Origin: Escherichia coli | Lineage (GTDB): Bacteria; Pseudomonadota; Gammaproteobacteria; Enterobacterales; Enterobacteriaceae | Length of the DNA: 64,000 bases | Reading direction: 5' to 3' (one strand) | Assembly (NCBI RefSeq): GCF_044647545.1 | Contig: NZ_CP172818.1 | Shown: piece after piece, positions 1-64,000 of the stretch | Numbering within the stretch: position 1 is the first letter of the stretch | How the letters are laid out: every line of letters starts with the position of its first letter | The notes under the pieces: model-generated | Databases searched by the model: none | The model's input: the letters and a program-made list of their open reading frames with translations, nothing else | What the model was told of the DNA's origin: nothing | Position numbers and translations under genes: made by a program

Positions 1-276
1 GAGTTCTGCAAGGTTGCTCTCTAACTGTTGCAACAGATGGCGGATCTGCGAATGGAATATTTTACCTTGTTCCGAGAGTTGCAGCGGCGTCACCTGGCGG
101 TTAAACAATTCAACGCCAATCGCCTGTTCCAGCGCACGGATGCGGCGGCTGAATGCCGGTTGCGAGACGTTGCGACTGACTGCTGCCTGGGAAAAATTGC
201 GGCATTTTTCCAGGGTCAGAAAATCATAAAGCCATTTAGTTTCAATATTATGCAAAACCGCACCACAGTCATCCAT
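1..276 (-). CDS. hypT: LysR-family transcriptional regulator HypT (YjiE), N-terminal 92 codons only; gene continues beyond window start
   Basis: Reverse translation from the ATG at 274-276 gives MDDCGAVLHNIETKWLYDFLTLEKCRNFSQAAVSRNVSQPAFSRRIRALEQ, a LysR-type HTH N-terminus recognised as HypT. Confidence 0.8.
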   Translation of the reverse strand, partial: MDDCGAVLHNIETKWLYDFLTLEKCRNFSQAAVSRNVSQPAFSRRIRALEQAIGVELFNRQVTPLQLSEQGKIFHSQIRHLLQQLESNLAEL

Positions 277-340
277 TACGTTTTACTCTGTCAGCCGCCC
301 TTGCGGGCATTCTACGTCCATTCGGGCGGCTGACAACCGT

Positions 341-1513
341 TTATGCCGTTTCAAACGTTCCTTTCACGCAGGCTTTGCCGTCTTTGACCATCAGCTTGCC
401 GCGAGCGTATACCTGCTCAATGCGTAATTCTGGCGTCATGACCAGTAAGTCTGCGTCATTGCCTGGCAGAATTTCGCCTTTCCCGCTCAGGTTAAGGAAA
501 CCGGCTACGCTACTGGTGAGCGGGCGCAGGGCATCGCTGATACTGAAATCATAATCTTTGACCAGCACCTGCACGGTTTCCAGCAACGTTTCAAAACCGG
601 CAACACCGATATGGGTTAAATTCCCTTCGTCATCGAAGAACGGCTGGCTACCGTTGCCGTCGGAGCTGAGGGTGACGCGTGCCAGCGGAATACCCGCCTG
701 AACGGCGCGGGCAATACCTTCGGCAGGGGCGACTGGTTCGTCAATGCTGCTGGTGATATCGATGGTGCCGCCTTTGCGCGCGAACTCCAGCGCCTGCTCA
801 AACAACGGAACGTTGCGGTTAACGTGGGTCGGCAGCAACTTGCTAATCGGCACATCGCAGTTTTCCAGCAGGTCATAGACAGGCTGTAACGCCTTTTTGC
901 TGTCGCCCATGTGGAACACGGTGACGCCAGGTTTACCGCCGAGCAAACCGCCAACGCGGGATTCCGCCGCCATATTAGCCAGGTGATAAACGTCCGGTGC
1001 GGCAGAACGGTGATCAGAGATGGCGCATTTCACGCCAATCACGCGATCGATAATCGCCACGTCTTTTTCCACGGAACCCGTAATAGTGCGGGAAGGGACA
1101 TGATAAGCGCCGGTCAGCATCCAGGCGCTGATGCCTTCTTCATTGAGCGCACGGGTCTTGGCGAGCAGGGATTCCGGGTGGCGAGAGATAGAGTCGGTGC
1201 CCAGCAGACCAACCACTGACGTGACGCCTGCTTCCGTCAGACGACTTAACGCCACTTCCGGCGTGCGCGTCGTGGGACCTGCTTCGCCGCCACCGCCAAT
1301 CAAATGGACGTGTTGATCAATAAAACCTGGGCAGAGGATCTGCCCGCTGAGATCGACAACCGTGCAGTCCGGTACAATGTCAGAAGGGATATTACTGGCA
1401 ACGGCGATAATTTTGCCGTTAGCGACGAGGACATCGCAAATTCCCCGATCTTCCGGCGCATACAAATGCGCTCCCTGCAGCAGGGTAAAACCGGCTGCGG
1501 TATAATCAATCAT
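341..1513 (-). CDS. iadA: isoaspartyl dipeptidase
   Basis: 390-aa ORF with amidohydrolase HxH and GGGGE motifs; recognised as IadA; 3' gene of the yjiHG-iadA operon. Confidence 0.9.
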   Translation of the reverse strand: MIDYTAAGFTLLQGAHLYAPEDRGICDVLVANGKIIAVASNIPSDIVPDCTVVDLSGQILCPGFIDQHVHLIGGGGEAGPTTRTPEVALSRLTEAGVTSVVGLLGTDSISRHPESLLAKTRALNEEGISAWMLTGAYHVPSRTITGSVEKDVAIIDRVIGVKCAISDHRSAAPDVYHLANMAAESRVGGLLGGKPGVTVFHMGDSKKALQPVYDLLENCDVPISKLLPTHVNRNVPLFEQALEFARKGGTIDITSSIDEPVAPAEGIARAVQAGIPLARVTLSSDGNGSQPFFDDEGNLTHIGVAGFETLLETVQVLVKDYDFSISDALRPLTSSVAGFLNLSGKGEILPGNDADLLVMTPELRIEQVYARGKLMVKDGKACVKGTFETA

Positions 1514-1525
1514 GGTAACTCCTTG

Positions 1526-1987
1526 TTAAACAATAAGCTGCATAACCCAGATCGACAGCAATGCGTTAATCACGCAGACCGTAATGATATGCGGGTAATA
1601 TTTGGCATTCACTTCGGCTGTCCCCAGGCAGCGACCGACATTTTGCACCGGGTTGCCCATTAAATACATCGCGGGCAGTAAAACGGTGACATCGTGACCG
1701 GTTAATGCGCCAGCGGTTGCCAGACTGGCGGCAACACCGACTGCGCCGCCCATACTCATTAATGCGGCTAAAAGGACGGTTGCCGCTTCACCGGGTAATC
1801 CCCACAGCGCCATTACGGGTTCACAGATATGCCCCACCCAGTCGAGCAGGCCGGTAATTTTCAGCGCCTGAATGATGACAAACGCCATCACCACGTTTGG
1901 CAGCAGGTTGGTCGTGGCGATAGTAAAGCCACGGCGCGCACCATCGATAAACATATCCATGACGTTTTTGCGGACCTGAGTTGTCAT
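1526..1987 (-). CDS. yjiG: inner membrane protein YjiG (nucleoside-recognition/SpmB-like)
   Basis: 153-aa hydrophobic ORF; overlaps yjiH stop by 4 bp (translational coupling). Confidence 0.85.
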   Translation of the reverse strand: MTTQVRKNVMDMFIDGARRGFTIATTNLLPNVVMAFVIIQALKITGLLDWVGHICEPVMALWGLPGEAATVLLAALMSMGGAVGVAASLATAGALTGHDVTVLLPAMYLMGNPVQNVGRCLGTAEVNAKYYPHIITVCVINALLSIWVMQLIV

Positions 1988-2679
1988 GCTTGCGCTCCTT
2001 GCGTTGGGTTGCGACGTTCTTCGAAGTTAAGCCAGACGCGCAAAATGTTGGCTCCGACAAATTTAAACACCAGGATGACTGCTAAAGGTACGATTACGGA
2101 CGTGCCCAGAAAGGCAAACACCGCGACGCCGGAAGAGAAGTAGTTGGTGATAATGGCGCTACCACTGGTTTGATATGCGGCGAAAATCACTTTATCGCGT
2201 TCGGTAATTTCACCTTCCTGCGCCAGCTCTTTGGTCATACCTGCGGCGGCATCGGTGTTTTGCAGGTTAGCGATCAGCGCCAGCGAGCAGATCCCTGGAA
2301 TGCCCAACAACGGTTTTAGCACTGGCGTCATTAACTGCTGCGCGGCGCGTAATCCGCCAAGACCATCGGTAATTGAAATAATCCCCAGAGAGAGAATGAC
2401 TGACGGTGCCAGCTCCAGCGCAAAGAGAAAGCCATCTTTAGCCCCCGCGCCACCCGCGCCGCGAAACGAGGTGGTGGCTCCGTTCGCACCAGGCAGTTGC
2501 CCAAACGATCCGTTCAGAACGGAAAAATCAAAAACGCGCCACCAACTGTCTGTCCCGGAAAAAACACCGGAAAAAAAGATTATGGTGAGAAAAAAAGCCA
2601 GATACCCTTTAATGCCCACTTTTTCTGTCGCCAGCTCCCCGGCTACAGCATCCCCTTGTTGTGTCATAACAATCCCCAT
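1984..2679 (-). CDS. yjiH: inner membrane protein YjiH (SpmA-like)
   Basis: 231-aa hydrophobic ORF upstream of yjiG in the same operon. Confidence 0.8.
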   Translation of the reverse strand: MGIVMTQQGDAVAGELATEKVGIKGYLAFFLTIIFFSGVFSGTDSWWRVFDFSVLNGSFGQLPGANGATTSFRGAGGAGAKDGFLFALELAPSVILSLGIISITDGLGGLRAAQQLMTPVLKPLLGIPGICSLALIANLQNTDAAAGMTKELAQEGEITERDKVIFAAYQTSGSAIITNYFSSGVAVFAFLGTSVIVPLAVILVFKFVGANILRVWLNFEERRNPTQGAQA

Positions 2680-2916
2680 TGTTTTTTTGTGTTTGTGTGT
2701 TGCTTGAGCCAGGAAAATTCCTGGAGCTGAAAAACCTTATCAGCCATGTGGGTATGGGGAAAATGCAAGTATGTTTCTGACTATGCGTTTTTTGCATAGC
2801 GGTAAAATTACGCTGTGTGGAAAAGGTTCTACGCAGGATTGAGTTGCAGAAAATTCATAAACCCAGTGACAATGACATAGTAAATAAAAAACAGATAATC
2901 CAGGGACGAAAACGCG

Positions 2917-3471
2917 ATGGCAAAGTACAACGAAAAAGAGCTGGCGGATACGAGCAAGTTTTTAAGTTTTGTCCTCCGACACAAACCGGAGGCGATTGGT
3001 ATCGTACTGGACCGTGAAGGATGGGCGGATATCGATAAGCTCATACTTTGTGCCCAAAAAGCGGGCAAGCGGTTAACCCGTGCATTGCGGGATACTGTGG
3101 TTGCCACCAGCGATAAAAAGCGTTTTAGTTATTCCAGTGATGGTAGGTGCATCCGCGCGGTTCAGGGGCATTCGACTTCGCAGGTCGCTATTTCCTTTGC
3201 CGAAAAAACACCGCCACAGTTTCTCTACCACGGTACGGCAAGCCGTTTCCTTGACGAGATAAAAAAACAGGGGCTGATTGCAGGTGAGCGTCACTACGTA
3301 CATCTCTCTGCTGATGAAGCAACGGCACGCAAAGTGGGAGCAAGACACGGATCGCCGGTTATTTTAACCGTCAAAGCACAGGAAATGGCGAAACGAGGCC
3401 TCCCTTTCTGGCAAGCGGAAAACGGGGTCTGGCTGACATCAACGGTTGCGGTTGAGTTTCTTGAGTGGTAA
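2917..3471 (+). CDS. kptA: RNA 2'-phosphotransferase (Tpt1/KptA family)
   Basis: 184-aa ORF recognised as KptA; length matches. Confidence 0.9.
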
Positions 3472-3483
3472 GGGAAACTTCCC

Positions 3484-4662
3484 TCATGAAGTGACCACTT
3501 GTAGCTTAAATAATTGCACTGTGCTGATAAGCGCAGCAATAAACAACGCCGCCGCGCCGCAGAGAGTGGCGCTGGCAAGCGCCGATGTTCCATTGCCGAG
3601 CATACTGGTCAGCGCCGGGCCGAGGATTTGCCCAATGCCGTAAATGAGCGTCACAAAGCCTAAAAGATTGAGATTTCCCGGTACGCTCAGTTGGCGGGCG
3701 ATAGTCATCACCAGAGATGTCGTGCCCATAAAGGTACCGCCAAAACCAAGACTGCTGATGATAAGCAAGAGAGGCGAGTCGCTGGCGAGAGTAAGCAGCA
3801 CACAGATAGCCTGCACCAGCAAATTCGCCGTCAGGCAGGGCAAAGCCCCCCAACGTTTTGCTGCCCATAGCCAGCCAAAGCAACCAGGCACAATTGATAA
3901 GCCGACTAACGTCCAGAGATGGGCGGTTAACAATGGTGAGCCTGCATCTTTCGCCATGAGCGGCAGGTAAGTCGCGACGATGATATAACCAAATCCCGCC
4001 AGGCCGTACAGAATAGCCAGTAACCACCAGCTCATTATCTGTTGCTCCGTTTTTGCCAATGGCATTGGTGTGATGGCGTGTTTTTTCGAGGGCATTAAAA
4101 GCGTAAGTGCAATCAGCATCATGCCAGAAAGCGCCCCGGCGCCTTGCCATAACGTTTGCGAGGAGAGGTCAAAATGCAGGCCTGCCAGAACATATTCATT
4201 GCCCAGTGCGATGCCAATGCCAACGCCAGAAAACAAAGCTGCCAGCACAAAAGGATGGCGCGTGTGCTGCATAATCAGCGTCGAACCAAAAATCAGCATA
4301 CCGGCGCTGGCGACACCCGCCAGGACGCGAATCAATAACACCAGAATAAATGGCGGCAACCATGCCATTGCGAGGATCAACAACCCGCTCGCCAGGGCAG
4401 AAGCCAACAGAAATGGGCGCAGGCGCGATGGCTGGTGAAATGCGCCAAAAGAAAATAGCAGACTGCCAGCCAGATACCCCGCATAGTTGCCGCTGGCAAT
4501 CCACGAGAGCTGGCTAAATGAAAACGATCCTTCCGCCATCATGACGGGCAACATAGGCGTATAAAGGAAGCGGCCTAAACCCATACCTAAGGTCAGAACC
4601 AGCATCCCGAAAAGCGCGGTGCTGAAAGAAAAGCGTTCTACGGGATGCGTGGACGAAGGCAT
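3484..4662 (-). CDS. yjiJ: MFS-family transporter YjiJ
   Basis: 392-aa ORF with about 12 hydrophobic segments. Confidence 0.85.
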
Positions 4663-4729
4663 GTTTAACCTTGTTTGTCATTTTTGTTGTTAACAAGTTA
4701 ATAACAAAAAGGTGAAGCATGCCAGCCTG

Positions 4730-6682
<1,953 letters not shown>

Positions 6683-6685
6683 TCC

Positions 6686-7858
6686 TTACAGCATCTCAAT
6701 AAAGGCCGCGACACGGGTACTGAGCTGCCCGACATCCGAGGTGGAGTAGTCTGTTTCAATAGCGATATAAGGAATGTTGTGCTGCTGGCGCACATGACGT
6801 TTAATCGCCAGCGATTCCACCGCGTAGGTATGGCACGCCTGCAAAATCACATCAACTACGCCATCGACCTGATATTCCTCCACCATCTGGCTGAGCATTT
6901 TCAGGCGCTGATCGTTCGGCGAAACACAGGAGCAGCCAATCGCCAGATATTTATCCGCCAGCGCGTCGTAGACATCGCCCGTTTCTGCCACGCATTGCTC
7001 GGTCGCTTTCGCCCCGGTGCAGTTTTCATAACCGACAACCCAGCCGCCATTCTCTTCAATCGCGCGCACCACTTTTTCTGCTGCGCCGCCAATCGGGCAG
7101 CCGGTGATTAAAATGCGCGGACGCGGGTCCAGTCGCTGGCCTTCTTCCCACTGCTGACGAACGCGGGCGGTCATTGCATCCAGTTCATTGATCAACGCCT
7201 CTTTATCGAACCGGAAGGTTGCGCCGTAAACCACTTTCAGAATGTCGCTGCCGCTAAGCGCCGGAGGATTTAACTGCCCAAGATGATAAAAATTAGCCAG
7301 TGCGCGACGTTCGCGGTTTTTCAGCGCAATGGCATCGCGCAGAGCATCTTCGCTAATCTCGTGCCCAAAACGTTCTTCTACCGTTTTTTGCAAGCGCAGC
7401 ATCTCGGCTTTCCATAACGCACGCGAGGCATCGTCCTTAACGCTGTTGGGCAATTGCATCACATGAACAGGCTTAAACTCCGCCATGTATTCATACATTT
7501 TCTTTTTGCCGTCGCAGGTGGTTTCACCGACCACCAGATCCGAAAAGTAGAAGTAGGGGCATTTATCGGTTTTGCCGAAGCCGTAGCTGCTTTTAATCAG
7601 CGGGCAGAGGTTGCGCGGCAGATCTTTCTCCGCTTCTTCAATGGTTTCATCAGAGGTGGAACAGAGCGAAACCACAACCGCACCGGCTGCCATCGGGATC
7701 TCTTGCGGCATAAAGGTGCAGTAAGTGCCAACCAGCGGAATGCCGCGCTCCTTGAGATCCATGACGGTGAGAAAGCCTGTCTGGCGAGCTTCAGAGAACT
7801 GATCGAAAATGGCGGGTAGATCGGTGACAAGTGACATGATTTTCCTTCCCCGTACCAC
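6686..7858 (-). CDS. yjiM: 2-hydroxyglutaryl-CoA dehydratase D-component-like protein
   Basis: 390-aa ORF, cysteine-rich; recognised as YjiM. Confidence 0.85.
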   Translation of the reverse strand: MVRGRKIMSLVTDLPAIFDQFSEARQTGFLTVMDLKERGIPLVGTYCTFMPQEIPMAAGAVVVSLCSTSDETIEEAEKDLPRNLCPLIKSSYGFGKTDKCPYFYFSDLVVGETTCDGKKKMYEYMAEFKPVHVMQLPNSVKDDASRALWKAEMLRLQKTVEERFGHEISEDALRDAIALKNRERRALANFYHLGQLNPPALSGSDILKVVYGATFRFDKEALINELDAMTARVRQQWEEGQRLDPRPRILITGCPIGGAAEKVVRAIEENGGWVVGYENCTGAKATEQCVAETGDVYDALADKYLAIGCSCVSPNDQRLKMLSQMVEEYQVDGVVDVILQACHTYAVESLAIKRHVRQQHNIPYIAIETDYSTSDVGQLSTRVAAFIEML

Positions 7859-7952
7859 GGGAGATAATGAAAAGAGGCCACATTATTACCATTCTTTTAG
7901 TATGGTTTATTTGATCTCTCTCGCGGTTAGCCACTTAGTTTTTCATGGATTT

Positions 7953-9233
7953 CTAAAAATTGCCGAGGGGGAACAAGGCCGGGAGCTGCGACAGCAAATA
8001 TAAAATTAGCCCAATACAACCGCCAACCAGCGTACCGTTGACACGAATAAACTGCAGATCTTTGCCGATATTTAACTCTATTTGCCGCGACATATCCCGC
8101 GCATCCCAGCTTTTTACCGTATCGCTGATGTGGCGCGTCAGGAATGCGGAAAACTCAGGCGCGACGCGGTGCGCGGCTTGTTCAAGATGACCATTTAACG
8201 ACGCCCGCAAGGCATCATCGGCAATTAACGTTTCGCCAAACCATTGACCCGCTCGTGCGATGCGTTCTTTCACACGAGAATCTTCACTGTTGATATCCAC
8301 TTTCAGCCATTCCCGTAAATCCCCCCACAATTCACTGAGATAGCGATTAAAAGCTTCATCTTCTTTCAGATAGCTTTTTACGGCATCGGCTCGCGCTGCC
8401 ATTTCCGGATCGTTTTTCAGCTTGTCGATCAGGGCGAAGGTGGCGCGATCAAACGCATGGCGGATCTGATGCGCACGATCGCGACTAATATCATCAAGCA
8501 AAGAATTCACCGCGTCAGAAACCAACTCCGCGCTATGTTCGCCCAACCATTCGGTGGGGAGAATTTTGGCTTTCAGTGGATGCTCGCTCTCCAGCCAGCG
8601 AACAATTTGCTGGGCGATAAACTTGCGCGATTTATCGCGCTGGAGAAGGGCGATCAACTGTGCGATCAGCGTATCCAGCAGCACCTGATGACGATCGTTT
8701 TTGGTCATACTCTCCAGCATCAACGCACTGGTGCCGGAAAGATCGACCTTATCAATCGCCCGATGGACCGCGCGCTTAAGCAGGCGCTGAATACGCGCAT
8801 CATCGGTAAGTTCGAGAAAACCGCTCATGATCTGCAACAGATGCTGACCAACGCGGCGGGCGTTTTCTGGCTGGCTAAACCAGTTGCCAATCAGCAACGC
8901 CGGTTCGTGGCGTCGAATCAATGCCACCAGGGATTGAGTATCAAGAAATTTTTCCTGCACGAACTGGCCGAGATTTTCGCCAATCCGGTCTTTATTACGC
9001 GGGATAATCGCCGTATGGCGAGAAATGATCGGAATCGGCACGCGGCGAAACAGCGCCACCACCGCAAACCAGTCCGCCAGCGCGCCGACCATCGCCGCTT
9101 CAGCAATCGCCTTCACGCCGCTCACCCAAAAATTGGGCGGCAAAAACAGCGTAACGACAAAGGTAGCAGCGGCGATAAGCAGTAAAGAGAGCGCCAACAT
9201 TTTGGCGCGTCTGAGTTCAATGAGTTTATTCAT
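7953..9233 (-). CDS. yjiN: DUF445 family inner membrane protein
   Basis: 426-aa ORF recognised as YjiN. Confidence 0.85.
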
Positions 9234-10478
9234 AACGTTAAGAATAGAGCCTGACGGCAGGATCGCGCAAAAATCACTGCTCCTCTGCCAGCTCGGCAGC
9301 CTGATGTTGGCGCACGCGATTAAGCAATCCCGCCAGGGTGAAAACGACGATAACGCCCGCCACGACGGCTAACAGATGAAACGGCAAGCGACCGCCGTTA
9401 AACCACAGCCACCGGCCGATTTCGACCGAGACAGACATCACCATCAGGATCACCATATTCAGCGATGCGGAGACGGTCCCTTTCGGTAAGTTATTGGAAA
9501 ACAGCGTAAAGCGGAATAAGGTCGGGAAGATCAAACCAATCCCGAAAGCATACAAACTGGTGCCCAGCACCGACCACAGCCATACGTGCGGTGACAGCAG
9601 ATTGCCGATAATCAACAGCGCGAGGCCAACCAGTTGAATGGGTACGGCACGCCAGATAAAGCGCGGTTCGGTCGGATCTTTAACGAAACGCGCCACGATG
9701 GCATTCGCGACAATCACCGCGCCGAACACCGGAACCTGTGTCCAGGCGAACTGCGAGGTCGTTAAGCCGCCTGCGTCAATCAGGATCACCGGCGAGACAG
9801 CCACCCAACTCATCATTGGGATATAGCTTAAAGAGATGGTTGCTGCACCAAAGAGGAACTGCCGATTGCAAAAGACATTACGAAAATCGCGCAAGACGCT
9901 TTTGGCGCTAAATGAAACCGCGCCGCGCTTCACCGTCTCTGGCATCGCCAGCAGTAAGCCAACAAATGAGATAAAACCCATAATCGCAATGATGGCAAAA
10001 AGGACTTTCCAGTGTACAAAGTGCATCAGAGCTGCGCCGGAAAGCGGGCCGATAATCGGCGCAATCAGTACGATGGAGGTGATAATCGCCATCAACCTGA
10101 TCCCTTTTGTCTGGCCGAACGCCTCCTGCACCGTGACATAACCAACGGTGGCAATAAAACAGATACTGGTGCCCTGAATTGCACGCGCGATAAGAAACTG
10201 TGTCATAGACGTTGTGAACATTGTCGCAGCGCAGGCAAGGGTAAATATTAGCGCCCCGGTAATCAGCACCGGCCTGCGGCCAATCCTGTCGGAAAGCGGC
10301 CCCAGCAGCCACTGTAACGCCATACCGCCCGCGAGATAGAGACTGACGGCTGCCGGGGCCAGACTGACATCGGCATTAAAATCACGGACCACATTAATGA
10401 TCCCCGGCTGAATCAGGTCCGTCGACAGGTACGCGGCAAAATCATACAAAATCAACGCCATCGGGAAAAACAGCGGGG

Positions 10479-11335
<857 letters not shown>

Positions 11336-11430
11336 AGGGGTTCTTCACGTTTGTGAAGGTGCCGAAACTGGATATGGACTATTGAGTGAAATGTCAGGCC
11401 GCAGATGCGGCGCCATCATCCGGCCCAAAA

Positions 11431-12387
11431 TTACTTCCTCAACCCCGCAAACGCTGCCCGAATCTCTTCCTCCGGCAACTGAATCCCGATAAACACCATC
11501 GTGCTATGCGGTTTTTCATCGCCCCACGGGCGGTCCCAGTCGGCGCTGTAGAGGCGTTGGACGCCCTGGAATAGCAGGCGGTTAGGTTCGCCGTCAATCC
11601 ATAGCATCCCTTTGTAACGCAGTAGTTTATCCGCCGACTCCAGCAGCAGGTTTTCCATCACCCGGGAAACTTCGCTGATATCTACCGGGTAATCCAGTTC
11701 CACCACAATCGACGAAATATCGTTTTGTTTGTCCGCGATAAAGTGGAAACGCGGTTTGGTGCTGACGACGTTTTCTTCCAGCATAAAACCGTTGGTGTTG
11801 AACAGAAGGCCCAGGTCGATATCGCCGTGGGTAACGGTGTAGACCGGTGCGCGGGCGTTGATGCGCGCCAGGCGTTCACGCAGTTTCTCTGCTTCGCCTG
11901 CGACGTCGGTTTTCGTCAGCAGAATACGGTCGGCGTAGCCAACCTGGGACTGGGCGATGGTGAACTGGTTCATCTGCTCATCGGCATGTACCGCATCCAC
12001 CAGCGCAATCACGCCGTCCAGCAGGTAGCGCTGGCATAAAATCTCATGGGAGAAAAAGGTCTGAATAATCGGGCCGGGATCGGCCATGCCGGTGCATTCA
12101 ATGACCAGACGGTCGAACTGAATATTGCCCTTGTCGAGATTATCCAGCAGGTCGAGTAGTGCGTCTTCCAGCTCGTTGGAGCGCGAACAGCAGATGCAGC
12201 CGTTGGTCAGCGTTTTGATCTGCGTGGCGCGGTCGCCAATCAGTTGATCATCAACGGAGACTTCGCCGAATTCGTTTTCAATCACGGCAATCTTGTAGCC
12301 GTGTTGTTCGTTAAGAATATGGCGCAGCAGGGTGGTTTTGCCCGCGCCTAAAAAACCGGTGAGTAGGGTAACTGCAATCGGGTTCAT
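11431..12387 (-). CDS. yjiA: CobW/HypB-family metal-binding GTPase
   Basis: Starts MNPIAVTLLTGFLGAGKTTLL (P-loop), CxCC motif present; 318 aa. Confidence 0.9.
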   Translation of the reverse strand: MNPIAVTLLTGFLGAGKTTLLRHILNEQHGYKIAVIENEFGEVSVDDQLIGDRATQIKTLTNGCICCSRSNELEDALLDLLDNLDKGNIQFDRLVIECTGMADPGPIIQTFFSHEILCQRYLLDGVIALVDAVHADEQMNQFTIAQSQVGYADRILLTKTDVAGEAEKLRERLARINARAPVYTVTHGDIDLGLLFNTNGFMLEENVVSTKPRFHFIADKQNDISSIVVELDYPVDISEVSRVMENLLLESADKLLRYKGMLWIDGEPNRLLFQGVQRLYSADWDRPWGDEKPHSTMVFIGIQLPEEEIRAAFAGLRK

Positions 12388-12397
12388 GCTCTCTCCA

Positions 12398-12601
12398 TTA
12401 ACAACAGCGCATACCGCCTTTACCATCGCCGCCGTAGCGTGCGTTCTGGCGTTCGCGGAAGAATTCTTCATAGCTCATGTACGGCTTGTCGGGATGGTTG
12501 GTCTTCATATGCTCGACGTAGTTGTCGTAGTCTGGAATGCCAATCAACATCTTCGCCGCCTGGCCGAGATATTTTTTTGCCTGTCCTAAGTTACCAAACA
12601 T
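12398..12601 (-). CDS. yjiX: small protein YjiX (DUF466)
   Basis: 67-aa [36 protein letters not shown] recognised as YjiX; co-oriented downstream of btsT. Confidence 0.85.
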
Positions 12602-12622
12602 AGTTCACTCTGATAAGAACAA

Positions 12623-12642
12623 AGCCCCGCCGAAGCGGGGCT
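12623..12642 (-). terminator. hairpin agccccgc-cgaa-gcggggct followed on the minus strand by a T-rich tract; intrinsic terminator or attenuator after btsT
   Basis: Perfect 8-bp GC-rich stem seen in the sequence directly downstream of the btsT stop. Confidence 0.5.
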
Positions 12643-12650
12643 AAACACGG

Positions 12651-14801
12651 TTAGTGGTGCGAAGAGATCTTCACGCCGCCTTCCGGGATTGGAACGTACG
12701 GTGTTTCTTTGTCAGTACGTTTGTCGCTGTTACGCACCGCAAGCCAGGTTTTGAAACCGTAGAAGATGATGCTGTACACCACAATCAGGAACAGAATACT
12801 CAGACCTGCGTTGGTGTAGTTGTTCACAACGATGTGGTTCATGTTGGCAATCTGCTGCGCCGTCAGGTCAGTACCGTTAGCAATCTTCTCTTTGTACTGG
12901 CTTGCCATGTAGAAGAAGCCTTCCATCTGCGGGTTGGTGCTGAACAGTTTCAGGCCCAGCGCCCAGGTGGTGCAGATAAGCAGCCATACAGCCGGAACAA
13001 CAGTTACCCAGATGTATTGGGTGCGCTTCATCTTAATCAGCACAACGGTGCCCAGTACCAGCGCTACGGCTGCCAGCATCTGGTTGGAAATACCGAACAG
13101 CGGCCACAGGCTCTTAACGCCGCCCAGCGGATCGACCACGCCCTGATACAGCAGGTAGCCCCACAGACCCACACAGCCCGCAGTACCGATGATACCGGCA
13201 ACCAGAGAGTCGGTTTTTTTCAGGAACGGGATGAAGTTACCCAGCAGGTCTTGCAGCATAAAGCGGCCAGAACGGGTACCCGCATCCAGCGCGGTCAGGA
13301 TGAACAGTGCTTCGAACAGAATACCGAAGTGATACCAGAAGCCCATGTCAGCCATCGGCAGCACTTTGTGGAACACGTGAGCGATACCTACCGCCAGCGT
13401 CGGCGCACCACCTGCACGGTTCAGGACAGAAGGCTCACCAATGTCTTTCGCGGTTTGCAGGATCTGCTCTGGCGAAATCACGAAGCCCCAGGAGCTGACG
13501 GTCGCTGCCGCGTGTGCGGTAACGTCTTTCAGCTGCGCCATGATGATCGGCGCGTTCTCGCCACCCATTTCATGCAGGTTAGGCATGGTGATGCCAAGGC
13601 CAGCAGGCGGGGTGTTCATCGCGAAGTAAAGACCCGGTTCGATGATGGACGCAGCAACCAGCGCCATAATCGCCACGAAGGACTCCATCAGCATTGCGCC
13701 GTAGCCGATGAAACGCGCGTCGGTTTCATTAGCCAGCAGTTTTGGCGTCGTACCGGAAGAGATCAGCGCGTGGAAGCCAGATACCGCACCACAGGCGATG
13801 GTGATGAACAGGAACGGGAACAGAGCGCCTTTCCACAGCGGGCCAGTACCGTCAATGTACTGGGTCATGGCAGGCATTTTCAGTTCCGGGTTCAGCACCA
13901 CGATACCCAGCGCCAGGCCGACGATAACGCCGATTTTCAGGAAGGTTGCCAGATAGTCGCGCGGTGCGAGGATCAGCCACACCGGCAGCAGTGCGGAAAC
14001 AAACGCATAGCCAATCAGCGCGAAGGTAATGGTGGTGTCTTTAAAGGTCAGTGCCGGACCCCAGTACGGATCGTGAGCAATCACGCCACCGAAGTAGATA
14101 GAGGCAACCAGCAGCACGATACCAATGACAGAGACTTCACCCACACGCCCCGGACGAATAAAGCGCATGTAGATACCCATAAACAGCGCAATCGGTACGG
14201 TTGAGCAAACGGTGAAGACACCCCACGGACTTTCGGCCAGGGCTTTAACCACAATCAGCGCCAGGACGGCGAGGATGATGATCATGATTAAGAAACAGCC
14301 AAACAGCGCGATAGTCCCCGGTACTGGTCCCATCTCTTCTTTGATCATCTCACCAAGAGATGCGCCATTACGGCGAGAGGAGATAAACAGCACCATAAAG
14401 TCCTGAACCGCACCGGCCAGCACGACCCCCGCCAGCAGCCACAGCGTGCCAGGCAGGTAGCCCATCTGCGCGGCGAGAACCGGACCCACCAGCGGACCAG
14501 CACCGGCGATAGCGGCGAAGTGGTGACCAAACAACACGTAACGGTTGGTCGGAACGTAGTTCAGACCGTCGTTGTTAATAACCGCAGGCGTCGCGCGCGT
14601 GGGGTCGAGTTTCATCACCTTCTGGGCGATGTACAGACTGTAGTAGCGATACGCCACCAGATACACCGATACAGAGGCGACCACGATCCACAGGGCGCTG
14701 ACGTGCTCCCCCCGACGTAATGCAACTACCGCGAGGCAGAATGCACCGATGATTCCGAGAATCACCCAGGGTATGTGCTTGAATATCTTTTTAGTATCCA
14801 T
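12651..14801 (-). CDS. btsT: pyruvate/H+ symporter, CstA family
   Basis: 716-aa polytopic ORF starting MDTKKIFKHIPWVILG; recognised as BtsT (YjiY). Confidence 0.9.
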   Translation of the reverse strand: MDTKKIFKHIPWVILGIIGAFCLAVVALRRGEHVSALWIVVASVSVYLVAYRYYSLYIAQKVMKLDPTRATPAVINNDGLNYVPTNRYVLFGHHFAAIAGAGPLVGPVLAAQMGYLPGTLWLLAGVVLAGAVQDFMVLFISSRRNGASLGEMIKEEMGPVPGTIALFGCFLIMIIILAVLALIVVKALAESPWGVFTVCSTVPIALFMGIYMRFIRPGRVGEVSVIGIVLLVASIYFGGVIAHDPYWGPALTFKDTTITFALIGYAFVSALLPVWLILAPRDYLATFLKIGVIVGLALGIVVLNPELKMPAMTQYIDGTGPLWKGALFPFLFITIACGAVSGFHALISSGTTPKLLANETDARFIGYGAMLMESFVAIMALVAASIIEPGLYFAMNTPPAGLGITMPNLHEMGGENAPIIMAQLKDVTAHAAATVSSWGFVISPEQILQTAKDIGEPSVLNRAGGAPTLAVGIAHVFHKVLPMADMGFWYHFGILFEALFILTALDAGTRSGRFMLQDLLGNFIPFLKKTDSLVAGIIGTAGCVGLWGYLLYQGVVDPLGGVKSLWPLFGISNQMLAAVALVLGTVVLIKMKRTQYIWVTVVPAVWLLICTTWALGLKLFSTNPQMEGFFYMASQYKEKIANGTDLTAQQIANMNHIVVNNYTNAGLSILFLIVVYSIIFYGFKTWLAVRNSDKRTDKETPYVPIPEGGVKISSHH

Positions 14802-14957
14802 AGTAAAACCTGGCATGTATTGATTAATAGTTGGCCGAAGCCGTTCTAGGTTTGCGTTGCGTTTGAGGAGGTAAATTGACCGCTATCCTGTAGTGATGTT
14901 GCCAGAGTTACGCGCGCGTAAAGTAAGGTAAATAACTGAGTGGTTATTTTAGGGATG

Positions 14958-14985
14958 TAAGCGGTCAGTTTTGCGGTTGAGCGGC
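14958..14985 (-). promoter_or_regulatory. direct repeats matching the BtsR (YehT) LytTR-type motif upstream of btsT
   Basis: Minus-strand reading gives GCCGCTCA-N12-ACCGCTTA; compared with the published ACC(G/A)CT(C/T)A repeat from memory. Confidence 0.45.
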
Positions 14986-15013
14986 AAAGGCGTCGTTTAA
15001 GTGACGATAAATA

Positions 15014-15029
15014 TGTGATTCATATCACA
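15014..15029. promoter_or_regulatory. CRP binding site TGTGA-N6-TCACA
   Basis: Perfect consensus half-sites tgtgattcatatcaca in the btsT-tsr intergenic region. Confidence 0.6.
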
Positions 15030-15120
15030 TATTTATATTGTGAATAATTTATGTAAATAATGGCTTTTTAAATTCAGAGTGTGAATAAAATTACTCGGCG
15101 TAATCTCCGCGGGATATTCA

Positions 15121-15147
15121 TAAAGTTTTTCCTTTCCAGGCCGAAAA
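15121..15147 (+). promoter_or_regulatory. sigma-28 (FliA) promoter for tsr
   Basis: TAAAGTTT-N11-GCCGAAAA about 30 bp upstream of the tsr ATG, matching the class III flagellar/chemotaxis promoter consensus. Confidence 0.7.
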
Positions 15148-15177
15148 TCTTGCATCGGTCCACAGGAAAGAGAAACC

Positions 15178-16842
15178 ATGTTAAAACGTATCAAAATTGT
15201 GACCAGCTTACTGCTGGTTTTGGCCGTTTTTGGCCTTTTACAACTGACATCAGGCGGTCTGTTCTTTAATGCCTTAAAGAATGACAAAGAAAATTTCACT
15301 GTTTTACAAACCATTCGCCAGCAGCAATCCACGCTGAATGGCAGCTGGGTCGCGTTGTTGCAGACGCGTAACACCCTCAACCGCGCGGGTATCCGCTACA
15401 TGATGGATCAGAATAATATTGGTAGCGGTTCAACCGTTGCTGAGCTGATGCAGAGTGCCAGTATTTCGCTGAAACAGGCGGAAAAAAACTGGGCGGATTA
15501 CGAAGCGTTGCCGCGTGACCCGCGTCAGAGCACCGCCGCAGCGGCAGAGATCAAACGTAATTACGATATTTATCACAATGCGCTGGCGGAGCTGATCCAA
15601 CTGTTAGGTGCAGGCAAAATCAACGAGTTCTTTGATCAGCCGACTCAGGGATATCAGGACGGTTTCGAGAAGCAGTATGTGGCTTACATGGAACAAAACG
15701 ATCGGCTCCATGATATCGCCGTCAGCGATAACAATGCCTCCTACAGCCAGGCGATGTGGATTCTGGTGGGCGTGATGATCGTCGTACTGGCGGTCATCTT
15801 CGCCGTCTGGTTCGGTATTAAAGCCTCGCTGGTAGCGCCAATGAATCGCCTGATTGACAGCATTCGTCATATTGCAGGCGGCGATCTGGTGAAACCGATT
15901 GAGGTGGATGGCTCTAATGAGATGGGGCAACTGGCAGAGAGTTTGCGCCATATGCAGGGAGAGCTGATGCGTACCGTCGGTGATGTGCGCAACGGGGCCA
16001 ATGCCATCTATAGCGGTGCCAGCGAAATCGCTACCGGCAATAACGATCTCTCTTCGCGCACCGAGCAACAGGCTGCTTCGCTGGAAGAGACGGCAGCCAG
16101 CATGGAGCAACTGACCGCAACGGTGAAACAGAACGCCGAGAATGCGCGCCAGGCCAGCCACCTGGCGTTAAGTGCTTCTGAAACGGCGCAACGCGGCGGC
16201 AAAGTGGTAGATAACGTGGTGCAGACTATGCGTGATATCTCCACCAGTTCGCAGAAAATCGCCGATATTATCAGCGTAATTGACGGCATTGCCTTCCAGA
16301 CCAATATTCTGGCTTTGAACGCGGCGGTTGAAGCAGCGCGTGCGGGTGAGCAAGGACGTGGTTTTGCGGTGGTTGCGGGAGAAGTGCGTAATCTGGCCCA
16401 GCGTAGCGCCCAGGCGGCTCGTGAAATTAAAAGCCTGATTGAAGACTCGGTGGGGAAAGTGGATGTTGGCTCTACGCTGGTCGAAAGCGCCGGGGAAACA
16501 ATGGCGGAGATTGTCAGTGCTGTGACCCGCGTGACGGACATTATGGGCGAAATTGCTTCTGCTTCTGATGAGCAGAGCCGTGGTATCGATCAGGTTGGCT
16601 TAGCGGTTGCTGAGATGGACCGGGTAACTCAACAGAACGCCGCGCTGGTGGAAGAATCTGCCGCCGCCGCCGCCGCGCTGGAAGAGCAGGCCAGTCGCCT
16701 GACCGAAGCAGTGGCAGTGTTCCGGATTCAGCAACAGCAGCAACAGCAGCGTGAAACATCGGCTGTGGTAAAAACCGTGATGCCAGCTGCGCCGCGTAAA
16801 ATGGCCGTGGCAGATAGCGGTGAGAACTGGGAAACGTTTTAA
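15178..16842 (+). CDS. tsr: methyl-accepting chemotaxis protein I (serine sensor)
   Basis: 554-aa ORF with HAMP and MCP signalling domain, C-terminal NWETF pentapeptide; carries a 7-Gln tract near the C-terminus. Confidence 0.9.
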
Positions 16843-16852
16843 TCGCCATAAA

Positions 16853-16884
16853 AATGCCCGATAAGCAAAATGTTATCGGGCATA
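16853..16884. terminator. bidirectional hairpin between convergent tsr and lgoT
   Basis: Inverted repeat gcccgataa ... ttatcgggc. Confidence 0.5.
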
Positions 16885-16890
16885 GGGAGA

Positions 16891-18252
16891 TTAATCTTTC
16901 CGTGGGTCGTTGATCGGCTGACGAACCAGGAAGATGTACGCCAGTGCCCCCGCTGCGGTGACGCAACCGCAGATGATTAGTGCCAGACGGAATGAGTGGG
17001 TGGTATCAACAATAAAACCAGTAATGATCGGCGCAAAAGAGGCGCAGATGAAGCTGGCAAAGTTCTGGATACTGCCCACCGACGCAGTCATGCGAGAAGC
17101 AACTGCGACGTGGATCAAGCCCCAGCAGGATGTTCCGGCAAAGTGAATACAGAACAGTGCCATACCAATCAGCAGAACCGCTGTCATGGATGTTGTCGCT
17201 TGCGGTACGACCAGCGTAAAGGCGGCAGAACAGAACATCCCGGCAATAATGCAGATCTTACGGCTTTTAATCGGAGCCATTCCCCCTTTGACCAGCCAGT
17301 CAGTAACGTAACCGTTGACCAGCATCCCGGCAGCCCCAAACAGGAAAGGGATAGCCGCCATCAACCCTGTGCTTTTTAAATCCAGGTTATAGGCTGTTTG
17401 CAGGTAACCAGGAAGCCAGGCCAGATACAGCCACGCAGTGTAGTTGATGCCACTGAATCCGAGCATCATTCCCCACATTGTGCGGTTACGGAACAAGCTG
17501 CGCCATTCGGCAAAACTGAGCGGATCTCGGCGGGCATTGACGCTACCTGCATTGAGATAAGCTTGTTCAACGGCAGTCAGTTCTACGTGCTCGCGGTTGC
17601 GATAGAGCATATACCAGCCGATGGCGAGAAAAATCCCCAGTACACCAATGGTAATAAACATCCCGCGCCAGCCCATCACCAGCATCATCGCCGCCAGAAT
17701 CGGTGGGCTTACGGCAACGCCAATGGTAGAAGCTGCGTTGAAGAAGCCCATCGGGCGTCCGCGCTCTTTGATGTTGAACCAGTCGTTAATGACTTTTACA
17801 CCGCATGGGTTCATCGGCGCTTCACCAATTCCCATACCGATACGCACCAACACGAACTGCGTAAAGCTGTGCACCATGCCAGACATTGCCTGGAACAGTG
17901 ACCAGAAGAACATCCCCAGTCCCAACATCAGGCGCGGGCCTTTACGATCCAATAGTGGGCCGCAAGGAAGTTGCGCAATCCCGTAAGCGAGTGAAAACAC
18001 GGAGAGCAAAGCGCCGATTTCGGTGGCACTTAATCCCAATTCTTCACGAATCGTTAAATTTGCTACCGACAGCGAACTGCGGTCGAGATAATTGATTACC
18101 GCCGCAAAAAATAATAACAACATGGCGGTGGTTTGAATGCGTTTAATTCGGGTACTGCGTTGAACTAATCCATCTGGTGGCACGGGAATATCTGCCGACG
18201 AAGATGGAGTAAATGAAGAACGCGGATCGAGGGTGATATTTTCTTTTTCCAC
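16891..18252 (-). CDS. lgoT: L-galactonate MFS transporter
   Basis: 453-aa MFS ORF recognised as YjjL/LgoT. Confidence 0.85.
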   Translation of the reverse strand: MEKENITLDPRSSFTPSSSADIPVPPDGLVQRSTRIKRIQTTAMLLLFFAAVINYLDRSSLSVANLTIREELGLSATEIGALLSVFSLAYGIAQLPCGPLLDRKGPRLMLGLGMFFWSLFQAMSGMVHSFTQFVLVRIGMGIGEAPMNPCGVKVINDWFNIKERGRPMGFFNAASTIGVAVSPPILAAMMLVMGWRGMFITIGVLGIFLAIGWYMLYRNREHVELTAVEQAYLNAGSVNARRDPLSFAEWRSLFRNRTMWGMMLGFSGINYTAWLYLAWLPGYLQTAYNLDLKSTGLMAAIPFLFGAAGMLVNGYVTDWLVKGGMAPIKSRKICIIAGMFCSAAFTLVVPQATTSMTAVLLIGMALFCIHFAGTSCWGLIHVAVASRMTASVGSIQNFASFICASFAPIITGFIVDTTHSFRLALIICGCVTAAGALAYIFLVRQPINDPRKD

Positions 18253-18468
18253 GCCGGACTCCTGTATTTATAATTTTAATTGTTTACGTAATTGTGCATT
18301 ACGCAAGGTTGACATTAACGGCAGGTTAAAGTTTTAGGACTTTACTACCGCTCACAAAAAAACATTTTTAGTCGACTGATTGTGAGCATAGGTAAGCGGG
18401 AATTTTCCGGTATTTATCTTTTGATAAAACCGTGCACCCGCTAATAGTTTGCTGTTTTTAATCCGTAC

Positions 18469-19383
18469 TTAATGAGCATAACGCATGTTCTCATTAATGG
18501 ATCGAATCATTGATTGTTTAGCTGAATTCAAATGGTTACGGAGCGCAAGGGTGGCATCAAGGTCACTGCGGCAAATCAGAGCGCTGAGAATGGTCATATG
18601 CTCATCGACGGCAATGATATTGCGCTGTTTAAGATCGCTTTCGTCCCATTGATAGTGAAAATGAAAGATGACTGATATGATCTCAAGCGATTGTTCAAAA
18701 AAGATATTGTCGGCAGCTGAAAGCAGTAAGGAGTGAAAATCTCTGTCAAGTTGCGAGAACATGCGAAAGCTATTGCCGATGTTGTCACGCAGTAGCCTGT
18801 GACGTTCGAGCATGGTTTTCGCCTGCAGCCAGCGGGGATCATGATCAGGCAGGTTGAGAAAGTGCTGAAGTGAATGTGTTTCGAGCATTTCGCGTAGCTC
18901 AAACAGCTGCTCGGCGTAGGATTGATCGAATTGCTTCATGCTCCACTGGCCGCGCTTTTCGCTTTGAATAAGATTATAACGGCCGAATTTTAAAAGATAT
19001 TCTCTTACAACCACCGGGCTGACACCCGCGGCCCGAGCCAGTTGCAGTTCAGAAAAAGTTTCCCCTGGGCGTAACTGGCGCTGGTTTATCATCGTGAAAA
19101 AAGCCTGCTCAAACACTTTGTTTTGTTCACTCATTGAAGCGGTAGTACAGGCGAAACCGTCATCATGGTCAGGTTTACGCGCAATAACATAGTCGTTTCC
19201 AACCTGCGTTAAGACGCCGCATTCGCGTAAGTGGCTGAGAATATGACGCACTGTAGTGCGGCTGATGTTGTACATTTCCGCCAGCGCACTTTGCGATGGA
19301 AGTGGGGAAGGGATATGACCCCGCGCCATATCATCAATGACCTGGTTAATCACATTGTGGCGTAAATTTTGTGAACGACTCAT
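18469..19383 (-). CDS. lgoR: GntR-family regulator of L-galactonate catabolism
   Basis: 304-aa ORF with N-terminal wHTH; recognised as YjjM/LgoR. Confidence 0.85.
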   Translation of the reverse strand: MSRSQNLRHNVINQVIDDMARGHIPSPLPSQSALAEMYNISRTTVRHILSHLRECGVLTQVGNDYVIARKPDHDDGFACTTASMSEQNKVFEQAFFTMINQRQLRPGETFSELQLARAAGVSPVVVREYLLKFGRYNLIQSEKRGQWSMKQFDQSYAEQLFELREMLETHSLQHFLNLPDHDPRWLQAKTMLERHRLLRDNIGNSFRMFSQLDRDFHSLLLSAADNIFFEQSLEIISVIFHFHYQWDESDLKQRNIIAVDEHMTILSALICRSDLDATLALRNHLNSAKQSMIRSINENMRYAH

Positions 19384-19521
19384 ATTTTCCTCCTTGTGAG
19401 TCCATTAAAACCCGATTTAAAACATTTTTATGCGCGTGTTTTCACAAAACAGATTTTCCGTTCCGCTGCCATTTTTCATTTTCATTGATATCTAAGGCAA
19501 CAAAAAATGGAGAGCCGAATC

Positions 19522-20544
19522 ATGTCTACGATGAATGTTTTAATTTGCCAGCAGCCGAAAGAATTAGTCTGGAAACAACGCGAGATTCCTATTCCGGGTG
19601 ACAATGAAGCATTAATAAAAATTAAGTCTGTCGGGATTTGCGGTACCGATATTCATGCCTGGGGTGGAAATCAACCATTTTTTAATTATCCACGGGTTTT
19701 AGGCCATGAAATATGTGGGGAGGTTGTTGGGCTGGGTAAAAATATTGCTGATCTTAAAAATGGTCAGCAAGTTGCTGTGATCCCTTATGTTGCCTGTCAG
19801 CAATGCCCGGCGTGTAAAAGCGGGCGTACCAATTGCTGTGAAAAAATTTCAGTCATTGGCGTGCATCAGGATGGCGGTTTTAGTGAGTATTTGAGCGTGC
19901 CGGTGGCGAACATTTTGCCCGCAGACGGTATTGACCCGCAGGCGGCCGCATTGATTGAACCTTTCGCTATTAGCGCTCATGCGGTGCGTCGCGCAGCCAT
20001 TGCTCCCGGCGAGCAGGTGCTGGTGGTCGGAGCGGGGCCAATCGGTCTGGGCGCGGCGGCAATCGCTAAAGCCGATGGCGCACAGGTGGTGGTGGCGGAT
20101 ACCAGTCCGGCGCGCCGTGAACATGTGGCAACGCGTCTGGAGTTGCCCGTGCTGGACCCGTCAGCCGAAGATTTTGACGCGCAGCTGCGGGCGCAGTTTG
20201 GTGGTTCGCTGGCGCAGAAAGTGATCGACGCGACAGGTAATCAACATGCGATGAATAACACCGTGAATCTGATTCGTCACGGCGGCACGGTGGTATTTGT
20301 CGGCCTGTTTAAAGGTGAGTTGCAGTTCTCCGATCCGGAATTCCATAAAAAAGAAACGACGATGATGGGCAGCCGCAACGCCACGCCGGAAGATTTCGCT
20401 AAAGTCGGTCGACTTATGGCGGAAGGGAAAATCACTGCCGACATGATGTTAACCCATCGCTATCCGTTCGCCACGCTGGCAGAAACCTACGAGCGCGATG
20501 TGATTAACAATCGTGAGTTAATTAAAGGCGTAATTACTTTCTGA
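19522..20544 (+). CDS. lgoD: L-galactonate 5-dehydrogenase (Zn-dependent MDR family)
   Basis: 340 aa from MSTMNVLICQ; GHE..G Zn-ADH motif and GxGxxG Rossmann motif. Confidence 0.85.
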   Translation: MSTMNVLICQQPKELVWKQREIPIPGDNEALIKIKSVGICGTDIHAWGGNQPFFNYPRVLGHEICGEVVGLGKNIADLKNGQQVAVIPYVACQQCPACKSGRTNCCEKISVIGVHQDGGFSEYLSVPVANILPADGIDPQAAALIEPFAISAHAVRRAAIAPGEQVLVVGAGPIGLGAAAIAKADGAQVVVADTSPARREHVATRLELPVLDPSAEDFDAQLRAQFGGSLAQKVIDATGNQHAMNNTVNLIRHGGTVVFVGLFKGELQFSDPEFHKKETTMMGSRNATPEDFAKVGRLMAEGKITADMMLTHRYPFATLAETYERDVINNRELIKGVITF

Positions 20545-20645
20545 TAAGGCGAGATTATTAAAGTTGCCATGCAGCGTCCGGGGAAGTGTTGGGCGCTGTT
20601 TTTTTTCTGTTTCTCAATGATGTTTTGTAGGCCGGAGAAGGTGTG

Positions 20646-20670
20646 TAGGTCGCACCTTATGCGACCTACA
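20646..20670. repeat. perfect 10-bp-stem hairpin (REP-like inverted repeat) between convergent lgoD and opgB
   Basis: gtaggtcgca-cctta-tgcgacctac seen directly. Confidence 0.5.
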
Positions 20671-20683
20671 CATCAGTCAGGAA

Positions 20684-22975
20684 TTACCCTTCACGTTCCA
20701 CAACTTTAATTTCCACCATGCCGATCCCGAGCTTACGCGGCGAGTGTCCGAGGATATTCCCTTCGTTGGTTGAGACAGGTTCCGGCGGCACAATTACCAG
20801 TGTGTCGGCATCGGTTGGGTTATCGAAATGCAGTGTGGTGGTGGTCACTTCATTGCCCAGCACAAGAGTTTGTTCTTCATTGCCTACGCGTACCGGAATA
20901 GGACGGCTGGCGTTATTGCCGTATGCTTTGGCGGTAATCACCAGGTCAAATTTCTTCGGCAGCGGATGCTTGTACTCGATTTTTACTTCATCGCCCAGCT
21001 GCGCGTTGGACCAGCGGCCCCACGACTCCGGACGGGAAATCCCGCTAAACTGTTTCACCTCTTCTGGCGCACCGGCGACGTTAAAGATGAAACTGTCGGC
21101 TTTGTAGCGAATATCGTTATCAACAATCTTCAGCGTATCGACATTGCCTTTGTAACGCGCCATGTCGATGACCGTATCTTTAAATGCCGTCTTGCTCTTC
21201 CATGTTGTTTTGTCAACATGCTGGACAATTTGCTGACCGCCAAGCTGCCCCTGCGAGACACACCAGTCGGTGGAAAGTGCCAGTTCCGGAGCCCAGAGTT
21301 GTGCCATCTTATAGCAACGGTCAACCCAGACGAAATTGTCGCGTGGAGCGAAATCGGCCAGCTGGAAACGCAGCGGTGCTGAGTATTCGCTTTCCGGCAG
21401 CGGTTCCACGCGTTTGTCTGAAACCCGCAACAGCAGCGGCAAACGGAAATGGCTACCCGAGAAGGCAATCATGTTTTTCTGCTGGTCGATGGTGAACTCT
21501 TTCATCTCTTTAGGGAATTTCCACAGGCGGATGATATCTGGCTTCCACGCCAATGTTTTCTCTTTGATATTGAGGAAGATTTCCGACATCGACTGCCCGG
21601 ATAAACTGCTACGACCAAGTCCGAGATAGTTATCGCCACCGAGAATGTCCAGCACCGTCGCGCCGTTATCCATCGTGTTACGCTTCACTGCCAGCGTCTC
21701 TTGCTGCGGCTTGTCGCCACGAATGACAAAAAACAGGTTATTGCGATCCTGCTTATTGAGGTATTTCCACGCCGTGTTGTTCATCGCTAAATGGTCAGAA
21801 GAGACGACGATGACAGTATCTTTAAACCACGGTGACGCTTTGATTTTGTTGATAAACGTCGCGATATTCTCCTGGCTGCAACTTACCGCGCTGAATGACT
21901 GATTCGGTTTACCGTCAAAATCATATTTTTTGCGGTTACAGGTACGAGAAATAAAACCATCCGGGTGATGGGTATCGACTGTCAGGGTAAACAGTGAGAA
22001 TCGCTGACCTGAGCGGGAAAGCTCTTCAAACTTTTTCCACGCTTCATCGAGAACGGTATCGTCGTAGAATCCCCAGTCGTTGCGATAGTGCGGGTCGGCT
22101 ACCACGCTTTTCAGCTCTTCTGAGCCGTATAAGTGGTCGAAGCCGTGCGATTTCAGGAACACATCTTTACCGGCAAAACGCAGATTTGCGCCCTGCACGA
22201 AATAGTTCTGATAACCCGAGTTTTTCAGGATATCGCCCAGACAGATGTTCTGCGGGAAGAAGCTGGAGACAGAGGCGGAGGCGTTGCCTTCAAAGGGGGC
22301 AAACAGCGGTATGCCGCACTGAGAAGCCACCATGCCCGCAATCGTGTAATCCGTTCCTGGCAGCTGCTGCGTGTGGCTGAAATCCAGGCCTTCATTTTTC
22401 AACGCGCCCAGTTCAGGCGTGAGATCCGGGAAAGCCTCGTTATCAAAATAGGTTCGCTCGAGACTTTCGCCATAGATATAAACCAGGTTGAGTTTCGGGT
22501 CAGGGATAGTTTTCGACGGCTCTTTATAATAAGCCGCAAAGTCCGGGTCGCCATCGCGTGACTGGGATTTCACCAGTTCCGTTATCTGACGAAATGCCGG
22601 GCTGGCGTCCACCGAACCCAGCGCCAGTAAGAGCGCCAGCAGGCTGTAACCAAAATGGTGCGGATGATGGCGACGACGGCGCAGGATCCAGCCCAGCGCA
22701 CCGAACACCGCTGTCAGCCCCAGCACAATGCCGATACCCGGCAGGATGTATTTGCTGACGCCAGCACCGGTCAGGCTGTTGGTTAAGGTATAGAGAACCG
22801 CGTCGTTAATACCATCGCCAGTAAAATAGTCGCTGGCAAACAGGGTGATATTTAAAACGACAAATAGCCCCAGCACTGTTAATGTGGCTGCAAACCACCA
22901 GGTGTTACGTCCCGCTTTCCATGCGTAAATCAGCACAGAGGCGAGAAAAAGGGCGAAAGAGAGTAGTTCTGACAA
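20684..22975 (-). CDS. opgB: phosphoglycerol transferase I (OPG biosynthesis)
   Basis: 763-aa ORF with N-terminal TM segments and sulfatase-like domain; recognised as MdoB/OpgB. Confidence 0.9.
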
Positions 22976-23228
22976 CGGGCGATCCTCACTAAACCGGGCC
23001 GTTTAGCCAACGTTTAAGCTTTTTGAGAAGCACAATGTAATGGCGTCGCCATATTGCTGCAATTCTAGTGTCAAAAAAATGCGATGTTGTTAGGAATTAG
23101 TTTATAAACAGACTTTTTTGATCGCGGTCGCTTCCCGTGTAACAGGGGGAAAACCGTCCAGGAGCAGGGAAAAGGGCAGGAGAGAGCCGCGTCAGCCGGG
23201 TAACAGCTAAAACGCGGCGTTTCGCGGT

Positions 23229-23726
23229 TCAGGAAATGAAGTTCAGCCCCTGCTTTAACACCAGATCGCAGGCTTTGGTTTTCACCTTTTCTGCCAGCGG
23301 AGTCGTTCCGATGTTATCCAGATTGAGTTGCTGACCATCTTTGGTTTTCAGCAAACCCTGAATGCCATCCAGATAGTTGGTGTCTTCTTTTTGCTCTTCA
23401 CTGTTCAGGCCCAGCTTTTCCAGCACCTGGTTCTTGATGTTTTCGGCATCGGTTACCGAAGCCAGCTTTTGCTTCGCGCAGTATTGCAGAATGCCTGCGG
23501 CGTTGTTCATGTTATCTGCGCTTAAGCCCTGGTTCCCGCTGCTAAGCAAGTTAGTTAATGACGCGAGCGACCAACCGCCTTCCTGTGTCGTGCTGTTTTG
23601 GTTGCCAAGTTCGCTGGCGGCGCTGGAGAGCGCATCTTTCCAGGACGCAGCATGCACCCCGGTGGAAATTAATGCGCTGGCGGCAATGGCACAGCACAGA
23701 AGATGTTTAACAGTTTTCATCATCAT
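23229..23726 (-). CDS. yjjA: secreted protein YjjA (DUF2501)
   Basis: 165-aa ORF with signal peptide. Confidence 0.8.
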   Translation of the reverse strand: MMMKTVKHLLCCAIAASALISTGVHAASWKDALSSAASELGNQNSTTQEGGWSLASLTNLLSSGNQGLSADNMNNAAGILQYCAKQKLASVTDAENIKNQVLEKLGLNSEEQKEDTNYLDGIQGLLKTKDGQQLNLDNIGTTPLAEKVKTKACDLVLKQGLNFIS

Positions 23727-23771
23727 TACTCAAGGTGGAATTGTGTAGCAGTATACCGCCAGAAACGGGGA

Positions 23772-24509
23772 TTAATACTCTTTACCTGTTACACGGCTAC
23801 GGTAGCTATCCCAGTTGAAGATCACCCACAAACTGTTACCCAGGCGCATACGGTCCATCACGCGTTCGCCCAGCAACTTGGTCATCTCTTCCATATTACT
23901 GTTGGTCAGCATCCCGGTTGGGCGTTTGGAAGAAGAGCGGCGATCGACGATCTGGTTGATGATCACTTTTTCGTATTTCGATTCGGTCTGCACGCCGATC
24001 TCATCGATCACCAGCAGATCAACGTTGCTCAGATCGTTAAGCAGTTGTTCTTCGCTGGTACCGCTATTCCTGAAGGTATCTTTCATCGCCGACATAATAT
24101 CGGCCACGGTGATGATCAATACGGATTTACCGCGTAGCAGCAGCTCGTTGCAGATTGCCGCCGCCAGATGGTTTTTGCCGGTTCCTGGCTTACCAGAAAA
24201 GATGAAGCTGGCGATGTTGCCGTCAAACTCTTCGACATACTGGCGCGCTTTGCTTAACGCATTCATCTGCCCTTCACACTCAACGCGATAGTTCTCAAAG
24301 GAGCAGTTCTGATGCAGTGGACGAATACCGGAGCGGTTAAAGGTGCGCTGCATTTTCATCGCCCGATTTTCACGTTCGAGAGCGGCGGAGCGGATCGCTC
24401 CTTGTTCTTTTTGCCAGGCCAGTAGTTCTTCACCCGTTTTGAATGCGGGTTTGATATGGGCAGGCATCATCTTTTGCAGGCGTTGCATCAGGTCGCCAAC
24501 GTTTTTCAT
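23772..24509 (-). CDS. dnaC: DNA replication helicase loader DnaC
   Basis: 245-aa ORF with Walker A GKPGTGKNHLAAAI; recognised as DnaC. Confidence 0.9.
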   Translation of the reverse strand: MKNVGDLMQRLQKMMPAHIKPAFKTGEELLAWQKEQGAIRSAALERENRAMKMQRTFNRSGIRPLHQNCSFENYRVECEGQMNALSKARQYVEEFDGNIASFIFSGKPGTGKNHLAAAICNELLLRGKSVLIITVADIMSAMKDTFRNSGTSEEQLLNDLSNVDLLVIDEIGVQTESKYEKVIINQIVDRRSSSKRPTGMLTNSNMEEMTKLLGERVMDRMRLGNSLWVIFNWDSYRSRVTGKEY

Positions 24510-24511
24510 CG

Positions 24512-25051
24512 TTACCCTCTGAATCCTGGTGGAATTTGGCTGTCAGGTTCACTGACCGTATTCACATCTCGTTTCGGCAGTCCGCCGTTGCTGGCACGAC
24601 CGATTTGCAGGCTGCGCGCCAGTTTTTGTTGCCACTGTACATGGTGAAAGACTTTACCTTCCGCCTGCCAGTAGGCAATGAATGAGGCCAGTTCTTCGGT
24701 GGTCACCGGCTCTCTTAGTGCCACGCCCCATAGCGCCGCCAGGCGGATAAAGTCGGCATCGGGTTGCCAGTCCGGATACATGGCGAATTTCCCCATGGGT
24801 ACAGCAACGGGAGCGGCTTGCGGTTCCTGATAGAGTTGATCGTCCAGAGCGACATCGCTTCCCGGACGCGCCAGCTTTTCTTCCAGCGCCAGCAGTTCAG
24901 CCAGGCGTGCAGGCGTGACGGCATAAAACGCCGGGGCATTGTTAGCAAATACGGCAACCACACCGCCTTCAGCTTTTGCCAGAACGGTTTGGTGATCCTG
25001 TACCAGGGCGTCAATACCAACGACGTCCGGGGTCAAAACTCTGGAAGACAT
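24512..25051 (-). CDS. dnaT: primosomal protein DnaT
   Basis: 179 aa from [17 protein letters not shown]; 2-bp gap to dnaC. Confidence 0.9.
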
Positions 25052-25158
25052 ACTGTTTCTCAAATATGGAACGATGAACGAGAAGGGAGATAACTTTTAT
25101 AGTAACACACGGAGGAGAGGAGGCTGTCTCTCATCCGCGTGCTTTAAGTGAGGCAATT

Positions 25159-25632
25159 TTATACGCGAGGGCGCTTGCGGTACAACCATAATCCAGGAAT
25201 GGAAAGACCGATGGATAACGCACCAACAATTGATGAAGCTGTAAGAAAGTTGGTTAACAGGGTAATCATCAACGGTTCGCTGTAGCCTAGCTGACTGATT
25301 TTTACCGCCGAAATCATTGCAGTATAAGCTGATATGCCAGGAAACATAGGGATAACAGCCGCCACGGTAAACACTTTCGGATGCGCCAGATACCAGCGCG
25401 ACCATTGAATACCAATGGTGCCGACCAGCATAGAAGCCATAAAGGTTGACCACTCAATATTCAGCCCGCTGGTCATTAAGATCATTCGGGAACCATGACC
25501 AATCGCGCCAAGCAGCGCACACCAGCGTAATGCCCGAACGGGAACGTTGAACACCATCGCAAAGCCGACCGCTGGAATGGCGGCGAGGATCATATCCTGC
25601 GCCAATGCAAACAGAAACTCGATCACACCCAT
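25159..25632 (-). CDS. yjjB: succinate exporter subunit YjjB (ThrE-family membrane protein)
   Basis: 157 aa from [20 protein letters not shown]; overlaps the yjjP stop. Confidence 0.8.
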
Positions 25633-26393
25633 CCGCGTAGCCCCCAAATCGTCAGTGCCATCACCACGCCGACGCAGGTAGCCAGTGTCAGCAGACTGGC
25701 GATCGCCCAGCGTGCCAGTCCGGTATTGATGTGGCCTTTAAACATATCGGCGACGGCATTAATCAACGGAAAGCCCGGCACCAGCAGCAGAACGCTGGCG
25801 GCCATTGCAATGGTGGGTGTATTGCTGAAGGTGGGAAGTTGCAAAAGCAAACCGGAAATAGTGGTGGCGGCGAAAGCGGTGAGGCAAAAGTTGATCTGTG
25901 GATGAAGATGACGTTGTGCCAGTAGCTGGCGGATATACATCGCGGCCGTACTGGCAAAGAAGGTGATGACGGCACCATCCCAGCCACCGTTATTGAGTTT
26001 ACAGAAACAGGCGCAAGAAAGGCCAACCATTAAGGCTACCAGCCATCTTGGGTAACGTAATGGCTGAATTTGGCTAAATCGTTTCTCTACGCCTTTGTAA
26101 TCCAGCAGATGGTGCTCCGCCAGAATCACAATGTGCTGGACTTCAGTCACCACATGCATATTAATGCCGCGATCGTGATTTTTACGTGTCGATGTCAGGC
26201 ATTGCCCATCTTTAATGGTTGTCAGCACTATGGCGTTCGAAGAGATAGAACTTTCGACGCTGTCCATTCCCAGCGCCCGACCCAGTCGTGAGGAAAGCTC
26301 ATCAACCAACGCGCTTTCCGCACCATGTTGCAAAAGAAATAATCCACACTGGATACAAAGCCGTGTTACGGCTCGCTGTTGCTCAGTTTGCAT
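25623..26393 (-). CDS. yjjP: succinate exporter subunit YjjP
   Basis: 256 aa from [15 protein letters not shown]; hydrophobic. Confidence 0.8.
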
Positions 26394-27011
26394 AACTCGC
26401 CCTTTGTCATAGACGTGCTGCGTATTGTTCAGATAATGAGAATTCATTTGTATCATGAAGCACGGTTGTTTTGCGGTAGGTTAAGATCAAAATTGCGCTG
26501 ATTAATCCTGGTTATCGGGAGAAGCTCGGTGATAAAAAGCGAATTATCTCTCGCCGCAAACAAATTATCACATGAATATTATCACCATAATGAATTTATT
26601 GTTTGGCCTTTACGAATCAGGATAATAGATAACTGGGCGCGTTTTTTAATGCCAACAAGTTAAAACAATCAGATTTTATTGAATAAATATTGGTTGTGTG
26701 ATTTTGCATTTTGCGGGAAGAGGTATCATTGAATTATAAATTAAATGAATGATATTTCTGTTTTTCATTAAGTATTTCTAACAACTTAATGTAGATATTT
26801 TAAATGTCTCCAGGCTATTTCACCAGATTATCATTTGATGCTAACCTTCTGACACATGCAGTGGAGTTGTTGTGCAGCAGGAGTATGCTGATATGAAAGT
26901 GAATGCTAAGGATAATTTATTCGCTTAATCTATTAATTTGCTGGAAACATTTAAGGAATGAATATCCTGAATAAACCATCATGATTTTTAGACAGTGGAT
27001 GTGGAGGAAAT

Positions 27012-27737
27012 ATGTTGCCAGGATGCTGCAAAAATGGAATTGTTATCAGTAAAATACCTGTTATGCAAGCAGGGTTAAAAGAGGTCATGAGGACTCACTT
27101 CCCTGAATATGAAATAATATCCAGCGCCTCTGCGGAGGACCTTACCTTATTACAATTACGTCGTTCCGGATTAGTCATTGCTGATTTAGCCGGTGAAAGT
27201 GAAGATCCACGTTCTGTTTGTGAACATTATTATTCTTTAATCTCACAATATCGGGAAATTCACTGGGTTTTCATGGTGTCACGCTCCTGGTATTCCCAGG
27301 CAGTAGAATTGCTCATGTGCCCTACGGCGACGTTATTGTCTGATGTTGAACCCATTGAGAATCTGGTCAAGACCGTACGTTCCGGCAATACGCACGCAGA
27401 GCGTATCAGCGCCATGCTGACCTCTCCGGCAATGACTGAAACTCATGATTTTAGCTATCGCTCCGTCATTCTTACTCTTTCAGAGCGCAAGGTACTGCGG
27501 CTATTAGGTAAAGGATGGGGCATCAACCAGATAGCTTCGTTGCTTAAGAAAAGTAATAAAACTATCAGCGCCCAAAAAAACAGTGCGATGCGTCGACTGG
27601 CAATTCACAGCAACGCTGAAATGTATGCATGGATAAATAGCGCGCAGGGTGCAAGAGAACTTAACTTGCCTTCTGTTTATGGAGATGCCGCAGAATGGAA
27701 CACAGCCGAATTAAGAAGAGAAATGTCGCACTCATAG
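27012..27737 (+). CDS. yjjQ: LuxR/FixJ-type transcriptional regulator YjjQ
   Basis: 241-aa ORF with C-terminal LuxR HTH; preceded by a long AT-rich intergenic region. Confidence 0.85.
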
Positions 27738-28372
27738 AAAAATGCGTCATGAGCAGTATCGGTATTGAGAGTTTATTCAGAAAGTTTGCGGGTAACCCTT
27801 ATAAGCTCCATACCTATACCAGTCAGGAGTCATTTCAGGATGCCATGTCGCGGATCTCGTTTGCGGCGGTCATTTTTTCTTTTTCTGCCATGAGAAGTGA
27901 GCGCAGAGAGGGATTATCTTGCCTGACTGAACTGGCGATTAAGTTTCCGCGTACCCGGCGTTTAGTTATTGCGGATGATGATATTGAAGCTCGGCTGATT
28001 GGTTCATTGTCGCCATCACCGCTGGACGGTGTATTAAGTAAAGCGTCAACGCTGGAGATTTTTCATCAGGAACTCTTTTTGTCATTAAATGGTGTACGTC
28101 AGGCGACCGACCGACTGAACAATCAGTGGTACATTAACCAAAGCCGGACGCTAAGTCCGACGGAGAGAGAAATATTGCGCTTTATGTCGCGTGGCTACTC
28201 AATGACACAAATTGCCGAGCAGCTTAAACGTAATATCAAAACGATCCGCGCGCATAAATTTAATGTGATGTCGAAACTGGGCGTCAGTTCTGATGCAGGG
28301 TTGTTGGAGGCCGCAGATATTCTGTTATGTATGCGGCATTGTGAAACAAGTAATGTGTTGCATCCCTATTAA
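27695..28372 (+). CDS. bglJ: LuxR-type regulator BglJ
   Basis: 225-aa ORF overlapping the yjjQ 3' end; C-terminal LuxR HTH. Confidence 0.85.
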
Positions 28373-28409
28373 TCCACATGATGCCGGGTTTACTTCCCCG
28401 GCAGTGCTT

Positions 28410-29198
28410 TCATTTCAGCGTACAATCGCCACATTGCTGCACATCCGGTAAGCGATAACGCTGGCAGCAAGTGCGGCGCACCAGCAGGCCGTCGCGTAGC
28501 ACCACGGTACGCCAGAGTGGATTATCTTCACCGTTCGTGAGCGTTTTCTCAAAAAAGAGGGCATGGCGCAGCGATTCAACCGTCGCCTCGCCGAGCAGTT
28601 GCTTCATCTCAGTGAGATACCAGTTGATCAAATAACCGGTATTACTCCAGATAAGTTTGCCGTTGATCTCTCCGGTCGCTTCTAGTGCCTGCACAACCGG
28701 AACCAGCGCCTGGCTGATTAACGTTTCCATTCGCTGCTGCGGCGAATGTGGTGTTGCGTTTTTATCTTCACACACATCGACCCAGAAACAGGCGGCACGG
28801 CCGGTTTCGTGAAACTCAGCATGGAAATGTTCCGGCGACACATCTAATGCTTTTTCCTGCGTCAGTAGCGCCAGCATTAATGGTGGCACCATCAGGCCGA
28901 TATACCATTGTGCCCATAGTGAGATCAGCGGTTTGTTCTCGCGGATCATCGTTGGTTGGTTGCGATAGATATGATCGGAATAGACCGCCAGTAGAGAACT
29001 TAGCGCATTCGGTGATGACCATTGCGCCAGCGTCATGGCGTTAAGCGGAGCGGGTTCATCCAGGCGGATAAACTCCAGCAAATGTTCACGATGTTCGGCG
29101 ATCGTCGCACGTACGGCTTGTGCAAGCCCAGCATCCTGCGGCTGGAGATGCGTTCGCCAGATGATATCTTCATAGAGCGGTGCGGAACGATAGGCCAT
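28410..29198 (-). CDS. fhuF: ferric-siderophore reductase (2Fe-2S)
   Basis: 262-aa ORF ending with the C-C-x10-C-x2-C cluster motif; recognised as FhuF. Confidence 0.9.
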   Translation of the reverse strand: MAYRSAPLYEDIIWRTHLQPQDAGLAQAVRATIAEHREHLLEFIRLDEPAPLNAMTLAQWSSPNALSSLLAVYSDHIYRNQPTMIRENKPLISLWAQWYIGLMVPPLMLALLTQEKALDVSPEHFHAEFHETGRAACFWVDVCEDKNATPHSPQQRMETLISQALVPVVQALEATGEINGKLIWSNTGYLINWYLTEMKQLLGEATVESLRHALFFEKTLTNGEDNPLWRTVVLRDGLLVRRTCCQRYRLPDVQQCGDCTLK

Positions 29199-29218
29199 AA
29201 TCGTGATAGTAATCTAAA

Positions 29219-29237
29219 TGATAATGATTGCTAATCA
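29219..29237. promoter_or_regulatory. candidate Fur box (fhuF promoter), imperfect
   Basis: gataatgattgctaatcat; first 9 positions match the GATAATGATAATCATTATC consensus. Confidence 0.4.
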
Positions 29238-29302
29238 TAGCGATAGGTTTACCCGATAGCAAGGGATTTCCCTGGCTTGCAAATGATAAAAATTATCATA
29301 TG

Positions 29303-29321
29303 ATATTGGTTATCATTATCA
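29303..29321. promoter_or_regulatory. candidate Fur box upstream of yjjZ
   Basis: gatattggttatcattatc, about 16/19 match to the Fur consensus. Confidence 0.5.
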
Positions 29322-29338
29322 ATGAAAGAGATGAAACC

Positions 29339-29575
29339 ATGTTGCAACGTACGCTGGGCAGTGGCTGGGGAGTGTTGCTGCCAGGATTGCTGATTGCAGG
29401 GCTGATGTATGCGGATTTATCGCCGGATCAGTGGCGGATTGTCATTCTGATGGGATTAGTATTGACGCCGGTGATGCTGTATCACAAACAGTTACGGCAT
29501 TACGTTTTGCTACCATCGTGCCTGGCGCTTATTGCTGGCATCATGCTGATGATAATGAATTTGAATCAGGGATGA
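29339..29575 (+). CDS. yjjZ: small membrane protein YjjZ (DUF1435)
   Basis: 78 aa from MLQRTLGSGWGVLLPGLL; two hydrophobic segments. Confidence 0.75.
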   Translation: MLQRTLGSGWGVLLPGLLIAGLMYADLSPDQWRIVILMGLVLTPVMLYHKQLRHYVLLPSCLALIAGIMLMIMNLNQG

Positions 29576-29613
29576 AAAATCAAGGAAGAAACAAGAAAGG
29601 AAGTAAAGATAAT

Positions 29614-29700
29614 TGGTGCGAGGGGGGGGACTTGAACCCCCACGTCCGTAAGGACACTAACACCTGAAGCTAGCGCGTCTACCAATTCCGCCACCTTCGC
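29614..29700 (-). tRNA. leuV: tRNA-Leu (anticodon CAG)
   Basis: 87-nt reverse complement matches GCGAAGGTGGCGGAATTGGTAGACGCGCTAGCTTCAGGTGTTAGTGTCCTTACGGACGTGGGGGTTCAAGTCCCCCCCCTCGCACCA. Confidence 0.9.
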
Positions 29701-29734
29701 ACAGTCATCTTACTTTTTTTGATATCGCCTCGTT

Positions 29735-29821
29735 TGGTGCGAGGGGGGGGACTTGAACCCCCACGTCCGTAAGAACACTAACACCTGAAGCTAGCGCGTC
29801 TACCAATTCCGCCACCTTCGC
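29735..29821 (-). tRNA. leuP: tRNA-Leu (CAG), variable-arm variant (GTGTTCTTACGGAC instead of GTGTCCTTACGGAC)
   Basis: Same 87-nt tRNA with a single C-to-T change; pairing preserved as a G-U wobble. Confidence 0.85.
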
Positions 29822-29849
29822 CCAGTGCGAGCAATATCAACGTGGTTTT

Positions 29850-29936
29850 TGGTGCGAGGGGGGGGACTTGAACCCCCACGTCCGTAAGGACACTAACACC
29901 TGAAGCTAGCGCGTCTACCAATTCCGCCACCTTCGC
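29850..29936 (-). tRNA. leuQ: tRNA-Leu (anticodon CAG)
   Basis: Third tandem copy, identical to the first. Confidence 0.9.
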
Positions 29937-30084
29937 ATACCATCAATTCTTAAAAAGAATTGCTACCACGGAGGCGCATTCTAGTGGTTTTCAGCTTTTC
30001 GTCAATAGTTAATTATCGCCGGAGGTGTAATTGCTGGAAAAATGTCCATCAGGAAACTAGCGTGCAGGTTTGGTAGGCATGCGG

Positions 30085-30190
<106 letters not shown>

Positions 30191-30203
30191 TTCGGCGAGA
30201 TAA

Positions 30204-31235
30204 TTAACCTTTCTTCGCCTGGCGGGTCATAATGGCGCGATACACCTTGAAACGCCCGGTTTGCGCAATCACTTCATGGAAGCCAAATGTCTCATCCAGC
30301 ACGTCCGGGTAAGGCAGGAAGGCGTTCGCTACAATTCGCAGCTCGCCGCCGCTATTAAGATGACGCACCGCGCCGCGAATCAGCGTTTGCGCCGCATCCA
30401 GGCTGGTTTGCATCCCATCGTGGAACGGCGGGTTGGAGATGATCATATCAAAACGACCTTTCACCTCGGAAAAGACGTTGCTGGCAAAGACTTCACCTTC
30501 AACACCGTTGGCCGCAAGTGTTGCGCGGCTGGCTTCTACCGCTGGCGCAGAGACATCGCACAAGGTGAGACGAATTTTCGGCGAATGGCGCGCAAAGGCA
30601 ACTGAAAGCACACCCGCGCCACAGCCGACATCCAGCACTTTACCTTTCGTGTGCGGGGTTAACGTCGAGAGCAGCAACTGGCTACCGACATCCAGACCGT
30701 CGCGGCTAAACACGCCAGGCAGCGTTTTGACCGTCAGGCCATCGACGCTGTATTCGCCCCAGAATTTATCGGCATCAAATACCGGCTGTTTTTCCAGACG
30801 ACCAAAATAGAGGCCACAGCGACGAGCGCTGTCGACTTTATTCAACGGCGCATAATCTGCCAGCATCTGCTCGGCGCTGCGCACGCCGCTGCGGTTCTCG
30901 CCAACGACAAAAATATCTGTCCCCACTGGCAGCAGAGAAAGTAAATTCATCAACTGGAACTGGGCTTCCGGTTTGTTCTTCGGCCAGTAGTAAATCAGCG
31001 TATCGCAATCTGCGACGTCATCCACCGTGGCGACCAGACTGAAACGGGCGTTATCCCCCATCTGGCGGCTTAATACCTGCCAGTGGTGGAATTGCTGGGT
31101 ATGAGCACGGCTGGCCGCGGTATCTAAACGCGCGGGCAGGTCATCCTGTAAGTCTCCGGCAAACAGAATACGGCTTTGTTCGAAATCATCACTGTGACGC
31201 AGCAAGACTTCACTTGCCGGGGTAAATGCAGACAT
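30204..31235 (-). CDS. rsmC: 16S rRNA (guanine1207-N2)-methyltransferase
   Basis: 343-aa ORF with SAM-binding motif [11 protein letters not shown]; recognised as RsmC. Confidence 0.9.
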
Positions 31236-31337
31236 GGAATGCTCCTCAATTGATACTGGCGGCGATTATAGCCATATGTTGGCGCGGTATCGACGAATTT
31301 GCTATATTTGCGCCCCTGACAACAGGAGCGATTCGCT

Positions 31338-31751
31338 ATGACATCCCGACGAGACTGGCAGTTACAGCAACTGGGCATTACCCAGTGGTCGCTGCGTCGC
31401 CCTGGCGCGTTGCAGGGGGAGATTGCCATTGCGATCCCGGCACACGTCCGTCTGGTGATGGTGGCAAACGATCTTCCCGCCCTGACCGATCCTTTAGTGA
31501 GCGATGTTCTGCGCGCATTAACCGTCAGCCCCGATCAAGTGCTGCAACTGACGCCAGAAAAAATCGCGATGCTGCCGCAAGGCAGTCGCTGCAACAGCTG
31601 GCGGTTGGGTACTGACGAACCGCTATCACTGGAAGGCGCTCAGGTGGCATCACCGGCGCTCACCGAATTACGGGCAAACCCAACGGCACGCGCCGCGTTA
31701 TGGCAACAGATTTGCACATATGAACACGATTTCTTCCCTCGAAACGACTGA
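31338..31751 (+). CDS. holD: DNA polymerase III psi subunit
   Basis: 137-aa ORF MTSRRDWQLQQLGITQWSLRRP recognised as HolD. Confidence 0.9.
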   Translation: MTSRRDWQLQQLGITQWSLRRPGALQGEIAIAIPAHVRLVMVANDLPALTDPLVSDVLRALTVSPDQVLQLTPEKIAMLPQGSRCNSWRLGTDEPLSLEGAQVASPALTELRANPTARAALWQQICTYEHDFFPRND

Positions 31752-32166
31752 TTTACCAGCGGCTTACCACATTGAACAACGCGCCCACGCCTTTCCGTGG
31801 AGTGAAAAAACCTTTGCCAGCAACCAGGGCGAGCGTTATCTCAACTTTCAGTTAACGCAAAACGGCAAAATGGCGGCGTTTGCGATTACGCAAGTGGTGC
31901 TGGATGAAGCTACATTGTTCAATATTGCGGTCGATCCTGACTATCAGCGTCAGGGATTGGGAAGGGTGCTGCTGGAACATCTGATCGACGAACTGGAAAA
32001 ACGCGGCGTGGCGACGCTCTGGCTGGAAGTCCGTGCCTCAAATGCTGCCGCCATTGCCCTGTACGAAAGTTTAGGCTTTAACGAGGCGACGATTCGCCGC
32101 AATTACTACCCCACCACGGACGGTCGCGAAGACGCCATCATCATGGCGTTGCCAATCAGTATGTAA
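31720..32166 (+). CDS. rimI: ribosomal protein S18 alanine N-acetyltransferase
   Basis: 148-aa GNAT ORF ([13 protein letters not shown]); overlaps holD 3' end. Confidence 0.9.
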
Positions 32167-32180
32167 GACAAGGTGGAATA

Positions 32181-32858
32181 ATGAAGTGGGACTGGATTTT
32201 CTTTGATGCCGATGAAACGCTGTTTACCTTTGACTCATTCACCGGCCTGCAGCGGATGTTTCTTGATTACAGCGTCACCTTTACCGCTGAAGATTTTCAG
32301 GACTATCAGGCCGTTAACAAGCCACTGTGGGTGGATTATCAAAACGGCGCGATCACTTCATTACAGCTTCAGCACGGGCGTTTCGAGAGCTGGGCCGAAC
32401 GGCTGAAAGTTGAAGCAGGCTTGCTTAACGATGCCTTTATTAATGCGATGGCGGAAATCTGCACGCCGCTGCCGGGCGCGGTTTCTCTGCTTAACGCCAT
32501 TCGTGGCAACGCCAAAATCGGCATCATCACCAACGGCTTTAGCGCCTTGCAGCAAGTGCGTCTGGAACGCACGGGCCTGCGTGATTACTTCGATTTGCTG
32601 GTGATTTCCGAAGAAGTTGGCGTTGCTAAACCGAATAAGAAAATTTTCGATTATGCGCTGGAACAGGCGGGCAATCCTGACCGTTCACGCGTGCTGATGG
32701 TTGGCGACACTGCCGAGTCCGATATTCTCGGTGGCATCAACGCCGGGCTTGCGACCTGCTGGCTGAATGCGCACAATCGCGAGCAACCAGAAGGCATCGC
32801 GCCCACCTTGACCGTTTCTTCGTTGCACGAACTGGAGCAGCTCCTGTGTAAACACTGA
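32181..32858 (+). CDS. yjjG: HAD-family pyrimidine 5'-nucleotidase (dUMP phosphatase)
   Basis: 225-aa ORF with HAD motif FFDADETLF. Confidence 0.9.
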
Positions 32859-32948
32859 TTGCCTCCCCCCCGTTGATGGGTAAAATAGCCGCAATTTTTC
32901 GTTTTCAACAAGCGCGGCGCGATGCCGCTTACTCAAGAAGAAAGAATT

Positions 32949-34538
32949 ATGACGTTGTCTCCTTATTTGCAAGAGGTGGCTAAGCGCCGCACTTTTGCCA
33001 TTATTTCTCACCCGGACGCCGGTAAGACTACCATCACCGAGAAGGTGCTGCTGTTCGGACAGGCCATTCAGACCGCCGGTACAGTAAAAGGCCGTGGTTC
33101 CAACCAGCACGCTAAGTCGGACTGGATGGAGATGGAAAAGCAGCGTGGGATCTCCATTACTACGTCTGTGATGCAGTTTCCGTATCACGATTGCCTGGTT
33201 AACCTGCTAGACACCCCGGGGCACGAAGACTTCTCGGAAGATACCTATCGTACCCTGACGGCGGTGGACTGCTGCCTGATGGTTATCGACGCCGCAAAAG
33301 GTGTTGAAGATCGTACCCGTAAGCTGATGGAAGTTACCCGTCTGCGCGACACGCCGATCCTCACCTTTATGAACAAACTTGACCGTGATATCCGCGACCC
33401 GATGGAACTGCTCGATGAAGTTGAGAACGAGCTGAAAATCGGCTGCGCACCGATCACCTGGCCGATTGGCTGCGGCAAGCTGTTTAAAGGCGTTTACCAC
33501 CTTTATAAAGACGAAACCTATCTCTATCAGAGCGGTAAAGGTCACACCATTCAGGAAGTCCGCATTGTTAAAGGGCTGAATAACCCGGATCTCGATGCTG
33601 CGGTTGGTGAAGATCTGGCGCAGCAGCTGCGTGACGAACTGGAACTGGTGAAAGGCGCGTCTAACGAGTTCGACAAAGAATTGTTCCTTGCGGGCGAAAT
33701 CACTCCGGTATTCTTCGGTACTGCGCTGGGTAACTTCGGTGTCGATCATATGCTGGATGGCCTGGTGGAGTGGGCTCCTGCGCCGATGCCGCGTCAGACT
33801 GATACCCGTACCGTAGAAGCGAGCGAAGACAAATTTACCGGCTTCGTATTTAAAATTCAGGCCAACATGGACCCGAAACACCGCGACCGCGTGGCGTTTA
33901 TGCGCGTGGTATCCGGTAAATATGAAAAAGGCATGAAGCTGCGCCAGGTGCGCACCGCGAAAGACGTGGTGATCTCTGACGCGCTGACCTTTATGGCGGG
34001 TGACCGTTCGCACGTTGAAGAAGCGTATCCTGGCGATATCCTCGGCCTGCACAACCACGGCACCATTCAGATCGGCGACACCTTTACCCAGGGTGAGATG
34101 ATGAAGTTCACCGGTATTCCGAACTTCGCACCAGAACTGTTCCGTCGTATCCGCCTGAAAGATCCGCTGAAGCAAAAACAGCTGCTCAAAGGGCTGGTAC
34201 AGCTTTCCGAAGAGGGCGCGGTGCAGGTGTTCCGTCCGATCTCCAACAACGATCTGATCGTTGGTGCAGTTGGTGTGCTGCAGTTTGATGTAGTGGTATC
34301 GCGCCTGAAGAGCGAATACAACGTTGAAGCAGTATATGAATCAGTCAACGTTGCCACCGCCCGCTGGGTAGAATGTGCAGACGCGAAGAAATTCGAAGAG
34401 TTCAAGCGTAAGAACGAAAGCCAACTGGCGCTTGATGGCGGCGATAACCTCGCTTACATCGCTACCAGCATGGTCAACCTGCGCCTGGCGCAGGAACGTT
34501 ATCCGGACGTTCAGTTCCACCAGACCCGCGAGCATTAA
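32949..34538 (+). CDS. prfC: peptide chain release factor 3 (GTPase)
   Basis: 529 aa from [28 protein letters not shown]; G1 and DTPGHEDF G-motifs. Confidence 0.9.
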
Positions 34539-34930
34539 TTCTTGCCTCCAGGGCGCGGTAGCCGCTGCGCCCTGTCAATTTCCCTTCCTTATTAGCCGCT
34601 TACGGAATGTTCTTAAAACATTCACTTTTGCTTATGTTTTCGCTGATATCCCGAGCGGTTTCAAAATTGTGATCTATATTTAACAAAGTAATGACATTTC
34701 TGACGGCGTTAAATACCGTTCAATGCGTAGATATCAGTATCTAAAGCCGTCGATTGTCATTCTACCGATATTAATAACTGATTCAGAGGCTGTAATGGTC
34801 GTTATTCATCACCCATCGCTTTTGTGATGGCGACCATTGACTTCTGTAGAGGGTGAAGTCTCTCCCTATTCAGCAATGCAACCTCGTGTTGCCAGGCTCA
34901 AATTACGAGCAAACATACAGGAATAAATCG

Positions 34931-35536
34931 ATGACTATGACAAGACTGAAGATTTCGAAAACTCTGCTGGCTGTAATGTTGACCTCTGCCGTCGCGACCG
35001 GCTCTGCCTACGCGGAAAACAACGCACAGACTACCAATGAAAGCGCAGGGCAAAAAGTCGATAGCTCTATGAATAAAGTCGGTAATTTCATGGATGACAG
35101 CGCCATCACCGCGAAAGTGAAGGCGGCGCTGGTGGATCATGACAACATCAAGAGCACCGATATCTCTGTCAAAACCGATCAAAAAGTCGTGACCCTGAGC
35201 GGTTTCGTTGAAAGCCAGGCTCAGGCCGAAGAGGCAGTGAAAGTGGCGAAAGGCGTTGAAGGGGTGACCTCTGTCAGCGACAAACTGCACGTTCGCGACG
35301 CTAAAGAAGGCTCTGTGAAGGGCTACGCGGGTGACACCGCCACCACCAGTGAAATCAAAGCCAAACTGCTGGCGGACGATATCGTCCCTTCCCGTCATGT
35401 GAAAGTTGAAACCACCGACGGCGTGGTTCAGCTCTCCGGTACCGTCGATTCCCAGGCACAGAGCGACCGTGCTGAAAGTATCGCCAAAGCGGTAGATGGT
35501 GTGAAAAGCGTTAAAAATGATCTGAAAACTAAGTAA
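34931..35536 (+). CDS. osmY: periplasmic osmotically inducible protein OsmY (two BON domains)
   Basis: 201 aa from [28 protein letters not shown] (signal peptide); recognised as OsmY. Confidence 0.9.
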
Positions 35537-35664
35537 TTCGTCGTAATTCGTCCTCCCGAACTTTGTCGGGAGGCGCGATGTGCACCACACTAAAAATATC
35601 GCATTGAGTGATTTTCACGCTCATATCAAGCGGTGACATTAACTATGGTAAAGGAGACGCTTAT

Positions 35665-35826
35665 ATGTTTCGTTGGGGCATCATATTTCTGGTTATCGCG
35701 TTAATCGCCGCCGCACTTGGGTTTGGTGGTCTGGCCGGTACTGCTGCAGGCGCAGCTAAAATTGTCTTTGTCGTCGGGATTATTCTGTTCCTGGTGAGTT
35801 TGTTCATGGGCCGAAAACGACCCTAG
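35665..35826 (+). CDS. ytjA: small membrane protein YtjA (DUF1328)
   Basis: 53-aa [25 protein letters not shown] with RBS aaaggagacg upstream. Confidence 0.75.
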
Positions 35827-35857
35827 ATTTCAGACCATTAAGAAAATTTTATCCAAA

Positions 35858-35880
35858 GCCAGTCCAGCGGACTGGCTTTT
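35858..35880 (+). terminator. intrinsic terminator after ytjA
   Basis: gccagtcc-agcg-gactggc followed by tttt. Confidence 0.65.
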
Positions 35881-35946
35881 GCGGTTTTAGCGAATAATAA
35901 ATTGCGTTACTTTGTCATTCTTTCACAACAAAACAGGAAGGCAGAG

Positions 35947-37020
35947 GTGGGGCAGCGAATACCTGTAACGCTTGGTAATATTGCGCCGTTGTCGCTAAGG
36001 CCGTTCCAGCCTGGACGAATAGCTCTGGTGTGCGAAGGCGGCGGGCAGCGTGGAATTTTCACAGCTGGCGTGCTGGATGAGTTTATGCGCGCGCAGTTTA
36101 ATCCTTTCGATCTTTATCTCGGCACATCTGCCGGGGCGCAGAACCTCTCGGCGTATATCTGCAATCAGCCCGGTTACGCGCGCAAAGTCATCATGCGCTA
36201 TACCACAAAACGCGAATTTTTCGATCCATTGCGCTTTGTCCGTGGAGGAAATCTTATCGATCTCGACTGGCTGGTGGAGGCCACCGCAAGCCAGATGCCG
36301 TTGCAAATGGACACCGCAGCGCGGCTATTTGACAGCGGCAAATCGTTTTATATGTGCGCCTGTCGTCAGGATGACTACGCGCCGAATTACTTTTTACCAA
36401 CCAAACAAAACTGGCTGGATGTGATTCGCGCCTCCAGTGCAATACCTGGCTTTTATCGTAGCGGAGTGTCGCTGGAAGGCATTAATTACCTGGATGGCGG
36501 GATCAGTGATGCGATCCCGGTTAAAGAGGCGGCAAGGCAGGGCGCAAAAACGTTGGTCGTTATCCGCACTGTGCCGTCACAAATGTACTATACGCCGCAG
36601 TGGTTCAAACGCATGGAACGCTGGCTGGGTGACAGTAGCCTGCAGCCGCTGGTCAATCTGGTGCAGCATCATGAAACCAGCTATCGTGAGATTCAGCAAT
36701 TTATTGAGAAACCACCGGGCCAGTTGAGGATATTCGAAATTTATCCGCCGAAGCCATTACATAGTATCGCGCTCGGCAGTCGGATTCCGGCGCTGCGTGA
36801 AGACTATAAACTTGGGCGTTTATGCGGGCGTTATTTTCTGGCAACGGTCGGTAAGTTATTGACTGAAAAAGCGCCGCTGAGCCGCCATCTGGTGCCGGTG
36901 GTGACGCCGGAGTCGATCGTTATTCCGCCTGCACCCGTCGCCAACGATACGCTGGTTACCGAGGTGATAGACGCTCCACAGGCGAACGACCCGACATTTA
37001 ACAATGAGGATTTGGCTTGA
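35947..37020 (+). CDS. yjjU: patatin-like phospholipase YjjU
   Basis: GTG start; CEGGGQRG and GTSAG patatin motifs. Confidence 0.8.
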   Translation: MGQRIPVTLGNIAPLSLRPFQPGRIALVCEGGGQRGIFTAGVLDEFMRAQFNPFDLYLGTSAGAQNLSAYICNQPGYARKVIMRYTTKREFFDPLRFVRGGNLIDLDWLVEATASQMPLQMDTAARLFDSGKSFYMCACRQDDYAPNYFLPTKQNWLDVIRASSAIPGFYRSGVSLEGINYLDGGISDAIPVKEAARQGAKTLVVIRTVPSQMYYTPQWFKRMERWLGDSSLQPLVNLVQHHETSYREIQQFIEKPPGQLRIFEIYPPKPLHSIALGSRIPALREDYKLGRLCGRYFLATVGKLLTEKAPLSRHLVPVVTPESIVIPPAPVANDTLVTEVIDAPQANDPTFNNEDLA

Positions 37021-37901
37021 TTTGCCGTTTTATCGACACCCACTGCCATTTTGATTTCCCGCCGTTTAGTGGCGATGAAGAGGCCAGCCTGCAACGCGCG
37101 GCACAAGCGGGCGTAGGCAAGATCATTGTTCCGGCCACCGAGGCGGCAAATTTTGCCCGCGTGCAGGCGTTAGCGGAAAATTATCAACCGCTGTATGCCG
37201 CTTTAGGGTTGCATCCGGGGATGTTGGAAAAACATAGCGATGTGTCTCTTGATCAGTTACAGCAGGCGTTGGGAAGACGTCCGACGAAGGTGGTGGCGGT
37301 GGGGGAGATCGGCCTGGATCTCTTTGGTGACGATCCGCAATTTGAGAGGCAGCAGTGGTTGCTTGATGAACAACTGAAACTGGCGAAACGCTACGATCTG
37401 CCGGTGATCCTTCATTCACGGCGCACGCACGACAAACTGGCGATGCATCTTAAACGCCAAAATTTGCCACGCACTGGTGTGGTTCATGGTTTTTCTGGCA
37501 GCCTGCAACAGGCCGAACGGTTTGTGCAGCTGGGCTACAAAATTGGCGTAGGCGGTACTATCACCTATCCACGCGCCAGTAAAACCCGCGATGTCATCGC
37601 AAAGCTGCCGCTGGCATCGATGTTGCTGGAGACCGACGCACCAGATATGCCGCTCAATGGTTTTCAGGGGCAGCCTAATCGCCCTGAACAGGCCGCCCGT
37701 GTGTTTGCCGTGCTGTGCGAGTTACGCCCGGAACCCGCGGATGAGATTGCCGAAGTGTTGCTTAATAACACGTATGCGGTGTTTAACGTTCGTGGAGCCG
37801 AGCCGAAGCGCACGCACGCAGCACAACGAGCCCCTAGTCTGCCCTTCGTAAGCCGGATAAGGCGTTCACACCGCATCCGGCAGTCGACGCACAATGCCTG
37901 A
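37017..37901 (+). CDS. yjjV: TatD-family metal-dependent hydrolase YjjV; 3' end uncertain because the ORF runs into a REP array
   Basis: IDTHCHFDF TatD motif at the N-terminus; C-terminal ~30 codons are encoded by REP sequence. Confidence 0.75.
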   Translation: MICRFIDTHCHFDFPPFSGDEEASLQRAAQAGVGKIIVPATEAANFARVQALAENYQPLYAALGLHPGMLEKHSDVSLDQLQQALGRRPTKVVAVGEIGLDLFGDDPQFERQQWLLDEQLKLAKRYDLPVILHSRRTHDKLAMHLKRQNLPRTGVVHGFSGSLQQAERFVQLGYKIGVGGTITYPRASKTRDVIAKLPLASMLLETDAPDMPLNGFQGQPNRPEQAARVFAVLCELRPEPADEIAEVLLNNTYAVFNVRGAEPKRTHAAQRAPSLPFVSRIRRSHRIRQSTHNA

Positions 37902-38050
37902 TGCGACGCTGACGCGTCTTATCATGCCTACAAGTCTGTGCCGAACCGTAGGCCGGATAAGGCGTTCACGCCGCATCCGGCAGTTGGCGCACAATGCCTG
38001 ATGCGACGCTGACGCGTCTTATCATGCCTACAGGTCTGTGCCGAACCGTA
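37845..38050. repeat. tandem REP/BIME array (two ~105-bp units)
   Basis: Two near-identical units gccggataaggcgttcac.ccgcatccggcagt...gatgcgacgctgacgcgtcttatcatgcctaca.gtctgtgccgaaccgtagg. Confidence 0.85.
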
Positions 38051-38055
38051 GGCTG

Positions 38056-38919
38056 TCACAAATACAGCGCCGGAAATATCAACCGGCTCACCCCGTGCTC
38101 CCGTAACGCATCAGCCAATTGCTCAACGTCTTCCGGCGTGGCGCTCGCCCAGCTTTGCGCCTCGCCATACACGCCGTGGGCATGAAACGCGTTCAGGCGT
38201 ACCGGAACATCGCCAAGTCCCTTGATAAACGCCGCCAGCTCATCGATATGCTGCAAATAATCCACGTGGCCTGGGATTACCAGCAAACGCAGTTCTGCCA
38301 GTTTGCCGCGCTCGGCAAGCAGACTAATGCTGCGCTTGATCTGCTGATTATCGCGTCCGGTTAGCTGTTGATGGCACGCGCCACCCCACGCTTTGAGGTC
38401 GAGCATCGCGCCGTCGCATACCGGGAGTAATTTTTCCCAGCCGGTTTCGCTCAACATGCCGTTACTGTCCACCAGACAGGTGAGATGACACAGTTGTGGA
38501 TCATTTTTGATAGCAGTAAACAGCGCCACCACAAACGGCAACTGGGTCGTGGCTTCACCGCCGCTTACCGTTATCCCTTCAATAAACAGCACCGCTTTGC
38601 GGACGTGACTAAGCACCTCGTCCACGTTCATGGATTGCGCCATCGGCGTAGCGTGTTGTGGACACATCTTCAGGCAGGTATCACACTGCTCGCAGACGGC
38701 TGCGTTCCACACTACTTTGCTGTTAACAATCTGCAACGCCTGATGCGGACACTGTGGCACGCACTCCCCGCAATCATTACAGCGCCCCATTGTCCACGGA
38801 TTGTGACAGTTTTTGCAGCGCAGATTACAGCCCTGTAAAAACAGAGCCAGACGACTGCCTGGCCCGTCAACGCAGGAGAAGGGGATAATCTTACTGACTA
38901 AAGCGCATCTGCTGTTCAT
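38056..38919 (-). CDS. yjjW: glycyl-radical enzyme activating protein (radical SAM)
   Basis: 287-aa ORF with CxxxCxxC radical-SAM cluster plus extra Cys-rich ferredoxin-like motifs. Confidence 0.85.
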
Positions 38920-40441
38920 GGCTTATCACGCGCGACTGGCGTTCCAGAATACGAGTGTTGCGTGCGGCTTCTTCTCCCAGCCAGGTGGTATTGGTACGTG
39001 AACCTTCGGCACGATATTTTTCTAAATCCGACAAACGCACCATATAACCGGTAACGCGAACCAGATCGTTACCGCTGACATTGGCGGTAAATTCACGCAT
39101 TCCGGCTTTAAAGGCACCGAGGCAAAGCTGTACCAGCGCCTGCGGATTACGTTTGATGGTTTCGTCGAGCGTCAAAATGTCGCTGATGCCGGAATAATAA
39201 TAAGCATGATGCGGGGCGACAGTTTGCAGATGGGTGATCGGATCTGGCTCATCGCCATACGGCAAACGCGCGCCCGGCGTGGTGCCGATATCGGAACTTA
39301 TCCCCGACTGTGCGTGTAGCATGGCGCGATTTTGCCAGCCATATTTCACGGGGGTATTGGCGACAAACTCCGCCAGTTGCGCGCTGATGCGATAACCCAC
39401 TTCATTTGCAGCGGCTTCTTTACCGTAACGTGCGGCAATTCCTTCTTTCTCACACAACAAGTTAACCGCTTCTGCCAGTCCGTACATGCCAAACATTGGC
39501 ACAAAACGTTCAGGGTTAATCAGCCCTTCTTTCACCAGGAAGCTATTCTCAAAGAAGTGTGATTGTTGATAGAGGAATTCACACCGCGCATCGATGATGG
39601 CGATTTGCTGCTGGCAGTAGTGCGGTAGAGTGCGCGTAAAGAAATCATCCAGCGATTCACTGCGCTCGGCAATGGCTTTCAGGTTAAGGCGTACCAGCGT
39701 GCTGCCACCACCCGCCAGCGGCAGTGAGTTGTAACAGCTCACAATCCCGTAGCCCCCTTTTGTGAAAATTTTATCATGCACGGGACCGTTGGCGATGTGC
39801 GGTTTGCTACATTCACAGATGTTTTTCGCCACTTCCAGCAGCAGGTCATCAGGGGTGATTTCAGGATCGTAGATAAAAGTCAGGTTCGGTGAAACCTGCT
39901 TCAGCTCTGAATCTGCCCGTAAAATCGCACGGGTAATGGGCGAATCAGACGGGCCAATATTGGCGTGCATAAAGGCATCTGGCAGGGTTCTATCGAGGTA
40001 ACGCCAGAAACGTTTTATTCGAATATCGATCTCGTTTTGTGTTAGAATTCTAACATACGGTTGCAACAACGCATCCAGTTGCCCCAGGTAGACCGGCATC
40101 GATGTGACCGAAGGAACGTGGTGGTAAAGAATGGTCAGCAGAGAGAGTGCGTCATCAAGATCTTTTGCGCCTTCCAGCTCCAGCCATTCGGAACCGTTGG
40201 CCAAAAAACGGGCGTAATCGGGTAAGACATAGCGCGGTTTATACGGCGCATGACCTTCAAACATATCGCAGATTACACCTTCATCCAGCGCGCGGCGGGC
40301 TTCGGCAGGAAGCTGTGGGTAAGGCAGATTGTTTTCTGCTTCCAGCGCCAGAAAATGGCGCTTCTGCTCCGGGCTAAGTACCGGACTGGTGACAATTTGC
40401 TGGCAACGTTGTTGCAGTGCATTTTCATGAGAAGTGGGCAT
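38891..40441 (-). CDS. yjjI: glycine-radical-enzyme-like protein YjjI (DUF3029)
   Basis: 516 aa from [15 protein letters not shown]; overlaps the yjjW start. Confidence 0.85.
40040..40055. promoter_or_regulatory. DeoR operator (deoP1 region), 16-bp palindrome TGTTAGAATTCTAACA
   Basis: Perfect palindrome; lies inside the yjjI coding region, 600 bp upstream of the second operator. Confidence 0.8.
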
Positions 40442-40639
40442 CTTCTGTTCCTTTTTATGCCGAAGGTGATGCGCCATTGTAAGAAGTTTCGTGATGTTCA
40501 CTTTGATCCTGATGCGTTTGCCACCACTGACGCATTCATTTGAAAGTGAATTATTTGAACCAGATCGCATTACAGTAATGCAATTTTGTAAGTAGATTTC
40601 CTTAATTGTGATGTATATCGAAGTGTGTTGCGGAGTCGA

Positions 40640-40655
40640 TGTTAGAATACTAACA
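40640..40655. promoter_or_regulatory. DeoR operator (deoP2 region) TGTTAGAATACTAACA
   Basis: Near-perfect palindrome about 45 bp upstream of the deoC ATG. Confidence 0.8.
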
Positions 40656-40699
40656 AACTCGCAAGGTGAATTTTATTGGCGACAAGCCAGGAGAATGAA

Positions 40700-41479
40700 A
40701 TGACTGATCTGAAAGCAAGCAGCCTGCGTGCACTGAAATTGATGGACCTGACCACCCTGAATGACGACGATACCGACGAGAAAGTGATCGCTCTGTGTCA
40801 TCAGGCCAAAACTCCGGTCGGTAATACCGCCGCTATCTGTATCTATCCTCGCTTTATCCCGATTGCTCGCAAAACGCTGAAAGAGCAGGGCACCCCGGAA
40901 ATCCGTATCGCTACGGTAACTAACTTCCCACACGGTAACGACGACATCGAAATCGCGCTGGCAGAAACCCGTGCGGCAATCGCCTACGGTGCCGATGAAG
41001 TTGATGTGGTGTTCCCGTACCGTGCACTGATGGCGGGTAACGAGCAGGTTGGTTTTGATCTGGTGAAAGCCTGTAAAGAGGCTTGCGCAGCAGCGAATGT
41101 ACTGCTGAAAGTGATCATCGAAACCGGCGAACTGAAAGACGAAGCGCTGATCCGCAAAGCGTCTGAAATATCCATTAAAGCGGGTGCTGATTTCATCAAA
41201 ACCTCTACCGGTAAAGTAGCAGTGAACGCGACGCCGGAAAGCGCGCGCATCATGATGGAAGTGATCCGTGATATGGGCGTAGAGAAAACCGTTGGTTTCA
41301 AACCGGCGGGCGGCGTGCGTACTGCGGAAGATGCGCAGAAATATCTCGCGATTGCAGATGAACTGTTCGGTGCTGACTGGGCTGATGCGCGTCACTACCG
41401 CTTTGGTGCTTCCAGCCTGCTGGCAAGCCTGCTGAAAGCGCTGGGCCACGGCGACGGTAAGAGCGCCAGCAGCTACTAA
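40700..41479 (+). CDS. deoC: deoxyribose-phosphate aldolase
   Basis: 259 aa from [26 protein letters not shown]; recognised as DeoC. Confidence 0.95.
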
Positions 41480-41618
41480 GCTGCCTTTTGCCAGAGGGTG
41501 GATGCTATGGGTCGAGTACCCCTGTAGGCCTGATAAGATGCGTCAGCATTGCATCAGGCAATAACAACATCCGCCATCTGGCAACAACGCCTTCAAACTT
41601 ATTCCACGGGAGGTTACC

Positions 41619-42941
41619 TTGTTTCTCGCACAAGAAATTATTCGTAAAAAACGTGATGGTCATGCGCTGAGCGATGAAGAAATTCGCTTCTTTATCAACG
41701 GCATTCGCGACAACACTATCTCCGAAGGGCAGATTGCCGCCCTCGCGATGACCATTTTCTTCCACGATATGACAATGCCGGAGCGTGTCTCGCTGACCAT
41801 GGCGATGCGAGATTCAGGAACCGTTCTCGACTGGAAAAGCCTGCATCTGAATGGCCCGATTGTTGATAAACACTCCACCGGCGGCGTCGGCGATGTGACT
41901 TCGCTGATGTTAGGGCCGATGGTGGCTGCCTGCGGCGGCTATATTCCGATGATCTCCGGTCGCGGCCTCGGCCATACTGGCGGTACGCTCGACAAACTGG
42001 AATCCATCCCTGGCTTCGACATCTTCCCGGATGACAACCGTTTCCGCGAAATTATTAAAGATGTTGGCGTGGCGATTATCGGCCAGACCAGCTCGCTGGC
42101 TCCGGCGGATAAACGTTTCTATGCGACCCGCGACATTACCGCAACCGTGGATTCCATCCCGCTTATCACCGCCTCGATCCTGGCGAAGAAACTGGCGGAA
42201 GGTCTGGATGCGCTGGTGATGGACGTGAAAGTCGGTAGCGGCGCGTTTATGCCGACCTACGAACTCTCTGAAGCCCTTGCCGAAGCGATTGTTGGCGTGG
42301 CTAACGGTGCTGGCGTGCGCACCACCGCGCTACTCACCGACATGAATCAGGTGCTGGCCTCCAGTGCCGGTAACGCGGTTGAAGTTCGTGAAGCGGTGCA
42401 GTTCCTGACTGGTGAGTATCGTAACCCGCGTCTGTTTGATGTCACGATGGCACTGTGCGTGGAGATGTTGATCTCCGGCAAACTGGCGAAAGATGACGCC
42501 GAAGCGCGCGCGAAATTGCAGGCGGTGCTGGACAACGGTAAAGCGGCAGAAGTCTTTGGTCGTATGGTAGCGGCACAAAAAGGCCCGACCGACTTCGTTG
42601 AGAACTACGCGAAGTATCTGCCGACAGCGATGCTGACGAAAGCAGTCTATGCTGATACCGAAGGTTTTGTCAGTGAAATGGATACCCGCGCGCTGGGAAT
42701 GGCAGTGGTTGCAATGGGCGGCGGTCGCCGTCAGGCATCTGACACCATCGATTACAGCGTCGGCTTTACTGATATGGCGCGTCTGGGCGACCAGGTAGAC
42801 GGTCAGCGTCCGCTGGCGGTTATCCACGCGAAAGACGAAAACAGCTGGCAGGAAGCGGCGAAAGCGGTGAAAGCGGCAATTAAACTTGCCGATAAAGCAC
42901 CGGAAAGCACACCGACTGTCTATCGCCGTATCAGCGAATAA
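41619..42941 (+). CDS. deoA: thymidine phosphorylase (TTG start)
   Basis: 440-aa [24 protein letters not shown] with SD gggagg upstream. Confidence 0.95.
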
Positions 42942-42971
42942 CGGTATACTGATCTGATCATTTAAATTTGA

Positions 42972-44216
<1,245 letters not shown>

Positions 44217-44272
44217 TGGATTTGGGCGGAGCAGTGACTCCGCCTTTAATATGTCACAAAAAGGATAAAATG

Positions 44273-44992
44273 ATGGCTACTCCACACATTAATGCAGAAA
44301 TGGGCGATTTCGCTGACGTAGTTTTGATGCCAGGCGACCCGCTGCGTGCGAAGTATATTGCTGAAACTTTCCTTGAAGATGCTCGTGAAGTGAACAACGT
44401 TCGCGGTATGCTGGGCTTCACCGGTACTTACAAAGGCCGCAAAATTTCTGTAATGGGCCACGGTATGGGTATCCCGTCCTGCTCCATCTACACTAAAGAA
44501 CTGATCACCGATTTCGGCGTGAAGAAAATCATTCGCGTTGGTTCCTGTGGTGCAGTTCTGCCGCACGTAAAACTGCGTGACGTAGTGATTGGTATGGGTG
44601 CCTGCACCGATTCCAAAGTTAACCGCATCCGTTTTAAAGACCATGACTTTGCAGCTATCGCTGACTTCGACATGGTGCGTAACGCAGTAGATGCAGCTAA
44701 AGCACTGGGCATTGATGCGCGCGTTGGTAACCTGTTCTCCGCTGACCTGTTCTACTCTCCGGACGGCGAAATGTTCGACGTGATGGAAAAATACGGCATT
44801 CTCGGTGTGGAAATGGAAGCTGCTGGTATCTACGGCGTCGCTGCAGAATTCGGCGCGAAAGCCCTGACCATCTGCACCGTGTCTGACCACATCCGCACTC
44901 ACGAGCAGACCACTGCCGCTGAGCGTCAGACCACCTTCAACGACATGATCAAAATCGCACTGGAATCCGTTCTGCTGGGCGATAAAGAGTAA
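44273..44992 (+). CDS. deoD: purine nucleoside phosphorylase
   Basis: 239 aa from [33 protein letters not shown]. Confidence 0.95.
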
Positions 44993-45025
44993 TTGTGTTT
45001 CGCTGAAAGGCGATTGTCGTGTGAA

Positions 45026-45054
45026 GCCGGAGCGGGAGACCGCTCCGGCTTTTT
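45026..45054 (+). terminator. intrinsic terminator of the deo operon
   Basis: gccggagcgg-gaga-ccgctccggc followed by ttttt. Confidence 0.8.
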
Positions 45055-45187
45055 AGTATTTATTCATCAATAGCAACTGATTTATAGATTCACTATTATT
45101 TTTCATATGGATAGAAAATTAAATCCATTCGAGTATCTTCACGAATCTTCAGCCCCAAAAATAACTAACTCATTTATCAACAGCGAG

Positions 45188-46204
45188 TTACCGCACCGCC
45201 CCTGCCATCCACGTCGACAACTCCCTTAGCTCTTTTTCCTGTTCAGGGAAGTCAACCAACAGCGCTTCACACTCTTGTTGCAGCATGTCAGCGCGGTACA
45301 GGCAGCCTTGCAGTCGTCCGGCGAGAGCTTCCAGAGGTGCGGGGTTGAGGCTATCGGTAAACACCTGGGCGCGGGTGATATGGCCTTTTTCGACGTCGAA
45401 ATGCAGTTCTACGCCGCCCCAGGTAAAGCGTTCATCCAGCAGATGCGAGAACGCTGGAGCCTGTCCGAAATTCCATTCCCAGCTACTCTGGCGGGCAAAG
45501 GTTTCGGCGAAGTTCGGCAAGTCCGGCGTTTTGTCCGGGGAGATAATTTCCGCTTCTACACGCTCGCCATAATGGGCGAAAAAGGCCTCGGTTATGGCTT
45601 CGCAAACCTGCTCGTGGGTAATTCCCGGCAGCAATTCGGTCAGATTGGTCACGCGGGAACGTACCGACGTAATGCCTTTCGCCGCCAGTTTCTTTTTATC
45701 CGGGTTGAGATAGTTTGCCAGGCGGCTAAGGTCGGCATTGAGTAGCAAGGTGCCGTGATGGAAGCCACGATCTTTGGTTTCGCGATAGGCCGAGCCTGAG
45801 ACTTTACGGTCGCCTTCGGCGGTTTTCACCACCAAATCGTTACGTCCGGACGCTTCGGCGCTGACACCGAGCGCGTTCAGTGCATTGAGCACAATCGAGG
45901 TGGAGATCGTTTTATCGTATTCCGGCTTGCCAGCCATGAAGGTAAAACAGGTATTGCCGAGATCGTGGAACACCGCGCCGCCACCGCTACTGCGCCGTGC
46001 CAGGCGAACGTTATCTTCTTCCATCCGCCGGGTATTACACTCTTTCCACGGGTTCTGCGCGCGACCAATCACTACCGTGTCGGCATTGCGCCAGAGAAAC
46101 AAAACGCGCTGCGTGGCGGGCATCTGGCGAAAAATACACTCCTCCACCGCCAGGTTAAACCACGGATCGTAAGAGTCAGAGATGAGCAGGCGTAATGTGG
46201 ACAT
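45188..46204 (-). CDS. lplA: lipoate-protein ligase A
   Basis: 338-aa [25 protein letters not shown] recognised as LplA. Confidence 0.9.
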
Positions 46205-46231
46205 AACGATTTCCTTTCTTGTAGTAATGGG

Positions 46232-46876
46232 TCACTCTTTTTTCTCGCTTTCTTCCTCTTCCGGCACCGGTTTGCTGGCGGTTAACAGGAAGGGGGATTG
46301 CTGCCAGCGGGTGCGTTTACCCTGTAGCAGCGTGCGGGTCAGCACTACGCCGATTGCCAGCGAGAGCAACAACATCAGGCGTAAAATGTTAGTGGTGTTA
46401 TCCACCTGTTGAGCTTCGGTGGCGAGCGTATGGGTGTCGAGCGTCAGGCGCAGATAGCCAAGCGGACCATTTTTCCCTGCAATGGGTTCGACAATCTGCT
46501 GGTTAAAATAGCCGCCCGCTTTTTTACCGTCGAGCGCCAGCCGGTCGCGCACTTCGACGCTTTCGCCAGAACGTGCGATAAGATCGCCTTGTTCGTCATA
46601 CACACCCGCGTCGAGGATACGGCTTTCATCCGTTAACTGATCGAGGATCGCCTGAATGCGTTTTTCATCCGGTGAGTCGGTACGCATCAGCGGTGCAACG
46701 TTCAGCGTCACCTGCCGCGCCAGGGTGCGGGCCAGTTCTTCCAGCTGCGGATTACGCTGTCGCTGGTGGTTTTGACTAAACCATGATGCCCCCTGCATCA
46801 GCGCCACTAACAAGGCAAGACAGAACAGGACAATCACTGCCCGATGCAGCCGGAATTTCAGTTTTGTGCGAGCCAT
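46232..46876 (-). CDS. ytjB: membrane protein Smp (YtjB)
   Basis: 214-aa ORF with N-terminal TM segment. Confidence 0.85.
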   Translation of the reverse strand: MARTKLKFRLHRAVIVLFCLALLVALMQGASWFSQNHQRQRNPQLEELARTLARQVTLNVAPLMRTDSPDEKRIQAILDQLTDESRILDAGVYDEQGDLIARSGESVEVRDRLALDGKKAGGYFNQQIVEPIAGKNGPLGYLRLTLDTHTLATEAQQVDNTTNILRLMLLLSLAIGVVLTRTLLQGKRTRWQQSPFLLTASKPVPEEEESEKKE

Positions 46877-46981
46877 CTTCCACCCTTTGAAAATTTGAGA
46901 CTTAATGTTGCCAGAAGCAATGGATACAAGGTAGCCTCATGCGTTATTTTCCCTGCTTCGAACGATTTTACAGGAGCCTTA

Positions 46982-47950
46982 ATGCCTAACATTACCTGGT
47001 GCGACCTTCCTGAAGATGTCTCTTTATGGCCAGGTCTGCCTCTTTCATTAAGTGGTGATGAAGTGATGCCACTGGATTACCACGCAGGTCGTAGCGGCTG
47101 GCTGCTGTATGGTCGTGGGCTGGATAAACAACGTCTGACCCAGTACCAAAGCAAACTGGGCGCAGCGATGGTGATTGTTGCCGCCTGGTGCGTGGAAGAT
47201 TATCAGGTGATTCGTCTGGCAGGTTCGCTTACCGCCCGGGCTACGCGCCTGGCCCATGAAGCACAACTGGATGTCGCGCCGCTGGGGAAAATTCCGCATC
47301 TGCGCACGCCAGGTCTGCTGGTGATGGACATGGATTCCACCGCCATTCAGATTGAATGTATTGACGAAATTGCCAAACTGGCCGGAACCGGCGAGATGGT
47401 GGCGGAAGTAACCGAGCGGGCGATGCGCGGCGAACTCGATTTTACCGCCAGCTTGCGCAGTCGAGTGGCAACGCTGAAAGGCGCTGACGCCAATATTCTG
47501 CAACAGGTGCGTGAAAATCTGCCGCTGATGCCAGGCTTAACGCAACTGGTACTCAAGCTGGAAACGCTGGGCTGGAAAGTGGCGATTGCCTCCGGCGGTT
47601 TTACCTTCTTTGCCGAATACCTGCGCGATAAGCTGCGCCTGACCGCCGTAGTAGCCAATGAACTGGAGATCATGGACGGTAAATTTACCGGTAATGTGAT
47701 TGGCGACATTGTAGACGCTCAGTATAAAGCGAAAACCCTGACCCGCCTGGCGCAGGAGTATGAAATCCCGCTGGCGCAAACCGTGGCGATTGGCGATGGT
47801 GCCAACGACCTGCCGATGATCAAAGCGGCAGGTCTGGGGATTGCCTACCATGCCAAGCCAAAAGTGAATGAAAAGACGGAAGTCACCATCCGTCACGCTG
47901 ACCTGATGGGGGTATTCTGCATCCTCTCTGGCAGCCTGAATCAGAAGTAA
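46982..47950 (+). CDS. serB: phosphoserine phosphatase
   Basis: 322 aa from MPNITWCDLPEDVSLWPG; HAD motif DMDST. Confidence 0.9.
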   Translation: MPNITWCDLPEDVSLWPGLPLSLSGDEVMPLDYHAGRSGWLLYGRGLDKQRLTQYQSKLGAAMVIVAAWCVEDYQVIRLAGSLTARATRLAHEAQLDVAPLGKIPHLRTPGLLVMDMDSTAIQIECIDEIAKLAGTGEMVAEVTERAMRGELDFTASLRSRVATLKGADANILQQVRENLPLMPGLTQLVLKLETLGWKVAIASGGFTFFAEYLRDKLRLTAVVANELEIMDGKFTGNVIGDIVDAQYKAKTLTRLAQEYEIPLAQTVAIGDGANDLPMIKAAGLGIAYHAKPKVNEKTEVTIRHADLMGVFCILSGSLNQK

Positions 47951-47998
47951 TTGTCCGCCCGTCATCCTGCGGGCGGCACAGTATTAACGAGGTACACC

Positions 47999-49381
47999 GT
48001 GGCAAAAGCTCCAAAACGCGCCTTTGTTTGTAATGAATGCGGGGCCGATTATCCGCGCTGGCAGGGGCAGTGCAGCGCCTGCCATGCCTGGAACACCATC
48101 ACCGAGGTGCGTCTTGCTGCGTCGCCAACGGTGGCGCGTAACGAGCGTCTCAGTGGCTATGCCGGTAGCGCCGGGGTGGCAAAAGTCCAGAAACTTTCCG
48201 ATATCAGCCTTGAGGAGTTGCCGCGTTTTTCAACCGGATTTAAAGAGTTCGACCGCGTATTAGGCGGTGGGGTGGTGCCGGGAAGCGCCATTCTGATTGG
48301 CGGTAATCCAGGCGCAGGGAAATCCACGCTGCTACTGCAAACGCTGTGCAAACTGGCCCAGCAGATGAAAACGCTGTATGTCACCGGCGAAGAGTCGCTG
48401 CAACAGGTGGCAATGCGCGCTCATCGCCTCGGCCTGCCGACTGACAATCTCAATATGTTGTCGGAAACCAGCATCGAACAGATCTGCCTGATTGCCGAAG
48501 AAGAGCAACCGAAGCTGATGGTAATTGACTCCATCCAGGTGATGCATATGGCGGATGTACAATCATCACCTGGCAGCGTGGCGCAGGTGCGTGAAACGGC
48601 GGCTTATCTGACGCGCTTCGCCAAAACGCGTGGCGTGGCGATTGTCATGGTGGGGCACGTAACCAAAGATGGTTCGCTGGCAGGCCCTAAAGTGCTGGAA
48701 CACTGTATCGACTGCTCGGTGCTTCTGGACGGCGATGCCGATTCCCGTTTCCGCACCTTACGCAGCCATAAAAACCGTTTCGGCGCGGTGAATGAGCTGG
48801 GCGTCTTCGCGATGACTGAACAGGGACTGCGTGAAGTTAGCAACCCTTCCGCCATCTTCTTAAGTCGCGGCGATGAAGTGACCTCCGGCAGCTCAGTGAT
48901 GGTGGTGTGGGAAGGAACGCGTCCGCTGCTGGTGGAGATCCAGGCGCTGGTCGATCACTCGATGATGGCGAATCCACGCCGCGTCGCAGTAGGGCTGGAG
49001 CAAAACCGTCTGGCAATCCTGCTGGCGGTGCTGCACCGTCACGGTGGGTTGCAAATGGCCGATCAGGATGTGTTTGTGAATGTGGTCGGTGGCGTGAAGG
49101 TAACCGAAACCAGTGCCGATTTAGCGTTACTGCTGGCGATGGTTTCCAGCCTGCGCGACAGACCACTACCGCAGGATCTGGTGGTGTTTGGTGAAGTCGG
49201 GCTGGCAGGGGAGATCCGCCCGGTGCCCAGCGGCCAGGAGCGGATTTCTGAAGCGGCGAAACATGGTTTTCGGCGGGCGATTGTTCCGGCAGCCAACGTG
49301 CCGAAAAAAGCGCCGGAAGGGATGCAGATTTTTGGCGTTAAAAAACTCTCCGACGCGCTTAGCGTGTTCGACGACTTATAA
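47999..49381 (+). CDS. radA: DNA repair protein RadA (Sms)
   Basis: GTG start; C4 zinc finger CNECGADYPRWQGQCSACHAW, Walker A GNPGAGKST, Lon-like C-terminus. Confidence 0.9.
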   Translation: MAKAPKRAFVCNECGADYPRWQGQCSACHAWNTITEVRLAASPTVARNERLSGYAGSAGVAKVQKLSDISLEELPRFSTGFKEFDRVLGGGVVPGSAILIGGNPGAGKSTLLLQTLCKLAQQMKTLYVTGEESLQQVAMRAHRLGLPTDNLNMLSETSIEQICLIAEEEQPKLMVIDSIQVMHMADVQSSPGSVAQVRETAAYLTRFAKTRGVAIVMVGHVTKDGSLAGPKVLEHCIDCSVLLDGDADSRFRTLRSHKNRFGAVNELGVFAMTEQGLREVSNPSAIFLSRGDEVTSGSSVMVVWEGTRPLLVEIQALVDHSMMANPRRVAVGLEQNRLAILLAVLHRHGGLQMADQDVFVNVVGGVKVTETSADLALLLAMVSSLRDRPLPQDLVVFGEVGLAGEIRPVPSGQERISEAAKHGFRRAIVPAANVPKKAPEGMQIFGVKKLSDALSVFDDL

Positions 49382-49401
49382 TGAGAGATACGGAGGGAGA
49401 T

Positions 49402-50634
49402 ATGTCGTCATTTGATTATCTGAAAACTGCCATCAAGCAACAGGGCTGTACGCTACAGCAGGTGGCTGATGCCAGCGGTATGACCAAAGGGTATTTAAGC
49501 CAGTTACTGAATGCCAAAATTAAAAGCCCCAGCGCGCAAAAGCTGGAGGCGTTGCACCGTTATTTGGGACTTGAATTTCCCCGGCAGAAGAAAACTATTG
49601 GTGTTGTATTCGGTAAGTTTTACCCGCTGCATACCGGACATATCTACCTTATCCAGCGTGCCTGTAGTCAGGTTGACGAACTGCATATCATTATGGGCTT
49701 TGACGATACCCGCGACCGCGCGTTGTTCGAAGATAGCGCCATGTCGCAGCAGCCCACGGTGCCGGATCGTCTGCGCTGGTTATTGCAAACTTTTAAATAT
49801 CAGAAAAATATTCGCATTCATGCTTTCAACGAAGAGGGCATGGAGCCGTATCCGCATGGCTGGGATGTGTGGAGCAACGGCATCAAAAAGTTTATGGCTG
49901 AAAAAGGGATCCAGCCGGATCTGATCTACACCTCGGAAGAAGCCGACGCGCCGCAGTATATGGAACATCTGGGGATCGAAACGGTGTTGGTCGATCCGAA
50001 ACGCACCTTTATGAGTATCAGCGGTGCGCAGATCCGCGAAAACCCGTTCCGCTACTGGGAATATATTCCCACCGAAGTGAAGCCGTTCTTTGTGCGCACC
50101 GTGGCGATCCTCGGCGGCGAATCGAGCGGTAAATCCACCCTGGTAAACAAACTTGCCAATATCTTCAACACTACCAGTGCATGGGAATATGGTCGCGATT
50201 ATGTCTTTTCGCATCTTGGCGGCGATGAGATTGCATTGCAGTATTCCGACTACGATAAAATCGCGCTTGGACACGCTCAATATATTGATTTTGCAGTAAA
50301 ATATGCCAATAAAGTGGCGTTTATCGACACCGATTTTGTGACAACTCAGGCGTTCTGCAAAAAGTACGAAGGGCGCGAGCATCCGTTCGTACAGGCGCTG
50401 ATCGATGAATACCGTTTTGATCTGGTGATTCTGCTGGAGAACAACACGCCGTGGGTGGCGGATGGTTTACGCAGTCTCGGCAGTTCGGTGGATCGCAAAG
50501 AGTTCCAGAACTTGCTGGTGGAGATGCTGGAAGAGAACAATATCGAATTTGTGCGGGTTGAAGAAGACGATTACGACAGCCGTTTCCTGCGCTGCGTGGA
50601 GCTGGTGCGGGAGATGATGGGGGAGCAGGGATAA
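49402..50634 (+). CDS. nadR: trifunctional NAD biosynthesis/regulator protein NadR
   Basis: 410 aa from MSSFDYLKTAIKQQG; HTH, NMN adenylyltransferase and RNK domains. Confidence 0.9.
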   Translation: MSSFDYLKTAIKQQGCTLQQVADASGMTKGYLSQLLNAKIKSPSAQKLEALHRYLGLEFPRQKKTIGVVFGKFYPLHTGHIYLIQRACSQVDELHIIMGFDDTRDRALFEDSAMSQQPTVPDRLRWLLQTFKYQKNIRIHAFNEEGMEPYPHGWDVWSNGIKKFMAEKGIQPDLIYTSEEADAPQYMEHLGIETVLVDPKRTFMSISGAQIRENPFRYWEYIPTEVKPFFVRTVAILGGESSGKSTLVNKLANIFNTTSAWEYGRDYVFSHLGGDEIALQYSDYDKIALGHAQYIDFAVKYANKVAFIDTDFVTTQAFCKKYEGREHPFVQALIDEYRFDLVILLENNTPWVADGLRSLGSSVDRKEFQNLLVEMLEENNIEFVRVEEDDYDSRFLRCVELVREMMGEQG

Positions 50635-50639
50635 TCATC

Positions 50640-51010
<371 letters not shown>

Positions 51011-51039
51011 GACGAAACTGCTCAAAGGTGAGGTATAAA

Positions 51040-51267
51040 ATGAGTTTTTTTGATGAGTTGAAAACCTCTCTGGAAGAGGCTGTCGAGATTAAACAAGGTT
51101 TAAAAGAACCTGCACGGGTGACCCGCTACGAAATTGCGGATGTTAAAGCTATTCGTGAGCAACTCAACTTTCGCAAATGTGATCAAAGCCGCAACTGGCA
51201 ATCAAAGCTAAAACTGATGCGAAGAAATCCTACGGGATATTGGCCAAAAGTACTTCCACAATTATAG
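51040..51267 (+). CDS. orphan HTH (XRE/HigA-like) antitoxin-like ORF, C-terminal half degenerate; possible pseudogene or non-native sequence
   Basis: N-terminus MSFFDELKTSLEEAVEIKQGLKEPARVTRYEIADVKAIREQL resembles XRE-type antitoxins; the downstream HTH is not intact; RBS aaaggtgagg and TTGACG upstream. Confidence 0.3.
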   Translation: MSFFDELKTSLEEAVEIKQGLKEPARVTRYEIADVKAIREQLNFRKCDQSRNWQSKLKLMRRNPTGYWPKVLPQL

Positions 51268-51314
51268 AAAATCCTGCCTTTTTTCGGAACTTCCCCATTA
51301 ATATTTAACTATTA

Positions 51315-51344
51315 CCGGATGCGATGCTGGCGCGCCGCATCCGG
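51315..51344. repeat. REP-like palindromic element
   Basis: ccggatgcgatgctggcgcgccgcatccgg just downstream of the ettA stop. Confidence 0.55.
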
Positions 51345-51355
51345 CATTTTACGCA

Positions 51356-53023
51356 TTACTTCGCAATACGCTTGTACTTGATACGCTTCGGCTCCAGCGC
51401 GTCTGCGCCCAGCGTGCGTTTCTTGTACTCTTCGTACTCGGTAAAGTTACCTTCAAAGAACTCAACTTTACCTTCATCCTGGTAATCCAGAATGTGTGTG
51501 GCGATACGGTCGAGGAACCAACGGTCGTGCGAGATAACCATCGCGCAGCCCGGGAACTCCAGCAGGGCGTTTTCCAGCGCACGCAGGGTTTCGATATCCA
51601 GGTCGTTGGTCGGTTCGTCGAGCAGCAGCATGTTGCCGCCAACCTGCAGCAGCTTCGCCAGATGCAGACGACCACGCTCACCACCGGAGAGTTCGCCAAC
51701 GCGTTTACCCTGATCAACCCCTTTAAAGTTAAAGCGGCCAACGTAGGCGCGGCTTGGCATCTCGGTGTTACCGATCTTCATGATATCCAGCCCGCCGGAA
51801 ACTTCTTCCCAAACGGTTTTGCTGTTATCCATTGAGTCACGGAACTGATCGACAGATGCCAGTTTCACCGTTTCACCTAAAGTGATGGTGCCGCTGTCTG
51901 GCTGTTCCTGACCAGAGATCATACGGAACAGGGTTGATTTACCCGCGCCGTTCGGACCGATGATCCCGACGATCGCCCCTTTAGGGATCGAGAAGCTCAG
52001 ATCATCAATCAGCAGACGATCGCCGTAAGATTTACGCAGGTTGCTGACTTCCAGCACTTTATCGCCCAGACGCGGTCCAGGTGGAATAAACAGTTCGTTG
52101 GTTTCGTTACGTTTCTGATATTCGGTGCTGTTCAGCTCTTCAAAGCGCGCCAGACGTGCTTTACCTTTCGACTGACGGCCTTTAGTTCCCTGACGTACCC
52201 ACTCCAGCTCTTTCTCGATCGACTTACGACGCGCTGCTTCTTGTGAAGCTTCCTGCGCCAGACGCTGATCTTTCTGCTCCAGCCAGGAGGAGTAGTTACC
52301 TTCCCACGGAATACCTTCACCGCGGTCAAGTTCGAGGATCCAGCCTGCAACGTTATCGAGGAAGTAACGGTCGTGGGTAATCGCCACCACGGTGCCCTCG
52401 AAGTCGTGCAGGAAGCGTTCCAGCCACGCTACGGATTCGGCATCCAGGTGGTTGGTCGGTTCGTCGAGCAGCAGCATGTCTGGTTTTTCCAACAGCAGGC
52501 GGCACAATGCCACGCGACGACGCTCACCACCGGAAAGGTTAGCGATTTTCGCGTCCCAGTCCGGCAGACGCAGCGCATCCGCCGCACGCTCCAGCTGAAC
52601 GTTCAGGTTATGACCGTCATGAGCCTGAATGATCTCTTCCAGACGGCCTTGTTCAGCGGCCAGCTTGTCAAAATCGGCATCCGGATCGGCGTACAGCGCA
52701 TACACTTCATCCAGACGTTTCAGAGCGTTAACCACTTCAGAAACCGCTTCTTCAATGGACTCACGCACGGTGTGTTCCGGGTTCAGCTGAGGTTCCTGCG
52801 GCAGGTAACCAATCTTGATGTCTGGCTGCGGACGCGCTTCACCTTCGATGTCTTTATCAATGCCCGCCATAATGCGCAGCAGGGTAGACTTACCCGCGCC
52901 GTTCAGACCCAGGACACCAATTTTTGCCCCAGGGAAGAAACTCAGAGAGATGTTTTTCAAAATATGACGTTTCGGCGGAACAACTTTGCCGACACGATGC
53001 ATGGTATAAACGAATTGAGCCAC
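51356..53023 (-). CDS. ettA: energy-dependent translational throttle protein EttA (ABC-F ATPase)
   Basis: 555-aa ORF MAQFVYTMHRVGKVVPPKRHILKNISL with two ABC cassettes. Confidence 0.9.
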   Translation of the reverse strand: MAQFVYTMHRVGKVVPPKRHILKNISLSFFPGAKIGVLGLNGAGKSTLLRIMAGIDKDIEGEARPQPDIKIGYLPQEPQLNPEHTVRESIEEAVSEVVNALKRLDEVYALYADPDADFDKLAAEQGRLEEIIQAHDGHNLNVQLERAADALRLPDWDAKIANLSGGERRRVALCRLLLEKPDMLLLDEPTNHLDAESVAWLERFLHDFEGTVVAITHDRYFLDNVAGWILELDRGEGIPWEGNYSSWLEQKDQRLAQEASQEAARRKSIEKELEWVRQGTKGRQSKGKARLARFEELNSTEYQKRNETNELFIPPGPRLGDKVLEVSNLRKSYGDRLLIDDLSFSIPKGAIVGIIGPNGAGKSTLFRMISGQEQPDSGTITLGETVKLASVDQFRDSMDNSKTVWEEVSGGLDIMKIGNTEMPSRAYVGRFNFKGVDQGKRVGELSGGERGRLHLAKLLQVGGNMLLLDEPTNDLDIETLRALENALLEFPGCAMVISHDRWFLDRIATHILDYQDEGKVEFFEGNFTEYEEYKKRTLGADALEPKRIKYKRIAK

Positions 53024-53233
53024 GTTGGACTTCGCCTCTATGTTTATCGTGATGATGAGTTTTCAAAGGCGAAGTGTAGCCTGTTTCCTTATCTAATCCC
53101 AGCCGGTCGATCACCCTCGCAGTAAAAGTAAAAAAGTGTCCGTAACGTGGCGTAAACGGCAATGACTGGTTAGCATAAATCTATTACGCGGCATGACGCT
53201 GCATTGATGTATTGACACTTAGAGGATGCGCTT

Positions 53234-55171
53234 GTGGAAAAAGCCAAACACGTTACCTGGCGGCTGTTGGCTGTCGGTGTCTGTCTGCTGACGGTCAGCA
53301 GCGTGGCGCGAGCCGACTCACTGGATGAGCAGCGTAGCCGTTACGCGCAAATTAAGCAGGCCTGGGATAATCGACAAATGGATGTGGTCGAACAAATGAT
53401 GCCTGGACTGAAGGATTATCCACTTTATCCCTATCTGGAATACCGCCAGATCACCGATGACCTGATGAATCAACCGGCGGTGACGGTCACTAACTTTGTT
53501 CGCGCTAACCCCACGCTTCCTCCCGCTCGCACGCTGCAATCTCGTTTCGTCAATGAACTGGCGCGGCGTGAAGACTGGCGTGGTTTGTTAGCCTTTAGCC
53601 CGGAAAAGCCCGGAACTACCGAAGCGCAATGTAATTACTACTATGCGAAATGGAACACCGGGCAGAGTGAAGAAGCCTGGCAAGGGGCGAAAGAGCTGTG
53701 GCTAACCGGCAAGAGCCAGCCTAACGCCTGTGACAAGTTATTTAGCGTCTGGCGTGCGTCAGGCAAACAAGATCCGCTGGCGTATCTGGAGCGTATCCGT
53801 CTGGCGATGAAAGCGGGTAACACAGGCCTGGTGACAGTGCTGGCAGGGCAGATGCCTGCTGATTACCAGACTATCGCCTCGGCGATTATTTCTCTGGCGA
53901 ACAACCCTAATACGGTACTGACCTTCGCGCGTACAACCGGTGCGACCGATTTTACCCGTCAAATGGCGGCGGTGGCGTTTGCCAGCGTGGCGCGGCAGGA
54001 TGCTGAAAATGCACGGCTGATGATTCCATCGCTTGCTCAGGCACAGCAGCTTAATGAAGATCAGATTCAGGAACTGCGCGATATCGTCGCCTGGCGTTTG
54101 ATGGGCAACGATGTCACCGACGAGCAGGCGAAATGGCGCGATGACGCCATTATGCGCTCGCAATCCACCTCGTTGATTGAACGCCGAGTGCGGATGGCGC
54201 TTGGCACTGGCGATCGGCGTGGCCTGAATACCTGGCTGGCGCGTTTGCCGATGGAAGCGAAAGAGAAAGATGAATGGCGTTACTGGCAGGCCGATTTATT
54301 GCTGGAACGCGGACGCGAAGCTGAAGCGAAAGAGATTCTGCATCAACTCATGCAACAGCGTGGTTTCTACCCGATGGTTGCTGCACAGCGCATCGGCGAA
54401 GAGTATGAGCTGAAGATTGATAAAGCGCCGCAGAATGTTGACAGCACCCTGACTCAGGGGCCGGAGATGGCGCGCGTGCGCGAGTTGATGTACTGGAATC
54501 TCGATAACACCGCGCGCAGCGAGTGGGCCAATCTGGTGAAGAGCAAGTCAAAAACAGAGCAGGCACAGCTGGCACGGTATGCTTTCAACAACCAATGGTG
54601 GGATCTCAGCGTTCAGGCGACGATCGCCGGGAAGTTGTGGGATCATCTGGAAGAACGATTCCCACTGGCCTACAACGATCTCTTCGAACGTTACACCAAC
54701 GGCAAAGACATCCCGCAAAGCTATGCAATGGCGATTGCCCGTCAGGAGAGCGCCTGGAATCCGAAAGTGAAGTCACCGGTAGGGGCCAGCGGGCTGATGC
54801 AGATTATGCCTGGTACGGCGACCCATACGGTGAAGATGTTCTCTATTCCTGGCTACAGCAGCCCTGGGCAATTGCTGGATCCGGAAACGAACATCAACAT
54901 CGGCACCAGTTACCTGCAATATGTTTATCAGCAGTTTGGCAATAACCGTATTTTCGCCTCAGCAGCTTATAACGCCGGACCTGGACGAGTGCGCACCTGG
55001 CTCGGCAACAGCGCTGGTCGTATCGACGCAGTGGCATTTGTCGAGAGTATTCCGTTCTCCGAGACGCGCGGTTATGTGAAGAACGTGCTGGCTTATGACG
55101 CTTACTACCGCTATTTCATGGGGGATAAACCAACGTTGATGAGCGCCACGGAATGGGGACGTCGTTACTGA
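53234..55171 (+). CDS. slt: soluble lytic murein transglycosylase Slt70
   Basis: 645-aa ORF with signal peptide and C-terminal lysozyme-like domain (ESAWNP...GLMQIMP). Confidence 0.9.
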   Translation: MEKAKHVTWRLLAVGVCLLTVSSVARADSLDEQRSRYAQIKQAWDNRQMDVVEQMMPGLKDYPLYPYLEYRQITDDLMNQPAVTVTNFVRANPTLPPARTLQSRFVNELARREDWRGLLAFSPEKPGTTEAQCNYYYAKWNTGQSEEAWQGAKELWLTGKSQPNACDKLFSVWRASGKQDPLAYLERIRLAMKAGNTGLVTVLAGQMPADYQTIASAIISLANNPNTVLTFARTTGATDFTRQMAAVAFASVARQDAENARLMIPSLAQAQQLNEDQIQELRDIVAWRLMGNDVTDEQAKWRDDAIMRSQSTSLIERRVRMALGTGDRRGLNTWLARLPMEAKEKDEWRYWQADLLLERGREAEAKEILHQLMQQRGFYPMVAAQRIGEEYELKIDKAPQNVDSTLTQGPEMARVRELMYWNLDNTARSEWANLVKSKSKTEQAQLARYAFNNQWWDLSVQATIAGKLWDHLEERFPLAYNDLFERYTNGKDIPQSYAMAIARQESAWNPKVKSPVGASGLMQIMPGTATHTVKMFSIPGYSSPGQLLDPETNINIGTSYLQYVYQQFGNNRIFASAAYNAGPGRVRTWLGNSAGRIDAVAFVESIPFSETRGYVKNVLAYDAYYRYFMGDKPTLMSATEWGRRY

Positions 55172-55245
55172 TCCGCACGTTTATGATATGCTATCGTACT
55201 CTTTAGCGAGTACAACCGGGGGAGGCATTTTGCTTCCCCCGCTAA

Positions 55246-56105
<860 letters not shown>

Positions 56106-56144
56106 TCAGAAAATTAACGTTACAGCAGTATACGGAAAAAAAGC

Positions 56145-56792
56145 ATGTTACAGGTATACCTAGTCCGCCATGGTGAAACGCAGTGGAACGCCGAGCGACG
56201 TATTCAGGGCCAGTCTGACAGCCCGCTGACTGCCAAAGGTGAGCAACAGGCGATGCAGGTGGCGACCCGTGCCAAAGAGCTTGGCATTACGCATATCATC
56301 AGTAGCGATTTAGGACGCACCCGCCGCACGGCGGAAATCATCGCCCAGGCCTGCGGCTGCGATATTCTCCTTGATCCTCGTCTGCGTGAATTAAATATGG
56401 GTGTACTGGAAACAAGAAATATCGATTCACTCACCGAAGAAGAAGAAAACTGGCGTCGCCAGCTGGTCAATGGCACTGTCGACGGACGTATTCCTGAAGG
56501 CGAGTCTATGCAGGAGCTCAGCGATCGCGTCAATGCGGCACTGGAATCTTGCCGGGACTTACCGCAGGGAAGCCGACCGCTGCTGGTGAGCCACGGTATT
56601 GCACTGGGATGCCTGGTGAGTACGATTCTCGGATTACCAGCATGGGCAGAGCGTCGCTTACGTCTGCGTAACTGTTCTATTTCGCGCGTGGATTATCAGG
56701 AAAGCTTGTGGCTGGCGTCTGGCTGGGTCGTTGAAACCGCAGGGGACATCTCGCATCTGGACGCCCCTGCATTAGATGAGCTGCAGCGTTAA
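56145..56792 (+). CDS. gpmB: phosphoglycerate mutase family protein GpmB
   Basis: 215-aa ORF with histidine phosphatase motif RHGETQWN. Confidence 0.9.
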   Translation: MLQVYLVRHGETQWNAERRIQGQSDSPLTAKGEQQAMQVATRAKELGITHIISSDLGRTRRTAEIIAQACGCDILLDPRLRELNMGVLETRNIDSLTEEEENWRRQLVNGTVDGRIPEGESMQELSDRVNAALESCRDLPQGSRPLLVSHGIALGCLVSTILGLPAWAERRLRLRNCSISRVDYQESLWLASGWVVETAGDISHLDAPALDELQR

Positions 56793-57658
56793 CGACGGAT
56801 CGGAATCAGCAGTTCACAGCGTAGATTAATTGGGCGATCTCCCGCTTTGGCATCTTCTGCCGGGTAGTATCGCTCAATATCCTGACCTTTACGGCGCGTC
56901 AGGTTGAGCATTGGCATGCACGTTCCGTATACCGTCAGGATAAACTCCTGCACGCCGGTTCCCAGACCTTCATAGGTAAACATCACATATTCGCCGCCCT
57001 GCAGCATCACCGGATGCCCCGTCAGTACATAGCCATCTGCCTGATCCTGGGCTAACGCGGTGGTATAGAATACCTCTTGTTCGTCGTCTTTATCCTGACT
57101 CGGACGCGTTTCATTCAGGCCGTAGAGCACCGGCGGAATGGTCGGCGCGTTGCCGAGAAAATCGTGCCAGAACTGATAACGCATTTCATGGCGGAAATCA
57201 GAGATTTGCTCCAGCGAACAGGAGTAGCTCTGGGTAACACCAATCAGCGGCGTATCTTCCAGGGTGACAAATTTGTGCTCTGGCATAGTGAATTCACCCA
57301 GGCGTAGCGGCGGGCGAATACCAAAGGCGCTCCATTCAGGAGAACGGCGGTAAAGTGCAGGAGTCTGGGCAAACTGCTTCTTGAATGCGCGGGTAAATGT
57401 CTGTTGAGAGTCGAAGCGGTATTGCAGCGCGATGTCCAGAATCGGACGCGCAGTCAGGCGTAGTGCGACCGCCGATTTCGACAAACGACGAGCACGAATA
57501 TACGCGCCAATAGCATGGCCAGTGACATCTTTAAACATTCTCTGTAAGTGCCACTTGGAATAACCTGCTTTCGCCGCTACATTGTCGAGCGACAGGGGCT
57601 GATCCAGATGACCTTCCAGCCAGATTAAAAGGTCGCGAATAATGCCGGCCTGATCCAT
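56789..57658 (-). CDS. rob: AraC/XylS-family right-origin-binding protein Rob
   Basis: 289-aa ORF with N-terminal AraC HTH pair and GyrI-like C-terminus. Confidence 0.9.
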   Translation of the reverse strand: MDQAGIIRDLLIWLEGHLDQPLSLDNVAAKAGYSKWHLQRMFKDVTGHAIGAYIRARRLSKSAVALRLTARPILDIALQYRFDSQQTFTRAFKKQFAQTPALYRRSPEWSAFGIRPPLRLGEFTMPEHKFVTLEDTPLIGVTQSYSCSLEQISDFRHEMRYQFWHDFLGNAPTIPPVLYGLNETRPSQDKDDEQEVFYTTALAQDQADGYVLTGHPVMLQGGEYVMFTYEGLGTGVQEFILTVYGTCMPMLNLTRRKGQDIERYYPAEDAKAGDRPINLRCELLIPIRR

Positions 57659-57868
57659 AAAATATCCTCATCCTTTCAACAACGAGCACCTGACATCAGG
57701 TAATTGGATAATAGCATTTTTTGCTGTTTTAGCATTCAGTGTTTTTTTCTTAGTAGAGTATGTTTTAGGACTTGACGGAAATAAAAGTATTGAGATTTTG
57801 TTCTTAATCAATATGTTATTTACCGTGACGAACTAATTGCTCGTGTAATAGATAAAAATGGTAACAAT

Positions 57869-58342
57869 ATGAAATACAAGCATTTGATCCTGTCTTTAAG
57901 CCTGATAATGCTGGGGCCATTGGCTCATGCAGAAGAGATTGGTTCGGTCGACACCGTATTTAAAATGATCGGCCCGGATCACAAAATTGTTGTGGAAGCC
58001 TTTGATGATCCCGATGTGAAAAATGTCACCTGTTATGTGAGCCGGGCGAAAACCGGTGGTATTAAAGGGGGATTGGGTCTGGCGGAAGATACCTCCGATG
58101 CGGCCATTTCTTGTCAGCAAGTCGGGCCGATTGAACTGTCGGATCGTATTAAAAACGGCAAAGCTCAGGGCGAGGTAGTATTCAAAAAACGCACGTCCCT
58201 GGTCTTTAAGTCGTTACAGGTCGTGCGCTTTTATGACGCTAAACGCAACGCGCTCGCTTATCTGGCTTACTCCGACAAAGTTGTAGAAGGTTCGCCGAAA
58301 AACGCGATTAGCGCGGTTCCTGTCATGCCGTGGCGGCAATAA
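57869..58342 (+). CDS. creA: periplasmic protein CreA
   Basis: 157-aa ORF with signal peptide, immediately upstream of creBC. Confidence 0.85.
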
Positions 58343-58354
58343 CAGAGGCGATTT

Positions 58355-59044
58355 ATGCAACGGGAAACGGTCTGGTTAGTAGAAGACGAGCAAGGGATAG
58401 CCGATACTCTGGTCTACATGTTGCAACAGGAAGGTTTTGACGTCGAGGTCTTTGAGCGAGGCTTGCCAGTGCTGGATAAAGCTCGCCAGCAGGTTCCCGA
58501 TGTCATGATTCTCGATGTTGGTCTGCCGGATATTAGCGGCTTTGAATTGTGCCGCCAGTTACTGGCGCTCCATCCGGCGTTACCTGTACTGTTCCTGACG
58601 GCCCGAAGTGAAGAGGTCGATCGCCTGCTTGGGCTGGAAATTGGTGCTGACGACTACGTGGCTAAACCGTTTTCACCCCGCGAAGTGTGCGCCAGGGTGC
58701 GCACCTTACTGCGTCGGGTGAAGAAGTTCTCGACGCCGTCTCCCGTCATCCGTATTGGACATTTTGAATTGAATGAACCCGCGGCGCAGATCAGCTGGTT
58801 TGACACGCCATTAACGCTGACGCGGTATGAGTTTTTATTGCTGAAGACGTTACTCAAGTCGCCAGGCCGCGTCTGGTCCCGCCAGCAACTGATGGATAGC
58901 GTGTGGGAAGATGCGCAGGACACCTACGATCGCACCGTCGATACCCACATTAAAACGCTGCGTGCCAAGCTGCGCGCCATCAACCCCGATCTTTCACCGA
59001 TTAATACTCATCGCGGCATGGGATATAGCCTGAGGGGCCTGTAA
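58355..59044 (+). CDS. creB: two-component response regulator CreB (OmpR family)
   Basis: 229-aa ORF with receiver domain and winged-helix C-terminus. Confidence 0.9.
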   Translation: MQRETVWLVEDEQGIADTLVYMLQQEGFDVEVFERGLPVLDKARQQVPDVMILDVGLPDISGFELCRQLLALHPALPVLFLTARSEEVDRLLGLEIGADDYVAKPFSPREVCARVRTLLRRVKKFSTPSPVIRIGHFELNEPAAQISWFDTPLTLTRYEFLLLKTLLKSPGRVWSRQQLMDSVWEDAQDTYDRTVDTHIKTLRAKLRAINPDLSPINTHRGMGYSLRGL

Positions 59045-60468
59045 TGCGTATCGGCATGCGGTTGTTGCTGGGCTATTTTTTACTGGTGGCGGTGGCAGCC
59101 TGGTTCGTACTGGCCATTTTTGTCAAAGAAGTTAAACCGGGCGTGCGAAGAGCAACGGAGGGGACGTTGATCGACACCGCAACGTTGCTGGCGGAGCTGG
59201 CGCGTCCCGATTTGCTCTCTGGGGACCCAACGCATGGGCAACTGGCGCAGGCGTTTAATCAGCTACAACATCGCCCGTTTCGCGCCAATATCGGTGGCAT
59301 TAACAAAGTGCGAAACGAATATCATGTCTATATGACCGATGCGCAGGGCAAAGTATTGTTCGATTCGGCAAATAAAGCCGTTGGACAGGATTATTCGCGC
59401 TGGAATGACGTCTGGCTAACGTTGCGTGGTCAGTATGGTGCGCGCAGCACGTTGCAAAATCCTGCCGATCCCGAAAGTTCTGTGATGTATGTTGCCGCAC
59501 CGATTATGGACGGCTCGCGGCTTATTGGCGTTTTGAGCGTAGGCAAACCGAACGCGGCGATGGCTCCGGTCATTAAGCGTAGCGAGCGGCGAATTTTATG
59601 GGCCAGCGCCATTTTGTTGGGGATTGCACTGGTGATTGGCGCAGGCATGGTTTGGTGGATCAACCGCTCTATTGCCCGGCTCACTCGCTATGCTGATTCC
59701 GTCACTGACAATAAGCCCGTTCCTCTCCCCGATCTCGGTAGTAGCGAGTTGCGTAAACTCGCGCAGGCGCTGGAAAGTATGCGCGTGAAGCTGGAAGGGA
59801 AAAACTATATTGAGCAGTATGTTTACGCATTAACTCATGAGCTAAAAAGCCCACTGGCGGCGATTCGTGGAGCGGCGGAAATTTTACGCGAAGGTCCGCC
59901 GCCGGAAGTGGTGGCTCGTTTTACTGACAACATTCTGACGCAAAATACGCGTATGCAGGCGCTGGTGGAAACGTTACTACGCCAGGCAAGACTGGAGAAT
60001 CGTCAGGAAGTCGTTCTGACTGCTGTTGATGTGGCGGCATTATTTCGCCGCGTCAGCGAAGCGCGCACCGTGCAGTTGGCAGAAAAAAAAATCACTCTGC
60101 ATGTTACGCCCACCGAGGTTAACGTTGCTGCTGAACCGGCGTTACTGGAGCAGGCGCTGGGAAATTTACTGGATAACGCCATCGATTTTACCCCCGAGAG
60201 CGGTTGCATCACGCTAAGCGCCGAAGTGGATCAGGAACACGTCACGCTTAAGGTGCTGGATACCGGTAGTGGTATTCCTGACTACGCGCTTTCACGTATT
60301 TTTGAACGCTTTTACTCTTTGCCTCGTGCAAATGGGCAAAAAAGCAGCGGTCTGGGGTTGGCGTTCGTCAGTGAGGTCGCCCGTTTGTTTAACGGCGAAG
60401 TCACGCTGCGCAACGTGCAGGAAGGTGGCGTGCTGGCCTCGCTTCGACTTCACCGTCACTTCACATAG
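59044..60468 (+). CDS. creC: sensor histidine kinase CreC
   Basis: 474-aa ORF with two TM segments, H-box LTHELKSPLAAIRG and HATPase domain. Confidence 0.9.
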   Translation: MRIGMRLLLGYFLLVAVAAWFVLAIFVKEVKPGVRRATEGTLIDTATLLAELARPDLLSGDPTHGQLAQAFNQLQHRPFRANIGGINKVRNEYHVYMTDAQGKVLFDSANKAVGQDYSRWNDVWLTLRGQYGARSTLQNPADPESSVMYVAAPIMDGSRLIGVLSVGKPNAAMAPVIKRSERRILWASAILLGIALVIGAGMVWWINRSIARLTRYADSVTDNKPVPLPDLGSSELRKLAQALESMRVKLEGKNYIEQYVYALTHELKSPLAAIRGAAEILREGPPPEVVARFTDNILTQNTRMQALVETLLRQARLENRQEVVLTAVDVAALFRRVSEARTVQLAEKKITLHVTPTEVNVAAEPALLEQALGNLLDNAIDFTPESGCITLSAEVDQEHVTLKVLDTGSGIPDYALSRIFERFYSLPRANGQKSSGLGLAFVSEVARLFNGEVTLRNVQEGGVLASLRLHRHFT

Positions 60469-60525
60469 CTTCAAATTCTTCCCACATAGCCTTCGTATCC
60501 TGCTGCCATTGCAAAGGAGAAGACT

Positions 60526-61878
60526 ATGTTGAAATCCCCCCTGTTCTGGAAAATGACCACCCTGTTTGGTGCAGTATTGCTGTTGTTGATTCCGATAATG
60601 CTGATTCGGCAGGTGATTGTCGAACGTGCTGATTACCGTAGCGATGTGGAAGATGCGATTCGCCAAAGTACCAGCGGGCCGCAAAAACTCGTTGGGCCGC
60701 TCATCGCTATTCCTGTGACCGAGCTTTATACGGTGCAGGAAGAGGATAAAACCGTGGAGCGGAAACGAAGTTTTATCCATTTTTGGTTACCTGAGTCATT
60801 GATGGTTGATGGCAATCAGAACGTGGAAGAACGCAAGATAGGGATTTATACCGGTCAGGTCTGGCACAGTGATTTAACGCTAAAAGCCGATTTCGATGTT
60901 TCGCGTCTTAGCGAACTCAACGCGCCAAATATCACCTTAGGCAAGCCCTTTATTGTGATTAGCGTCGGGGATGCGCGTGGTATTGGTGTGGTGAAAGCGC
61001 CTGAAGTTAACGGAACGGCGCTGACCATTGAACCCGGCACCGGGTTAGAGCAAGGCGGGCAGGGCGTGCATATCCCTTTACCCGAAGGGGACTGGCGAAA
61101 GCAGAACCTGAAGCTGGATATGGCACTGAATTTAAGCGGTACCGGCGATCTTTCTGTGGTGCCTGCTGGGCGTAATAGCGAAATGACCTTAACCAGCAAC
61201 TGGCCGCATCCCAGTTTTTTAGGTGATTTTCTACCAGCCAAACGGGAAGTTAGCGAGTCAGGTTTTCAGGCGCACTGGCAAAGCAGCTGGTTTGCTAATA
61301 ATCTCGGTGAGCGTTTTGCTTCAGGCAATGATACCGGCTGGGAAAACTTCCCGGCGTTTAGCGTCGCAGTAACGACGCCAGCCGATCAATACCAATTAAC
61401 TGACCGGGCGACTAAGTACGCCATTCTGCTGATTGCGCTGACTTTTATGGCGTTCTTTGTTTTTGAAACGCTCACCGCGCAACGTTTACACCCAATGCAA
61501 TATTTGCTGGTGGGGCTTTCATTGGTGATGTTTTATTTGCTCTTGCTGGCGCTTTCTGAACATGCCGGTTTTACCGTGGCATGGATAATCGCCAGTCTGA
61601 TTGGGGCGTTAATGAACGGTATTTATTTGCAGGCGGTATTGAAAGGTTGGCGCAACAGCATGTTGTTTACCCTCGCGCTGTTGTTGCTGGATGGTGTGAT
61701 GTGGGGACTGCTCAACTCTGCCGATAGCGCGCTGTTGTTGGGAACCAGTGTGCTGGTGGTGGCGCTGGCCGGCATGATGTTTGTGACCCGTAATATCGAC
61801 TGGTATGCGTTTTCACTGCCGAAAATGAAAGCCAGTAAAGAAGTTACAACGGACGATGAGTTACGTATCTGGAAATAA
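60526..61878 (+). CDS. creD: inner membrane protein CreD
   Basis: 450-aa ORF with multiple TM segments. Confidence 0.9.
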   Translation: MLKSPLFWKMTTLFGAVLLLLIPIMLIRQVIVERADYRSDVEDAIRQSTSGPQKLVGPLIAIPVTELYTVQEEDKTVERKRSFIHFWLPESLMVDGNQNVEERKIGIYTGQVWHSDLTLKADFDVSRLSELNAPNITLGKPFIVISVGDARGIGVVKAPEVNGTALTIEPGTGLEQGGQGVHIPLPEGDWRKQNLKLDMALNLSGTGDLSVVPAGRNSEMTLTSNWPHPSFLGDFLPAKREVSESGFQAHWQSSWFANNLGERFASGNDTGWENFPAFSVAVTTPADQYQLTDRATKYAILLIALTFMAFFVFETLTAQRLHPMQYLLVGLSLVMFYLLLLALSEHAGFTVAWIIASLIGALMNGIYLQAVLKGWRNSMLFTLALLLLDGVMWGLLNSADSALLLGTSVLVVALAGMMFVTRNIDWYAFSLPKMKASKEVTTDDELRIWK

Positions 61879-61889
61879 GGTTGAAAAAT

Positions 61890-61920
61890 AAAAACGGCGC
61901 TAAAAAGCGCCGTTTTTTTT
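61890..61920. terminator. bidirectional intrinsic terminator between creD and arcA
   Basis: aaaacggcgc-taaaa-agcgccgtttttttt with A and T runs on both sides. Confidence 0.8.
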
Positions 61921-61937
61921 GACGGTGGTAAAGCCGA

Positions 61938-62654
61938 TTAATCTTCCAGATCACCGCAGAAGCGATAACCTTCACCGTGAATGGTGGCGATGATTTCCGG
62001 CGTATCCGGCGTAGATTCGAAATGTTTACGAATACGGCGGATCGTCACGTCTACAGTACGGTCGTGCGGTTTCAGCTCACGGCCGGTCATTTTCTTCAGC
62101 AGTTCAGCACGGGACTGAATTTTGCCTGGGTTTTCACAGAAGTGAAGCATGGCGCGGAACTCGCTGCGCGGCAGCTTGTACTGCTCGCCATCAGGGCCGA
62201 TCAACGAACGGCTGTTGATGTCCAGTTCCCAACCATTGAACTTGTAGCTTTCAACGCTACGACGTTCTTCGCTGACAGTACCCAGATTCATGGTACGGGA
62301 CAGCAGGTTGCGTGCACGAATCGTCAGTTCACGCGGGTTGAACGGTTTGGTGATGTAGTCATCTGCACCGATTTCGAGGCCGAGAATTTTATCGACTTCG
62401 TTGTCACGGCCAGTCAGGAACATCAACGCAACATTCGCCTGCTCGCGCAGTTCACGCGCTAACAGAAGACCGTTCTTACCCGGCAGATTGATATCCATGA
62501 TCACCAGGTTGATGTCATATTCAGAGAGGATCTGATGCATTTCCGCGCCATCTGTCGCTTCGAAAACATCATAGCCTTCCGCTTCGAAAATACTTTTCAA
62601 CGTGTTGCGTGTTACCAACTCGTCTTCAACGATAAGAATGTGCGGGGTCTGCAT
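61938..62654 (-). CDS. arcA: aerobic respiration control response regulator ArcA
   Basis: 238-aa [33 protein letters not shown] recognised as ArcA. Confidence 0.95.
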
Positions 62655-62749
62655 GTTTGCTACCTAAATTGCCAACTAAATCGAAACAGGAAGTACAAAA
62701 GTCCCTGACCTGCCTGATGCATGCTGCAAATTAACATGATCGGCGTAAC

Positions 62750-62890
62750 ATGACTAAAGTACGTAATTGCGTTCTTGATGCACTTTCCATCAACGTCAAC
62801 AACATCATTAGCTTGGTCGTGGGTACTTTCCCTCAGGACCCGACAGTGTCAAAAACGGCTGTCATCCTAACCATTTTAACAGCAACATAA
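62750..62890 (+). CDS. yjjY: small protein YjjY (46 aa)
   Basis: ORF MTKVRNCVLDALSINVNNIISLVVGTFPQDPTVSKTAVILTILTAT found by direct translation; not in the supplied track because <60 aa. Confidence 0.55.
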   Translation: MTKVRNCVLDALSINVNNIISLVVGTFPQDPTVSKTAVILTILTAT

Positions 62891-63289
62891 CAGGCTAAGA
62901 GGGGCCGGACACCCAATAAAACTACGCTTCGTTGACATATATCAAGTTCAATTGTAGCACGTTAACAGTTTGATGAAATCATCGTATCTAAATGCTAGCT
63001 TTCGTCACATTATTTTAATAATCCAACTAGTTGCATCATACAACTAATAAACGTGGTGAATCCAATTGTCGAGATTTATTTTTTATAAAATTATCCTAAG
63101 TAAACAGAAGGATATGTAGCATTTTTTAACAATTAAACCGTTAGTACAGTCAGGAAATAGTTTAGCCTTTTTTAAGCTAAGTAAAGGGCTTTTTCTGCGA
63201 CTTACGTTAAGAATTTGTAAATTCGCACCGCGTAATAAGTTGACAGTGATCACCCGGTTCGCGGTTATTTGATCAAGAAGAGTGGCAAT

Positions 63290-63976
63290 ATGCGTATAAC
63301 GATTATTCTGGTCGCACCCGCCAGAGCAGAAAATATTGGGGCAGCGGCGCGGGCAATGAAAACGATGGGGTTTAGCGATCTGCGGATTGTCGATAGTCAG
63401 GCACACCTGGAGCCAGCCACCCGCTGGGTCGCACATGGATCTGGTGATATTATTGATAATATTAAAGTTTTCCCGACACTGGCTGAATCGTTACACGATG
63501 TCGACTTCACTGTCGCCACCACTGCGCGCAGTCGGGCGAAATATCATTACTACGCCACGCCAGTTGAACTGGTGCCGCTGTTAGAGGAAAAATCTTCATG
63601 GATGAGCCATGCCGCGCTGGTGTTTGGTCGCGAAGATTCCGGGTTGACTAACGAAGAGTTAGCGTTGGCTGACGTTCTTACTGGTGTGCCGATGGTGGCA
63701 GATTATCCTTCGCTCAATCTTGGGCAGGCGGTGATGGTCTATTGCTATCAATTAGCAACATTAATACAACAACCGGCGAAAAGTGACACAACGGCAGACC
63801 AACATCAACTGCAAGCTTTACGCGAACGAGCCATGGCATTGCTGACGACTCTGGCAGTGGCAGATGACATAAAACTGGTCGACTGGTTACAACAACGCCT
63901 GGGGCTTTTAGAGCACCGAGACACGGCAATGTTGCACCGTTTGCTGCATGATATTGAAAAAAATATCACCAAATAA
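63290..63976 (+). CDS. lasT: SpoU/TrmH-family RNA methyltransferase LasT (YjtD)
   Basis: 228 aa from MRITIILVAPARAENIGAAARAMKTMGF. Confidence 0.85.
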   Translation: MRITIILVAPARAENIGAAARAMKTMGFSDLRIVDSQAHLEPATRWVAHGSGDIIDNIKVFPTLAESLHDVDFTVATTARSRAKYHYYATPVELVPLLEEKSSWMSHAALVFGREDSGLTNEELALADVLTGVPMVADYPSLNLGQAVMVYCYQLATLIQQPAKSDTTADQHQLQALRERAMALLTTLAVADDIKLVDWLQQRLGLLEHRDTAMLHRLLHDIEKNITK

Positions 63977-64000
63977 AAAACGCCTTAGTAAGTATTTTTC

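Follow-up and report, generated by a model that had tools for sequence, protein, structure and literature searches.

The genes btsT and tsr, which RefSeq labels on identical DNA as a pyruvate/proton symporter and a methyl-accepting chemotaxis protein, respectively, diverge from a 376-bp intergenic region (positions 14802–15177, with btsT on the minus strand and tsr on the plus strand) in a 64,000-nucleotide stretch of Escherichia coli DNA, referred to here as the window. An original prediction, made from the sequence of the window, described this interval as a dense divergent regulatory region containing three elements: a perfect cAMP-CRP site, direct repeats on the btsT side that resemble the LytTR motif of BtsR (also named YehT), and a sigma-28 promoter for tsr. 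The question that this locus raises is whether these elements constitute one control block shared by the two genes or belong to each gene separately. All three elements are present where they had been predicted to lie and occur far above chance (Table 1). The description of the region as dense and divergent holds for the presence of the elements but not for a single, densely shared block, as the interval is composed of two modules with an unconserved spacer between them. The best explanation of the locus, including the mechanism set out below, and one that is held with high confidence, is a pair of independent promoter modules that stand back to back, with functionless spacer DNA between them.

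Table 1. Features of the btsT–tsr region, in window coordinates; positions relative to btsT refer to the literature transcription start.
Feature	Position	Strand	Basis
btsT (yjiY) coding sequence, pyruvate/H+ symporter, 716 aa	12651..14801	-	RefSeq, open reading frame list
btsT start codon, ATG	14801..14799	-	RefSeq
Putative Shine-Dalgarno-like AGG of btsT, within the conserved block CCAGGTTTTACTATG	14809..14811	-	Sequence and alignment
btsT transcription start from the literature (MG1655 4591367), 88-nt 5' UTR	14889	-	Mapped via MG1655 alignment
Candidate extended -10 of the btsT promoter, TGgCAACAT, -15..-7	14896..14904	-	Assignment from position and conservation
BtsR/YehT repeat M1, ACCACTCA, -55..-48	14937..14944	-	Zero-mismatch pair with M2; inside published oligonucleotide
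BtsR/YehT repeat M2, ACCGCTTA, -76..-69, 13-bp spacer to M1	14958..14965	-	Zero-mismatch pair; inside published oligonucleotide
Third repeat M3, GCCGCTCA, -96..-89, 12-bp spacer to M2	14978..14985	-	One mismatch; inside published oligonucleotide
cAMP-CRP binding site, TGTGATTCATATCACA, centre 15021.5	15014-15029	.	Perfect TGTGA-N6-TCACA
Unconserved AT-rich spacer, 87 bp, site of hpa and other inserts	15030-15116	.	Alignment
sigma-28 (FliA) class 3 tsr promoter: -35 TAAAGTTT, 11-nt spacer, -10 GCCGAAAA	15121-15147	+	Motif scan
tsr coding sequence, serine chemoreceptor, 554 aa	15178..16842	+	Open reading frame list, RefSeq on identical DNA

Boundaries and Identity of the Intergenic Region

The interval was originally placed at 14817–15177. 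The right edge of this assignment is correct, and the left edge should be moved to 14802, 15 bp further left, because btsT starts at 14801. A longer btsT open reading frame of 721 aa, beginning at an in-frame ATG at 14816, is opposed by the RefSeq start and by conservation: that ATG has no counterpart in the other species' consensus, and the block CCAGGTTTTACTATG is conserved. Orthologues of BtsT with 90–100% amino-acid identity are found in 80 species. Beyond btsT lie yjiX and yjiA, and beyond tsr lie lgoT and lgoR, as annotated by RefSeq on identical E. coli DNA. The Tsr protein encoded in the window is 554 aa long, compared with 551 aa in MG1655.

When window positions 14500–15500 were compared with complete E. 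coli genomes by megablast, the intergenic region was 100% identical to E. coli chromosomes. With respect to MG1655, a 1-bp indel in the spacer is the sole difference across the interval: one C of MG1655 is missing near position 15107 (AAAATT-ACTCGG in the window, AAAATTCACTCGG in MG1655), a single-base difference in unconserved spacer that is probably neutral. The claim that this part of the window is native is borne out both by the identity to E. coli chromosomes and by the compact divergent layout, which is common to Salmonella, Citrobacter, Kosakonia, Phytobacter, and other genera.

Activator Sites and Promoter of btsT

Conservation of the btsT elements was assessed in a protein-seeded scan with one genome per species, which yielded 80 btsT loci from Escherichia to Rahnella and Erwinia (Enterobacterales), 77 of which had enough upstream DNA to be usable. 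The CRP site is the single perfect TGTGA-N6-TCACA in the 64-kb window, for which 0.04 occurrences are expected. With a single mismatch tolerated, CRP-like sites are about as frequent as chance predicts (3 observed versus 1.6), and the information is therefore carried by the perfection of this particular site. By our own count, the site matches AAATGTGATCTAGATCACATTT at 17 of 22 positions, with both half-sites being perfect. Of the 77 species, 74 have a CRP site with no more than one mismatch, and across the 72 species that were aligned the identity of the two half-sites to the window is 0.88 and 0.99, versus 0.40 for the flanking DNA.

The perfect CRP site of the original prediction is confirmed as unique in the window, and published reporter data agree with it, in that the activity of a btsT promoter-lux fusion is completely abolished by deletion of crp (PMC7730263). 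In addition, yjiY is among the top Crp predictions of PhyloScan, and the Reg-Seq supplement, which draws on RegulonDB, gives the annotated sites for yjiY as 'BtsR CRP', adding that CRP is 'outside of area' (PMC7567609). Neither yjiY nor tsr is named in the main text of a genomic SELEX study of CRP (PMC3105977). The centre of the CRP site lies at -132.5 from the literature btsT start and thus outside the canonical activating positions (class II, -41.5; class I, -61.5 to about -103.5). This non-canonical placement favours a role for CRP as a co-activator or architectural factor next to BtsR and does not speak against CRP binding.

The motif recognized by YehT reportedly consists of direct repeats of ACC[G/A]CT[C/T]A, a description attributed to Kraxenberger and colleagues in 2012, who are also said to have reported, in the Journal of Bacteriology, that the yjiY promoter is controlled by YehU/YehT. 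In LytTR sites in general, such as those of AgrA and VirR, a spacing of 12–13 bp is typical. The three repeats upstream of btsT, M1–M3, are all on the btsT strand and span -96 to -48 from the literature start, just upstream of the -35 region. The arrangement ACCGCTTA-N13-ACCACTCA (minus strand, 14965..14937) is the sole paired match in the window, with 0.00 expected and none in shuffled sequences, and the lone 8-mer ACCRCTYA occurs 10 times against 6 expected, which is not a significant excess. The repeats that had been predicted on the btsT side are further confirmed by the oligonucleotide published as the 'yjiY YehT binding site', which served as such in surface plasmon resonance work; it corresponds to window positions 14933–14990 on the minus strand and contains all three repeats (PMC4847170).

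The repeat pair is found in 77 of 77 btsT loci and the chained triple in 76, and this conservation of repeats upstream of btsT orthologues agrees with an earlier report (PMC5552118). Mean identity to the window across the 72 species is 0.92 for M1, 0.95 for M2, and 0.77 for M3, the lower value for M3 arising because the first base of this repeat is atypical in the window itself. The window has a G at this position (14985), which is found in only 3% of the species, and the alignment consensus is A. An A is likewise present in E. coli that carry the hpa cluster (described below) and in most other species, and the K-12-type allele has G. On the basis of this base, the distal repeat M3 is slightly degenerate in the K-12-type allele, which might lower promoter strength in that haplotype.

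The CRP site and the repeats are held in a fixed register. In 57 loci the CRP 16-mer begins 44 nt upstream of the distal repeat; this distance is 43 nt in 7 further loci and 45 nt in another 2, accounting for 66 of 74 loci, and the other 8 depart from the register by the length of a single repeat unit, exactly 20 nt. Tiles of 400 nt taken from these loci served as controls; of 1804 such tiles, 7 contain the repeat pair, 7 contain a CRP site, and none contains both. The spacers between the btsT elements have an identity of 0.35–0.40 across the 72 aligned species.

The transcription start of btsT used here, 4591367 on the reverse strand of MG1655, is the only experimentally validated start for yjiY according to the Reg-Seq supplement, a second-hand source that cites Kraxenberger 2012 (PMC7567609). 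Two yjiY starts, 4591397 and 4591367, are printed in files 1 and 11 of this supplement. If the value in file 1, 4591397, were used, M1 would overlap the -10/-35 region (at -25..-18) and the Reg-Seq window would take in the CRP site, contradicting that paper's own remark that CRP lies outside of the area. The printed value 4591397 is taken to be an error, as only 4591367 fits the conserved TG-extended -10. Entries for yjiY and tsr are absent among the rows listed in the transcription-start supplement of Kim 2012.

Upstream of this start, we infer an extended -10 element (Table 1), in which the TG is 96–100% conserved across 72 species and the A at position 2 and the T at position 6 of the hexamer are 100% conserved. 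The -35 region is poor (ACTTTA), as expected of an activator-dependent promoter. The btsT start went undetected in a generic sigma-70 scan; this too is expected of such a promoter, but it lends the assignment no independent support. A pairing of TTTACC as the -35 with TAACTC as the -10 was rejected, as the putative -10 is unconserved and does not fit the literature start.

The carbon-starvation control of btsT invoked in the original prediction needs refining. The signal is not simply starvation; control is exerted by pyruvate sensing through BtsS/BtsR together with cAMP-CRP. Expression of btsT is tightly controlled by BtsS/BtsR and is post-transcriptionally repressed by CsrA (PMC7730263, PMC5431176).

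The sigma-28 Promoter of tsr

On the other side of the interval, TAAAGTTT-N11-GCCGAAAA differs from the sigma-28 consensus, TAAAGTTT-N11-GCCGATAA, at one position and is the sole match in the window (0.06 expected). The motif begins at -57 from the tsr ATG, and the tsr transcript is predicted to start near 15154–15156. In all 35 loci in which tsr was found within 3 kb, the motif is located at -56 to -59 from the tsr ATG with no more than two mismatches; TAAAGTTT is invariant across these loci, and the 11-nt spacer is variable.

The FliA ChIP-seq motif reported for the class 3 tsr promoter in MG1655, TAAAGTTTTTCCTTTCCAGGCCGAAAAT (28 nt), is identical to that of the window, with no difference in the promoter (Fitzgerald et al. 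2014, PMC4183435). In the same study, the ChIP-seq score of 94 for tsr stands out among the rows listed, and tsr expression decreases from 630 to 9 in a fliA deletion, so that the predicted sigma-28 promoter and the assignment of tsr to the flagellar regulon are both upheld (PMC4183435). Genomic SELEX with the RpoF holoenzyme alone shows a peak in the yjiY/tsr spacer that maps to about window position 15130 (PMC5493296). Just past the tsr stop codon, at 16872–16899 on the minus strand, the window contains AAAGATTAATCTCCCTATGCCCGATAAC, which is one mismatch from a weak FliA ChIP-seq site of MG1655 described as 'tsr/yjiZ convergent' (score 3). Judging by this resemblance, AAAGATTAATCTCCCTATGCCCGATAAC may be an antisense or lgoT-side sigma-28 promoter.

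The Spacer and the Assignment of the CRP Site

The hpa (4-hydroxyphenylacetate) cluster of E. coli W, B, and C is said to lie next to tsr and to be absent from K-12, an observation attributed to Prieto et al. in 1996. The insertion point of this cluster is the spacer of the btsT–tsr interval, and the window represents the empty, K-12-like form. Among 5426 complete E. coli genomes, 3115 have the compact arrangement seen in the window, and 2066 (~38%) carry the ~11-kb cluster, from hpaR to hpaC, between btsT and tsr. The cluster is found at the same place in Klebsiella, Raoultella, and some Citrobacter and Enterobacter, and other species have 1–1.7 kb of other DNA in the spacer. Whatever the arrangement, btsT keeps the CRP site and the repeats beside it at the same spacing, and the sigma-28 promoter is within 118 bp of tsr. 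A comparison of the compact form with an E. coli locus that contains hpa (locus L004, 6866–18555) shows that homology on the btsT side ends at 14966, save for the core of M3 and the CRP site (15011–15029), and resumes on the tsr side at 15117, with 4 nt left to the -35 box. An alignment of 21 compact loci shows no conserved columns in the stretch that separates the CRP site from the sigma-28 -35 box.

These arrangements bear directly on the possibility that one shared cAMP-CRP dimer activates both divergent promoters, as it does in some divergent operons. Sharing would accord with the location of the site ~133 bp from each start (14889 for btsT and ~15155 as predicted for tsr) and with the dependence of motility genes on cAMP-CRP, although this dependence runs through flhDC. 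It is opposed by the hpa cluster, which parts the CRP site from tsr in the 2066 E. coli genomes and in Klebsiella and others while the tsr sigma-28 promoter remains intact, and by the tsr-side homology of the two E. coli forms, which reaches no further than 4 nt upstream of the -35 box. Similarly, among species the CRP site lies at a variable distance from the tsr promoter but at a constant one from the BtsR repeats. FliA holoenzyme, moreover, binds the tsr promoter in SELEX without other factors (PMC5493296). A shared dimer is thus very unlikely. Because an inserted hpa cluster never parts it from btsT, the CRP site serves btsT and not tsr.

At 376 bp the intergenic region is rather long, and a hidden extra element, for instance a small RNA, a small protein, or a leader resembling a riboswitch, might explain its length. 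Mechanical open reading frames do overlap the interval (15033..15380 on the minus strand and 15081..15269 on the plus strand), and the AT-rich spacer contains weak sigma-70-like matches. These reading frames, however, fall in unconserved DNA or inside tsr; the sigma-70-like matches are not enriched (3 found versus 1.3 +/- 1.2 expected), and the generic sigma-70/terminator scan found no terminators. A search of positions 14000–16000 against Rfam in permissive E-value mode returned chance-level matches only (Pistol and NRON), with no family near threshold, the best being Pistol at 20.4 bits versus a gathering score of 34.5 (E = 0.73). The fold of the 88-nt btsT leader is no more stable than those of shuffled sequences (z = +1.42), and therefore no riboswitch-like element is proposed there. 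With the spacer at 15030–15116 being free of conserved columns and replaced wholesale in other genomes, an additional element of any of these kinds is highly improbable. That the motif matches are functionless chance occurrences in AT-rich intergenic DNA, as the counts of the lone 8-mer and of the one-mismatch CRP sites taken by themselves might suggest, is a reading of negligible probability, refuted by the uniqueness of the perfect CRP site, the paired repeat, and the bipartite sigma-28 motif against expectations of 0.04, 0.00, and 0.06, by the conservation of sequence and spacing over 35–77 species while flanking bases drift, and by the agreement of published binding and genetic data, including ChIP and reporter data.

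Two further observations concern the hpa-containing and related loci. In E. coli with hpa, a ~123-bp multi-copy repeat is located in the btsT 5' UTR, about 19 nt upstream of the ATG (L004, about 18412–18540, corresponding to the junction of window positions 14819 and 14820); it is absent from the window. This repeat is ERIC-like in appearance and has a median of 8 copies per genome. With it, the btsT leader would grow from 88 to ~211 nt, with possible effects on translation or on control by CsrA. In Escherichia sp. MOD1-EC7003 (L006), only HpaC residues 134–170 are left beside btsT, at -383..-273, which suggests that this fragment is a deletion remnant and that the cluster was once present, and later lost, in at least some of the arrangements without hpa.

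Comparison with Related Promoters

The btsT side of the window is the same locus as the E. coli K-12 yjiY (btsT) promoter, which is controlled by YehU/YehT (that is, BtsS/BtsR), cAMP-CRP, and CsrA (PMC5431176), and the promoter module is identical in sequence to that of MG1655 throughout, with no material difference. The promoter of cstA, which encodes a paralogous pyruvate transporter, offers a second comparison (PMC7730263). Similar to btsT, cstA is a CstA-family gene that is cAMP-CRP-dependent, has an unusually distant CRP site, and is repressed by CsrA. At cstA, transcription relies on a plain sigma-70 promoter, the CRP site lies about 80 nt upstream, Fis acts as a repressor, and there is no LytTR regulator (PMC7730263), whereas btsT requires BtsR on direct repeats and has its CRP site further off, at about -132.5. 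The yhjX promoter, which is bound by YpdB, the other LytTR regulator of E. coli, resembles that of btsT in having short direct repeats upstream of the -35 (PMC4847170). The main differences are the sequence of the repeat, which is GGCATTTCAT for YpdB and ACCRCTYA for BtsR, and the presence of three copies at btsT in most species.

Proposed Mechanism

In the model of two independent modules, the pyruvate sensor BtsS would switch on BtsR, a LytTR-type response regulator, and phosphorylated BtsR would bind the three 8-bp direct repeats, which are arranged with a 20–21-bp period from about -96 to -48. BtsR would recruit sigma-70 RNA polymerase to the promoter formed by the extended -10 (TGgCAACAT) and the poor -35, with transcription starting at 14889. 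In this process, cAMP-CRP bound at -132.5 would serve as an obligatory co-activator of btsT. We conjecture that CRP acts from this position by bending the DNA or by contacting the BtsR array or the alpha subunit of polymerase; it would not be a classical class I or class II activator, because its fixed distance from the repeat array suggests bending or contact. Translation from the 88-nt btsT leader would additionally be repressed by CsrA, as described in the literature. At tsr, FliA-RNA polymerase would read the near-consensus sigma-28 promoter, 57–31 nt upstream of the tsr ATG, with no upstream sequence needed.

The essentials of this region are already in the literature and in RegulonDB-type annotation, and the region is an ordinary, already characterised E. 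coli control region with nothing new between the three sites. Its main value is as a positive control, in that the raw sequence alone reveals three textbook elements, correctly placed and consistent with ChIP-seq, reporter, and binding studies in the literature. This agreement shows that the window here consists of ordinary E. coli core chromosome, in the compact form that resembles K-12 and lacks hpa.

The additions made here are modest and mildly new. Beyond what the K-12 btsT literature describes, the third repeat is near-universal and is found together with CRP in a fixed register in ~75 Enterobacterales species, with CRP at the remote position of -132.5. The cross-species assignment of the CRP site to btsT and the recognition of the spacer as the place where other strains have gene clusters inserted are likewise additions. 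One possible, though tentative and somewhat less than probable, interpretation is that btsT is activated by a stereospecific nucleoprotein complex built from CRP at -132.5, the 43–45-nt register, and the three BtsR repeats, with the G of M3 tuning promoter strength relative to strains that carry hpa. As a corollary of the same tentative interpretation, the 87-bp spacer may be a recurrent insertion site because it is the sole dispensable DNA between two tightly delimited promoters. If such a complex does form, CRP would bend the DNA onto the LytTR array or contact the array directly.

Follow-up and report, generated by a model that had tools for sequence, protein, structure and literature searches.

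The glutamine tract in the C-terminal tether of Escherichia coli Tsr varies among strains in whole 9-bp units

The tsr locus

We analysed a 64,000-nt stretch of Escherichia coli DNA (hereafter the window), in which the coding sequence of tsr, encoding the serine chemoreceptor (MCP-I), occupies positions 15178..16842 of the plus strand (554 aa plus stop). The gene was assigned from the list of ORFs and from its identity to annotated tsr. Over 1665 nt it shows 100% identity to tsr as annotated in strain Nissle 1917, and the same allele is found in hundreds of other strains; outside the Gln tract described below it differs from the K-12 gene at 24 of 1644 nt. This high full-length identity identifies the product as a Tsr orthologue. 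In the RefSeq annotation of Nissle 1917, which carries identical tsr DNA, the gene lies between btsT and lgoT. The minus-strand ORFs 12651..14816 and 16891..18252, which flank tsr in the window, show the spacing of btsT and lgoT of Nissle 1917, and the order btsT-tsr-lgoT is also found in K-12. For the window, the conservation of the locus was judged by comparing ORF positions and spacing with those of Nissle 1917 and K-12.

Between tsr and lgoT, which are convergent and 48 nt apart, lies a predicted terminator-like hairpin (16854..16883, no strand assigned; a consensus match only). Its stem has 11 pairs, with a T-run after it on the minus (lgoT) strand, and the A-rich sequence on the tsr side suggests that it possibly also serves tsr. 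A TTG-start ORF of 141 aa (16541..16966, minus strand) runs antisense to the 3' end of the conserved and annotated tsr and overlaps the Gln tract, which it would translate as an Ala/Val-rich stretch (...AAVAAVAE...). This ORF is presumed to be spurious because there is no annotation at that position in any genome inspected.

The flanks of tsr were compared in loci L002-L009 and L084-L091. The upstream neighbour is btsT, hpaR of the hpa operon, a hypothetical gene (Sakai, ET350) or a MurR/RpiR regulator (M9682-C1), and the downstream neighbour is either lgoT or a TRAP transporter operon (S87, LF82, FDAARGOS_1283, RM14723, A13); tsr lies at a junction of variable segments. The btsT gene beside tsr in RM14723 (L086, 1-122), a strain with 13 Gln, is annotated as a frameshifted pseudogene.

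The Gln tract consists of 9-bp units

Positions 16726-16752 (att, seven Gln codons, cgt) encode I517, Q518-Q524 and R525. The Gln tract itself, CAG CAA CAG CAG CAA CAG CAG, lies at 16729..16749 on the plus strand, as seen in the sequence and the codon view. The first-pass annotation had reported seven Gln in a 554-aa Tsr between 16720 and 16760, which we confirmed, and it had given K-12 Tsr as shorter, with fewer Gln, which is right: tsr of MG1655 is 1656 nt long, exactly 9 bp shorter than that of the window, and encodes 551 aa with CAGCAACAGCAG (4 Gln).

Tandem Repeats Finder described the tract as a period-9 repeat of CAGCAACAG with 2.4 copies, a match of 100% and a score of 44. As a period-3 CAG repeat, the tract reached a match of 78% and a score of 30. 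A pure trinucleotide microsatellite is ruled out by the fixed 9-bp CAG/CAA pattern and by this difference between the two periods. On the plus strand, the first unit (CAGCAACAG) occupies 16729..16737, as assigned by Tandem Repeats Finder and by the difference of alleles in whole units. The second (also CAGCAACAG) occupies 16738..16746 and is missing in K-12, as seen in the codon view and in an alignment of alleles with 4, 7 and 10 Gln (hereafter 4Q, 7Q and 10Q). A partial third unit (CAG, 16747..16749; Tandem Repeats Finder and codon view) closes the array. Since Gln is encoded by CAG and CAA only, the perfect 9-bp periodicity of a single allele would be only weakly significant by itself. The 9-bp unit is established by the series of alleles with 4, 7, 10 and 13 Gln, which follow the formula (CAGCAACAG)n+CAG with n = 1-4. 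The tract is therefore an in-frame variable-number tandem repeat (VNTR) of head-to-tail 9-bp copies, with two copies plus CAG in the window and one, three or four copies elsewhere.

The same gene also contains a trinucleotide repeat that is purer than the Gln tract, the (GCC)5.7 run at 16660-16676, which encodes Ala6 in the structured methylation helix. The length of this run is constant throughout the 18 E. coli alleles and also in the Enterobacteriaceae orthologues nearest to E. coli; in more distant genera some of the Ala residues are replaced. The contrast between Ala6 and the Gln tract indicates that repeat purity alone gives no variation where structure forbids indels.

The Gln tract is the first segment of the NWETF tether

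Conservation in Tsr has been described as ending with residue 517, the C-terminal residues beyond it being non-conserved (PMC4692393). The flexible chain of K-12 Tsr has been counted as 30 aa, starting at I517 and tethered at R516 (PMC10561060), and the NWETF tip binds CheR and phospho-CheB in K-12 Tsr and Tar (PMC7390727, PMC8609364). In the window, the non-conserved flexible linker extends from I517 to E549 (16726..16824, plus strand; 33 aa), as assigned from PMC10561060, PMC4692393, the orthologue alignment and AlphaFold2. It is followed by the pentapeptide N550-F554 (16825..16839, plus strand), which was read from the translation and whose role is taken from the studies of CheR and CheB binding cited above. 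The translation thus ends in NWETF, a C-terminal pentapeptide of the xWxxF type. In 33 orthologues N550, E552, T553 and F554 were invariant and W551 was nearly so, and the Tsr tail was not conserved and was unalignable across Enterobacteriaceae genera. In an AlphaFold2 monomer model built from the 33 orthologues, which was of moderate quality (mean pLDDT 71), the confident C-terminal helix ended at residue 513 and pLDDT was below 50 from residue 521 to the end. The 33-aa linker that joins the pentapeptide to the helical body is thus predicted to be unstructured, and its length lies within the ~30-40 aa expected of pentapeptide-tethered chemoreceptors. The Gln tract, which begins after the last conserved residue 517, is the first segment of this tether, and the first-pass annotation had correctly placed it there. 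With three residues per unit, the linkers of the four alleles are 30 (K-12), 33 (window), 36 and 39 aa long.

Allele frequencies in E. coli

We surveyed 5,426 complete E. coli genomes, 5,385 of which contained full-length tsr. Alleles were counted from bands of BLAST identity and coverage, not by parsing each genome, and the counts of 4Q and 10Q are good to ~1-2%. A 101-nt probe centred on the tract of the window matched 5,342 genomes, 4,058 of them at ≥95% identity and 1,284 below. The difference between 5,385 and 5,342 is explained by alleles with an interrupted tract, QQEQQRQ, which are missed by this probe. Since a match at ≥95% identity contains no 9-nt gap, the 7Q length was assigned to ~4,058 genomes, or ~75% of the ~5,385 with full-length tsr. 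The 4Q allele, which is the K-12 form, was estimated by subtraction to be present in ~1,210 genomes (~22%). This estimate agrees with the result of a 4Q (K-12) probe, which gave 1,286 genomes at ≥95% identity with the two-piece hits of 10Q and 13Q included, and with the lower bound of at least 1,136 obtained from a 5Q probe run at E ≤ 1e-30 excluding the two-piece 10Q hits.

Longer tracts were rare. We used a probe in which the tract has 50 nt of flanking sequence on its left and only 20 nt on its right, together with a strict E-value; the design requires at least 8 Gln for 80% coverage, and a 9-nt gap cannot be bridged, the second piece of the hit being dropped. Of the 74 genomes detected in this way, at least 60 had exactly 10Q, and the 10Q allele is estimated at ~71 genomes (1.3%). 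A 13Q probe found three genomes (0.06%), in which Tsr has 560 aa. The interrupted QQEQQRQ allele was present in 40-42 genomes (0.8%), for example in ETEC O6:H16, and every copy had seven codons. The allele classes sum to 5,384. Among the strains, 4Q (one unit plus CAG) is carried by K-12, STEC306, S87 and ATCC 11775; 7Q (two units) by the window, Sakai and others; 10Q (three units, 557 aa) by KSC64, HS, LF82 and others; and 13Q (four units) by RM14723 and A13. The tract was the sole indel-polymorphic site among 18 E. coli tsr alleles, each of which is 1644 nt long without it.

Dedicated probes found no 5Q, 6Q or 8Q allele in ~5,300 genomes; the top single-piece hits of these probes were to alleles of 7Q or 4Q and contained a 3-nt gap. 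In 160 systematically sampled rows, none of the tract spans was off the series, all being 4Q, 7Q or 10Q. The first-pass annotation had proposed trinucleotide-repeat length variation, to be examined by comparing tsr 3' ends over E. coli genomes. The length does vary among strains, but this comparison yielded the series of 4, 7, 10 and 13 Gln, changing by whole 9-bp units, with no triplet steps. It had also named, as the observation that would speak against its proposal, a seven-Gln tract shared by K-12 and most strains: most strains indeed have 7 Gln, but K-12 has 4.

The seven-codon length appears to be ancestral

We compared the tails of Tsr in other Enterobacteriaceae. The matches listed were from Leclercia, Enterobacter, Citrobacter, Kluyvera, Hafnia, Yersinia and others together with one non-coli Escherichia, a set without E. 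albertii, E. fergusonii and Salmonella. In these proteins of 553-557 aa, the tail begins with IQQ[DE]QQK..., IQHDQQR... or similar. The closest outgroup among the matches listed was the representative of a non-coli Escherichia species (94% protein identity), which has QQAQQRQ in a Tsr of 554 aa and whose tsr aligns gap-free with the 7Q allele. A neighbour-joining (NJ) gene tree was constructed from 19 tsr sequences picked for length diversity, with the tract masked and the root placed on the non-coli Escherichia. The QQEQQRQ allele was basal, followed by an allele with QQQQQHQ (HS30-1), and the pure-Gln alleles formed the crown. Because the outgroups and the basal E. coli allele carry seven interrupted codons, the seven-codon length appears to be ancestral in E. 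coli, and the 4Q tract of K-12 would be a derived one-unit deletion. The window had been regarded in the first-pass annotation as a variant relative to K-12; the relation is the reverse, since 7Q is the majority (~75%) and, by this rooting, the ancestral length and K-12 belongs to a derived minority. The older motif is already loosely periodic at 9 bp (CAG CAA GAG, CAG CAA CGC, CAG).

The QQEQQRQ allele (L085, 489-2153, and ~40 other genomes) is divergent, with 50-69 differences from the other E. coli alleles in 1644 sites, and has the tail REASAVVKTVTPSAPRKV.... The QQQQQHQ tract of HS30-1 (L007) may represent an intermediate or a secondary point mutation.

Copy number changed on several tsr backgrounds

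When the tract was masked, alleles of different length were found to be closely related. The 7Q allele of STW0522-31 differed from the 10Q alleles of KSC64 and HS at only 1 of 1644 nt. Seven nt differed between S87 (4Q) and RM14723 (13Q), 8 nt between LF82 (10Q) and A13 (13Q), 13 sites between Sakai (7Q) and ET350 (10Q), and 15 sites between 5CRE51 (7Q) and 94-3024 (10Q). In the NJ tree, 10Q appeared in four clades, on at least four tsr haplotype backgrounds, and 4Q in two. Since 10Q is present on at least four backgrounds, one of which is a single SNP from a 7Q allele, the simplest reading is that changes in copy number recur among strains and have more than one origin, as expected of a VNTR.

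The tsr genes of K-12 MG1655 (L001, 1158-2813) and ATCC 11775 (L089, 500-2155), both 4Q, were identical at all 1644 nt, whereas other pairs of strains differed at up to 69 sites outside the tract. This suggests that the tsr allele of these two strains was transferred between lineages and that homologous recombination acts at tsr. Such recombination could spread alleles and thereby inflate the apparent number of independent events.

Discussion

The data show the allele series and its frequencies, the recurrence of lengths on different haplotypes, the position of the tract at the start of the tether, and the ancestral length. We conclude that the tract is very probably the common allele of an in-frame, near-neutral polymorphism in the copy number of a 9-bp unit, situated in a disordered spacer. 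With n = 2 (7 Gln, 33-aa linker), the window represents the majority and ancestral state; K-12 has n = 1, and n = 3 and n = 4 are rare. An older interrupted motif, QQ[E/A]QQRQ, with loose 9-bp periodicity would have been turned into a perfect repeat in most E. coli by point substitutions. Thereafter, slipped-strand mispairing of the 9-bp copies, or unequal exchange among them, would repeatedly add or remove whole units; we infer this slippage from the pattern of alleles only. The changes in length would be tolerated because the segment is a disordered spacer. Each unit adds three uncharged residues with a contour length of ~1.1 nm, so that the reach of CheR and CheB is probably shifted only slightly and the polymorphism is probably near-neutral.

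How large an effect may be expected can be estimated from Tar. Engineered Tar chains of 22, 29, 34 and 46 aa shifted the density peak of tethered CheR by 0.128 ± 0.048 nm per residue (PMC10561060). If this model is extrapolated to Tsr, one unit corresponds to a peak shift of ~0.4 nm on ~10 nm, and a crude one-dimensional version gives a CheR density at the receptor's own sites that is ~25% lower per added unit. A drop of this size in the model is not obviously negligible. On the other side, natural pentapeptide linkers have 29-39 aa in one species and up to 91 aa elsewhere, and it is the charge pattern of the linker that has been proposed to be important (bioRxiv 2024.03.07.583918), a pattern untouched by Gln units because Gln is uncharged. 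The functional effect of a three-residue change of the tether is predicted to be small.

These estimates bear on the alternative that the copy number is selected for tether length, and hence for CheR/CheB reach and adaptation kinetics, in each niche. The copy number changes on several backgrounds, the length of engineered Tar tethers measurably alters adaptation (PMC10561060), the extrapolation gives tens of percent of CheR density per unit, and the 33-aa linker of 7Q nearly equals that of Tar (34 aa), all of which would be expected if length were tuned. However, no association with host or pathotype was seen in the hit lists, each length being present in human, animal and environmental isolates. 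In addition, changes that are exclusively in frame are expected of any surviving indel in an expressed gene, the addition of Gln leaves the linker charge pattern intact, and a single organism has natural linkers of 29-39 aa side by side (bioRxiv 2024.03.07.583918). Selection of this kind is thus an unlikely account of the series. That the four-step series of tethers (30, 33, 36 and 39 aa) measurably tunes CheR/CheB reach and adaptation speed, with K-12 being atypically short, we likewise regard as unlikely, if slightly less so.

With its several alleles and recurring changes, this tandem repeat in a gene for surface signalling also resembles a contingency locus, in which high-frequency, phase-variable switching of length within clonal populations would generate receptor heterogeneity. 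The array, however, has only 1-4 copies of the 9-bp unit, far below classic contingency loci, and every change is in frame, so that expression is not switched. Moreover, assemblies of the same strain agreed at 10Q (four of HS, two of LF82 and three of strain 8178), the many K-12 derivatives were all 4Q, and every sampled O157:H7 genome was 7Q. Since the length is kept in strains that were sequenced several times, and no reversible change within a clone that switches expression was seen across assemblies, phase variation is very improbable. Although short repeats are sometimes miscalled, an assembly or sequencing artefact at a low-complexity repeat is effectively refuted, because the same discrete lengths, always in frame and in multiples of 9, have been obtained in thousands of finished genomes by many laboratories on many platforms, the 21-nt tract is far below read length, and both lengths are found in cloned proteins that were crystallised or imaged: the 7Q tail, with TPATPRK...SGENWETF, in a HAMP-Tsr chimera (PDB 3ZX6, 3zx6_A) and the K-12 4Q tail in an array model (PDB 6S1K, 6s1k_E).

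The tract matters little for the window itself, which carries the standard, ordinary E. coli Tsr allele. The gene, the tether and the 7Q allele were already known, and the series is a minor population-genetic detail of a well-known protein. It is K-12 that is the odd one out, its Tsr tether being 3 Gln shorter than that of three quarters of E. coli. It has been noted that Tsr has a shorter linker (30 aa) than Tar (34 aa), matching the shorter distances to its methylation sites (PMC10561060). This argument is valid for K-12-type alleles only, since most E. coli have a Tsr linker of 33 aa. The K-12 receptor is also the basis of quantitative models of chemotaxis, and if tuning by tether length were true, these would rest on an atypically short tether. 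The series of 4, 7, 10 and 13 Gln offers a ready-made and naturally tolerated set of tether lengths against which models of adaptation by tethered enzymes can be tested.

Comparison with known systems

The flexible C-terminal tether and pentapeptide of Tar/Tsr-type chemoreceptors were reportedly described by Bartelli & Hazelbauer in 2011 and Li & Hazelbauer in 2006. Within the limited coverage of our literature search, no paper named the Tsr repeat as a typing locus or described the series of 4, 7, 10 and 13 Gln.

Among the closest known systems is K-12 Tsr itself (P02942-type, 551 aa), the reference serine chemoreceptor, which shares the gene, the btsT-tsr-lgoT locus, the domain order and the NWETF terminus, and differs by having one 9-bp unit fewer, that is, 4 Gln in a 30-aa linker compared with 7 Gln in 33 aa. 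With Tar/Tsr-type tethers in general, Tsr of the window shares an unstructured, non-conserved arm of ~30-35 aa that ends in NWETF and recruits CheR and CheB (PMC10561060, PMC7390727), and in which engineered changes in length alter adaptation (PMC10561060). The engineered Tar tethers were changed by -5, -12 or +12 residues, whereas the Tsr alleles differ in natural steps of 3 aa, and, unlike in engineered Tar, the changes in Tsr affect only an uncharged block of Gln with which the arm begins.

The array resembles polyglutamine expansions in that a Gln run encoded by CAG and CAA codons differs in length between individuals, but the Tsr tract is not pure CAG, its unit is 9 bp, and no alleles differing by a single codon were found. 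It is closer to the in-frame VNTRs of bacteria that are used for MLVA typing, with which it shares short head-to-tail units, polymorphism in whole units, and recurrent gain and loss. In contrast to MLVA-type VNTRs, the Tsr repeat has only 1-4 copies and a frequent dominant allele, and its discriminatory power and instability are low because of this small number of copies and the high frequency of the dominant allele.

Follow-up and report, generated by a model that had tools for sequence, protein, structure and literature searches.

The window, by which we mean the whole 64-kb stretch of Escherichia coli DNA analysed here, contains exactly three tRNA genes according to ARAGORN, all of them tRNA-Leu(CAG) genes on the minus strand. 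They form an array at 29614-29936, which lies between yjjZ and rsmC and is transcribed in the order leuQ, leuP, leuV. The first gene, leuQ (29850..29936, minus strand; ARAGORN and Rfam), and the last gene, leuV (29614..29700, minus strand; ARAGORN), carry C at gene position 48 (29889 and 29653, respectively), and the middle gene, leuP (29735..29821, minus strand; ARAGORN and alignment), is a U-type isodecoder. A 28-nt spacer separates leuQ from leuP (29822..29849, minus strand; AAAACCACGTTGATATTGCTCGCACTGG in RNA sense) and a 34-nt spacer separates leuP from leuV (29701..29734, minus strand; AACGAGGCGATATCAAAAAAAGTAAGATGACTGT in RNA sense), each being specific to its position in the array. Upstream lies rsmC (30204..31235, minus strand), a 343-aa open reading frame annotated in K-12 as the 16S rRNA m2G1207 methyltransferase, which served as the synteny anchor. 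The convergent downstream neighbour is yjjZ (DUF1435; 29339..29575, plus strand), for which the K-12 annotation was transferred by offset. The three tandem genes, their 28- and 34-nt spacers and the matching flanking reading frames identify the locus as the leuQ-leuP-leuV operon. The genes are identical to leuQ (b4370), leuP (b4369) and leuV (b4368) of K-12 MG1655.

A consensus scan predicted a sigma-70 promoter upstream of leuQ (29978..30005, minus strand; 10/12 matches), composed of TTGACG, a 16-nt gap and TAGAAT, followed by the G+C-rich stretch GCGCCTCC. No intrinsic terminator was predicted downstream of leuV on the minus strand, which agrees with the Rho-dependent end reported for the leuQ-leuP-leuV transcript, a polycistron that RNase P cuts into single tRNAs (PMC2190699). 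The 3' trailers quoted in that study, CCAAAAACC and CCAAACGAG, are the same as in the window. All four tRNA-Leu(CAG) genes of E. coli are highly expressed (PMC8510543). Between the predicted leuQ promoter and rsmC, we observed REP-like palindromic sequence within 30040-30200. The leuQ-rsmC intergenic region is 267 nt long in K-12 and in the window, about 189-199 nt in O55:H7 RM12579 and FHI_NMBU_03, and 290 nt in Nissle 1917.

Alignment of the three 87-nt genes revealed a single variable column at gene position 48, where leuQ and leuV have C and leuP has T. The plus strand accordingly has A at 29774 in leuP and G at 29653 and 29889 in the other two genes. A previous reading of the DNA from its sequence only had described copies 1 and 3 as identical and copy 2 as carrying a C-to-T change in the variable arm, and our alignment agrees on both points; the variable-arm string that it quoted, GTGTTCTTACGGAC, is found in leuP. 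The variant base (29774, minus strand) lies on the 5' side of the variable-arm stem and pairs with G55 (29767, minus strand; cloverleaf evaluation) in the hairpin GU(C/U)C-UUAC-GGAC, so that the C-G pair of leuQ and leuV becomes U·G in leuP. The linear position 48 used here is not Sprinzl position 48 but belongs to the e-numbered variable stem, roughly e12:e22 in our own approximate numbering. On an imposed cloverleaf, the folding energy changed from -33.2 kcal/mol for the C-type to -30.3 kcal/mol for leuP, a loss of about 2.9 kcal/mol with which the stem can still form. The isolated variable-arm hairpin went from -3.7 to -0.8 kcal/mol. The cloverleaf values are nearest-neighbour estimates that leave out modifications and tertiary contacts, and they were compared on an imposed structure, the unconstrained minimum-free-energy fold giving no cloverleaf for either allele.

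The features of a bacterial type II tRNA-Leu(CAG) are present in leuP, namely a CAG anticodon and a long variable arm with a stem-loop. The discriminator A73 (A at linear position 84) and the terminal CCA are encoded in leuP as in its sisters. ARAGORN scores were equal across the three copies, and so were those for Rfam RF00005, each copy reaching 48.5 bits (gathering score 29) over model positions 1-71 of 71. The earlier description of the change as a structurally tolerated C-G to U-G wobble is thus borne out by the 48:55 pairing, the equal Rfam scores and the predicted fold. Comparative data support the same pairing: two genes carry U48-A55, the middle copy of Yersinia aldovae and the leuT orthologue of Serratia sp. 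Ag1, and C48-A55 was found in none of about 209 relatives from the matches listed, which also supports the classic path from C-G through U·G to U-A. We also considered whether leuP might be a tRNA pseudogene or a degenerating copy. This reading was rejected because its Rfam score equals that of its sisters and its sole change replaces a Watson-Crick pair by a wobble pair; the conservation of the U state in orthologues across genera contradicts it as well. Elsewhere in the molecule, one acceptor-stem pair is mismatched in all three genes, A5·C79 (29817 and 29743 in leuP), and Rfam marks it as non-canonical. The same pair is A-U in Serratia-type, G·U in Morganella/Xenorhabdus-type and U·U in Yersinia-type genes, suggesting that this acceptor-stem position is rarely Watson-Crick.

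The sequence-only reading had named the locus as leuQPV and proposed a comparison with reference genomes. A BLAST search of 5,426 complete E. coli genomes placed the window in E. coli. Positions 29560-30000 of the window are identical at 441/441 nucleotides to MG1655 (NC_000913.3, 4606025-4606465), including the T in leuP. The one-nucleotide difference between leuP and leuQ/leuT/leuV in the variable arm has already been reported (PMC12472396), and a tRNA-seq preprint groups (leuP) apart from the identical set (leuQ leuT leuV) (bioRxiv 10.1101/2020.02.21.958157). The T in leuP is therefore the standard, reference and previously described allele of E. coli, and an ordinary one. It is no error, no new allele and no sign of an oddity of this strain. 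The previous view of it as unusual does not hold, since T is both the reference and the majority state of leuP and the difference is on record in these two publications.

To estimate how common the allele is, we searched 5,426 complete E. coli genomes by BLAST with a leuP-specific 90-nt query comprising the leuP-leuV spacer and the 3' part of leuP with the T. The hit counts suggest that the low-complexity filter hides both the G8 run and the A/T-rich spacer, which would leave just 40 nt around the variant for seeding and make the T query and the corresponding C query allele-specific. A T-type leuP was found in 4,845 of the 5,426 genomes (about 89%), with 3,380 of them at 100%. The allele specificity of the query was checked on three retrieved matches below 100%. 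Two of these are T-type leuP genes that depart from the query by an SNP in the spacer or by one base in an A run. The third derives from an array of two genes, C-T, whose T-type member has the downstream flank of leuV, and this array appears from its flanks to be a product of unequal crossing-over. Within its own spacer context, leuP carries C in 138/5,426 genomes, and a single gene occupies the locus in 425/5,426. Searches at E <= 1e-30 that require the exact flank, and hence give lower bounds, found a T-type leuV in at least 58 and a T-type leuQ in at least 49 of the 5,426 genomes; a T-type leuT, likewise with exact flank, was found in at least 5 of 5,402. No T-type gene is present anywhere in 581/5,426 genomes, about one tenth, a number that fits the 138 arrays with C at leuP and the 425 single-gene arrays, together with a C-type leuT. 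The existence of these 581 genomes indicates that the U form is dispensable.

The departures from C-T-C take several forms. C at leuP is found, for example, in O55:H7 strains and in ETEC H10407 and B7A, the array of O55:H7 RM12579 being C-C-C. The T has reached an adjacent gene in Nissle 1917 and ATCC 25922, which have C-T-T, and in FHI_NMBU_03, which has T-T-C. Single-gene arrays are exemplified by SRCC 1675, whose FhuF and YjjZ protein accessions are the same as those of O55:H7 RM12579, and by the K-12 laboratory strain ME8067. The one- and two-gene arrays are consistent with unequal crossing-over between tandem genes. Some of the single-gene arrays may, however, reflect assembly collapse, as suggested by a Nissle derivative and a K-12 laboratory strain when set against their sister assemblies. 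The array sequences show that copies are exchanged in both directions, and that genes within the tandem array take part in this more often than the distant leuT does, yet C-T-C remains the norm.

These frequencies bear directly on whether the T could be an assembly or sequencing artefact of a collapsed or mis-polished tandem repeat. Short reads resolve tandem 87-bp repeats poorly, and at least one MG1655 assembly (NZ_CP025268.1; genes at 513-836 of the extracted locus) departs from the MG1655 reference at the leuP site, showing C-C-C and an 88-nt leuV with a run of nine C. Because of this 9-C run and the disagreement with the reference, we suspect that this assembly was mis-polished, probably at the homopolymer; the C8 run of these genes is a documented indel hotspot (PMC8510543). 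In this example the error would have removed the T. Collapse would likewise erase the difference and not create one at a single reproducible site. The same T in the same spacer context recurs in the K-12 reference and in the 4,845 independent complete genomes, and it is present in the orthologous gene of many other genera. For a single base, reproducibility in other genomes is the test of reality, and the T passes it overwhelmingly; chance is not at issue. We therefore regard an artefact as having almost no probability, and the previous judgement that the T is a real allele stands. Where assemblies disagree at leuP, the suspect version is the one without the T, and assemblies with three identical leu genes at this locus, or with only one, merit more suspicion than those that keep the T.

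We then considered arrays in other species. A scan of species representatives that looked for the variable arm of the T-type, with either G or A accepted at position 55, returned at least 120 loci; as it detects a locus by a T-type gene and would pass over all-C arrays, its cross-species frequencies are biased. All named records among the scan matches listed belong to Enterobacterales. When every tRNA-Leu(CAG) gene was extracted from the scanned loci, the C-T-C order was found in at least 17 arrays. Among the matches listed, these include arrays of E. albertii, Salmonella enterica arizonae, three Citrobacter, Klebsiella oxytoca, Raoultella, Pseudocitrobacter, Phytobacter, Pseudenterobacter and three Serratia. 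Further orders among the matches listed are CTT, TTC, TTT, CCT and TCC. From Escherichia to Serratia, C-T-C is shared gene for gene.

The surroundings of the arrays were compared as well. RsmC is encoded beside the arrays in dozens of Enterobacterales loci (tblastn, among the matches listed), with identities ranging from 98% in Escherichia down to 55% in Proteus and Morganella. The two spacers are unlike each other, and each is conserved by position across Enterobacteriaceae and recognisable in Serratia; the leuQ-leuP spacer, in particular, is conserved from E. coli to Klebsiella and still recognisable in Serratia. Upstream of the arrays, the hexamers of the promoter and the GC-rich stretch hardly change from Escherichia to Serratia and Pectobacterium, with GCGCC or TCGCC as variants of the stretch and TAAAAT as the hexamer in one locus (L008). 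The linkage to rsmC, the position-specific spacers and the conserved promoter hexamers with their GC-rich discriminator together indicate that the arrays are orthologous. As these orthologous arrays share C-T-C, the U of the middle gene is an ancient, orthologous state and not the outcome of a recent change. Across Enterobacterales, TTGACG and TAGAAT followed by GCGCCTCC (or TCGCCTCC) stay nearly constant upstream of the array, even though the leader around them does not.

This comparison also decides against a recent, strain-specific C-to-T mutation in copy 2 still awaiting homogenisation, which is how the previous reading had seen the direction of the change. C-to-T transitions are the commonest substitution, and stems tolerate U·G. 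However, T is the majority state across E. coli and is found in the orthologous middle gene of E. albertii, Salmonella, Citrobacter, Klebsiella, Raoultella and Serratia, so that U is the old orthologous state of the middle gene. Moreover, position 48 is not a reported hotspot in mutation-accumulation lines, in which the hotspots are the C8 run and an adjacent A:T pair (PMC8510543). A recent mutation is therefore scarcely conceivable. The sharing of C-T-C gene for gene among these genera also runs against the earlier expectation that such tandem copies are normally homogenised, and more generally, tandem bacterial tRNA genes need not be identical.

The distant fourth gene behaves differently among genera. 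The K-12 leuT is C-type (1607-1693 of its extracted locus, L128), and the solitary T-type genes found away from the array belong to argX-hisR-leuT-proM operons, in which they are the leuT orthologues. Among the matches listed, leuT is U-type in Citrobacter, Klebsiella, Raoultella, Enterobacter, Serratia, Yersinia and Morganella. E. coli is unusual only for its C-type leuT, a gene that is usually U-type in the other Enterobacterales listed.

The persistence of both forms raises the possibility that U- and C-type tRNA-Leu(CAG) are functionally distinct and that selection keeps both in Enterobacterales. The two forms could differ in how stable they are, in their processing or modification, or in their susceptibility to a nuclease or phage factor. 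Of the 53 multi-copy arrays from many genera among the T-containing matches listed, 43 are mixed at position 48, and any other position differs within only five of them; because these arrays were selected by their T, mixed ones are over-represented. Positions 5, 61:75, 77 and 79 differ between genera and are uniform within almost every array, so that the dimorphism at position 48 either survived the process that made these positions uniform or re-arose after it. The C-T-C order is kept on both an E. coli-type and a Serratia-type backbone (61:75 being G-C or A-U, and 77 and 79 being C or T, respectively), and many genera have a U-type leuT orthologue. Against selection, no functional difference between the forms has been documented, and E. 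coli LeuRS takes no account of the variable arm (PMC9976931). The 581 E. coli genomes without a U-type gene, among them the 425 with single-gene arrays, argue in the same direction, as do the all-U (TTT) arrays and the CTT, TTC, CCT and TCC arrays, which imply that no arrangement is obligatory. We therefore consider functionally distinct forms kept by selection unlikely, and a balanced, selectively maintained isodecoder pair across Enterobacterales very unlikely. If such a pair did exist, the U·G form would serve some purpose besides decoding, possibly through its stability, its processing or the fragments made from it, or by evading a nuclease or phage factor with specificity for the variable arm. 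Infection with phage T4 reportedly cleaves host tRNA-Leu1, possibly near the variable arm; this background was not used as evidence, and our search of the literature on this cleavage as a role for the U/C site found nothing usable.

Considering these data together, the most plausible explanation is that the middle gene is leuP of leuQPV, and that its U48 is the normal allele, very probably that of an old, effectively neutral isodecoder that is rarely exchanged between copies. The three genes would be transcribed as one precursor from the predicted, conserved promoter of stable-RNA type and separated by RNase P. Thereby leuP would yield a tRNA-Leu(CAG) isodecoder with U·G in place of C-G in the variable-arm stem. 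The leucine identity of E. coli tRNA resides in A73 and the tertiary core (A15-U48, G18G19, A20a); neither sequence nor folding of the long variable arm correlates with leucylation, and tRNAs without the arm are still charged (PMC9976931). As LeuRS ignores the variable arm, and leuP has the same anticodon, A73 and tertiary-core nucleotides as its sisters, LeuP is expected to be charged with leucine. With these identity elements untouched and the genes co-transcribed and highly expressed, we take LeuP as a working isodecoder. The U form would decode CUG like its sisters, and we infer that the difference is effectively neutral.

The history of the array would then be as follows. The middle gene was probably already U before the Enterobacteriaceae and Serratia lineages split. 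Since then, exchange between the copies, by gene conversion or unequal crossing-over, has occurred in both directions, but rarely. Exchange may be rare because only 87 bp of identity are shared between unrelated spacers, which would offer little homology for conversion, so that the difference would be kept in most lineages; this cause of slow homogenisation is our inference and matches the low frequencies of converted arrays in E. coli. The uniformity of the rest of the gene within arrays indicates that the homogenising process has not removed the C/U difference. Such long persistence of C and U departs from simple neutral drift with conversion and leaves room for selection. The C/U site, mixed in orthologous arrays across genera and with occasional conversion or collapse in E. 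coli, thus poses a small question of tRNA evolution.

The array in the window can finally be placed among known systems. Compared with leuQPV of K-12 MG1655, it has the same sequence, flanks, spacers and promoter and the same T at position 48 of leuP, and no difference was detected in the operon; a K-12-like genome is 99.2% identical to the window over 29500-30100, the slight differences lying outside the operon. With the C-type genes leuQ, leuV and leuT of E. coli ("tRNA-Leu1"), leuP shares 86/87 nt and the same anticodon, discriminator and core, and it differs in having U (U·G) at position 48 where these carry C (C-G). Unlike the genes of leuQPV, leuT belongs to a separate operon, argX-hisR-leuT-proM. 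The rsmC-linked arrays of other Enterobacterales occupy the same site and have the same promoter hexamers, position-specific spacers and, often, the C-T-C order, but some differ in order and in the backbone positions 5, 61:75, 77 and 79. On concerted evolution among the tRNA genes of E. coli, our literature search brought up no work that deals specifically with leuQPV. The rRNA operons of E. coli reportedly evolve in concert by gene conversion, with copies overwriting one another, and the occasional CCC, CTT and TTC leu arrays would be the same kind of event. In contrast to the rRNA operons, the leu array offers only 87 bp of identity between unrelated spacers, exchange among its copies appears rare, and the difference in its middle gene persists across genera.

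Follow-up and report, generated by a model that had tools for sequence, protein, structure and literature searches.

The extended yjjV reading frame in one Escherichia coli record probably reflects a sequence flaw ahead of a REP array

Introduction

In the stretch of Escherichia coli DNA analysed here (the window, 64,000 nt), the reading frame of yjjV does not stop where its enzyme domain ends. It continues into a tandem array of REP elements. An earlier note on this DNA, made from the sequence alone, offered two accounts of this: a REP had been inserted at the original stop codon, which lengthened the protein, or the arrangement was specific to the strain. What makes the frame run on is the question addressed here.

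The window is a piece of E. coli chromosome that runs from yjiH through mdtM, btsT, tsr, dnaCT, prfC, osmY, yjjU-yjjV, yjjW-yjjI and deo onward to creD. All the components of the yjjV locus are known. They are a hydrolase of the YjjV/TatD family, a BIME between convergent genes and a REP that abuts a stop codon.

Results

The yjjV frame (Table 1) begins with a TTG codon that overlaps the stop of yjjU. This start position agrees with the annotation in the genomes of ECONIH1 and K-12. The earlier note had remarked that the frame enters the REP array and finds no stop until 37901, and this was confirmed. The translated C-terminus reads ...LLNNTYAVFNVRGAEPKRTHAAQRAPSLPFVSRIRRSHRIRQSTHNA, also written ...NNTYAVFNVRGAEPKRTHAAQRAPSLPFVSRIRRSHRIRQSTHNA. 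The run-on past the usual end of yjjV amounts to 34 codons.

The domain itself is complete. The Pfam profile PF01026 (TatD_DNase) was matched from position 1 to 253 of its 253 positions by residues 6–257 (E = 2e-74), and the score of 250.6 bits, against a gathering cut-off of 27, marks this as a full-length match. The structure of K-12 YjjV (PDB ID: 1ZZM, 259 aa) aligns to residues 1–258 with E = 7e-165. The domain is thus finished by about residue 258, as had been proposed. Orthology to K-12 YjjV is clear both from the sequence and from the gene order yjjU-yjjV-yjjW; ECONIH1 and K-12 are annotated with the same neighbours. The usual length of the protein is 259 aa (K-12, 1ZZM) or 260 aa (ECONIH1), close to the 259 residues against which the note had suggested checking the reference protein, and the 294 aa of the window's product lie outside this range. 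All surplus residues are outside the TatD_DNase domain.

The tail is of mixed origin. An orphan segment supplies residues 261–272 together with two bases, the first and second, of codon 273. Residues 274–279 are encoded by a spacer that is 3′ UTR in relatives, and about the last 15 residues (about 280–294) are encoded by REP sequence. The earlier claim of a REP-encoded tail therefore stands for residues from about 280 to 294 and does not apply to residues 261–279. The 34-residue tail is strongly basic, with a computed pI of 12 and a charge of about +7.

Table 1. Positions of the features at the yjjV-yjjW locus, in window coordinates unless another sequence is named.
Feature	Position	Strand	Remarks
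yjjV ORF	37017..37901	+	Encodes 294 aa from a TTG start; ends with TGA (37899-37901)
TatD_DNase domain, complete, residues 6-257	37032..37787	+	PF01026; 1ZZM alignment
Orphan segment, net +38 nt, encodes residues 261-273	37796..37834	+	Alignment to ECONIH1
Ancestral yjjV stop TAG, out of frame	37835..37837	+	End of ECONIH1 yjjV CDS
Spacer of 9 nt from ancestral stop to REP array; translated here (within SLPFV)	37838..37846	+	
BIME-type array, two 100-nt units, between convergent yjjV and yjjW	37847..38053	+	
Y-type REP hairpin 1, wholly within the extended ORF	37852..37881	+	Encodes about RIRRSHRIR
Z-type REP 1	37896..37931	+	5′ arm holds the ORF-ending TGA, 37899-37901
Y-type REP hairpin 2	37952..37981	+	
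Z-type REP 2	37996..38031	+	
yjjW, glycine radical enzyme activase	38056..38919	-	Convergent with yjjV
Natural 275/276-aa yjjV alleles with REP-encoded tails	L006 1201-2028; L008 1201-2031; L009 147-974		1-nt indels before the stop

The array occupies the gap between the 3′ ends of yjjV and yjjW. Its two units are 95% identical, and each consists of one Y-type and one Z-type REP. The Y-type motif GCCGGATAAGGCGTTCAC(A/G)CCGCATCCGGC is present twice, as is the Z-type GCCTGATGCGACGCTGACGCGTCTTATCATGCCTAC. The palindromes are imperfect, measure about 30–36 nt and match the E. coli REP consensus quoted in PMC12306157. A probe containing the array matched at a median of at least 35 places per E. coli genome, as expected of a many-copy element. 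The RNA fold of the array has an energy of −114 kcal mol−1 (z = −3.2).

BIME arrays between convergent genes have been described (PMC2817692; PMC12306157), and the array in the window resembles them in its alternating Y- and Z-type REPs and in a copy number that varies between strains. The array itself is ordinary; only the reading frame that enters it is unusual. In ECONIH1 the array lies in the same place and is base-for-base identical, including the 12 nt that precede it. It is extragenic there. In the frame of the window the first REP falls within the ORF, and in K-12 the stop codon overlaps a REP. In alleles of the K-12 type the first REP itself contains the stop TAG (AAC GTG CCG TAG GCCGGATAAGG; K-12, L002 2270-2700). 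The window has two units of the array and K-12 has about four of 100 nt.

Where a REP lies 15 nt or less from a stop codon, terminating ribosomes are reported to stall and expression to fall (Liang, Rudd & Deutscher 2015, as related in PMC12306157). The marks of this class are ribosome stalling and a down-regulation that depends on tmRNA. The ancestral TAG of yjjV lies 9 nt from the repeat unit and 14 nt from the first REP stem. By position, the ancestral gene would therefore fall in this stop-proximal class; in K-12 the TAG lies inside the REP. The frame of the window differs from the class, as it would run through the first REP instead of stopping before it.

The alignment to ECONIH1 locates the change. 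There, yjjV encodes 260 aa, and the gene ends ...AAC GTT CGT GGG TAG TCTGCCCTTCGTAAGCCGGATAAGG... with the protein sequence ...NVRG*. Where ECONIH1 has one G, the window has 39 nt, AGCCGAGCCGAAGCGCACGCACGCAGCACAACGAGCCCC (37796-37834), a net gain of 38 nt. The yjjV locus is identical to ECONIH1 on both sides of these 39 nt, and from 37835 to 45148 there are 0 mismatches. Without the 39 nt, the junction sequence is GTTCGTGGGTAGTCTG; the insert can be recognised by the sequence GCCGAAGCGCACGCACGCAGCACAACG. The TAG of ECONIH1 is retained at 37835-37837 but is out of frame, being read as ..C/CT AGT.. in the window. Judged by this alignment, the actual cause of the extended frame is the 39-for-1 replacement, because it lies upstream of the TAG, shifts the frame and hides the stop codon.

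The replacement shows no target-site duplication and no terminal repeats, and there is no second copy of the segment in the 64-kb window. RNA folding gave no notable hairpin in the insert; the strong structure is that of the REP array. The segment contains 72% G+C and no T, which puts it in the top 1.2% of clean 39-nt stretches for G+C. In this it resembles an orphan stretch of 69% G+C at 11152-11296 that is plain junk (see below). The segment is short, has normal complexity and perfect flanks, and is not smeared into homopolymers. The lack of T was considered as proof of junk and is not decisive: the T-free run at the insert, 41 nt long, is unusual, but two natural T-free runs of 42 nt occur in btsT and are common to strain 300709.

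Several origins for the 39 nt were considered, and the evidence supports none of them. Transposition of a mobile element or of a REP is not consistent with the absence of flanking repeats, with the single copy in the window and no copy in E. coli genomes, or with a similarity to REP sequence that does not rise above background. By eye, the insert seemed to resemble a noisy copy, with many deletions, of the spacer and REP downstream of it, such as an untrimmed contig overlap might leave. Gapped alignments, with and without T removed from the target, ranked the match between the insert and the downstream 90–100 nt anywhere from 42nd to 3,395th of 12,752 tiles, depending on the parameters, and many random tiles of the window aligned equally well. 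A tandem duplication or other templated origin fails likewise, since the similarity to adjacent or local sequence is not above that of background tiles.

The segment is also exceptionally rare. It was found in 0 of 5,426 complete RefSeq E. coli genomes. With a 161-nt probe across the insert, the best coverage among these genomes was 76%, which corresponds to the probe minus 38 nt, and the flanks of the probe were matched at 99% or more in 472 records. Searches of E. coli chromosomes and plasmids gave no meaningful homologue of the insert, only chance matches of 23–24 nt in phage tail genes (E of 2 to 8). The PLSDB plasmid collection gave no match. Exact 24- to 27-mers of the insert were absent from the GTDB species representatives, the JGI metagenomes and the IMG/VR viral contigs. 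Only a single NCBI contig, 4,499,902 bp long, carries the exact 294-aa product. The proposal of a strain-specific arrangement is borne out to this extent. The note had also named orthologues with the same tail as evidence against its reading; among 5.8 billion, no cluster representative has the tail peptide.

Shorter relatives of the extended protein do exist. The 90% cluster of the 294-aa protein includes YjjV variants of 275 aa, ending in ...NVRGSLPFVGSIRQSAHNA, and of 276 aa, ending in ...NVPVGRIRRSRRIRQLAHNA. Comparison of the DNA showed that the 275-aa allele has lost one nucleotide immediately ahead of the TAG (GGG to GG). The 276-aa allele arises by a 1-nt insertion (CCG to CCCG) in an allele of the K-12 type. 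Both enter the REP in the same frame as the window and end in ...HNA*. The 275-aa allele is an ordinary annotated CDS in RefSeq strain 33F4 and is present in 3 of the 5,426 complete genomes. The form is also found on further contigs, with 13 variant 275-aa sequences in the 90% cluster.

These alleles share with the window the gene, the frame after the shift, the untouched TatD domain and the terminal ...HNA with the TGA in AATGCCTGATGCG. Their tails are encoded by the 3′ UTR and the REP, as is the downstream part of the window's tail. They differ in their cause. The natural alleles are known from several isolates and owe their tails to 1-nt indels that lie at most one or two codons from the stop, whereas the window has a 39-for-1 replacement that is seen once and adds 13 residues unrelated to anything.

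The record that holds the window is corrupt elsewhere. The nearest complete genome around yjjV is ECONIH1 (99.6% identity over 30000-45000). Compared with ECONIH1 and strain 300709, the window is clean and has almost no indels outside three sites. These private anomalies are the yjjV insert and two patches at 10480-11424 and 50696-51303.

In the first patch, the sequence departs without transition from the 5′ end of mdtM and decays into runs of G, the longest of them 116 nt. The patch includes the 145 nt of orphan sequence at 11152-11296, and it closes with a deletion-rich version of the 3′ end of mrr. From 11425 onward the sequence is 100% identical to strain 300709. Relatives have IS1 with brnT/brnA, or the hsd-mrr region, at this position.

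The second patch is a garbled copy of the relE/parE-like toxin gene and nadS antitoxin gene of ECONIH1. Bases are progressively swapped for their neighbours until the sequence is poly-A (an A run of 30 nt). The stretch 51008-51168 is perfect again, and 51169-51303 is noisy. The garbling creates an ORF of 75 aa. This ORF has one record in the protein collection, on the same 4,499,902-bp NCBI contig as the 294-aa product. The corruption is therefore in the public record. Both junk patches overlie modules that are toxin-antitoxin systems in relatives (brnTA and relE/parE-nadS). The reason may lie in thin read coverage over islets of this kind when the source was assembled, or the overlap may be a coincidence.

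Discussion

From the lesion at yjjV, its uniqueness and the corruption nearby, all of them observed, we infer that the 39 nt are themselves corruption, and that the insert is probably an assembly artefact or sequence error in the public record. This explanation is favoured because the insert is seen once and has no source sequence that could be found, because the other two private anomalies of the window are plain junk, and because there is no plausible bacterial mechanism for adding 39 untemplated bases. A replacement of 39 nt for one that lacks a target-site duplication, terminal repeats and any second copy fits no ordinary mechanism of insertion in bacteria. The 72% G+C and the likeness to the orphan junk also point toward an artefact, though they are suggestive only. 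Uncorrected low-quality stretches of draft or hybrid genome assemblies have the same general appearance, with orphan and compositionally skewed sequence in an otherwise clean record. The yjjV segment differs from them in that it is short and not homopolymeric, and its status as junk is one that we infer. Its normal complexity, its perfect flanks and the lack of a demonstrable origin as a copy of its neighbours count against an artefact, as does the fact that natural frameshift alleles with REP-encoded tails reach the same outcome.

A flaw in the public record, rather than the biology of REPs, would thus lie behind the extended frame. The net gain of 38 nt would put the true stop TAG out of frame, and a gene caller would then meet no stop in the 3′ UTR spacer or in the first REP and would continue to the TGA in ...AATGCCTGATGCG. 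The REP is open in the shifted frame and would yield the 34-residue basic tail. The actual strain most likely makes the normal YjjV of 260 aa, which ends in ...NVRG.

It is possible, though doubtful, that the 39-for-1 replacement is a real private mutation. It would then be a frameshift at codon 260/261 that leaves an intact TatD domain followed by the 34-residue tail. The intact domain, the perfect flanks and an insert that is not of low complexity are what such a mutation would be expected to show, and the 275- and 276-aa alleles have independently reached the same frame and the same ...HNA* stop. Against this, no source for the 39 nt is found in E. coli, plasmids, GTDB species representatives, metagenomes or viral contigs, and the allele is confined to a single contig, in a record with proven junk. 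We know of no route by which E. coli, to our knowledge without NHEJ or a terminal transferase, could acquire 39 nt of untemplated sequence, and we count this against a real mutation. If the mutation were real, the tail would probably be disordered, and the allele, like the rare natural ones of 275 and 276 aa, would be close to neutral or slightly deleterious. A stronger form of the idea holds that the 39 nt are captured foreign or untemplated DNA, placed one codon before the stop of an expressed TatD-family enzyme that has thereby gained a new, highly basic and partly REP-encoded tail. Together with the 275- and 276-aa alleles, this would make of the yjjV/REP junction a small natural hotspot at which a REP that stays put is drawn time and again into coding sequence. 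We regard this as improbable.

Insertion of a REP at or over the original yjjV stop, the other account in the earlier note, fares worse and is very improbable. The K-12-type alleles, whose stop TAG lies in the first REP, show that REP sequence may adjoin the end of yjjV or even provide it, which keeps the idea from being far-fetched for the gene in general. In the window, however, the array has not moved. ECONIH1, with the same array preceded by the same 12 nt, uses the TAG 9 nt upstream, and the sole difference from ECONIH1 lies upstream of that TAG, in an insert that aligns to REP sequence no better than to random parts of the window. The comparison with ECONIH1 rules the insertion out for the window. 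Least credible of all is the reading that YjjV has a functional C-terminal extension in the basic, REP-encoded tail and that selection has favoured it. Similar ...HNA tails are present in at least three independent alleles, but every such allele is rare, and a low frequency in the population argues against selection. The frameshifts differ among the alleles, whose tails share an end for no other reason than that the REP, read in that frame, encodes it. The major alleles stop after 259 or 260 aa, and no orthologue elsewhere has such a tail.

What is left to account for the extended frame is either an error in the record or a further rare frameshift, of which RefSeq already has examples. Palindromic repeats that add coding sequence to genes are known, as in the Rickettsia palindromic elements and in MITEs that supply C-termini or stops. 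The likeness to yjjV is that repeat-derived sequence forms part of an ORF. In those systems the element inserts in frame, whereas at yjjV the repeat has stayed in place and it is the reading frame that has moved.

With a sequence error as the probable explanation, it would be wrong to treat the 294-aa 'YjjV' as a new form of the protein, and the value of the finding is in annotation hygiene. This is a public 4.5-Mb E. coli record in which junk creates false genes and, within the window, destroys mdtM, mrr and the relE/parE-nadS module. One small point is more general. The Y-type REP is open in one frame, which closes only with the TGA that the next REP provides (...HNA*), and any −1 or +2 shift near a stop codon just before such a REP therefore gives a stereotyped arginine-rich tail ending in HNA. 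Gene callers will report such tails, and a few natural alleles truly carry them.

Should the insert be real, the core of the enzyme would be intact and the 34 added residues most likely a disordered extension. Ribosomes would open the first REP hairpin and terminate inside the second, which would leave the second BIME unit as the remaining 3′ structure. The stalling of ribosomes and the lower expression reported for stop-proximal REPs might change once the stop lay within the array.

Other features of the window

The relatedness of the window to other strains is mosaic. Positions 1-10479 are 99.9% identical to strain 300709, and the stretch 37835-45148 that is identical to ECONIH1 is about 95–97% identical to 300709. 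This pattern is consistent with recombination between lineages. At 14985-15116 the hpa (4-hydroxyphenylacetate) cluster of roughly 11 kb is absent, as in strain 300709; ECONIH1 has this cluster between btsT and tsr. At 45148-45181 about 290 nt with a small helix-turn-helix gene are missing, and about 33 nt of other sequence stand there instead. This gene is present between deoD and lplA in both ECONIH1 and strain 300709.

In ECONIH1, a 5-nt tandem duplication (AGTAG) shifts the frame of yjjI, which is annotated as a pseudogene (L003 26574). The window has no such duplication at 39616, and its yjjI frame is open (an ORF of 559 codons). Three tandem tRNA-Leu genes lie at 29613-29937, as placed by alignment to the ECONIH1 annotation, and are followed at 30155-30184 by a lone REP-like palindrome, GTCGGATAAGGCGTTCACGCCGCATCCGAC. 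At 55579, a 3-nt (GAT) deletion relative to ECONIH1 falls in the overlap of trpR and yjjX. It is in frame and looks like an ordinary polymorphism.

Follow-up and report, generated by a model that had tools for sequence, protein, structure and literature searches.

The window, a stretch of 64,000 nucleotides of E. coli DNA analysed as a whole, harbours the deo control region, in which yjjW and yjjI, both on the minus strand, are followed by the divergent deoC on the plus strand (Table 1). Several E. coli genomes are 100% identical over this region and carry there the annotation yjjW, yjjI and deoC, with 258 bp separating yjjI from deoC. As described in the literature, a DeoR oligomer binds the palindromic operators OE, O1 and O2, loops the intervening DNA and represses both deoP1 and deoP2, until deoxyribose-5-phosphate releases DeoR; deoP2 is also controlled by CRP and CytR. 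Both promoters and their DeoR operators have been known since the 1980s, and the FNR-activated yjjIW pair and the genome positions of these elements are likewise already known. Very probably, the canonical deo control region of E. coli is interleaved at this locus with a divergent two-gene operon, yjjI-yjjW, the latter with a putative class II FNR promoter and likely cross-talk between the two. An Rfam scan of the locus returned matches to the REP-derived naRNA4 only, all of which are outside genes.

Table 1. Genes, regulatory sites and protein motifs at the locus (positions refer to the window).
Feature	Position	Strand	Description
yjjW CDS	38056-38919	-	287 aa, glycyl-radical-enzyme (GRE) activase
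YjjW CX2CX2CX3CP, second	38659-38694	-	residues 76-87
YjjW CX2CX2CX3CP, first	38746-38781	-	residues 47-58
YjjW CX3CX2C (CNLRCKNC)	38806-38829	-	radical-SAM cluster, residues 31-38
YjjW DGPGSR	38851-38868	-	residues 18-23
yjjI stop/yjjW start overlap	38891-38919	-	29 nt
yjjI CDS	38891-40441	-	516 aa, orphan glycyl radical enzyme
YjjI glycyl motif RVTGY	39044-39058	-	residues 462-466
YjjI SCYN motif with Cys236	39728-39739	-	Cys236 invariant in family alignment
OE, third DeoR operator, TGTGAAAATTTTATCA	39761-39776	.	yjjI codons 222-227; 4 mismatches to consensus
Conserved block CGCCAGAAACGTTTTATTCG	40002-40021	+	upstream of deoP1 -10; ~yjjI codons 141-147, rare codons ATA and CGA
O1/deoP1 operator TGTTAGAATTCTAACA	40040-40055	+	perfect palindrome, 0 mismatches
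Predicted yjjI -10 hexamer TACAAT	40476-40481	-	conserved across genera
Predicted FNR site CGCAT-CAGG-ATCAA	40503-40516	-	centre 40509.5, ~-40/-41 from predicted yjjI start
CRP-2 of deoP2 (presumed), TTTGAACCAGATCGCA	40554-40569	+	centre 40561.5, ~-94 from deoP2
CRP-1 of deoP2, TGTGATGTATATCGAA	40607-40622	+	centre ~-41 from deoP2
O2/deoP2 operator TGTTAGAATACTAACA	40640-40655	+	1 mismatch
deoC CDS	40700-41479	+	first gene of deoCABD; starts 45 nt after O2

A sequence-only reading of this DNA had placed two DeoR palindromes at 40040 and 40640, and both were recovered there: against the 16-bp palindrome pattern TGTTAGAA.TTCTAACA, the former (O1) shows no mismatch and the latter (O2) a single one, and both are the published palindromes (PMC5326754). 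They are the sole matches at ≤3 mismatches in the whole 64-kb window, for which 0.14 are expected by chance, and two or more operator matches were found in none of 100 shuffles of the sequence. The extended −10 element TGTTAGAAT is located inside both operators, at 40040–40048 for deoP1 and at 40640–40648 for deoP2, and from the sequence the start of deoP1 is predicted at ~40055 (+). A third operator, OE, which had been overlooked in that reading and matches the pattern with four mismatches, lies 279 bp upstream of O1 in this strain and in K-12 alike. The claim that O1 and O2 sit exactly 600 bp apart holds from start to start in this strain, but the distance is 599 bp in K-12 MG1655. Since K-12 has the shorter spacing and the extra base of the window belongs to a T-run at 40452–40456 in the 5′-UTR of yjjI, the 600 bp are a property of the strain and not of the system. 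In operator sequences, order, spacings (279 bp; 599 versus 600 bp) and position relative to deoC, the region is the same system as the K-12 deo control region, from which it differs by the one extra T and by a few substitutions between sites. Dandanell and Hammer are said to have given the exact spacings as 599 and 279 bp, which agree with the K-12 sequence. The published layout puts O1 and O2 ~600 bp apart and OE ~300 bp upstream of O1 (PMC8053113).

The upstream operators are at the same time coding sequence. O1 corresponds to nucleotides 387–402 of the yjjI CDS and spans codons 129–134 (TAT GTT AGA ATT CTA ACA, encoding YVRILT), which bears out the placement of the deoP1 operator within the 5′ coding region of yjjI, and OE reads T GAT AAA ATT TTC ACA on the yjjI strand. 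It could be argued that yjjI is mis-annotated, its true start being either downstream of O1 or, on the other side, at 40570, from where an ORF of 559 aa exists mechanically. However, the extension from 40570 is broken by the 1-bp indel between K-12 and the window and aligns as non-coding sequence with indels of lengths not divisible by three, a start beyond O1 conflicts with residues 62–128, many positions of which are conserved family-wide, and the same ATG is found in all orthologues. Such a mis-annotation is highly improbable, and both candidate starts were rejected on the grounds of the non-coding alignment, the strain indel and the conserved residues; the protein starts with MPTSH, as in the K-12 annotation. 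The sequence-only reading had staked its claim on the start codon not lying downstream of the operator, and the conservation of residues 62–128 indeed means that translation begins before O1.

Selection on the embedded sites was tested in 75 yjjI sequences, comprising the window and the loci of 74 other species, with deoC adjacent. Measured in 6-codon windows, synonymous diversity is lowest at OE (0.005) and at O1 (0.02), compared with 0.45 on average over the gene; next-lowest are the block upstream of deoP1 and the yjjW overlap, and synonymous variation is low in yjjI codons 507–516. Within the upstream block CGCCAGAAACGTTTTATTCG, third codon positions are conserved in the same comparison, and this block is probably the −35/UP-like region of deoP1. 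Furthermore, a search at ≤3 mismatches through 720 kb from 80 species loci gave 76 matches at O1, 60 at O2, one at OE and none elsewhere. Adjacency of deo and yjjIW is conserved across Enterobacteriaceae and Hafniaceae; an Rfam scan of the insert found in the deoC leader of Hafnia and Edwardsiella returned nothing. In four Proteus species, yjjIW adjoins smp-serB-radA, with no deoC, and both OE and O1 are absent, the corresponding codons varying freely and encoding other residues. Homologues at 46–66% identity also keep the enzyme–activase pair, with neither a deoC neighbour nor an operator. In the family alignment of YjjI, the residues encoded by the operators are located where the sequence is variable and prone to indels.

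These comparisons bear on whether the intragenic operators are chance palindromes arising from the YjjI amino-acid sequence, given that short AT-rich palindromes do arise randomly and that OE is four mismatches away from the consensus. Against such an origin stand the 0.14 matches expected in the window, the lack of any extra match in the 720 kb of related loci, the freezing of synonymous sites only where deoC is adjacent, the retention of the rare codons AGA, CTA, ATA and CGA, and the similar peptide context of Proteus, which is written in other nucleotides. A chance origin is exceedingly improbable and was ruled out by the comparative data. Instead, the sequence comparison indicates that deoP1 with O1 (yjjI codons 129–147) and OE (codons 222–227) are under purifying selection at synonymous positions where deoC adjoins, and that two variable loops of YjjI owe certain residues and rare codons to these regulatory sites.

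A scan for consensus promoters left deoP1, deoP2 and the yjjI promoter all uncalled, their −35 elements being poor; support for the three therefore comes from the literature, extended −10 motifs and phylogenetic footprinting. On the K-12 chromosome (NC_000913.3), the predicted starts correspond to ~4,617,091–4,617,093 (−) for yjjI, ~4,616,679 (+) for deoP1 and ~4,617,278 (+) for deoP2. For deoP2, we take TTTGAACCAGATCGCA to be the CRP-2 site, in line with the deoP2 literature, and the DNA bound by CytR is that between CRP-2 and CRP-1. A CRP-CytR-CRP cassette at deoP2 has been described (PMC3454398), and the motif reported for yjjI/deoC by CRP ChIP-seq in ETEC is identical in sequence to TGTGATGTATATCGAA (PMC4287617).

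For yjjI, the sequence predicts a transcription start at ~40468–40470 (−); the corresponding entry of Myers 2013 reads ‘TSS not known' (PMC3688515). In the predicted FNR site, the ATCAA half alone is conserved, with TTTGATCC invariant in 22 of the 23 aligned species. The same published data set counts yjjI among the genes activated directly by FNR and has an FNR ChIP peak 93 bp ahead of its ATG (PMC3688515). Judged by the class II FNR criterion (TTGAT-N4-ATCAA near −41.5), the region offers one conserved half-site at the correct distance from the conserved TACAAT. We infer that the 258-bp intergenic region contains a class II FNR promoter from which yjjI is transcribed. The CRP-2 site of deo is centred ~−92/−93 from the predicted yjjI start. 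Promoters of the ansB type are co-activated by FNR (at −41.5) and CRP (at −91.5), and the predicted yjjI promoter is like them in having its FNR half-site at ~−40/−41 and CRP-2 at ~−92/−93, but differs in that the yjjI case is purely sequence-based and an action of CRP on yjjI is hypothetical. Published work shows joint regulation of yjjI and yjjW, with activation by FNR and, in Yersinia, anaerobic induction, and in one study yjjI clusters with genes of nitrate/nitrite respiration. The co-transcription proposed for yjjI and yjjW in the earlier reading fits the overlap of the two genes and their joint changes in published expression data.

The two proteins are of the kinds that had been proposed. 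YjjI, assigned to DUF3029 in the earlier reading, matches PF11230 (732 bits) and TIGR04040, ‘YjjI family glycine radical enzyme' (788 bits; curated cutoff of 498 bits). YjjW, which had been called a radical-SAM activase with extra Fe-S motifs, matches TIGR04041 (395 bits; cutoff of 250 bits) and carries two ferredoxin-like Cys motifs; these place it in the subclass of activases whose ferredoxin-like insert bears two motifs for auxiliary 4Fe-4S clusters, as do its Fer4-family matches. Among 27 diverse homologues of YjjI, R462 and G465 of the glycyl motif are nearly invariant, and Cys236 may be the catalytic Cys of the finger loop. Family matches and motifs together indicate that YjjI is an orphan glycyl radical enzyme and YjjW its radical-SAM activase. 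The overlap claimed between the two genes measures 29 nt and is kept in nearly all of the 80 species loci and in most of the distant homologues examined; as no obvious Shine-Dalgarno sequence precedes the yjjW start, translational coupling of yjjI and yjjW is likely.

The AlphaFold model of YjjI (pLDDT of 91.7) has NrdD as its best Foldseek match (E value of 1e-18, TM of 0.77), followed by other glycyl radical enzymes; no protein of any other kind is among the 50 best PDB matches, which agrees with the ten-stranded α/β barrel of glycyl radical enzymes and ribonucleotide reductases. A search of PDB chains with the YjjI sequence gave no match. By this model, the predicted fold of YjjI is closest to class III ribonucleotide reductase. 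With NrdD, YjjI has in common the predicted fold, the RVxGY glycyl motif near the C-terminus, a conserved Cys on a putative loop and an activase encoded next to it; it differs in having only 516 aa, in its identity of ~14%, and in being without the Cys-rich Zn site of the C-terminal region. A literature search on yjjI and yjjW/DUF3029 found no biochemical study of YjjI, and when the neighbourhoods of distant homologues were searched for a hint of the substrate, the activase was the sole conserved neighbour.

It had further been suggested that expression of yjjI may be coupled to looping by DeoR or to the activity of deoP1, and such coupling is physically plausible from the layout. Transcripts from deoP1 would run antisense to the yjjI promoter, the yjjI 5′-UTR and the first 387 nt of the CDS. 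The predicted yjjI promoter (~40469, −) would face deoP1 (~40055, +) at a distance of ~415 bp and from within the O1–O2 loop, and DeoR bound at O1 and OE would be in the path of polymerases transcribing yjjI. Some cross-talk between deo and yjjI, of whatever size and sign, is therefore likely.

One reading, to which we give a little less than an even chance, is that DeoR occupancy (as roadblock or through looping), deoP1 antisense transcription or both gate yjjIW, so that deoxyribose-5-phosphate would modulate the radical enzyme. It is favoured by the facing arrangement of deoP1 and the predicted yjjI promoter, by the location of O1 and OE, which transcription of yjjI would reach after ~415 and ~695 nt, and by the position of the yjjI promoter inside the O1–O2 loop, for which in vivo looping is predicted at ~72% (PMC8053113). 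However, the effects would oppose each other, as bound DeoR means a roadblock without antisense transcription and released DeoR the reverse. Moreover, deoP1 is weaker than deoP2. As yjjI is induced anaerobically in ordinary media, where DeoR is expectedly bound, any roadblock at O1 and OE must leak.

Alternatively, deoP1, O1 and OE may serve deo alone and be embedded in yjjI merely because deo adjoins it, with no meaningful effect on yjjIW, a reading that also falls just short of even probability. Under it, deo regulation by itself fully accounts for the synonymous constraint, and the embedded sites would lock synteny with or without coupling; the clear anaerobic induction of yjjI with DeoR present agrees with it, as does a literature search, which yielded no paper linking DeoR to yjjI. 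Proteus and distant taxa also have the yjjIW pair but no deo beside it, and the function of the pair therefore does not need deo. On the other hand, some interference is usual between convergent promoters that are ~415 bp from each other and whose transcripts overlap completely, and the CRP-2 region of deoP2 appears to be common to deoP2 and the predicted yjjI promoter.

The most far-reaching version of such gating holds that the ~645-nt deoP1 leader acts as an excludon-like antisense regulator alongside roadblocks at O1 and OE, through which deoxyribose-5-phosphate would gate an NrdD-like enzyme acting on a substrate of anaerobic (deoxy)ribose or nucleoside metabolism; this is unlikely. The fold nearest to ribonucleotide reductase and the adjacency conserved in Enterobacteriaceae and Hafniaceae are compatible with this functional tie, and the occurrence of the pair without deo and the clustering of yjjI with nitrate/nitrite respiration genes speak against it. 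Excludon-type or convergent-promoter interference is found in the excludons of Listeria and at pR/pL of phage 186, which the locus resembles in that the leader would be antisense across the start of the divergent yjjI.

Were the coupling true, it would provide the first physiological handle on this orphan glycyl radical enzyme; if not, the locus is simply the known arrangement. The locus is an easy test bed for convergent-promoter and roadblock effects in the best-studied bacterium, and a clean natural example of a regulatory code overprinted on a protein code, with synonymous sites frozen, rare codons kept and residues dictated in two YjjI loops. The classic deo papers reportedly took the DNA upstream of deoP2 as regulatory and not as DNA that encodes a divergent gene, and it is less appreciated that the coding sequence of an independently regulated neighbour contains an entire promoter of another operon together with two of its operators. 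Auxiliary operators inside coding sequences are familiar from lac O2 in lacZ and gal OI in galE, which likewise are repressor looping sites within an ORF and under double constraint. There, however, the ORF belongs to the regulated operon, whereas here it belongs to a divergent gene under separate FNR regulation, and the whole promoter deoP1 is embedded too.

The deo control region is well known, and the orphan radical-enzyme pair beside it, the glycyl radical enzyme YjjI and its radical-SAM activase YjjW, is annotated in E. coli. New here are the location of a third DeoR operator (OE) inside yjjI, quantified constraint at synonymous sites and residues from the operators and deoP1, an apparent lineage-specific origin of the intragenic sites, and a predicted yjjI promoter architecture. 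The region 37900-40800 is 100% identical to several complete genomes, which label it yjjW, yjjI and deoC, and 95% identical to E. coli K-12 MG1655. yjjI and yjjW share 29 nt, and the yjjW ATG has no obvious ribosome-binding site ahead of it.

Features of the yjjW-yjjI-deoC locus, in window positions
Feature	Position	Strand	Remarks
yjjW	38056-38919	-	CDS
OE	39761-39776		TGTGAAAATTTTATCA
yjjI	38891-40441	-	CDS, 516 aa; start as in K-12 annotation
O1	40040-40055		16-bp palindrome, perfect
TACAAT hexamer	40481 to 40476	-	conserved by footprinting
TTGAT half-site	40503-40507		invariant by footprinting; 21 nt upstream of TACAAT
O2	40640-40655		16-bp palindrome, one mismatch
deoC	start 40700		

Two DeoR palindromes, O1 at promoter deoP1 and O2 at deoP2, were found in the window; nothing else in the 64 kb matches with three or fewer mismatches (0.14 expected), and none of 100 shuffles yielded two. 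Both strings are published palindromes bound by DeoR (PMC5326754), confirming the operators that a sequence-only reading had placed at 40040 and 40640. That reading was real and correctly described, save for its missing OE and for the spacing: 'exactly 600 bp' holds in the window but is strain-specific, being 599 bp in K-12, 598-599 bp in other Escherichia and 568 to 612 bp in further genera. The base extra to K-12 sits in a T-run (40452-40456) of the yjjI 5′-UTR. Dandanell and Hammer reportedly gave 599 bp. OE lies 279 bp upstream of O1, identically in the window strain and K-12, which fits the published layout of tandem-promoter O1 and O2 ~600 bp apart with OE ~300 bp further upstream (PMC8053113). 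Elsewhere in the window, CGTAAGAACACTAACA at 29768-29783 resembles the DeoR operator with four mismatches, probably by chance.

O1 corresponds to yjjI codons 129-134 (T GTT AGA ATT CTA ACA) and OE to codons 222-227 (T GAT AAA ATT TTC ACA), in a common codon phase. A yjjI start downstream of O1, which would have placed the operator outside the coding region, was excluded: many positions among residues 62-128 are kept in homologues down to ~35% identity, therefore translation starts upstream of O1. A longer, 559-aa ORF from 40570 was rejected as yjjI, as its extension holds a 1-bp strain polymorphism and aligns between genera like non-coding DNA.

We compared 80 YjjI-encoding loci, taken at species level. 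yjjI has deoC as its divergent neighbour in all Enterobacteriaceae, Hafnia and Edwardsiella; in four Proteus species yjjIW adjoins smp-serB-radA without deoC. All deoC-adjacent loci carry an O1-like site (0-2 mismatches), always at exactly CDS offset 386; no Proteus locus carries one. Matches with up to three mismatches in the 720 kb of these loci numbered 76 at the O1 position, 60 at O2 and one at OE, with none elsewhere. When synonymous variation was scanned in 6-codon windows along a codon alignment of 75 deoC-adjacent yjjI sequences, the minima of the whole gene fell at OE (0.005) and O1 (0.02; gene mean 0.45), followed by codons 138-146 (40002-40021), directly upstream of the deoP1 -10 element, and then codons 507-516, at the overlap with the start of yjjW. 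Rare codons (AGA, CTA, ATA and CGA) are kept in the low-diversity blocks. At the equivalent positions in Proteus, codons vary freely and specify different residues (YVG[E/N/S]LT and DAVFG), and both operator-encoded segments lie in variable, indel-prone regions of a 27-sequence family alignment. Distant homologues (46-66% identity) retain the enzyme-activase pair and lack both the deoC neighbour and the operator. Taken together, these comparisons show the operators and deoP1 to be functional, selected elements that have shaped the YjjI sequence; the intragenic sites seem to have arisen in the lineage with deo beside yjjI, and from outgroup states we infer the direction of residue change (G131 to R/K, among others).

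Synonymous variation is also low at FFENSF (codons 291-296, 39554-39571; 0.10 versus the mean of 0.45), where a low-diversity stretch of codons 295-302 (39536-39559) begins; no recognised element corresponds to it, and codon bias at two-fold degenerate sites or an unrecognised element could account for it. In Hafnia alvei and Edwardsiella piscicida, a conserved ~200-nt insert without an Rfam match lies between O2 and the deoC ATG; it is absent from Enterobacteriaceae.

Phylogenetic footprinting of the yjjI-deoC intergenic region recovered O2, the two CRP sites and the CytR DNA of deoP2, together with the TACAAT hexamer and TTGAT half-site. The latter two would form a class II FNR promoter driving yjjI, with a start near 40468-40470, from which the deoP2 CRP site that we take to be CRP-2 (centre 40561.5) would lie at about -92/-93 (-94 from deoP2). 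ansB is an example of a promoter co-activated by FNR and CRP, and the predicted yjjI geometry resembles such promoters. A published study lists yjjI among the genes that FNR activates directly and places a ChIP peak 93 bp before its ATG (PMC3688515). In HU-mutant arrays yjjI and yjjW show similar behaviour, anaerobiosis induces both genes in Yersinia intermedia, and nitrate/nitrite respiration genes cluster with yjjI in one study. The sole promoter-like match of a consensus scan (39768-39795) overlaps OE, reading on the minus, yjjI strand as TGATAAAAT, an extended -10-like element; TGTTAGAAT occurs on both O1 strands because O1 is a perfect palindrome. DeoR-controlled internal yjjI-sense starts are conceivable. 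A CRP ChIP-seq peak inside yjjI was reported in ETEC, with motif CGTACCGTCGGTCACA (PMC4287617); the variant TGTGACCGAAGGAACG at 40103-40118 (+ strand), ~50 bp downstream of deoP1, may represent a weak CRP site, or else an artefact of cross-linking across a loop.

The layout makes cross-talk between deo and yjjI, raised in the sequence-only reading, plausible. deoP1, with an extended -10 element in O1 and a putative start near 40055, would face the predicted yjjI promoter ~415 bp away, so its transcripts would be antisense to that promoter, the 5′-UTR and the first 387 nt of CDS. Polymerase transcribing yjjI would meet O1 after roughly 415 nt and OE after roughly 695 nt, and the yjjI promoter would lie inside the O1-O2 loop, whose in vivo looping is estimated at ~72% (PMC8053113). 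Two effects of opposite sign could follow: bound DeoR may act as a roadblock or through the loop while deoP1 is silent, and its release would lift the roadblock and switch on convergent transcription. Since yjjI is well induced anaerobically in ordinary media (PMC3688515 among others), any roadblock must be leaky. Conserved gene order does not in itself speak for coupling: the deo control sites embedded in yjjI are enough to lock it. A literature search found no paper on DeoR and yjjI together. Coupling is a reasonable hypothesis; the chance of a measurable effect seems about even, and that of an adaptive one low.

The description of YjjI-YjjW as a glycyl-radical-like pair was borne out. YjjI far exceeds the cutoffs of PF11230 and TIGR04040 and carries RVTGY (residues 462-466) and an invariant Cys236. 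A sequence search of PDB gave no match to YjjI; its confident AlphaFold model from a diverse alignment (pLDDT 91.7, pTM 0.91) most resembles class III ribonucleotide reductases (8p2s_B, E 1e-18, TM 0.77), followed by PflD, hydroxyproline dehydratases, PFL and benzylsuccinate synthase. YjjW matches TIGR04041 and has DGPGSR, CX3CX2C and two CX2CX2CX3CP motifs, the last being the extra Fe-S motifs noted earlier. The YjjI family is small (543 cluster representatives among 1.8 billion), and its sole conserved neighbour is the activase, so gene context gives no substrate clue; a literature search found no biochemical study of YjjI.

yjjW differs from K-12 at 7.9% of nucleotides and 5.2% of residues, against ~3% and at most 1% for yjjI, deoC and deoA; by this comparison the activase evolves much faster within E. 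coli than its partner and neighbours. A strong intragenic sigma-54 site within K-12 yjjW (IS57, CTGGCTCTGTTTTTGCA; PMC4591121) corresponds to 38834-38850 (minus strand), where the window reads ...TTTTTACA, a synonymous change that loses the GC of the -12 element. A 574-aa NCBI protein (P0004) from a 2.9-kb contig joins PF11230 (YjjI-like) and PF01791 (DeoC aldolase) domains; it probably arose through misassembly or faulty gene calling across the divergent yjjI-deoC junction. The yjjV ORF (37017-37901) encodes 294 aa versus 259 aa in K-12, departing after ...FNV and running 35 further codons into a REP region. Two tandem REP/BIME copies (37851-37928 and 37951-38028) lie between yjjV and yjjW, both matching Rfam naRNA4 (RF02564; 79 and 70 bits) above the gathering score, and explain why BLAST placed matches at many additional sites in each genome.

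Follow-up and report, generated by a model that had tools for sequence, protein, structure and literature searches.

A probably artefactual empty site between deoD and lplA in an Escherichia coli sequence record

In E. coli K-12, yjjJ (also named hipH) is a monocistronic gene for a HipA-family Ser/Thr kinase with an N-terminal helix-turn-helix (HTH) domain (Gerdes et al. 2021, PMC8262856; Gratani et al. 2022, PMC9948734). The first-pass annotation of the DNA analysed here had placed a gene of ~1.3 kb between deoD and lplA in K-12, which is correct. In a K-12-derived strain, yjjJ spans 1332 bp on the + strand between these two genes, and its stop codon abuts that of lplA. The K-12-type YjjJ protein matches the HipA_C family (PF07804) with an E value of 8e-21.

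A second, unrelated gene occupies the same site in other E. coli strains. This gene, here called HTH87, encodes a protein of 87 amino acids (WP_000566246.1 / WP_000566155.1), which is annotated either as 'sigma factor-like' or as 'helix-turn-helix domain-containing protein'. Its match to the Pfam family Sigma70_r4 scores 25.3 bits, just over the cut-off of 24.1, and weaker matches are found to HTH_3 and HTH_25. In the majority allele, the cassette consists of a 264-bp open reading frame on the minus strand, 31 bp downstream of lplA. The idea that HTH87 is a truncated N-terminus of yjjJ was rejected, as the gene lies on the opposite strand and its product has no similarity to YjjJ.

To place these two cassettes in the population, 5426 complete E. 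coli genomes were searched. DNA of yjjJ was present in 1348 genomes and HTH87 at the deoD-lplA site in 4074. The two counts add up to 5422, and the locus query matched 5424 genomes. In essence, the site thus has two alleles, and both cassettes could be lacking in no more than about four of the 5426 genomes. This also means that most E. coli strains have a site without yjjJ, as can be seen from the annotation of thousands of RefSeq genomes. In both alleles, the cassette starts after a conserved block, GTATCTATTCACGAATCTATTCATT, and ends at the lplA stop codon. Which cassette is present is not tied to broad lineage: Nissle and O157:H7 strains carry HTH87, and ST131 strains carry yjjJ. Insertion sequences are found at the site as well, with IS200C next to yjjJ in CFT073 and an HTH87 gene split by IS1 in CEA106S. 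The 3' ends of lplA also differ between the alleles, and the deoD-lplA interval presents itself as a small hot spot. Taken together, the differing cassettes and lplA 3' ends suggest that recombination has occurred repeatedly at this site.

Just upstream of the cassette lie direct ATCTATTCA repeats, which are kept in both the yjjJ and the HTH87 alleles (positions 2234-2258 of locus L001 and 4234-4258 of locus L003). K-12 has further copies of the repeat at positions 4160-4170 and 4224-4232 of L003. The ATCTATTCA repeat block is a candidate operator, to which the HTH domain of HipH, HTH87 or both could bind.

The DNA under study is a stretch of 64,000 nucleotides of an E. coli genome, referred to as the window. 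Here, the stop codons of deoD and lplA are separated by only 195 bp (44993-45187). The first-pass annotation had described this gap, including the deo terminator within it, and both its coordinates and its description proved correct. The features of the gap and its surroundings, together with three other stretches discussed below, are listed in the table.

Features of the deoD-lplA interval and of three further stretches of the window that depart from the related genome DFL.5
Feature	Position in window	Strand	Basis or remark
deoD, purine-nucleoside phosphorylase, last gene of deoCABD	44273..44992	+	NCBIfam TIGR00107, 423 bits
Predicted intrinsic deo terminator, G+C-rich hairpin with T tail	45023..45057	+	Terminator scan
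Intact HTH87-type spacer	45058..45138		Same sequence as in 2013C-4282 and DFL.5; unlike the yjjJ-type spacer of K-12
Damaged copy of the repeat block GTATCTATTCACGAATCTATTCATT, which reads GAGTATCTTCACGAATCTTCA in the window	45131..45151		Comparison with natural loci
32-bp filler TCAGCCCCAAAAATAACTAACTCATTTATCAA	45149..45180		Replaces 290 bp of the relatives, including the HTH87 gene
CAGCGAG, last natural bases ahead of the lplA stop	45181..45187		Identity with the relatives resumes here
lplA, lipoate-protein ligase A	45188..46204	-	NCBIfam TIGR00545, 367 bits
Stretch of 945 bp filling the whole yjiA-mdtM space	10480-11424		65% G overall; 116-nt G run at 10998-11113; unalignable
Net 38-bp insert, GAGCCGAGCCGAAGCGCACGCACGCAGCACAACGAGCCC in place of 1 base	37796-37834		At the yjjV stop codon, adjoining REP repeats
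Stretch in the nadR-ettA islet	50640-51300 (departure from about 50690)		Low complexity: A runs (longest 30), a 15-nt T run, GGGAAA repeats

The deoD gene ends with a TAA stop codon at 44990-44992, and its product does not differ from the DeoD protein of strain 2013C-4282 (100% identity). The terminator scan placed a hairpin of 13 pairs, nine of them G-C, with a 4-nt loop at 45023-45052, 30 nt past the deoD stop and followed by a T tail, which has the form of an intrinsic (Rho-independent) terminator. This terminator is conserved in the yjjJ-type and the HTH-type alleles alike. The convergent lplA gene has its end 135 bp past the hairpin and encodes a protein identical to WP_000105852.1 of 2013C-4282 and DFL.5. 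Of the 195 bp between the two genes, only the deo terminator is predicted to be functional. The open reading frames of at least 20 codons that touch the gap measure just 20, 26 and 40 amino acids. The longest of them runs across the filler, and an exact look-up found it on no record. An open reading frame of about 440 amino acids with a HipA_C domain, as expected for the HipA-family kinase, is accordingly not found between deoD and lplA. That yjjJ is missing from the window also held in similarity searches: tBLASTn and blastn with the K-12-type YjjJ against all 64 kb returned a best E value of 2.9. Searches with the HTH87 protein and DNA over the same 64 kb gave no match either, so that the HTH87 gene is missing as well.

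The window shares with the K-12 yjjJ/hipH locus the site itself, bounded by the deo terminator and the stop codon of lplA, and the block of ATCTATTCA units just upstream of the cassette. It differs from this locus in having no yjjJ sequence at all and in flanks that belong to the other allele type: the segment 44993-45138 and the sequence from 45181 onward are identical to the HTH87-carrying 2013C-4282 and DFL.5, and are unlike K-12. Flanks, spacer and lplA allele are all of the HTH87 type, and the nearest relatives all carry the cassette, whereas the window has neither the gene nor its start region nor its stop, and has 32 bp in their place. The natural HTH87-type interval between deoD and lplA measures 455 bp, compared with 195 bp in the window.

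The relationship to DFL.5 (NZ_CP104843.1) is particularly close. To the left of the site, two mismatches were counted in ~44 kb. To the right, there is none for 5.4 kb, followed by about five small differences out to 64 kb. We read the cassettes of 54 contigs chosen for an identical LplA or YjjI protein. HTH87 was present in 27 of the 27 contigs read with the identical LplA (an allele listed in 2894 blocks) and likewise in all 27 read with the identical YjjI. By the sequence of its flanks and the company of its relatives, the source strain is a member of the HTH87 majority of E. coli, which makes its lack of yjjJ typical of the lineage and unremarkable. A 24-kb megablast (query 33000-57000) ranked the best identities at ~95.6%, compared with 98-100% by direct BLAST. 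The former figure may be distorted by a junk stretch within the query and by the limits of the pieces. A divergent Escherichia lineage as source of the window was considered and rejected, given direct BLAST identities of 97.7-99.1% to 2013C-4282 and of ~100% to DFL.5.

At the deoD-lplA site, the window departs from its relatives at the junction. In the alignment to the relatives, the 32 bp at 45149-45180 take the place of 290 bp, a segment that comprises the whole HTH87 gene with its start and stop and the region upstream of it. In addition, two bases of the conserved repeat, AT, have been lost at 45138/45139, and the alignment can be read as showing a second such loss at 45148/45149. The conserved 25-mer of this block was found undamaged in both alleles, in 15 of 15 natural loci spanning the site, and is lost only in the window. 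A general k-mer-specific error was considered as the cause of the AT loss. Within the window, the 8-mer of the repeat block is confined to this site, and the shorter motif CTATTC is intact everywhere else. The filler contains one G and 14 A in 32 bases, a composition reached by five of the 62,021 other 32-mers of the window. It is rich in A and C and poor in G, as is the junk sequence at ~50.7 kb.

The filler has no counterpart in the collections searched. The junction of the window in one piece occurs in none of the 5426 complete E. coli genomes, and nothing resembling the filler was found there. Exact scans with strings that cover most of the filler gave no hit in the species-representative genomes, which stand for 100,044 species with one genome each, or among 241 million metagenome records, and an exact scan for the left junction returned no hit in the 100,044 species-representative genomes. 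In the window itself, allowing up to 6 mismatches, the filler matches only itself. A circulating empty-site allele was thus found neither in E. coli nor in species-representative genomes nor in metagenome contigs. Scars left by FRT or loxP sites were also considered as the source of the filler, as was an end of IS1. By eye, the filler bears no likeness to any of them, and the collection searches gave no match.

The alignment of the whole window to DFL.5 revealed only four structural departures, of which the deoD-lplA junction (45139-45180) is one. All four lie at or adjoin accessory or repeated DNA. In the yjiA-mdtM space, DFL.5 has 1824 bp with BrnT/BrnA, an IS1 and a gene fragment, where the window has its G-rich stretch. 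The 38-bp insert at the yjjV stop extends the yjjV frame into the neighbouring REP repeats, and is present in none of the 5426 complete E. coli genomes. Between yjjV and yjjW, at 37847-38053, lie two tandem REP/BIME-like units of ~100 bp with BLAST self-matches of 95-96%. In the nadR-ettA islet, the relatives encode a RelE/ParE toxin and a NadS antitoxin. A nadS-like open reading frame at 51028-51267 of the window is only 63% identical, and the best match of the stretch as a whole in the 5426 genomes is 80%. The stretches in the yjiA-mdtM space and the nadR-ettA islet are not natural E. coli sequence.

The first-pass annotation had read the missing yjjJ as a presence/absence polymorphism of a toxin-like kinase or as a sign of a non-K-12 lineage. 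Part of this stands: 1348 of the 5426 genomes contain yjjJ DNA, and the flanks of the window are indeed not those of K-12. The suggestion that the strain or its lineage has lost a HipA-like kinase gene, which draws on the fact that K-12-type strains, CFT073 and ST131 carry yjjJ between deoD and lplA and that the window does not, is very improbable in our estimate. The spacer behind the terminator and the 3' end of lplA are the versions of the HTH87 allele and not those of K-12, the window holds no remnant of yjjJ, the near-identical relatives all have HTH87 instead, and doing without yjjJ is the majority state (75%). As the flanks are of the HTH87 type and the nearest relatives carry HTH87, the lineage did not lose yjjJ. 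The real oddity of the site is the missing HTH gene. Hardly any credence can be given to the idea that an old empty allele was recombined in from another Escherichia lineage or species. Such an import would be favoured by the mosaic, recombined nature of the locus, in which Nissle and CFT073 have different cassettes and the lplA 3' ends differ. Yet the flanks on either side show no difference from the recipient lineage as far as the junction, so that a donor would need the same flanks, and the filler and left junction are absent from the 100,044 species genomes and the 5426 E. coli genomes, with the filler absent from the metagenomes too. An imported empty allele is thereby already largely refuted.

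What was observed directly is how frequent the two cassettes are in the population, which allele the flanks belong to, that the junction has no counterpart, and that other junk stretches exist. From this we infer a technical cause and consider it likely that the empty deoD-lplA site is an artefact of the sequence record. The replacement of 290 bp by 32 bp, together with the loss of 2 bp from the repeat, would then reflect local corruption of the record and not biology. Such corruption could have arisen from a poor-quality bridge or gap fill at an assembly break, or from some other non-biological infill, and similar corruption would have struck three more accessory or repeat-associated spots of the window. 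We favour this reading because the yjiA-mdtM and nadR-ettA stretches are unnatural, because all four departures fall on accessory or repeat DNA, and because the sequence between them is essentially identical to a real genome. As would be expected of low-quality bridges, gap fills or infills, near-perfect identity to a genome is broken at a few accessory or repeat sites by sequence that has no counterpart, and at two of these sites the sequence is homopolymer-rich junk. The deoD-lplA stretch differs in being short and not homopolymeric. This contrast with the two large junk stretches speaks against an artefact, as does the extent of the shortening: the deoD-lplA site has shrunk to ~11% of its natural length, while the large stretches seem to remain nearer to theirs, with 741 compared with 785 bp in the nadR-ettA islet and 945 compared with ~1050 bp in the yjiA-mdtM space, the latter natural length being an estimate of 1824 bp less an IS1. 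The process at the deoD-lplA site may thus differ from that at the large junk stretches.

The main competitor of a corrupted record is a genuine private mutation, in which a complex deletion with a 32-bp filler removed the HTH87 cassette, for instance through insertion of an IS element and its subsequent imprecise deletion. The sequence is continuous across the site, the flanking genes are intact, and the locus is naturally unstable, as the disruption of HTH87 by IS1 in CEA106S and the IS200C beside yjjJ in CFT073 illustrate; these natural disruptions also count against an artefact. Set against this are the rarity of genomes without either cassette (none with the junction of the window), a filler that matches no IS or other sequence in the collections searched, and the number of events that would have to coincide, namely the loss of 2 bp from one repeat unit or from both, a deletion and the gain of a filler, all in a background that shows no point mutation for kilobases. 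The three further departures without counterpart, two of them clearly non-biological, weigh in the same direction. Because the filler is not homopolymeric and the site is shortened, a private complex deletion keeps some plausibility, and we regard it as a possible if rather unlikely origin of the junction.

For the reading of this window, the finding serves as a warning. At least four of its stretches, at ~10.5-11.4, 37.8, 45.15 and 50.7-51.3 kb, have no counterpart in the genomes searched, and any 'missing gene', 'odd repeat' or 'novel ORF' reported from these four should be regarded as suspect. The junction between deoD and lplA itself carries little biological weight, being an ordinary absence of yjjJ with a probable artefact on top, and the 'empty' state of the site is probably not real. 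Under a more far-reaching view, deoD-lplA would be a hot spot of cassette exchange for two unrelated and nearly mutually exclusive DNA-binding genes, the kinase toxin gene hipH/yjjJ and HTH87, which lie on opposite strands behind a common ATCTATTCA block that could act as a shared operator, and the window would represent a genuine third, empty state. We consider this improbable as a whole. If it were true, neither cassette would be needed. As a by-product, the analysis describes a two-cassette polymorphism at the deoD-lplA site of E. coli, with hipH in 25% and HTH87 in 75% of genomes.
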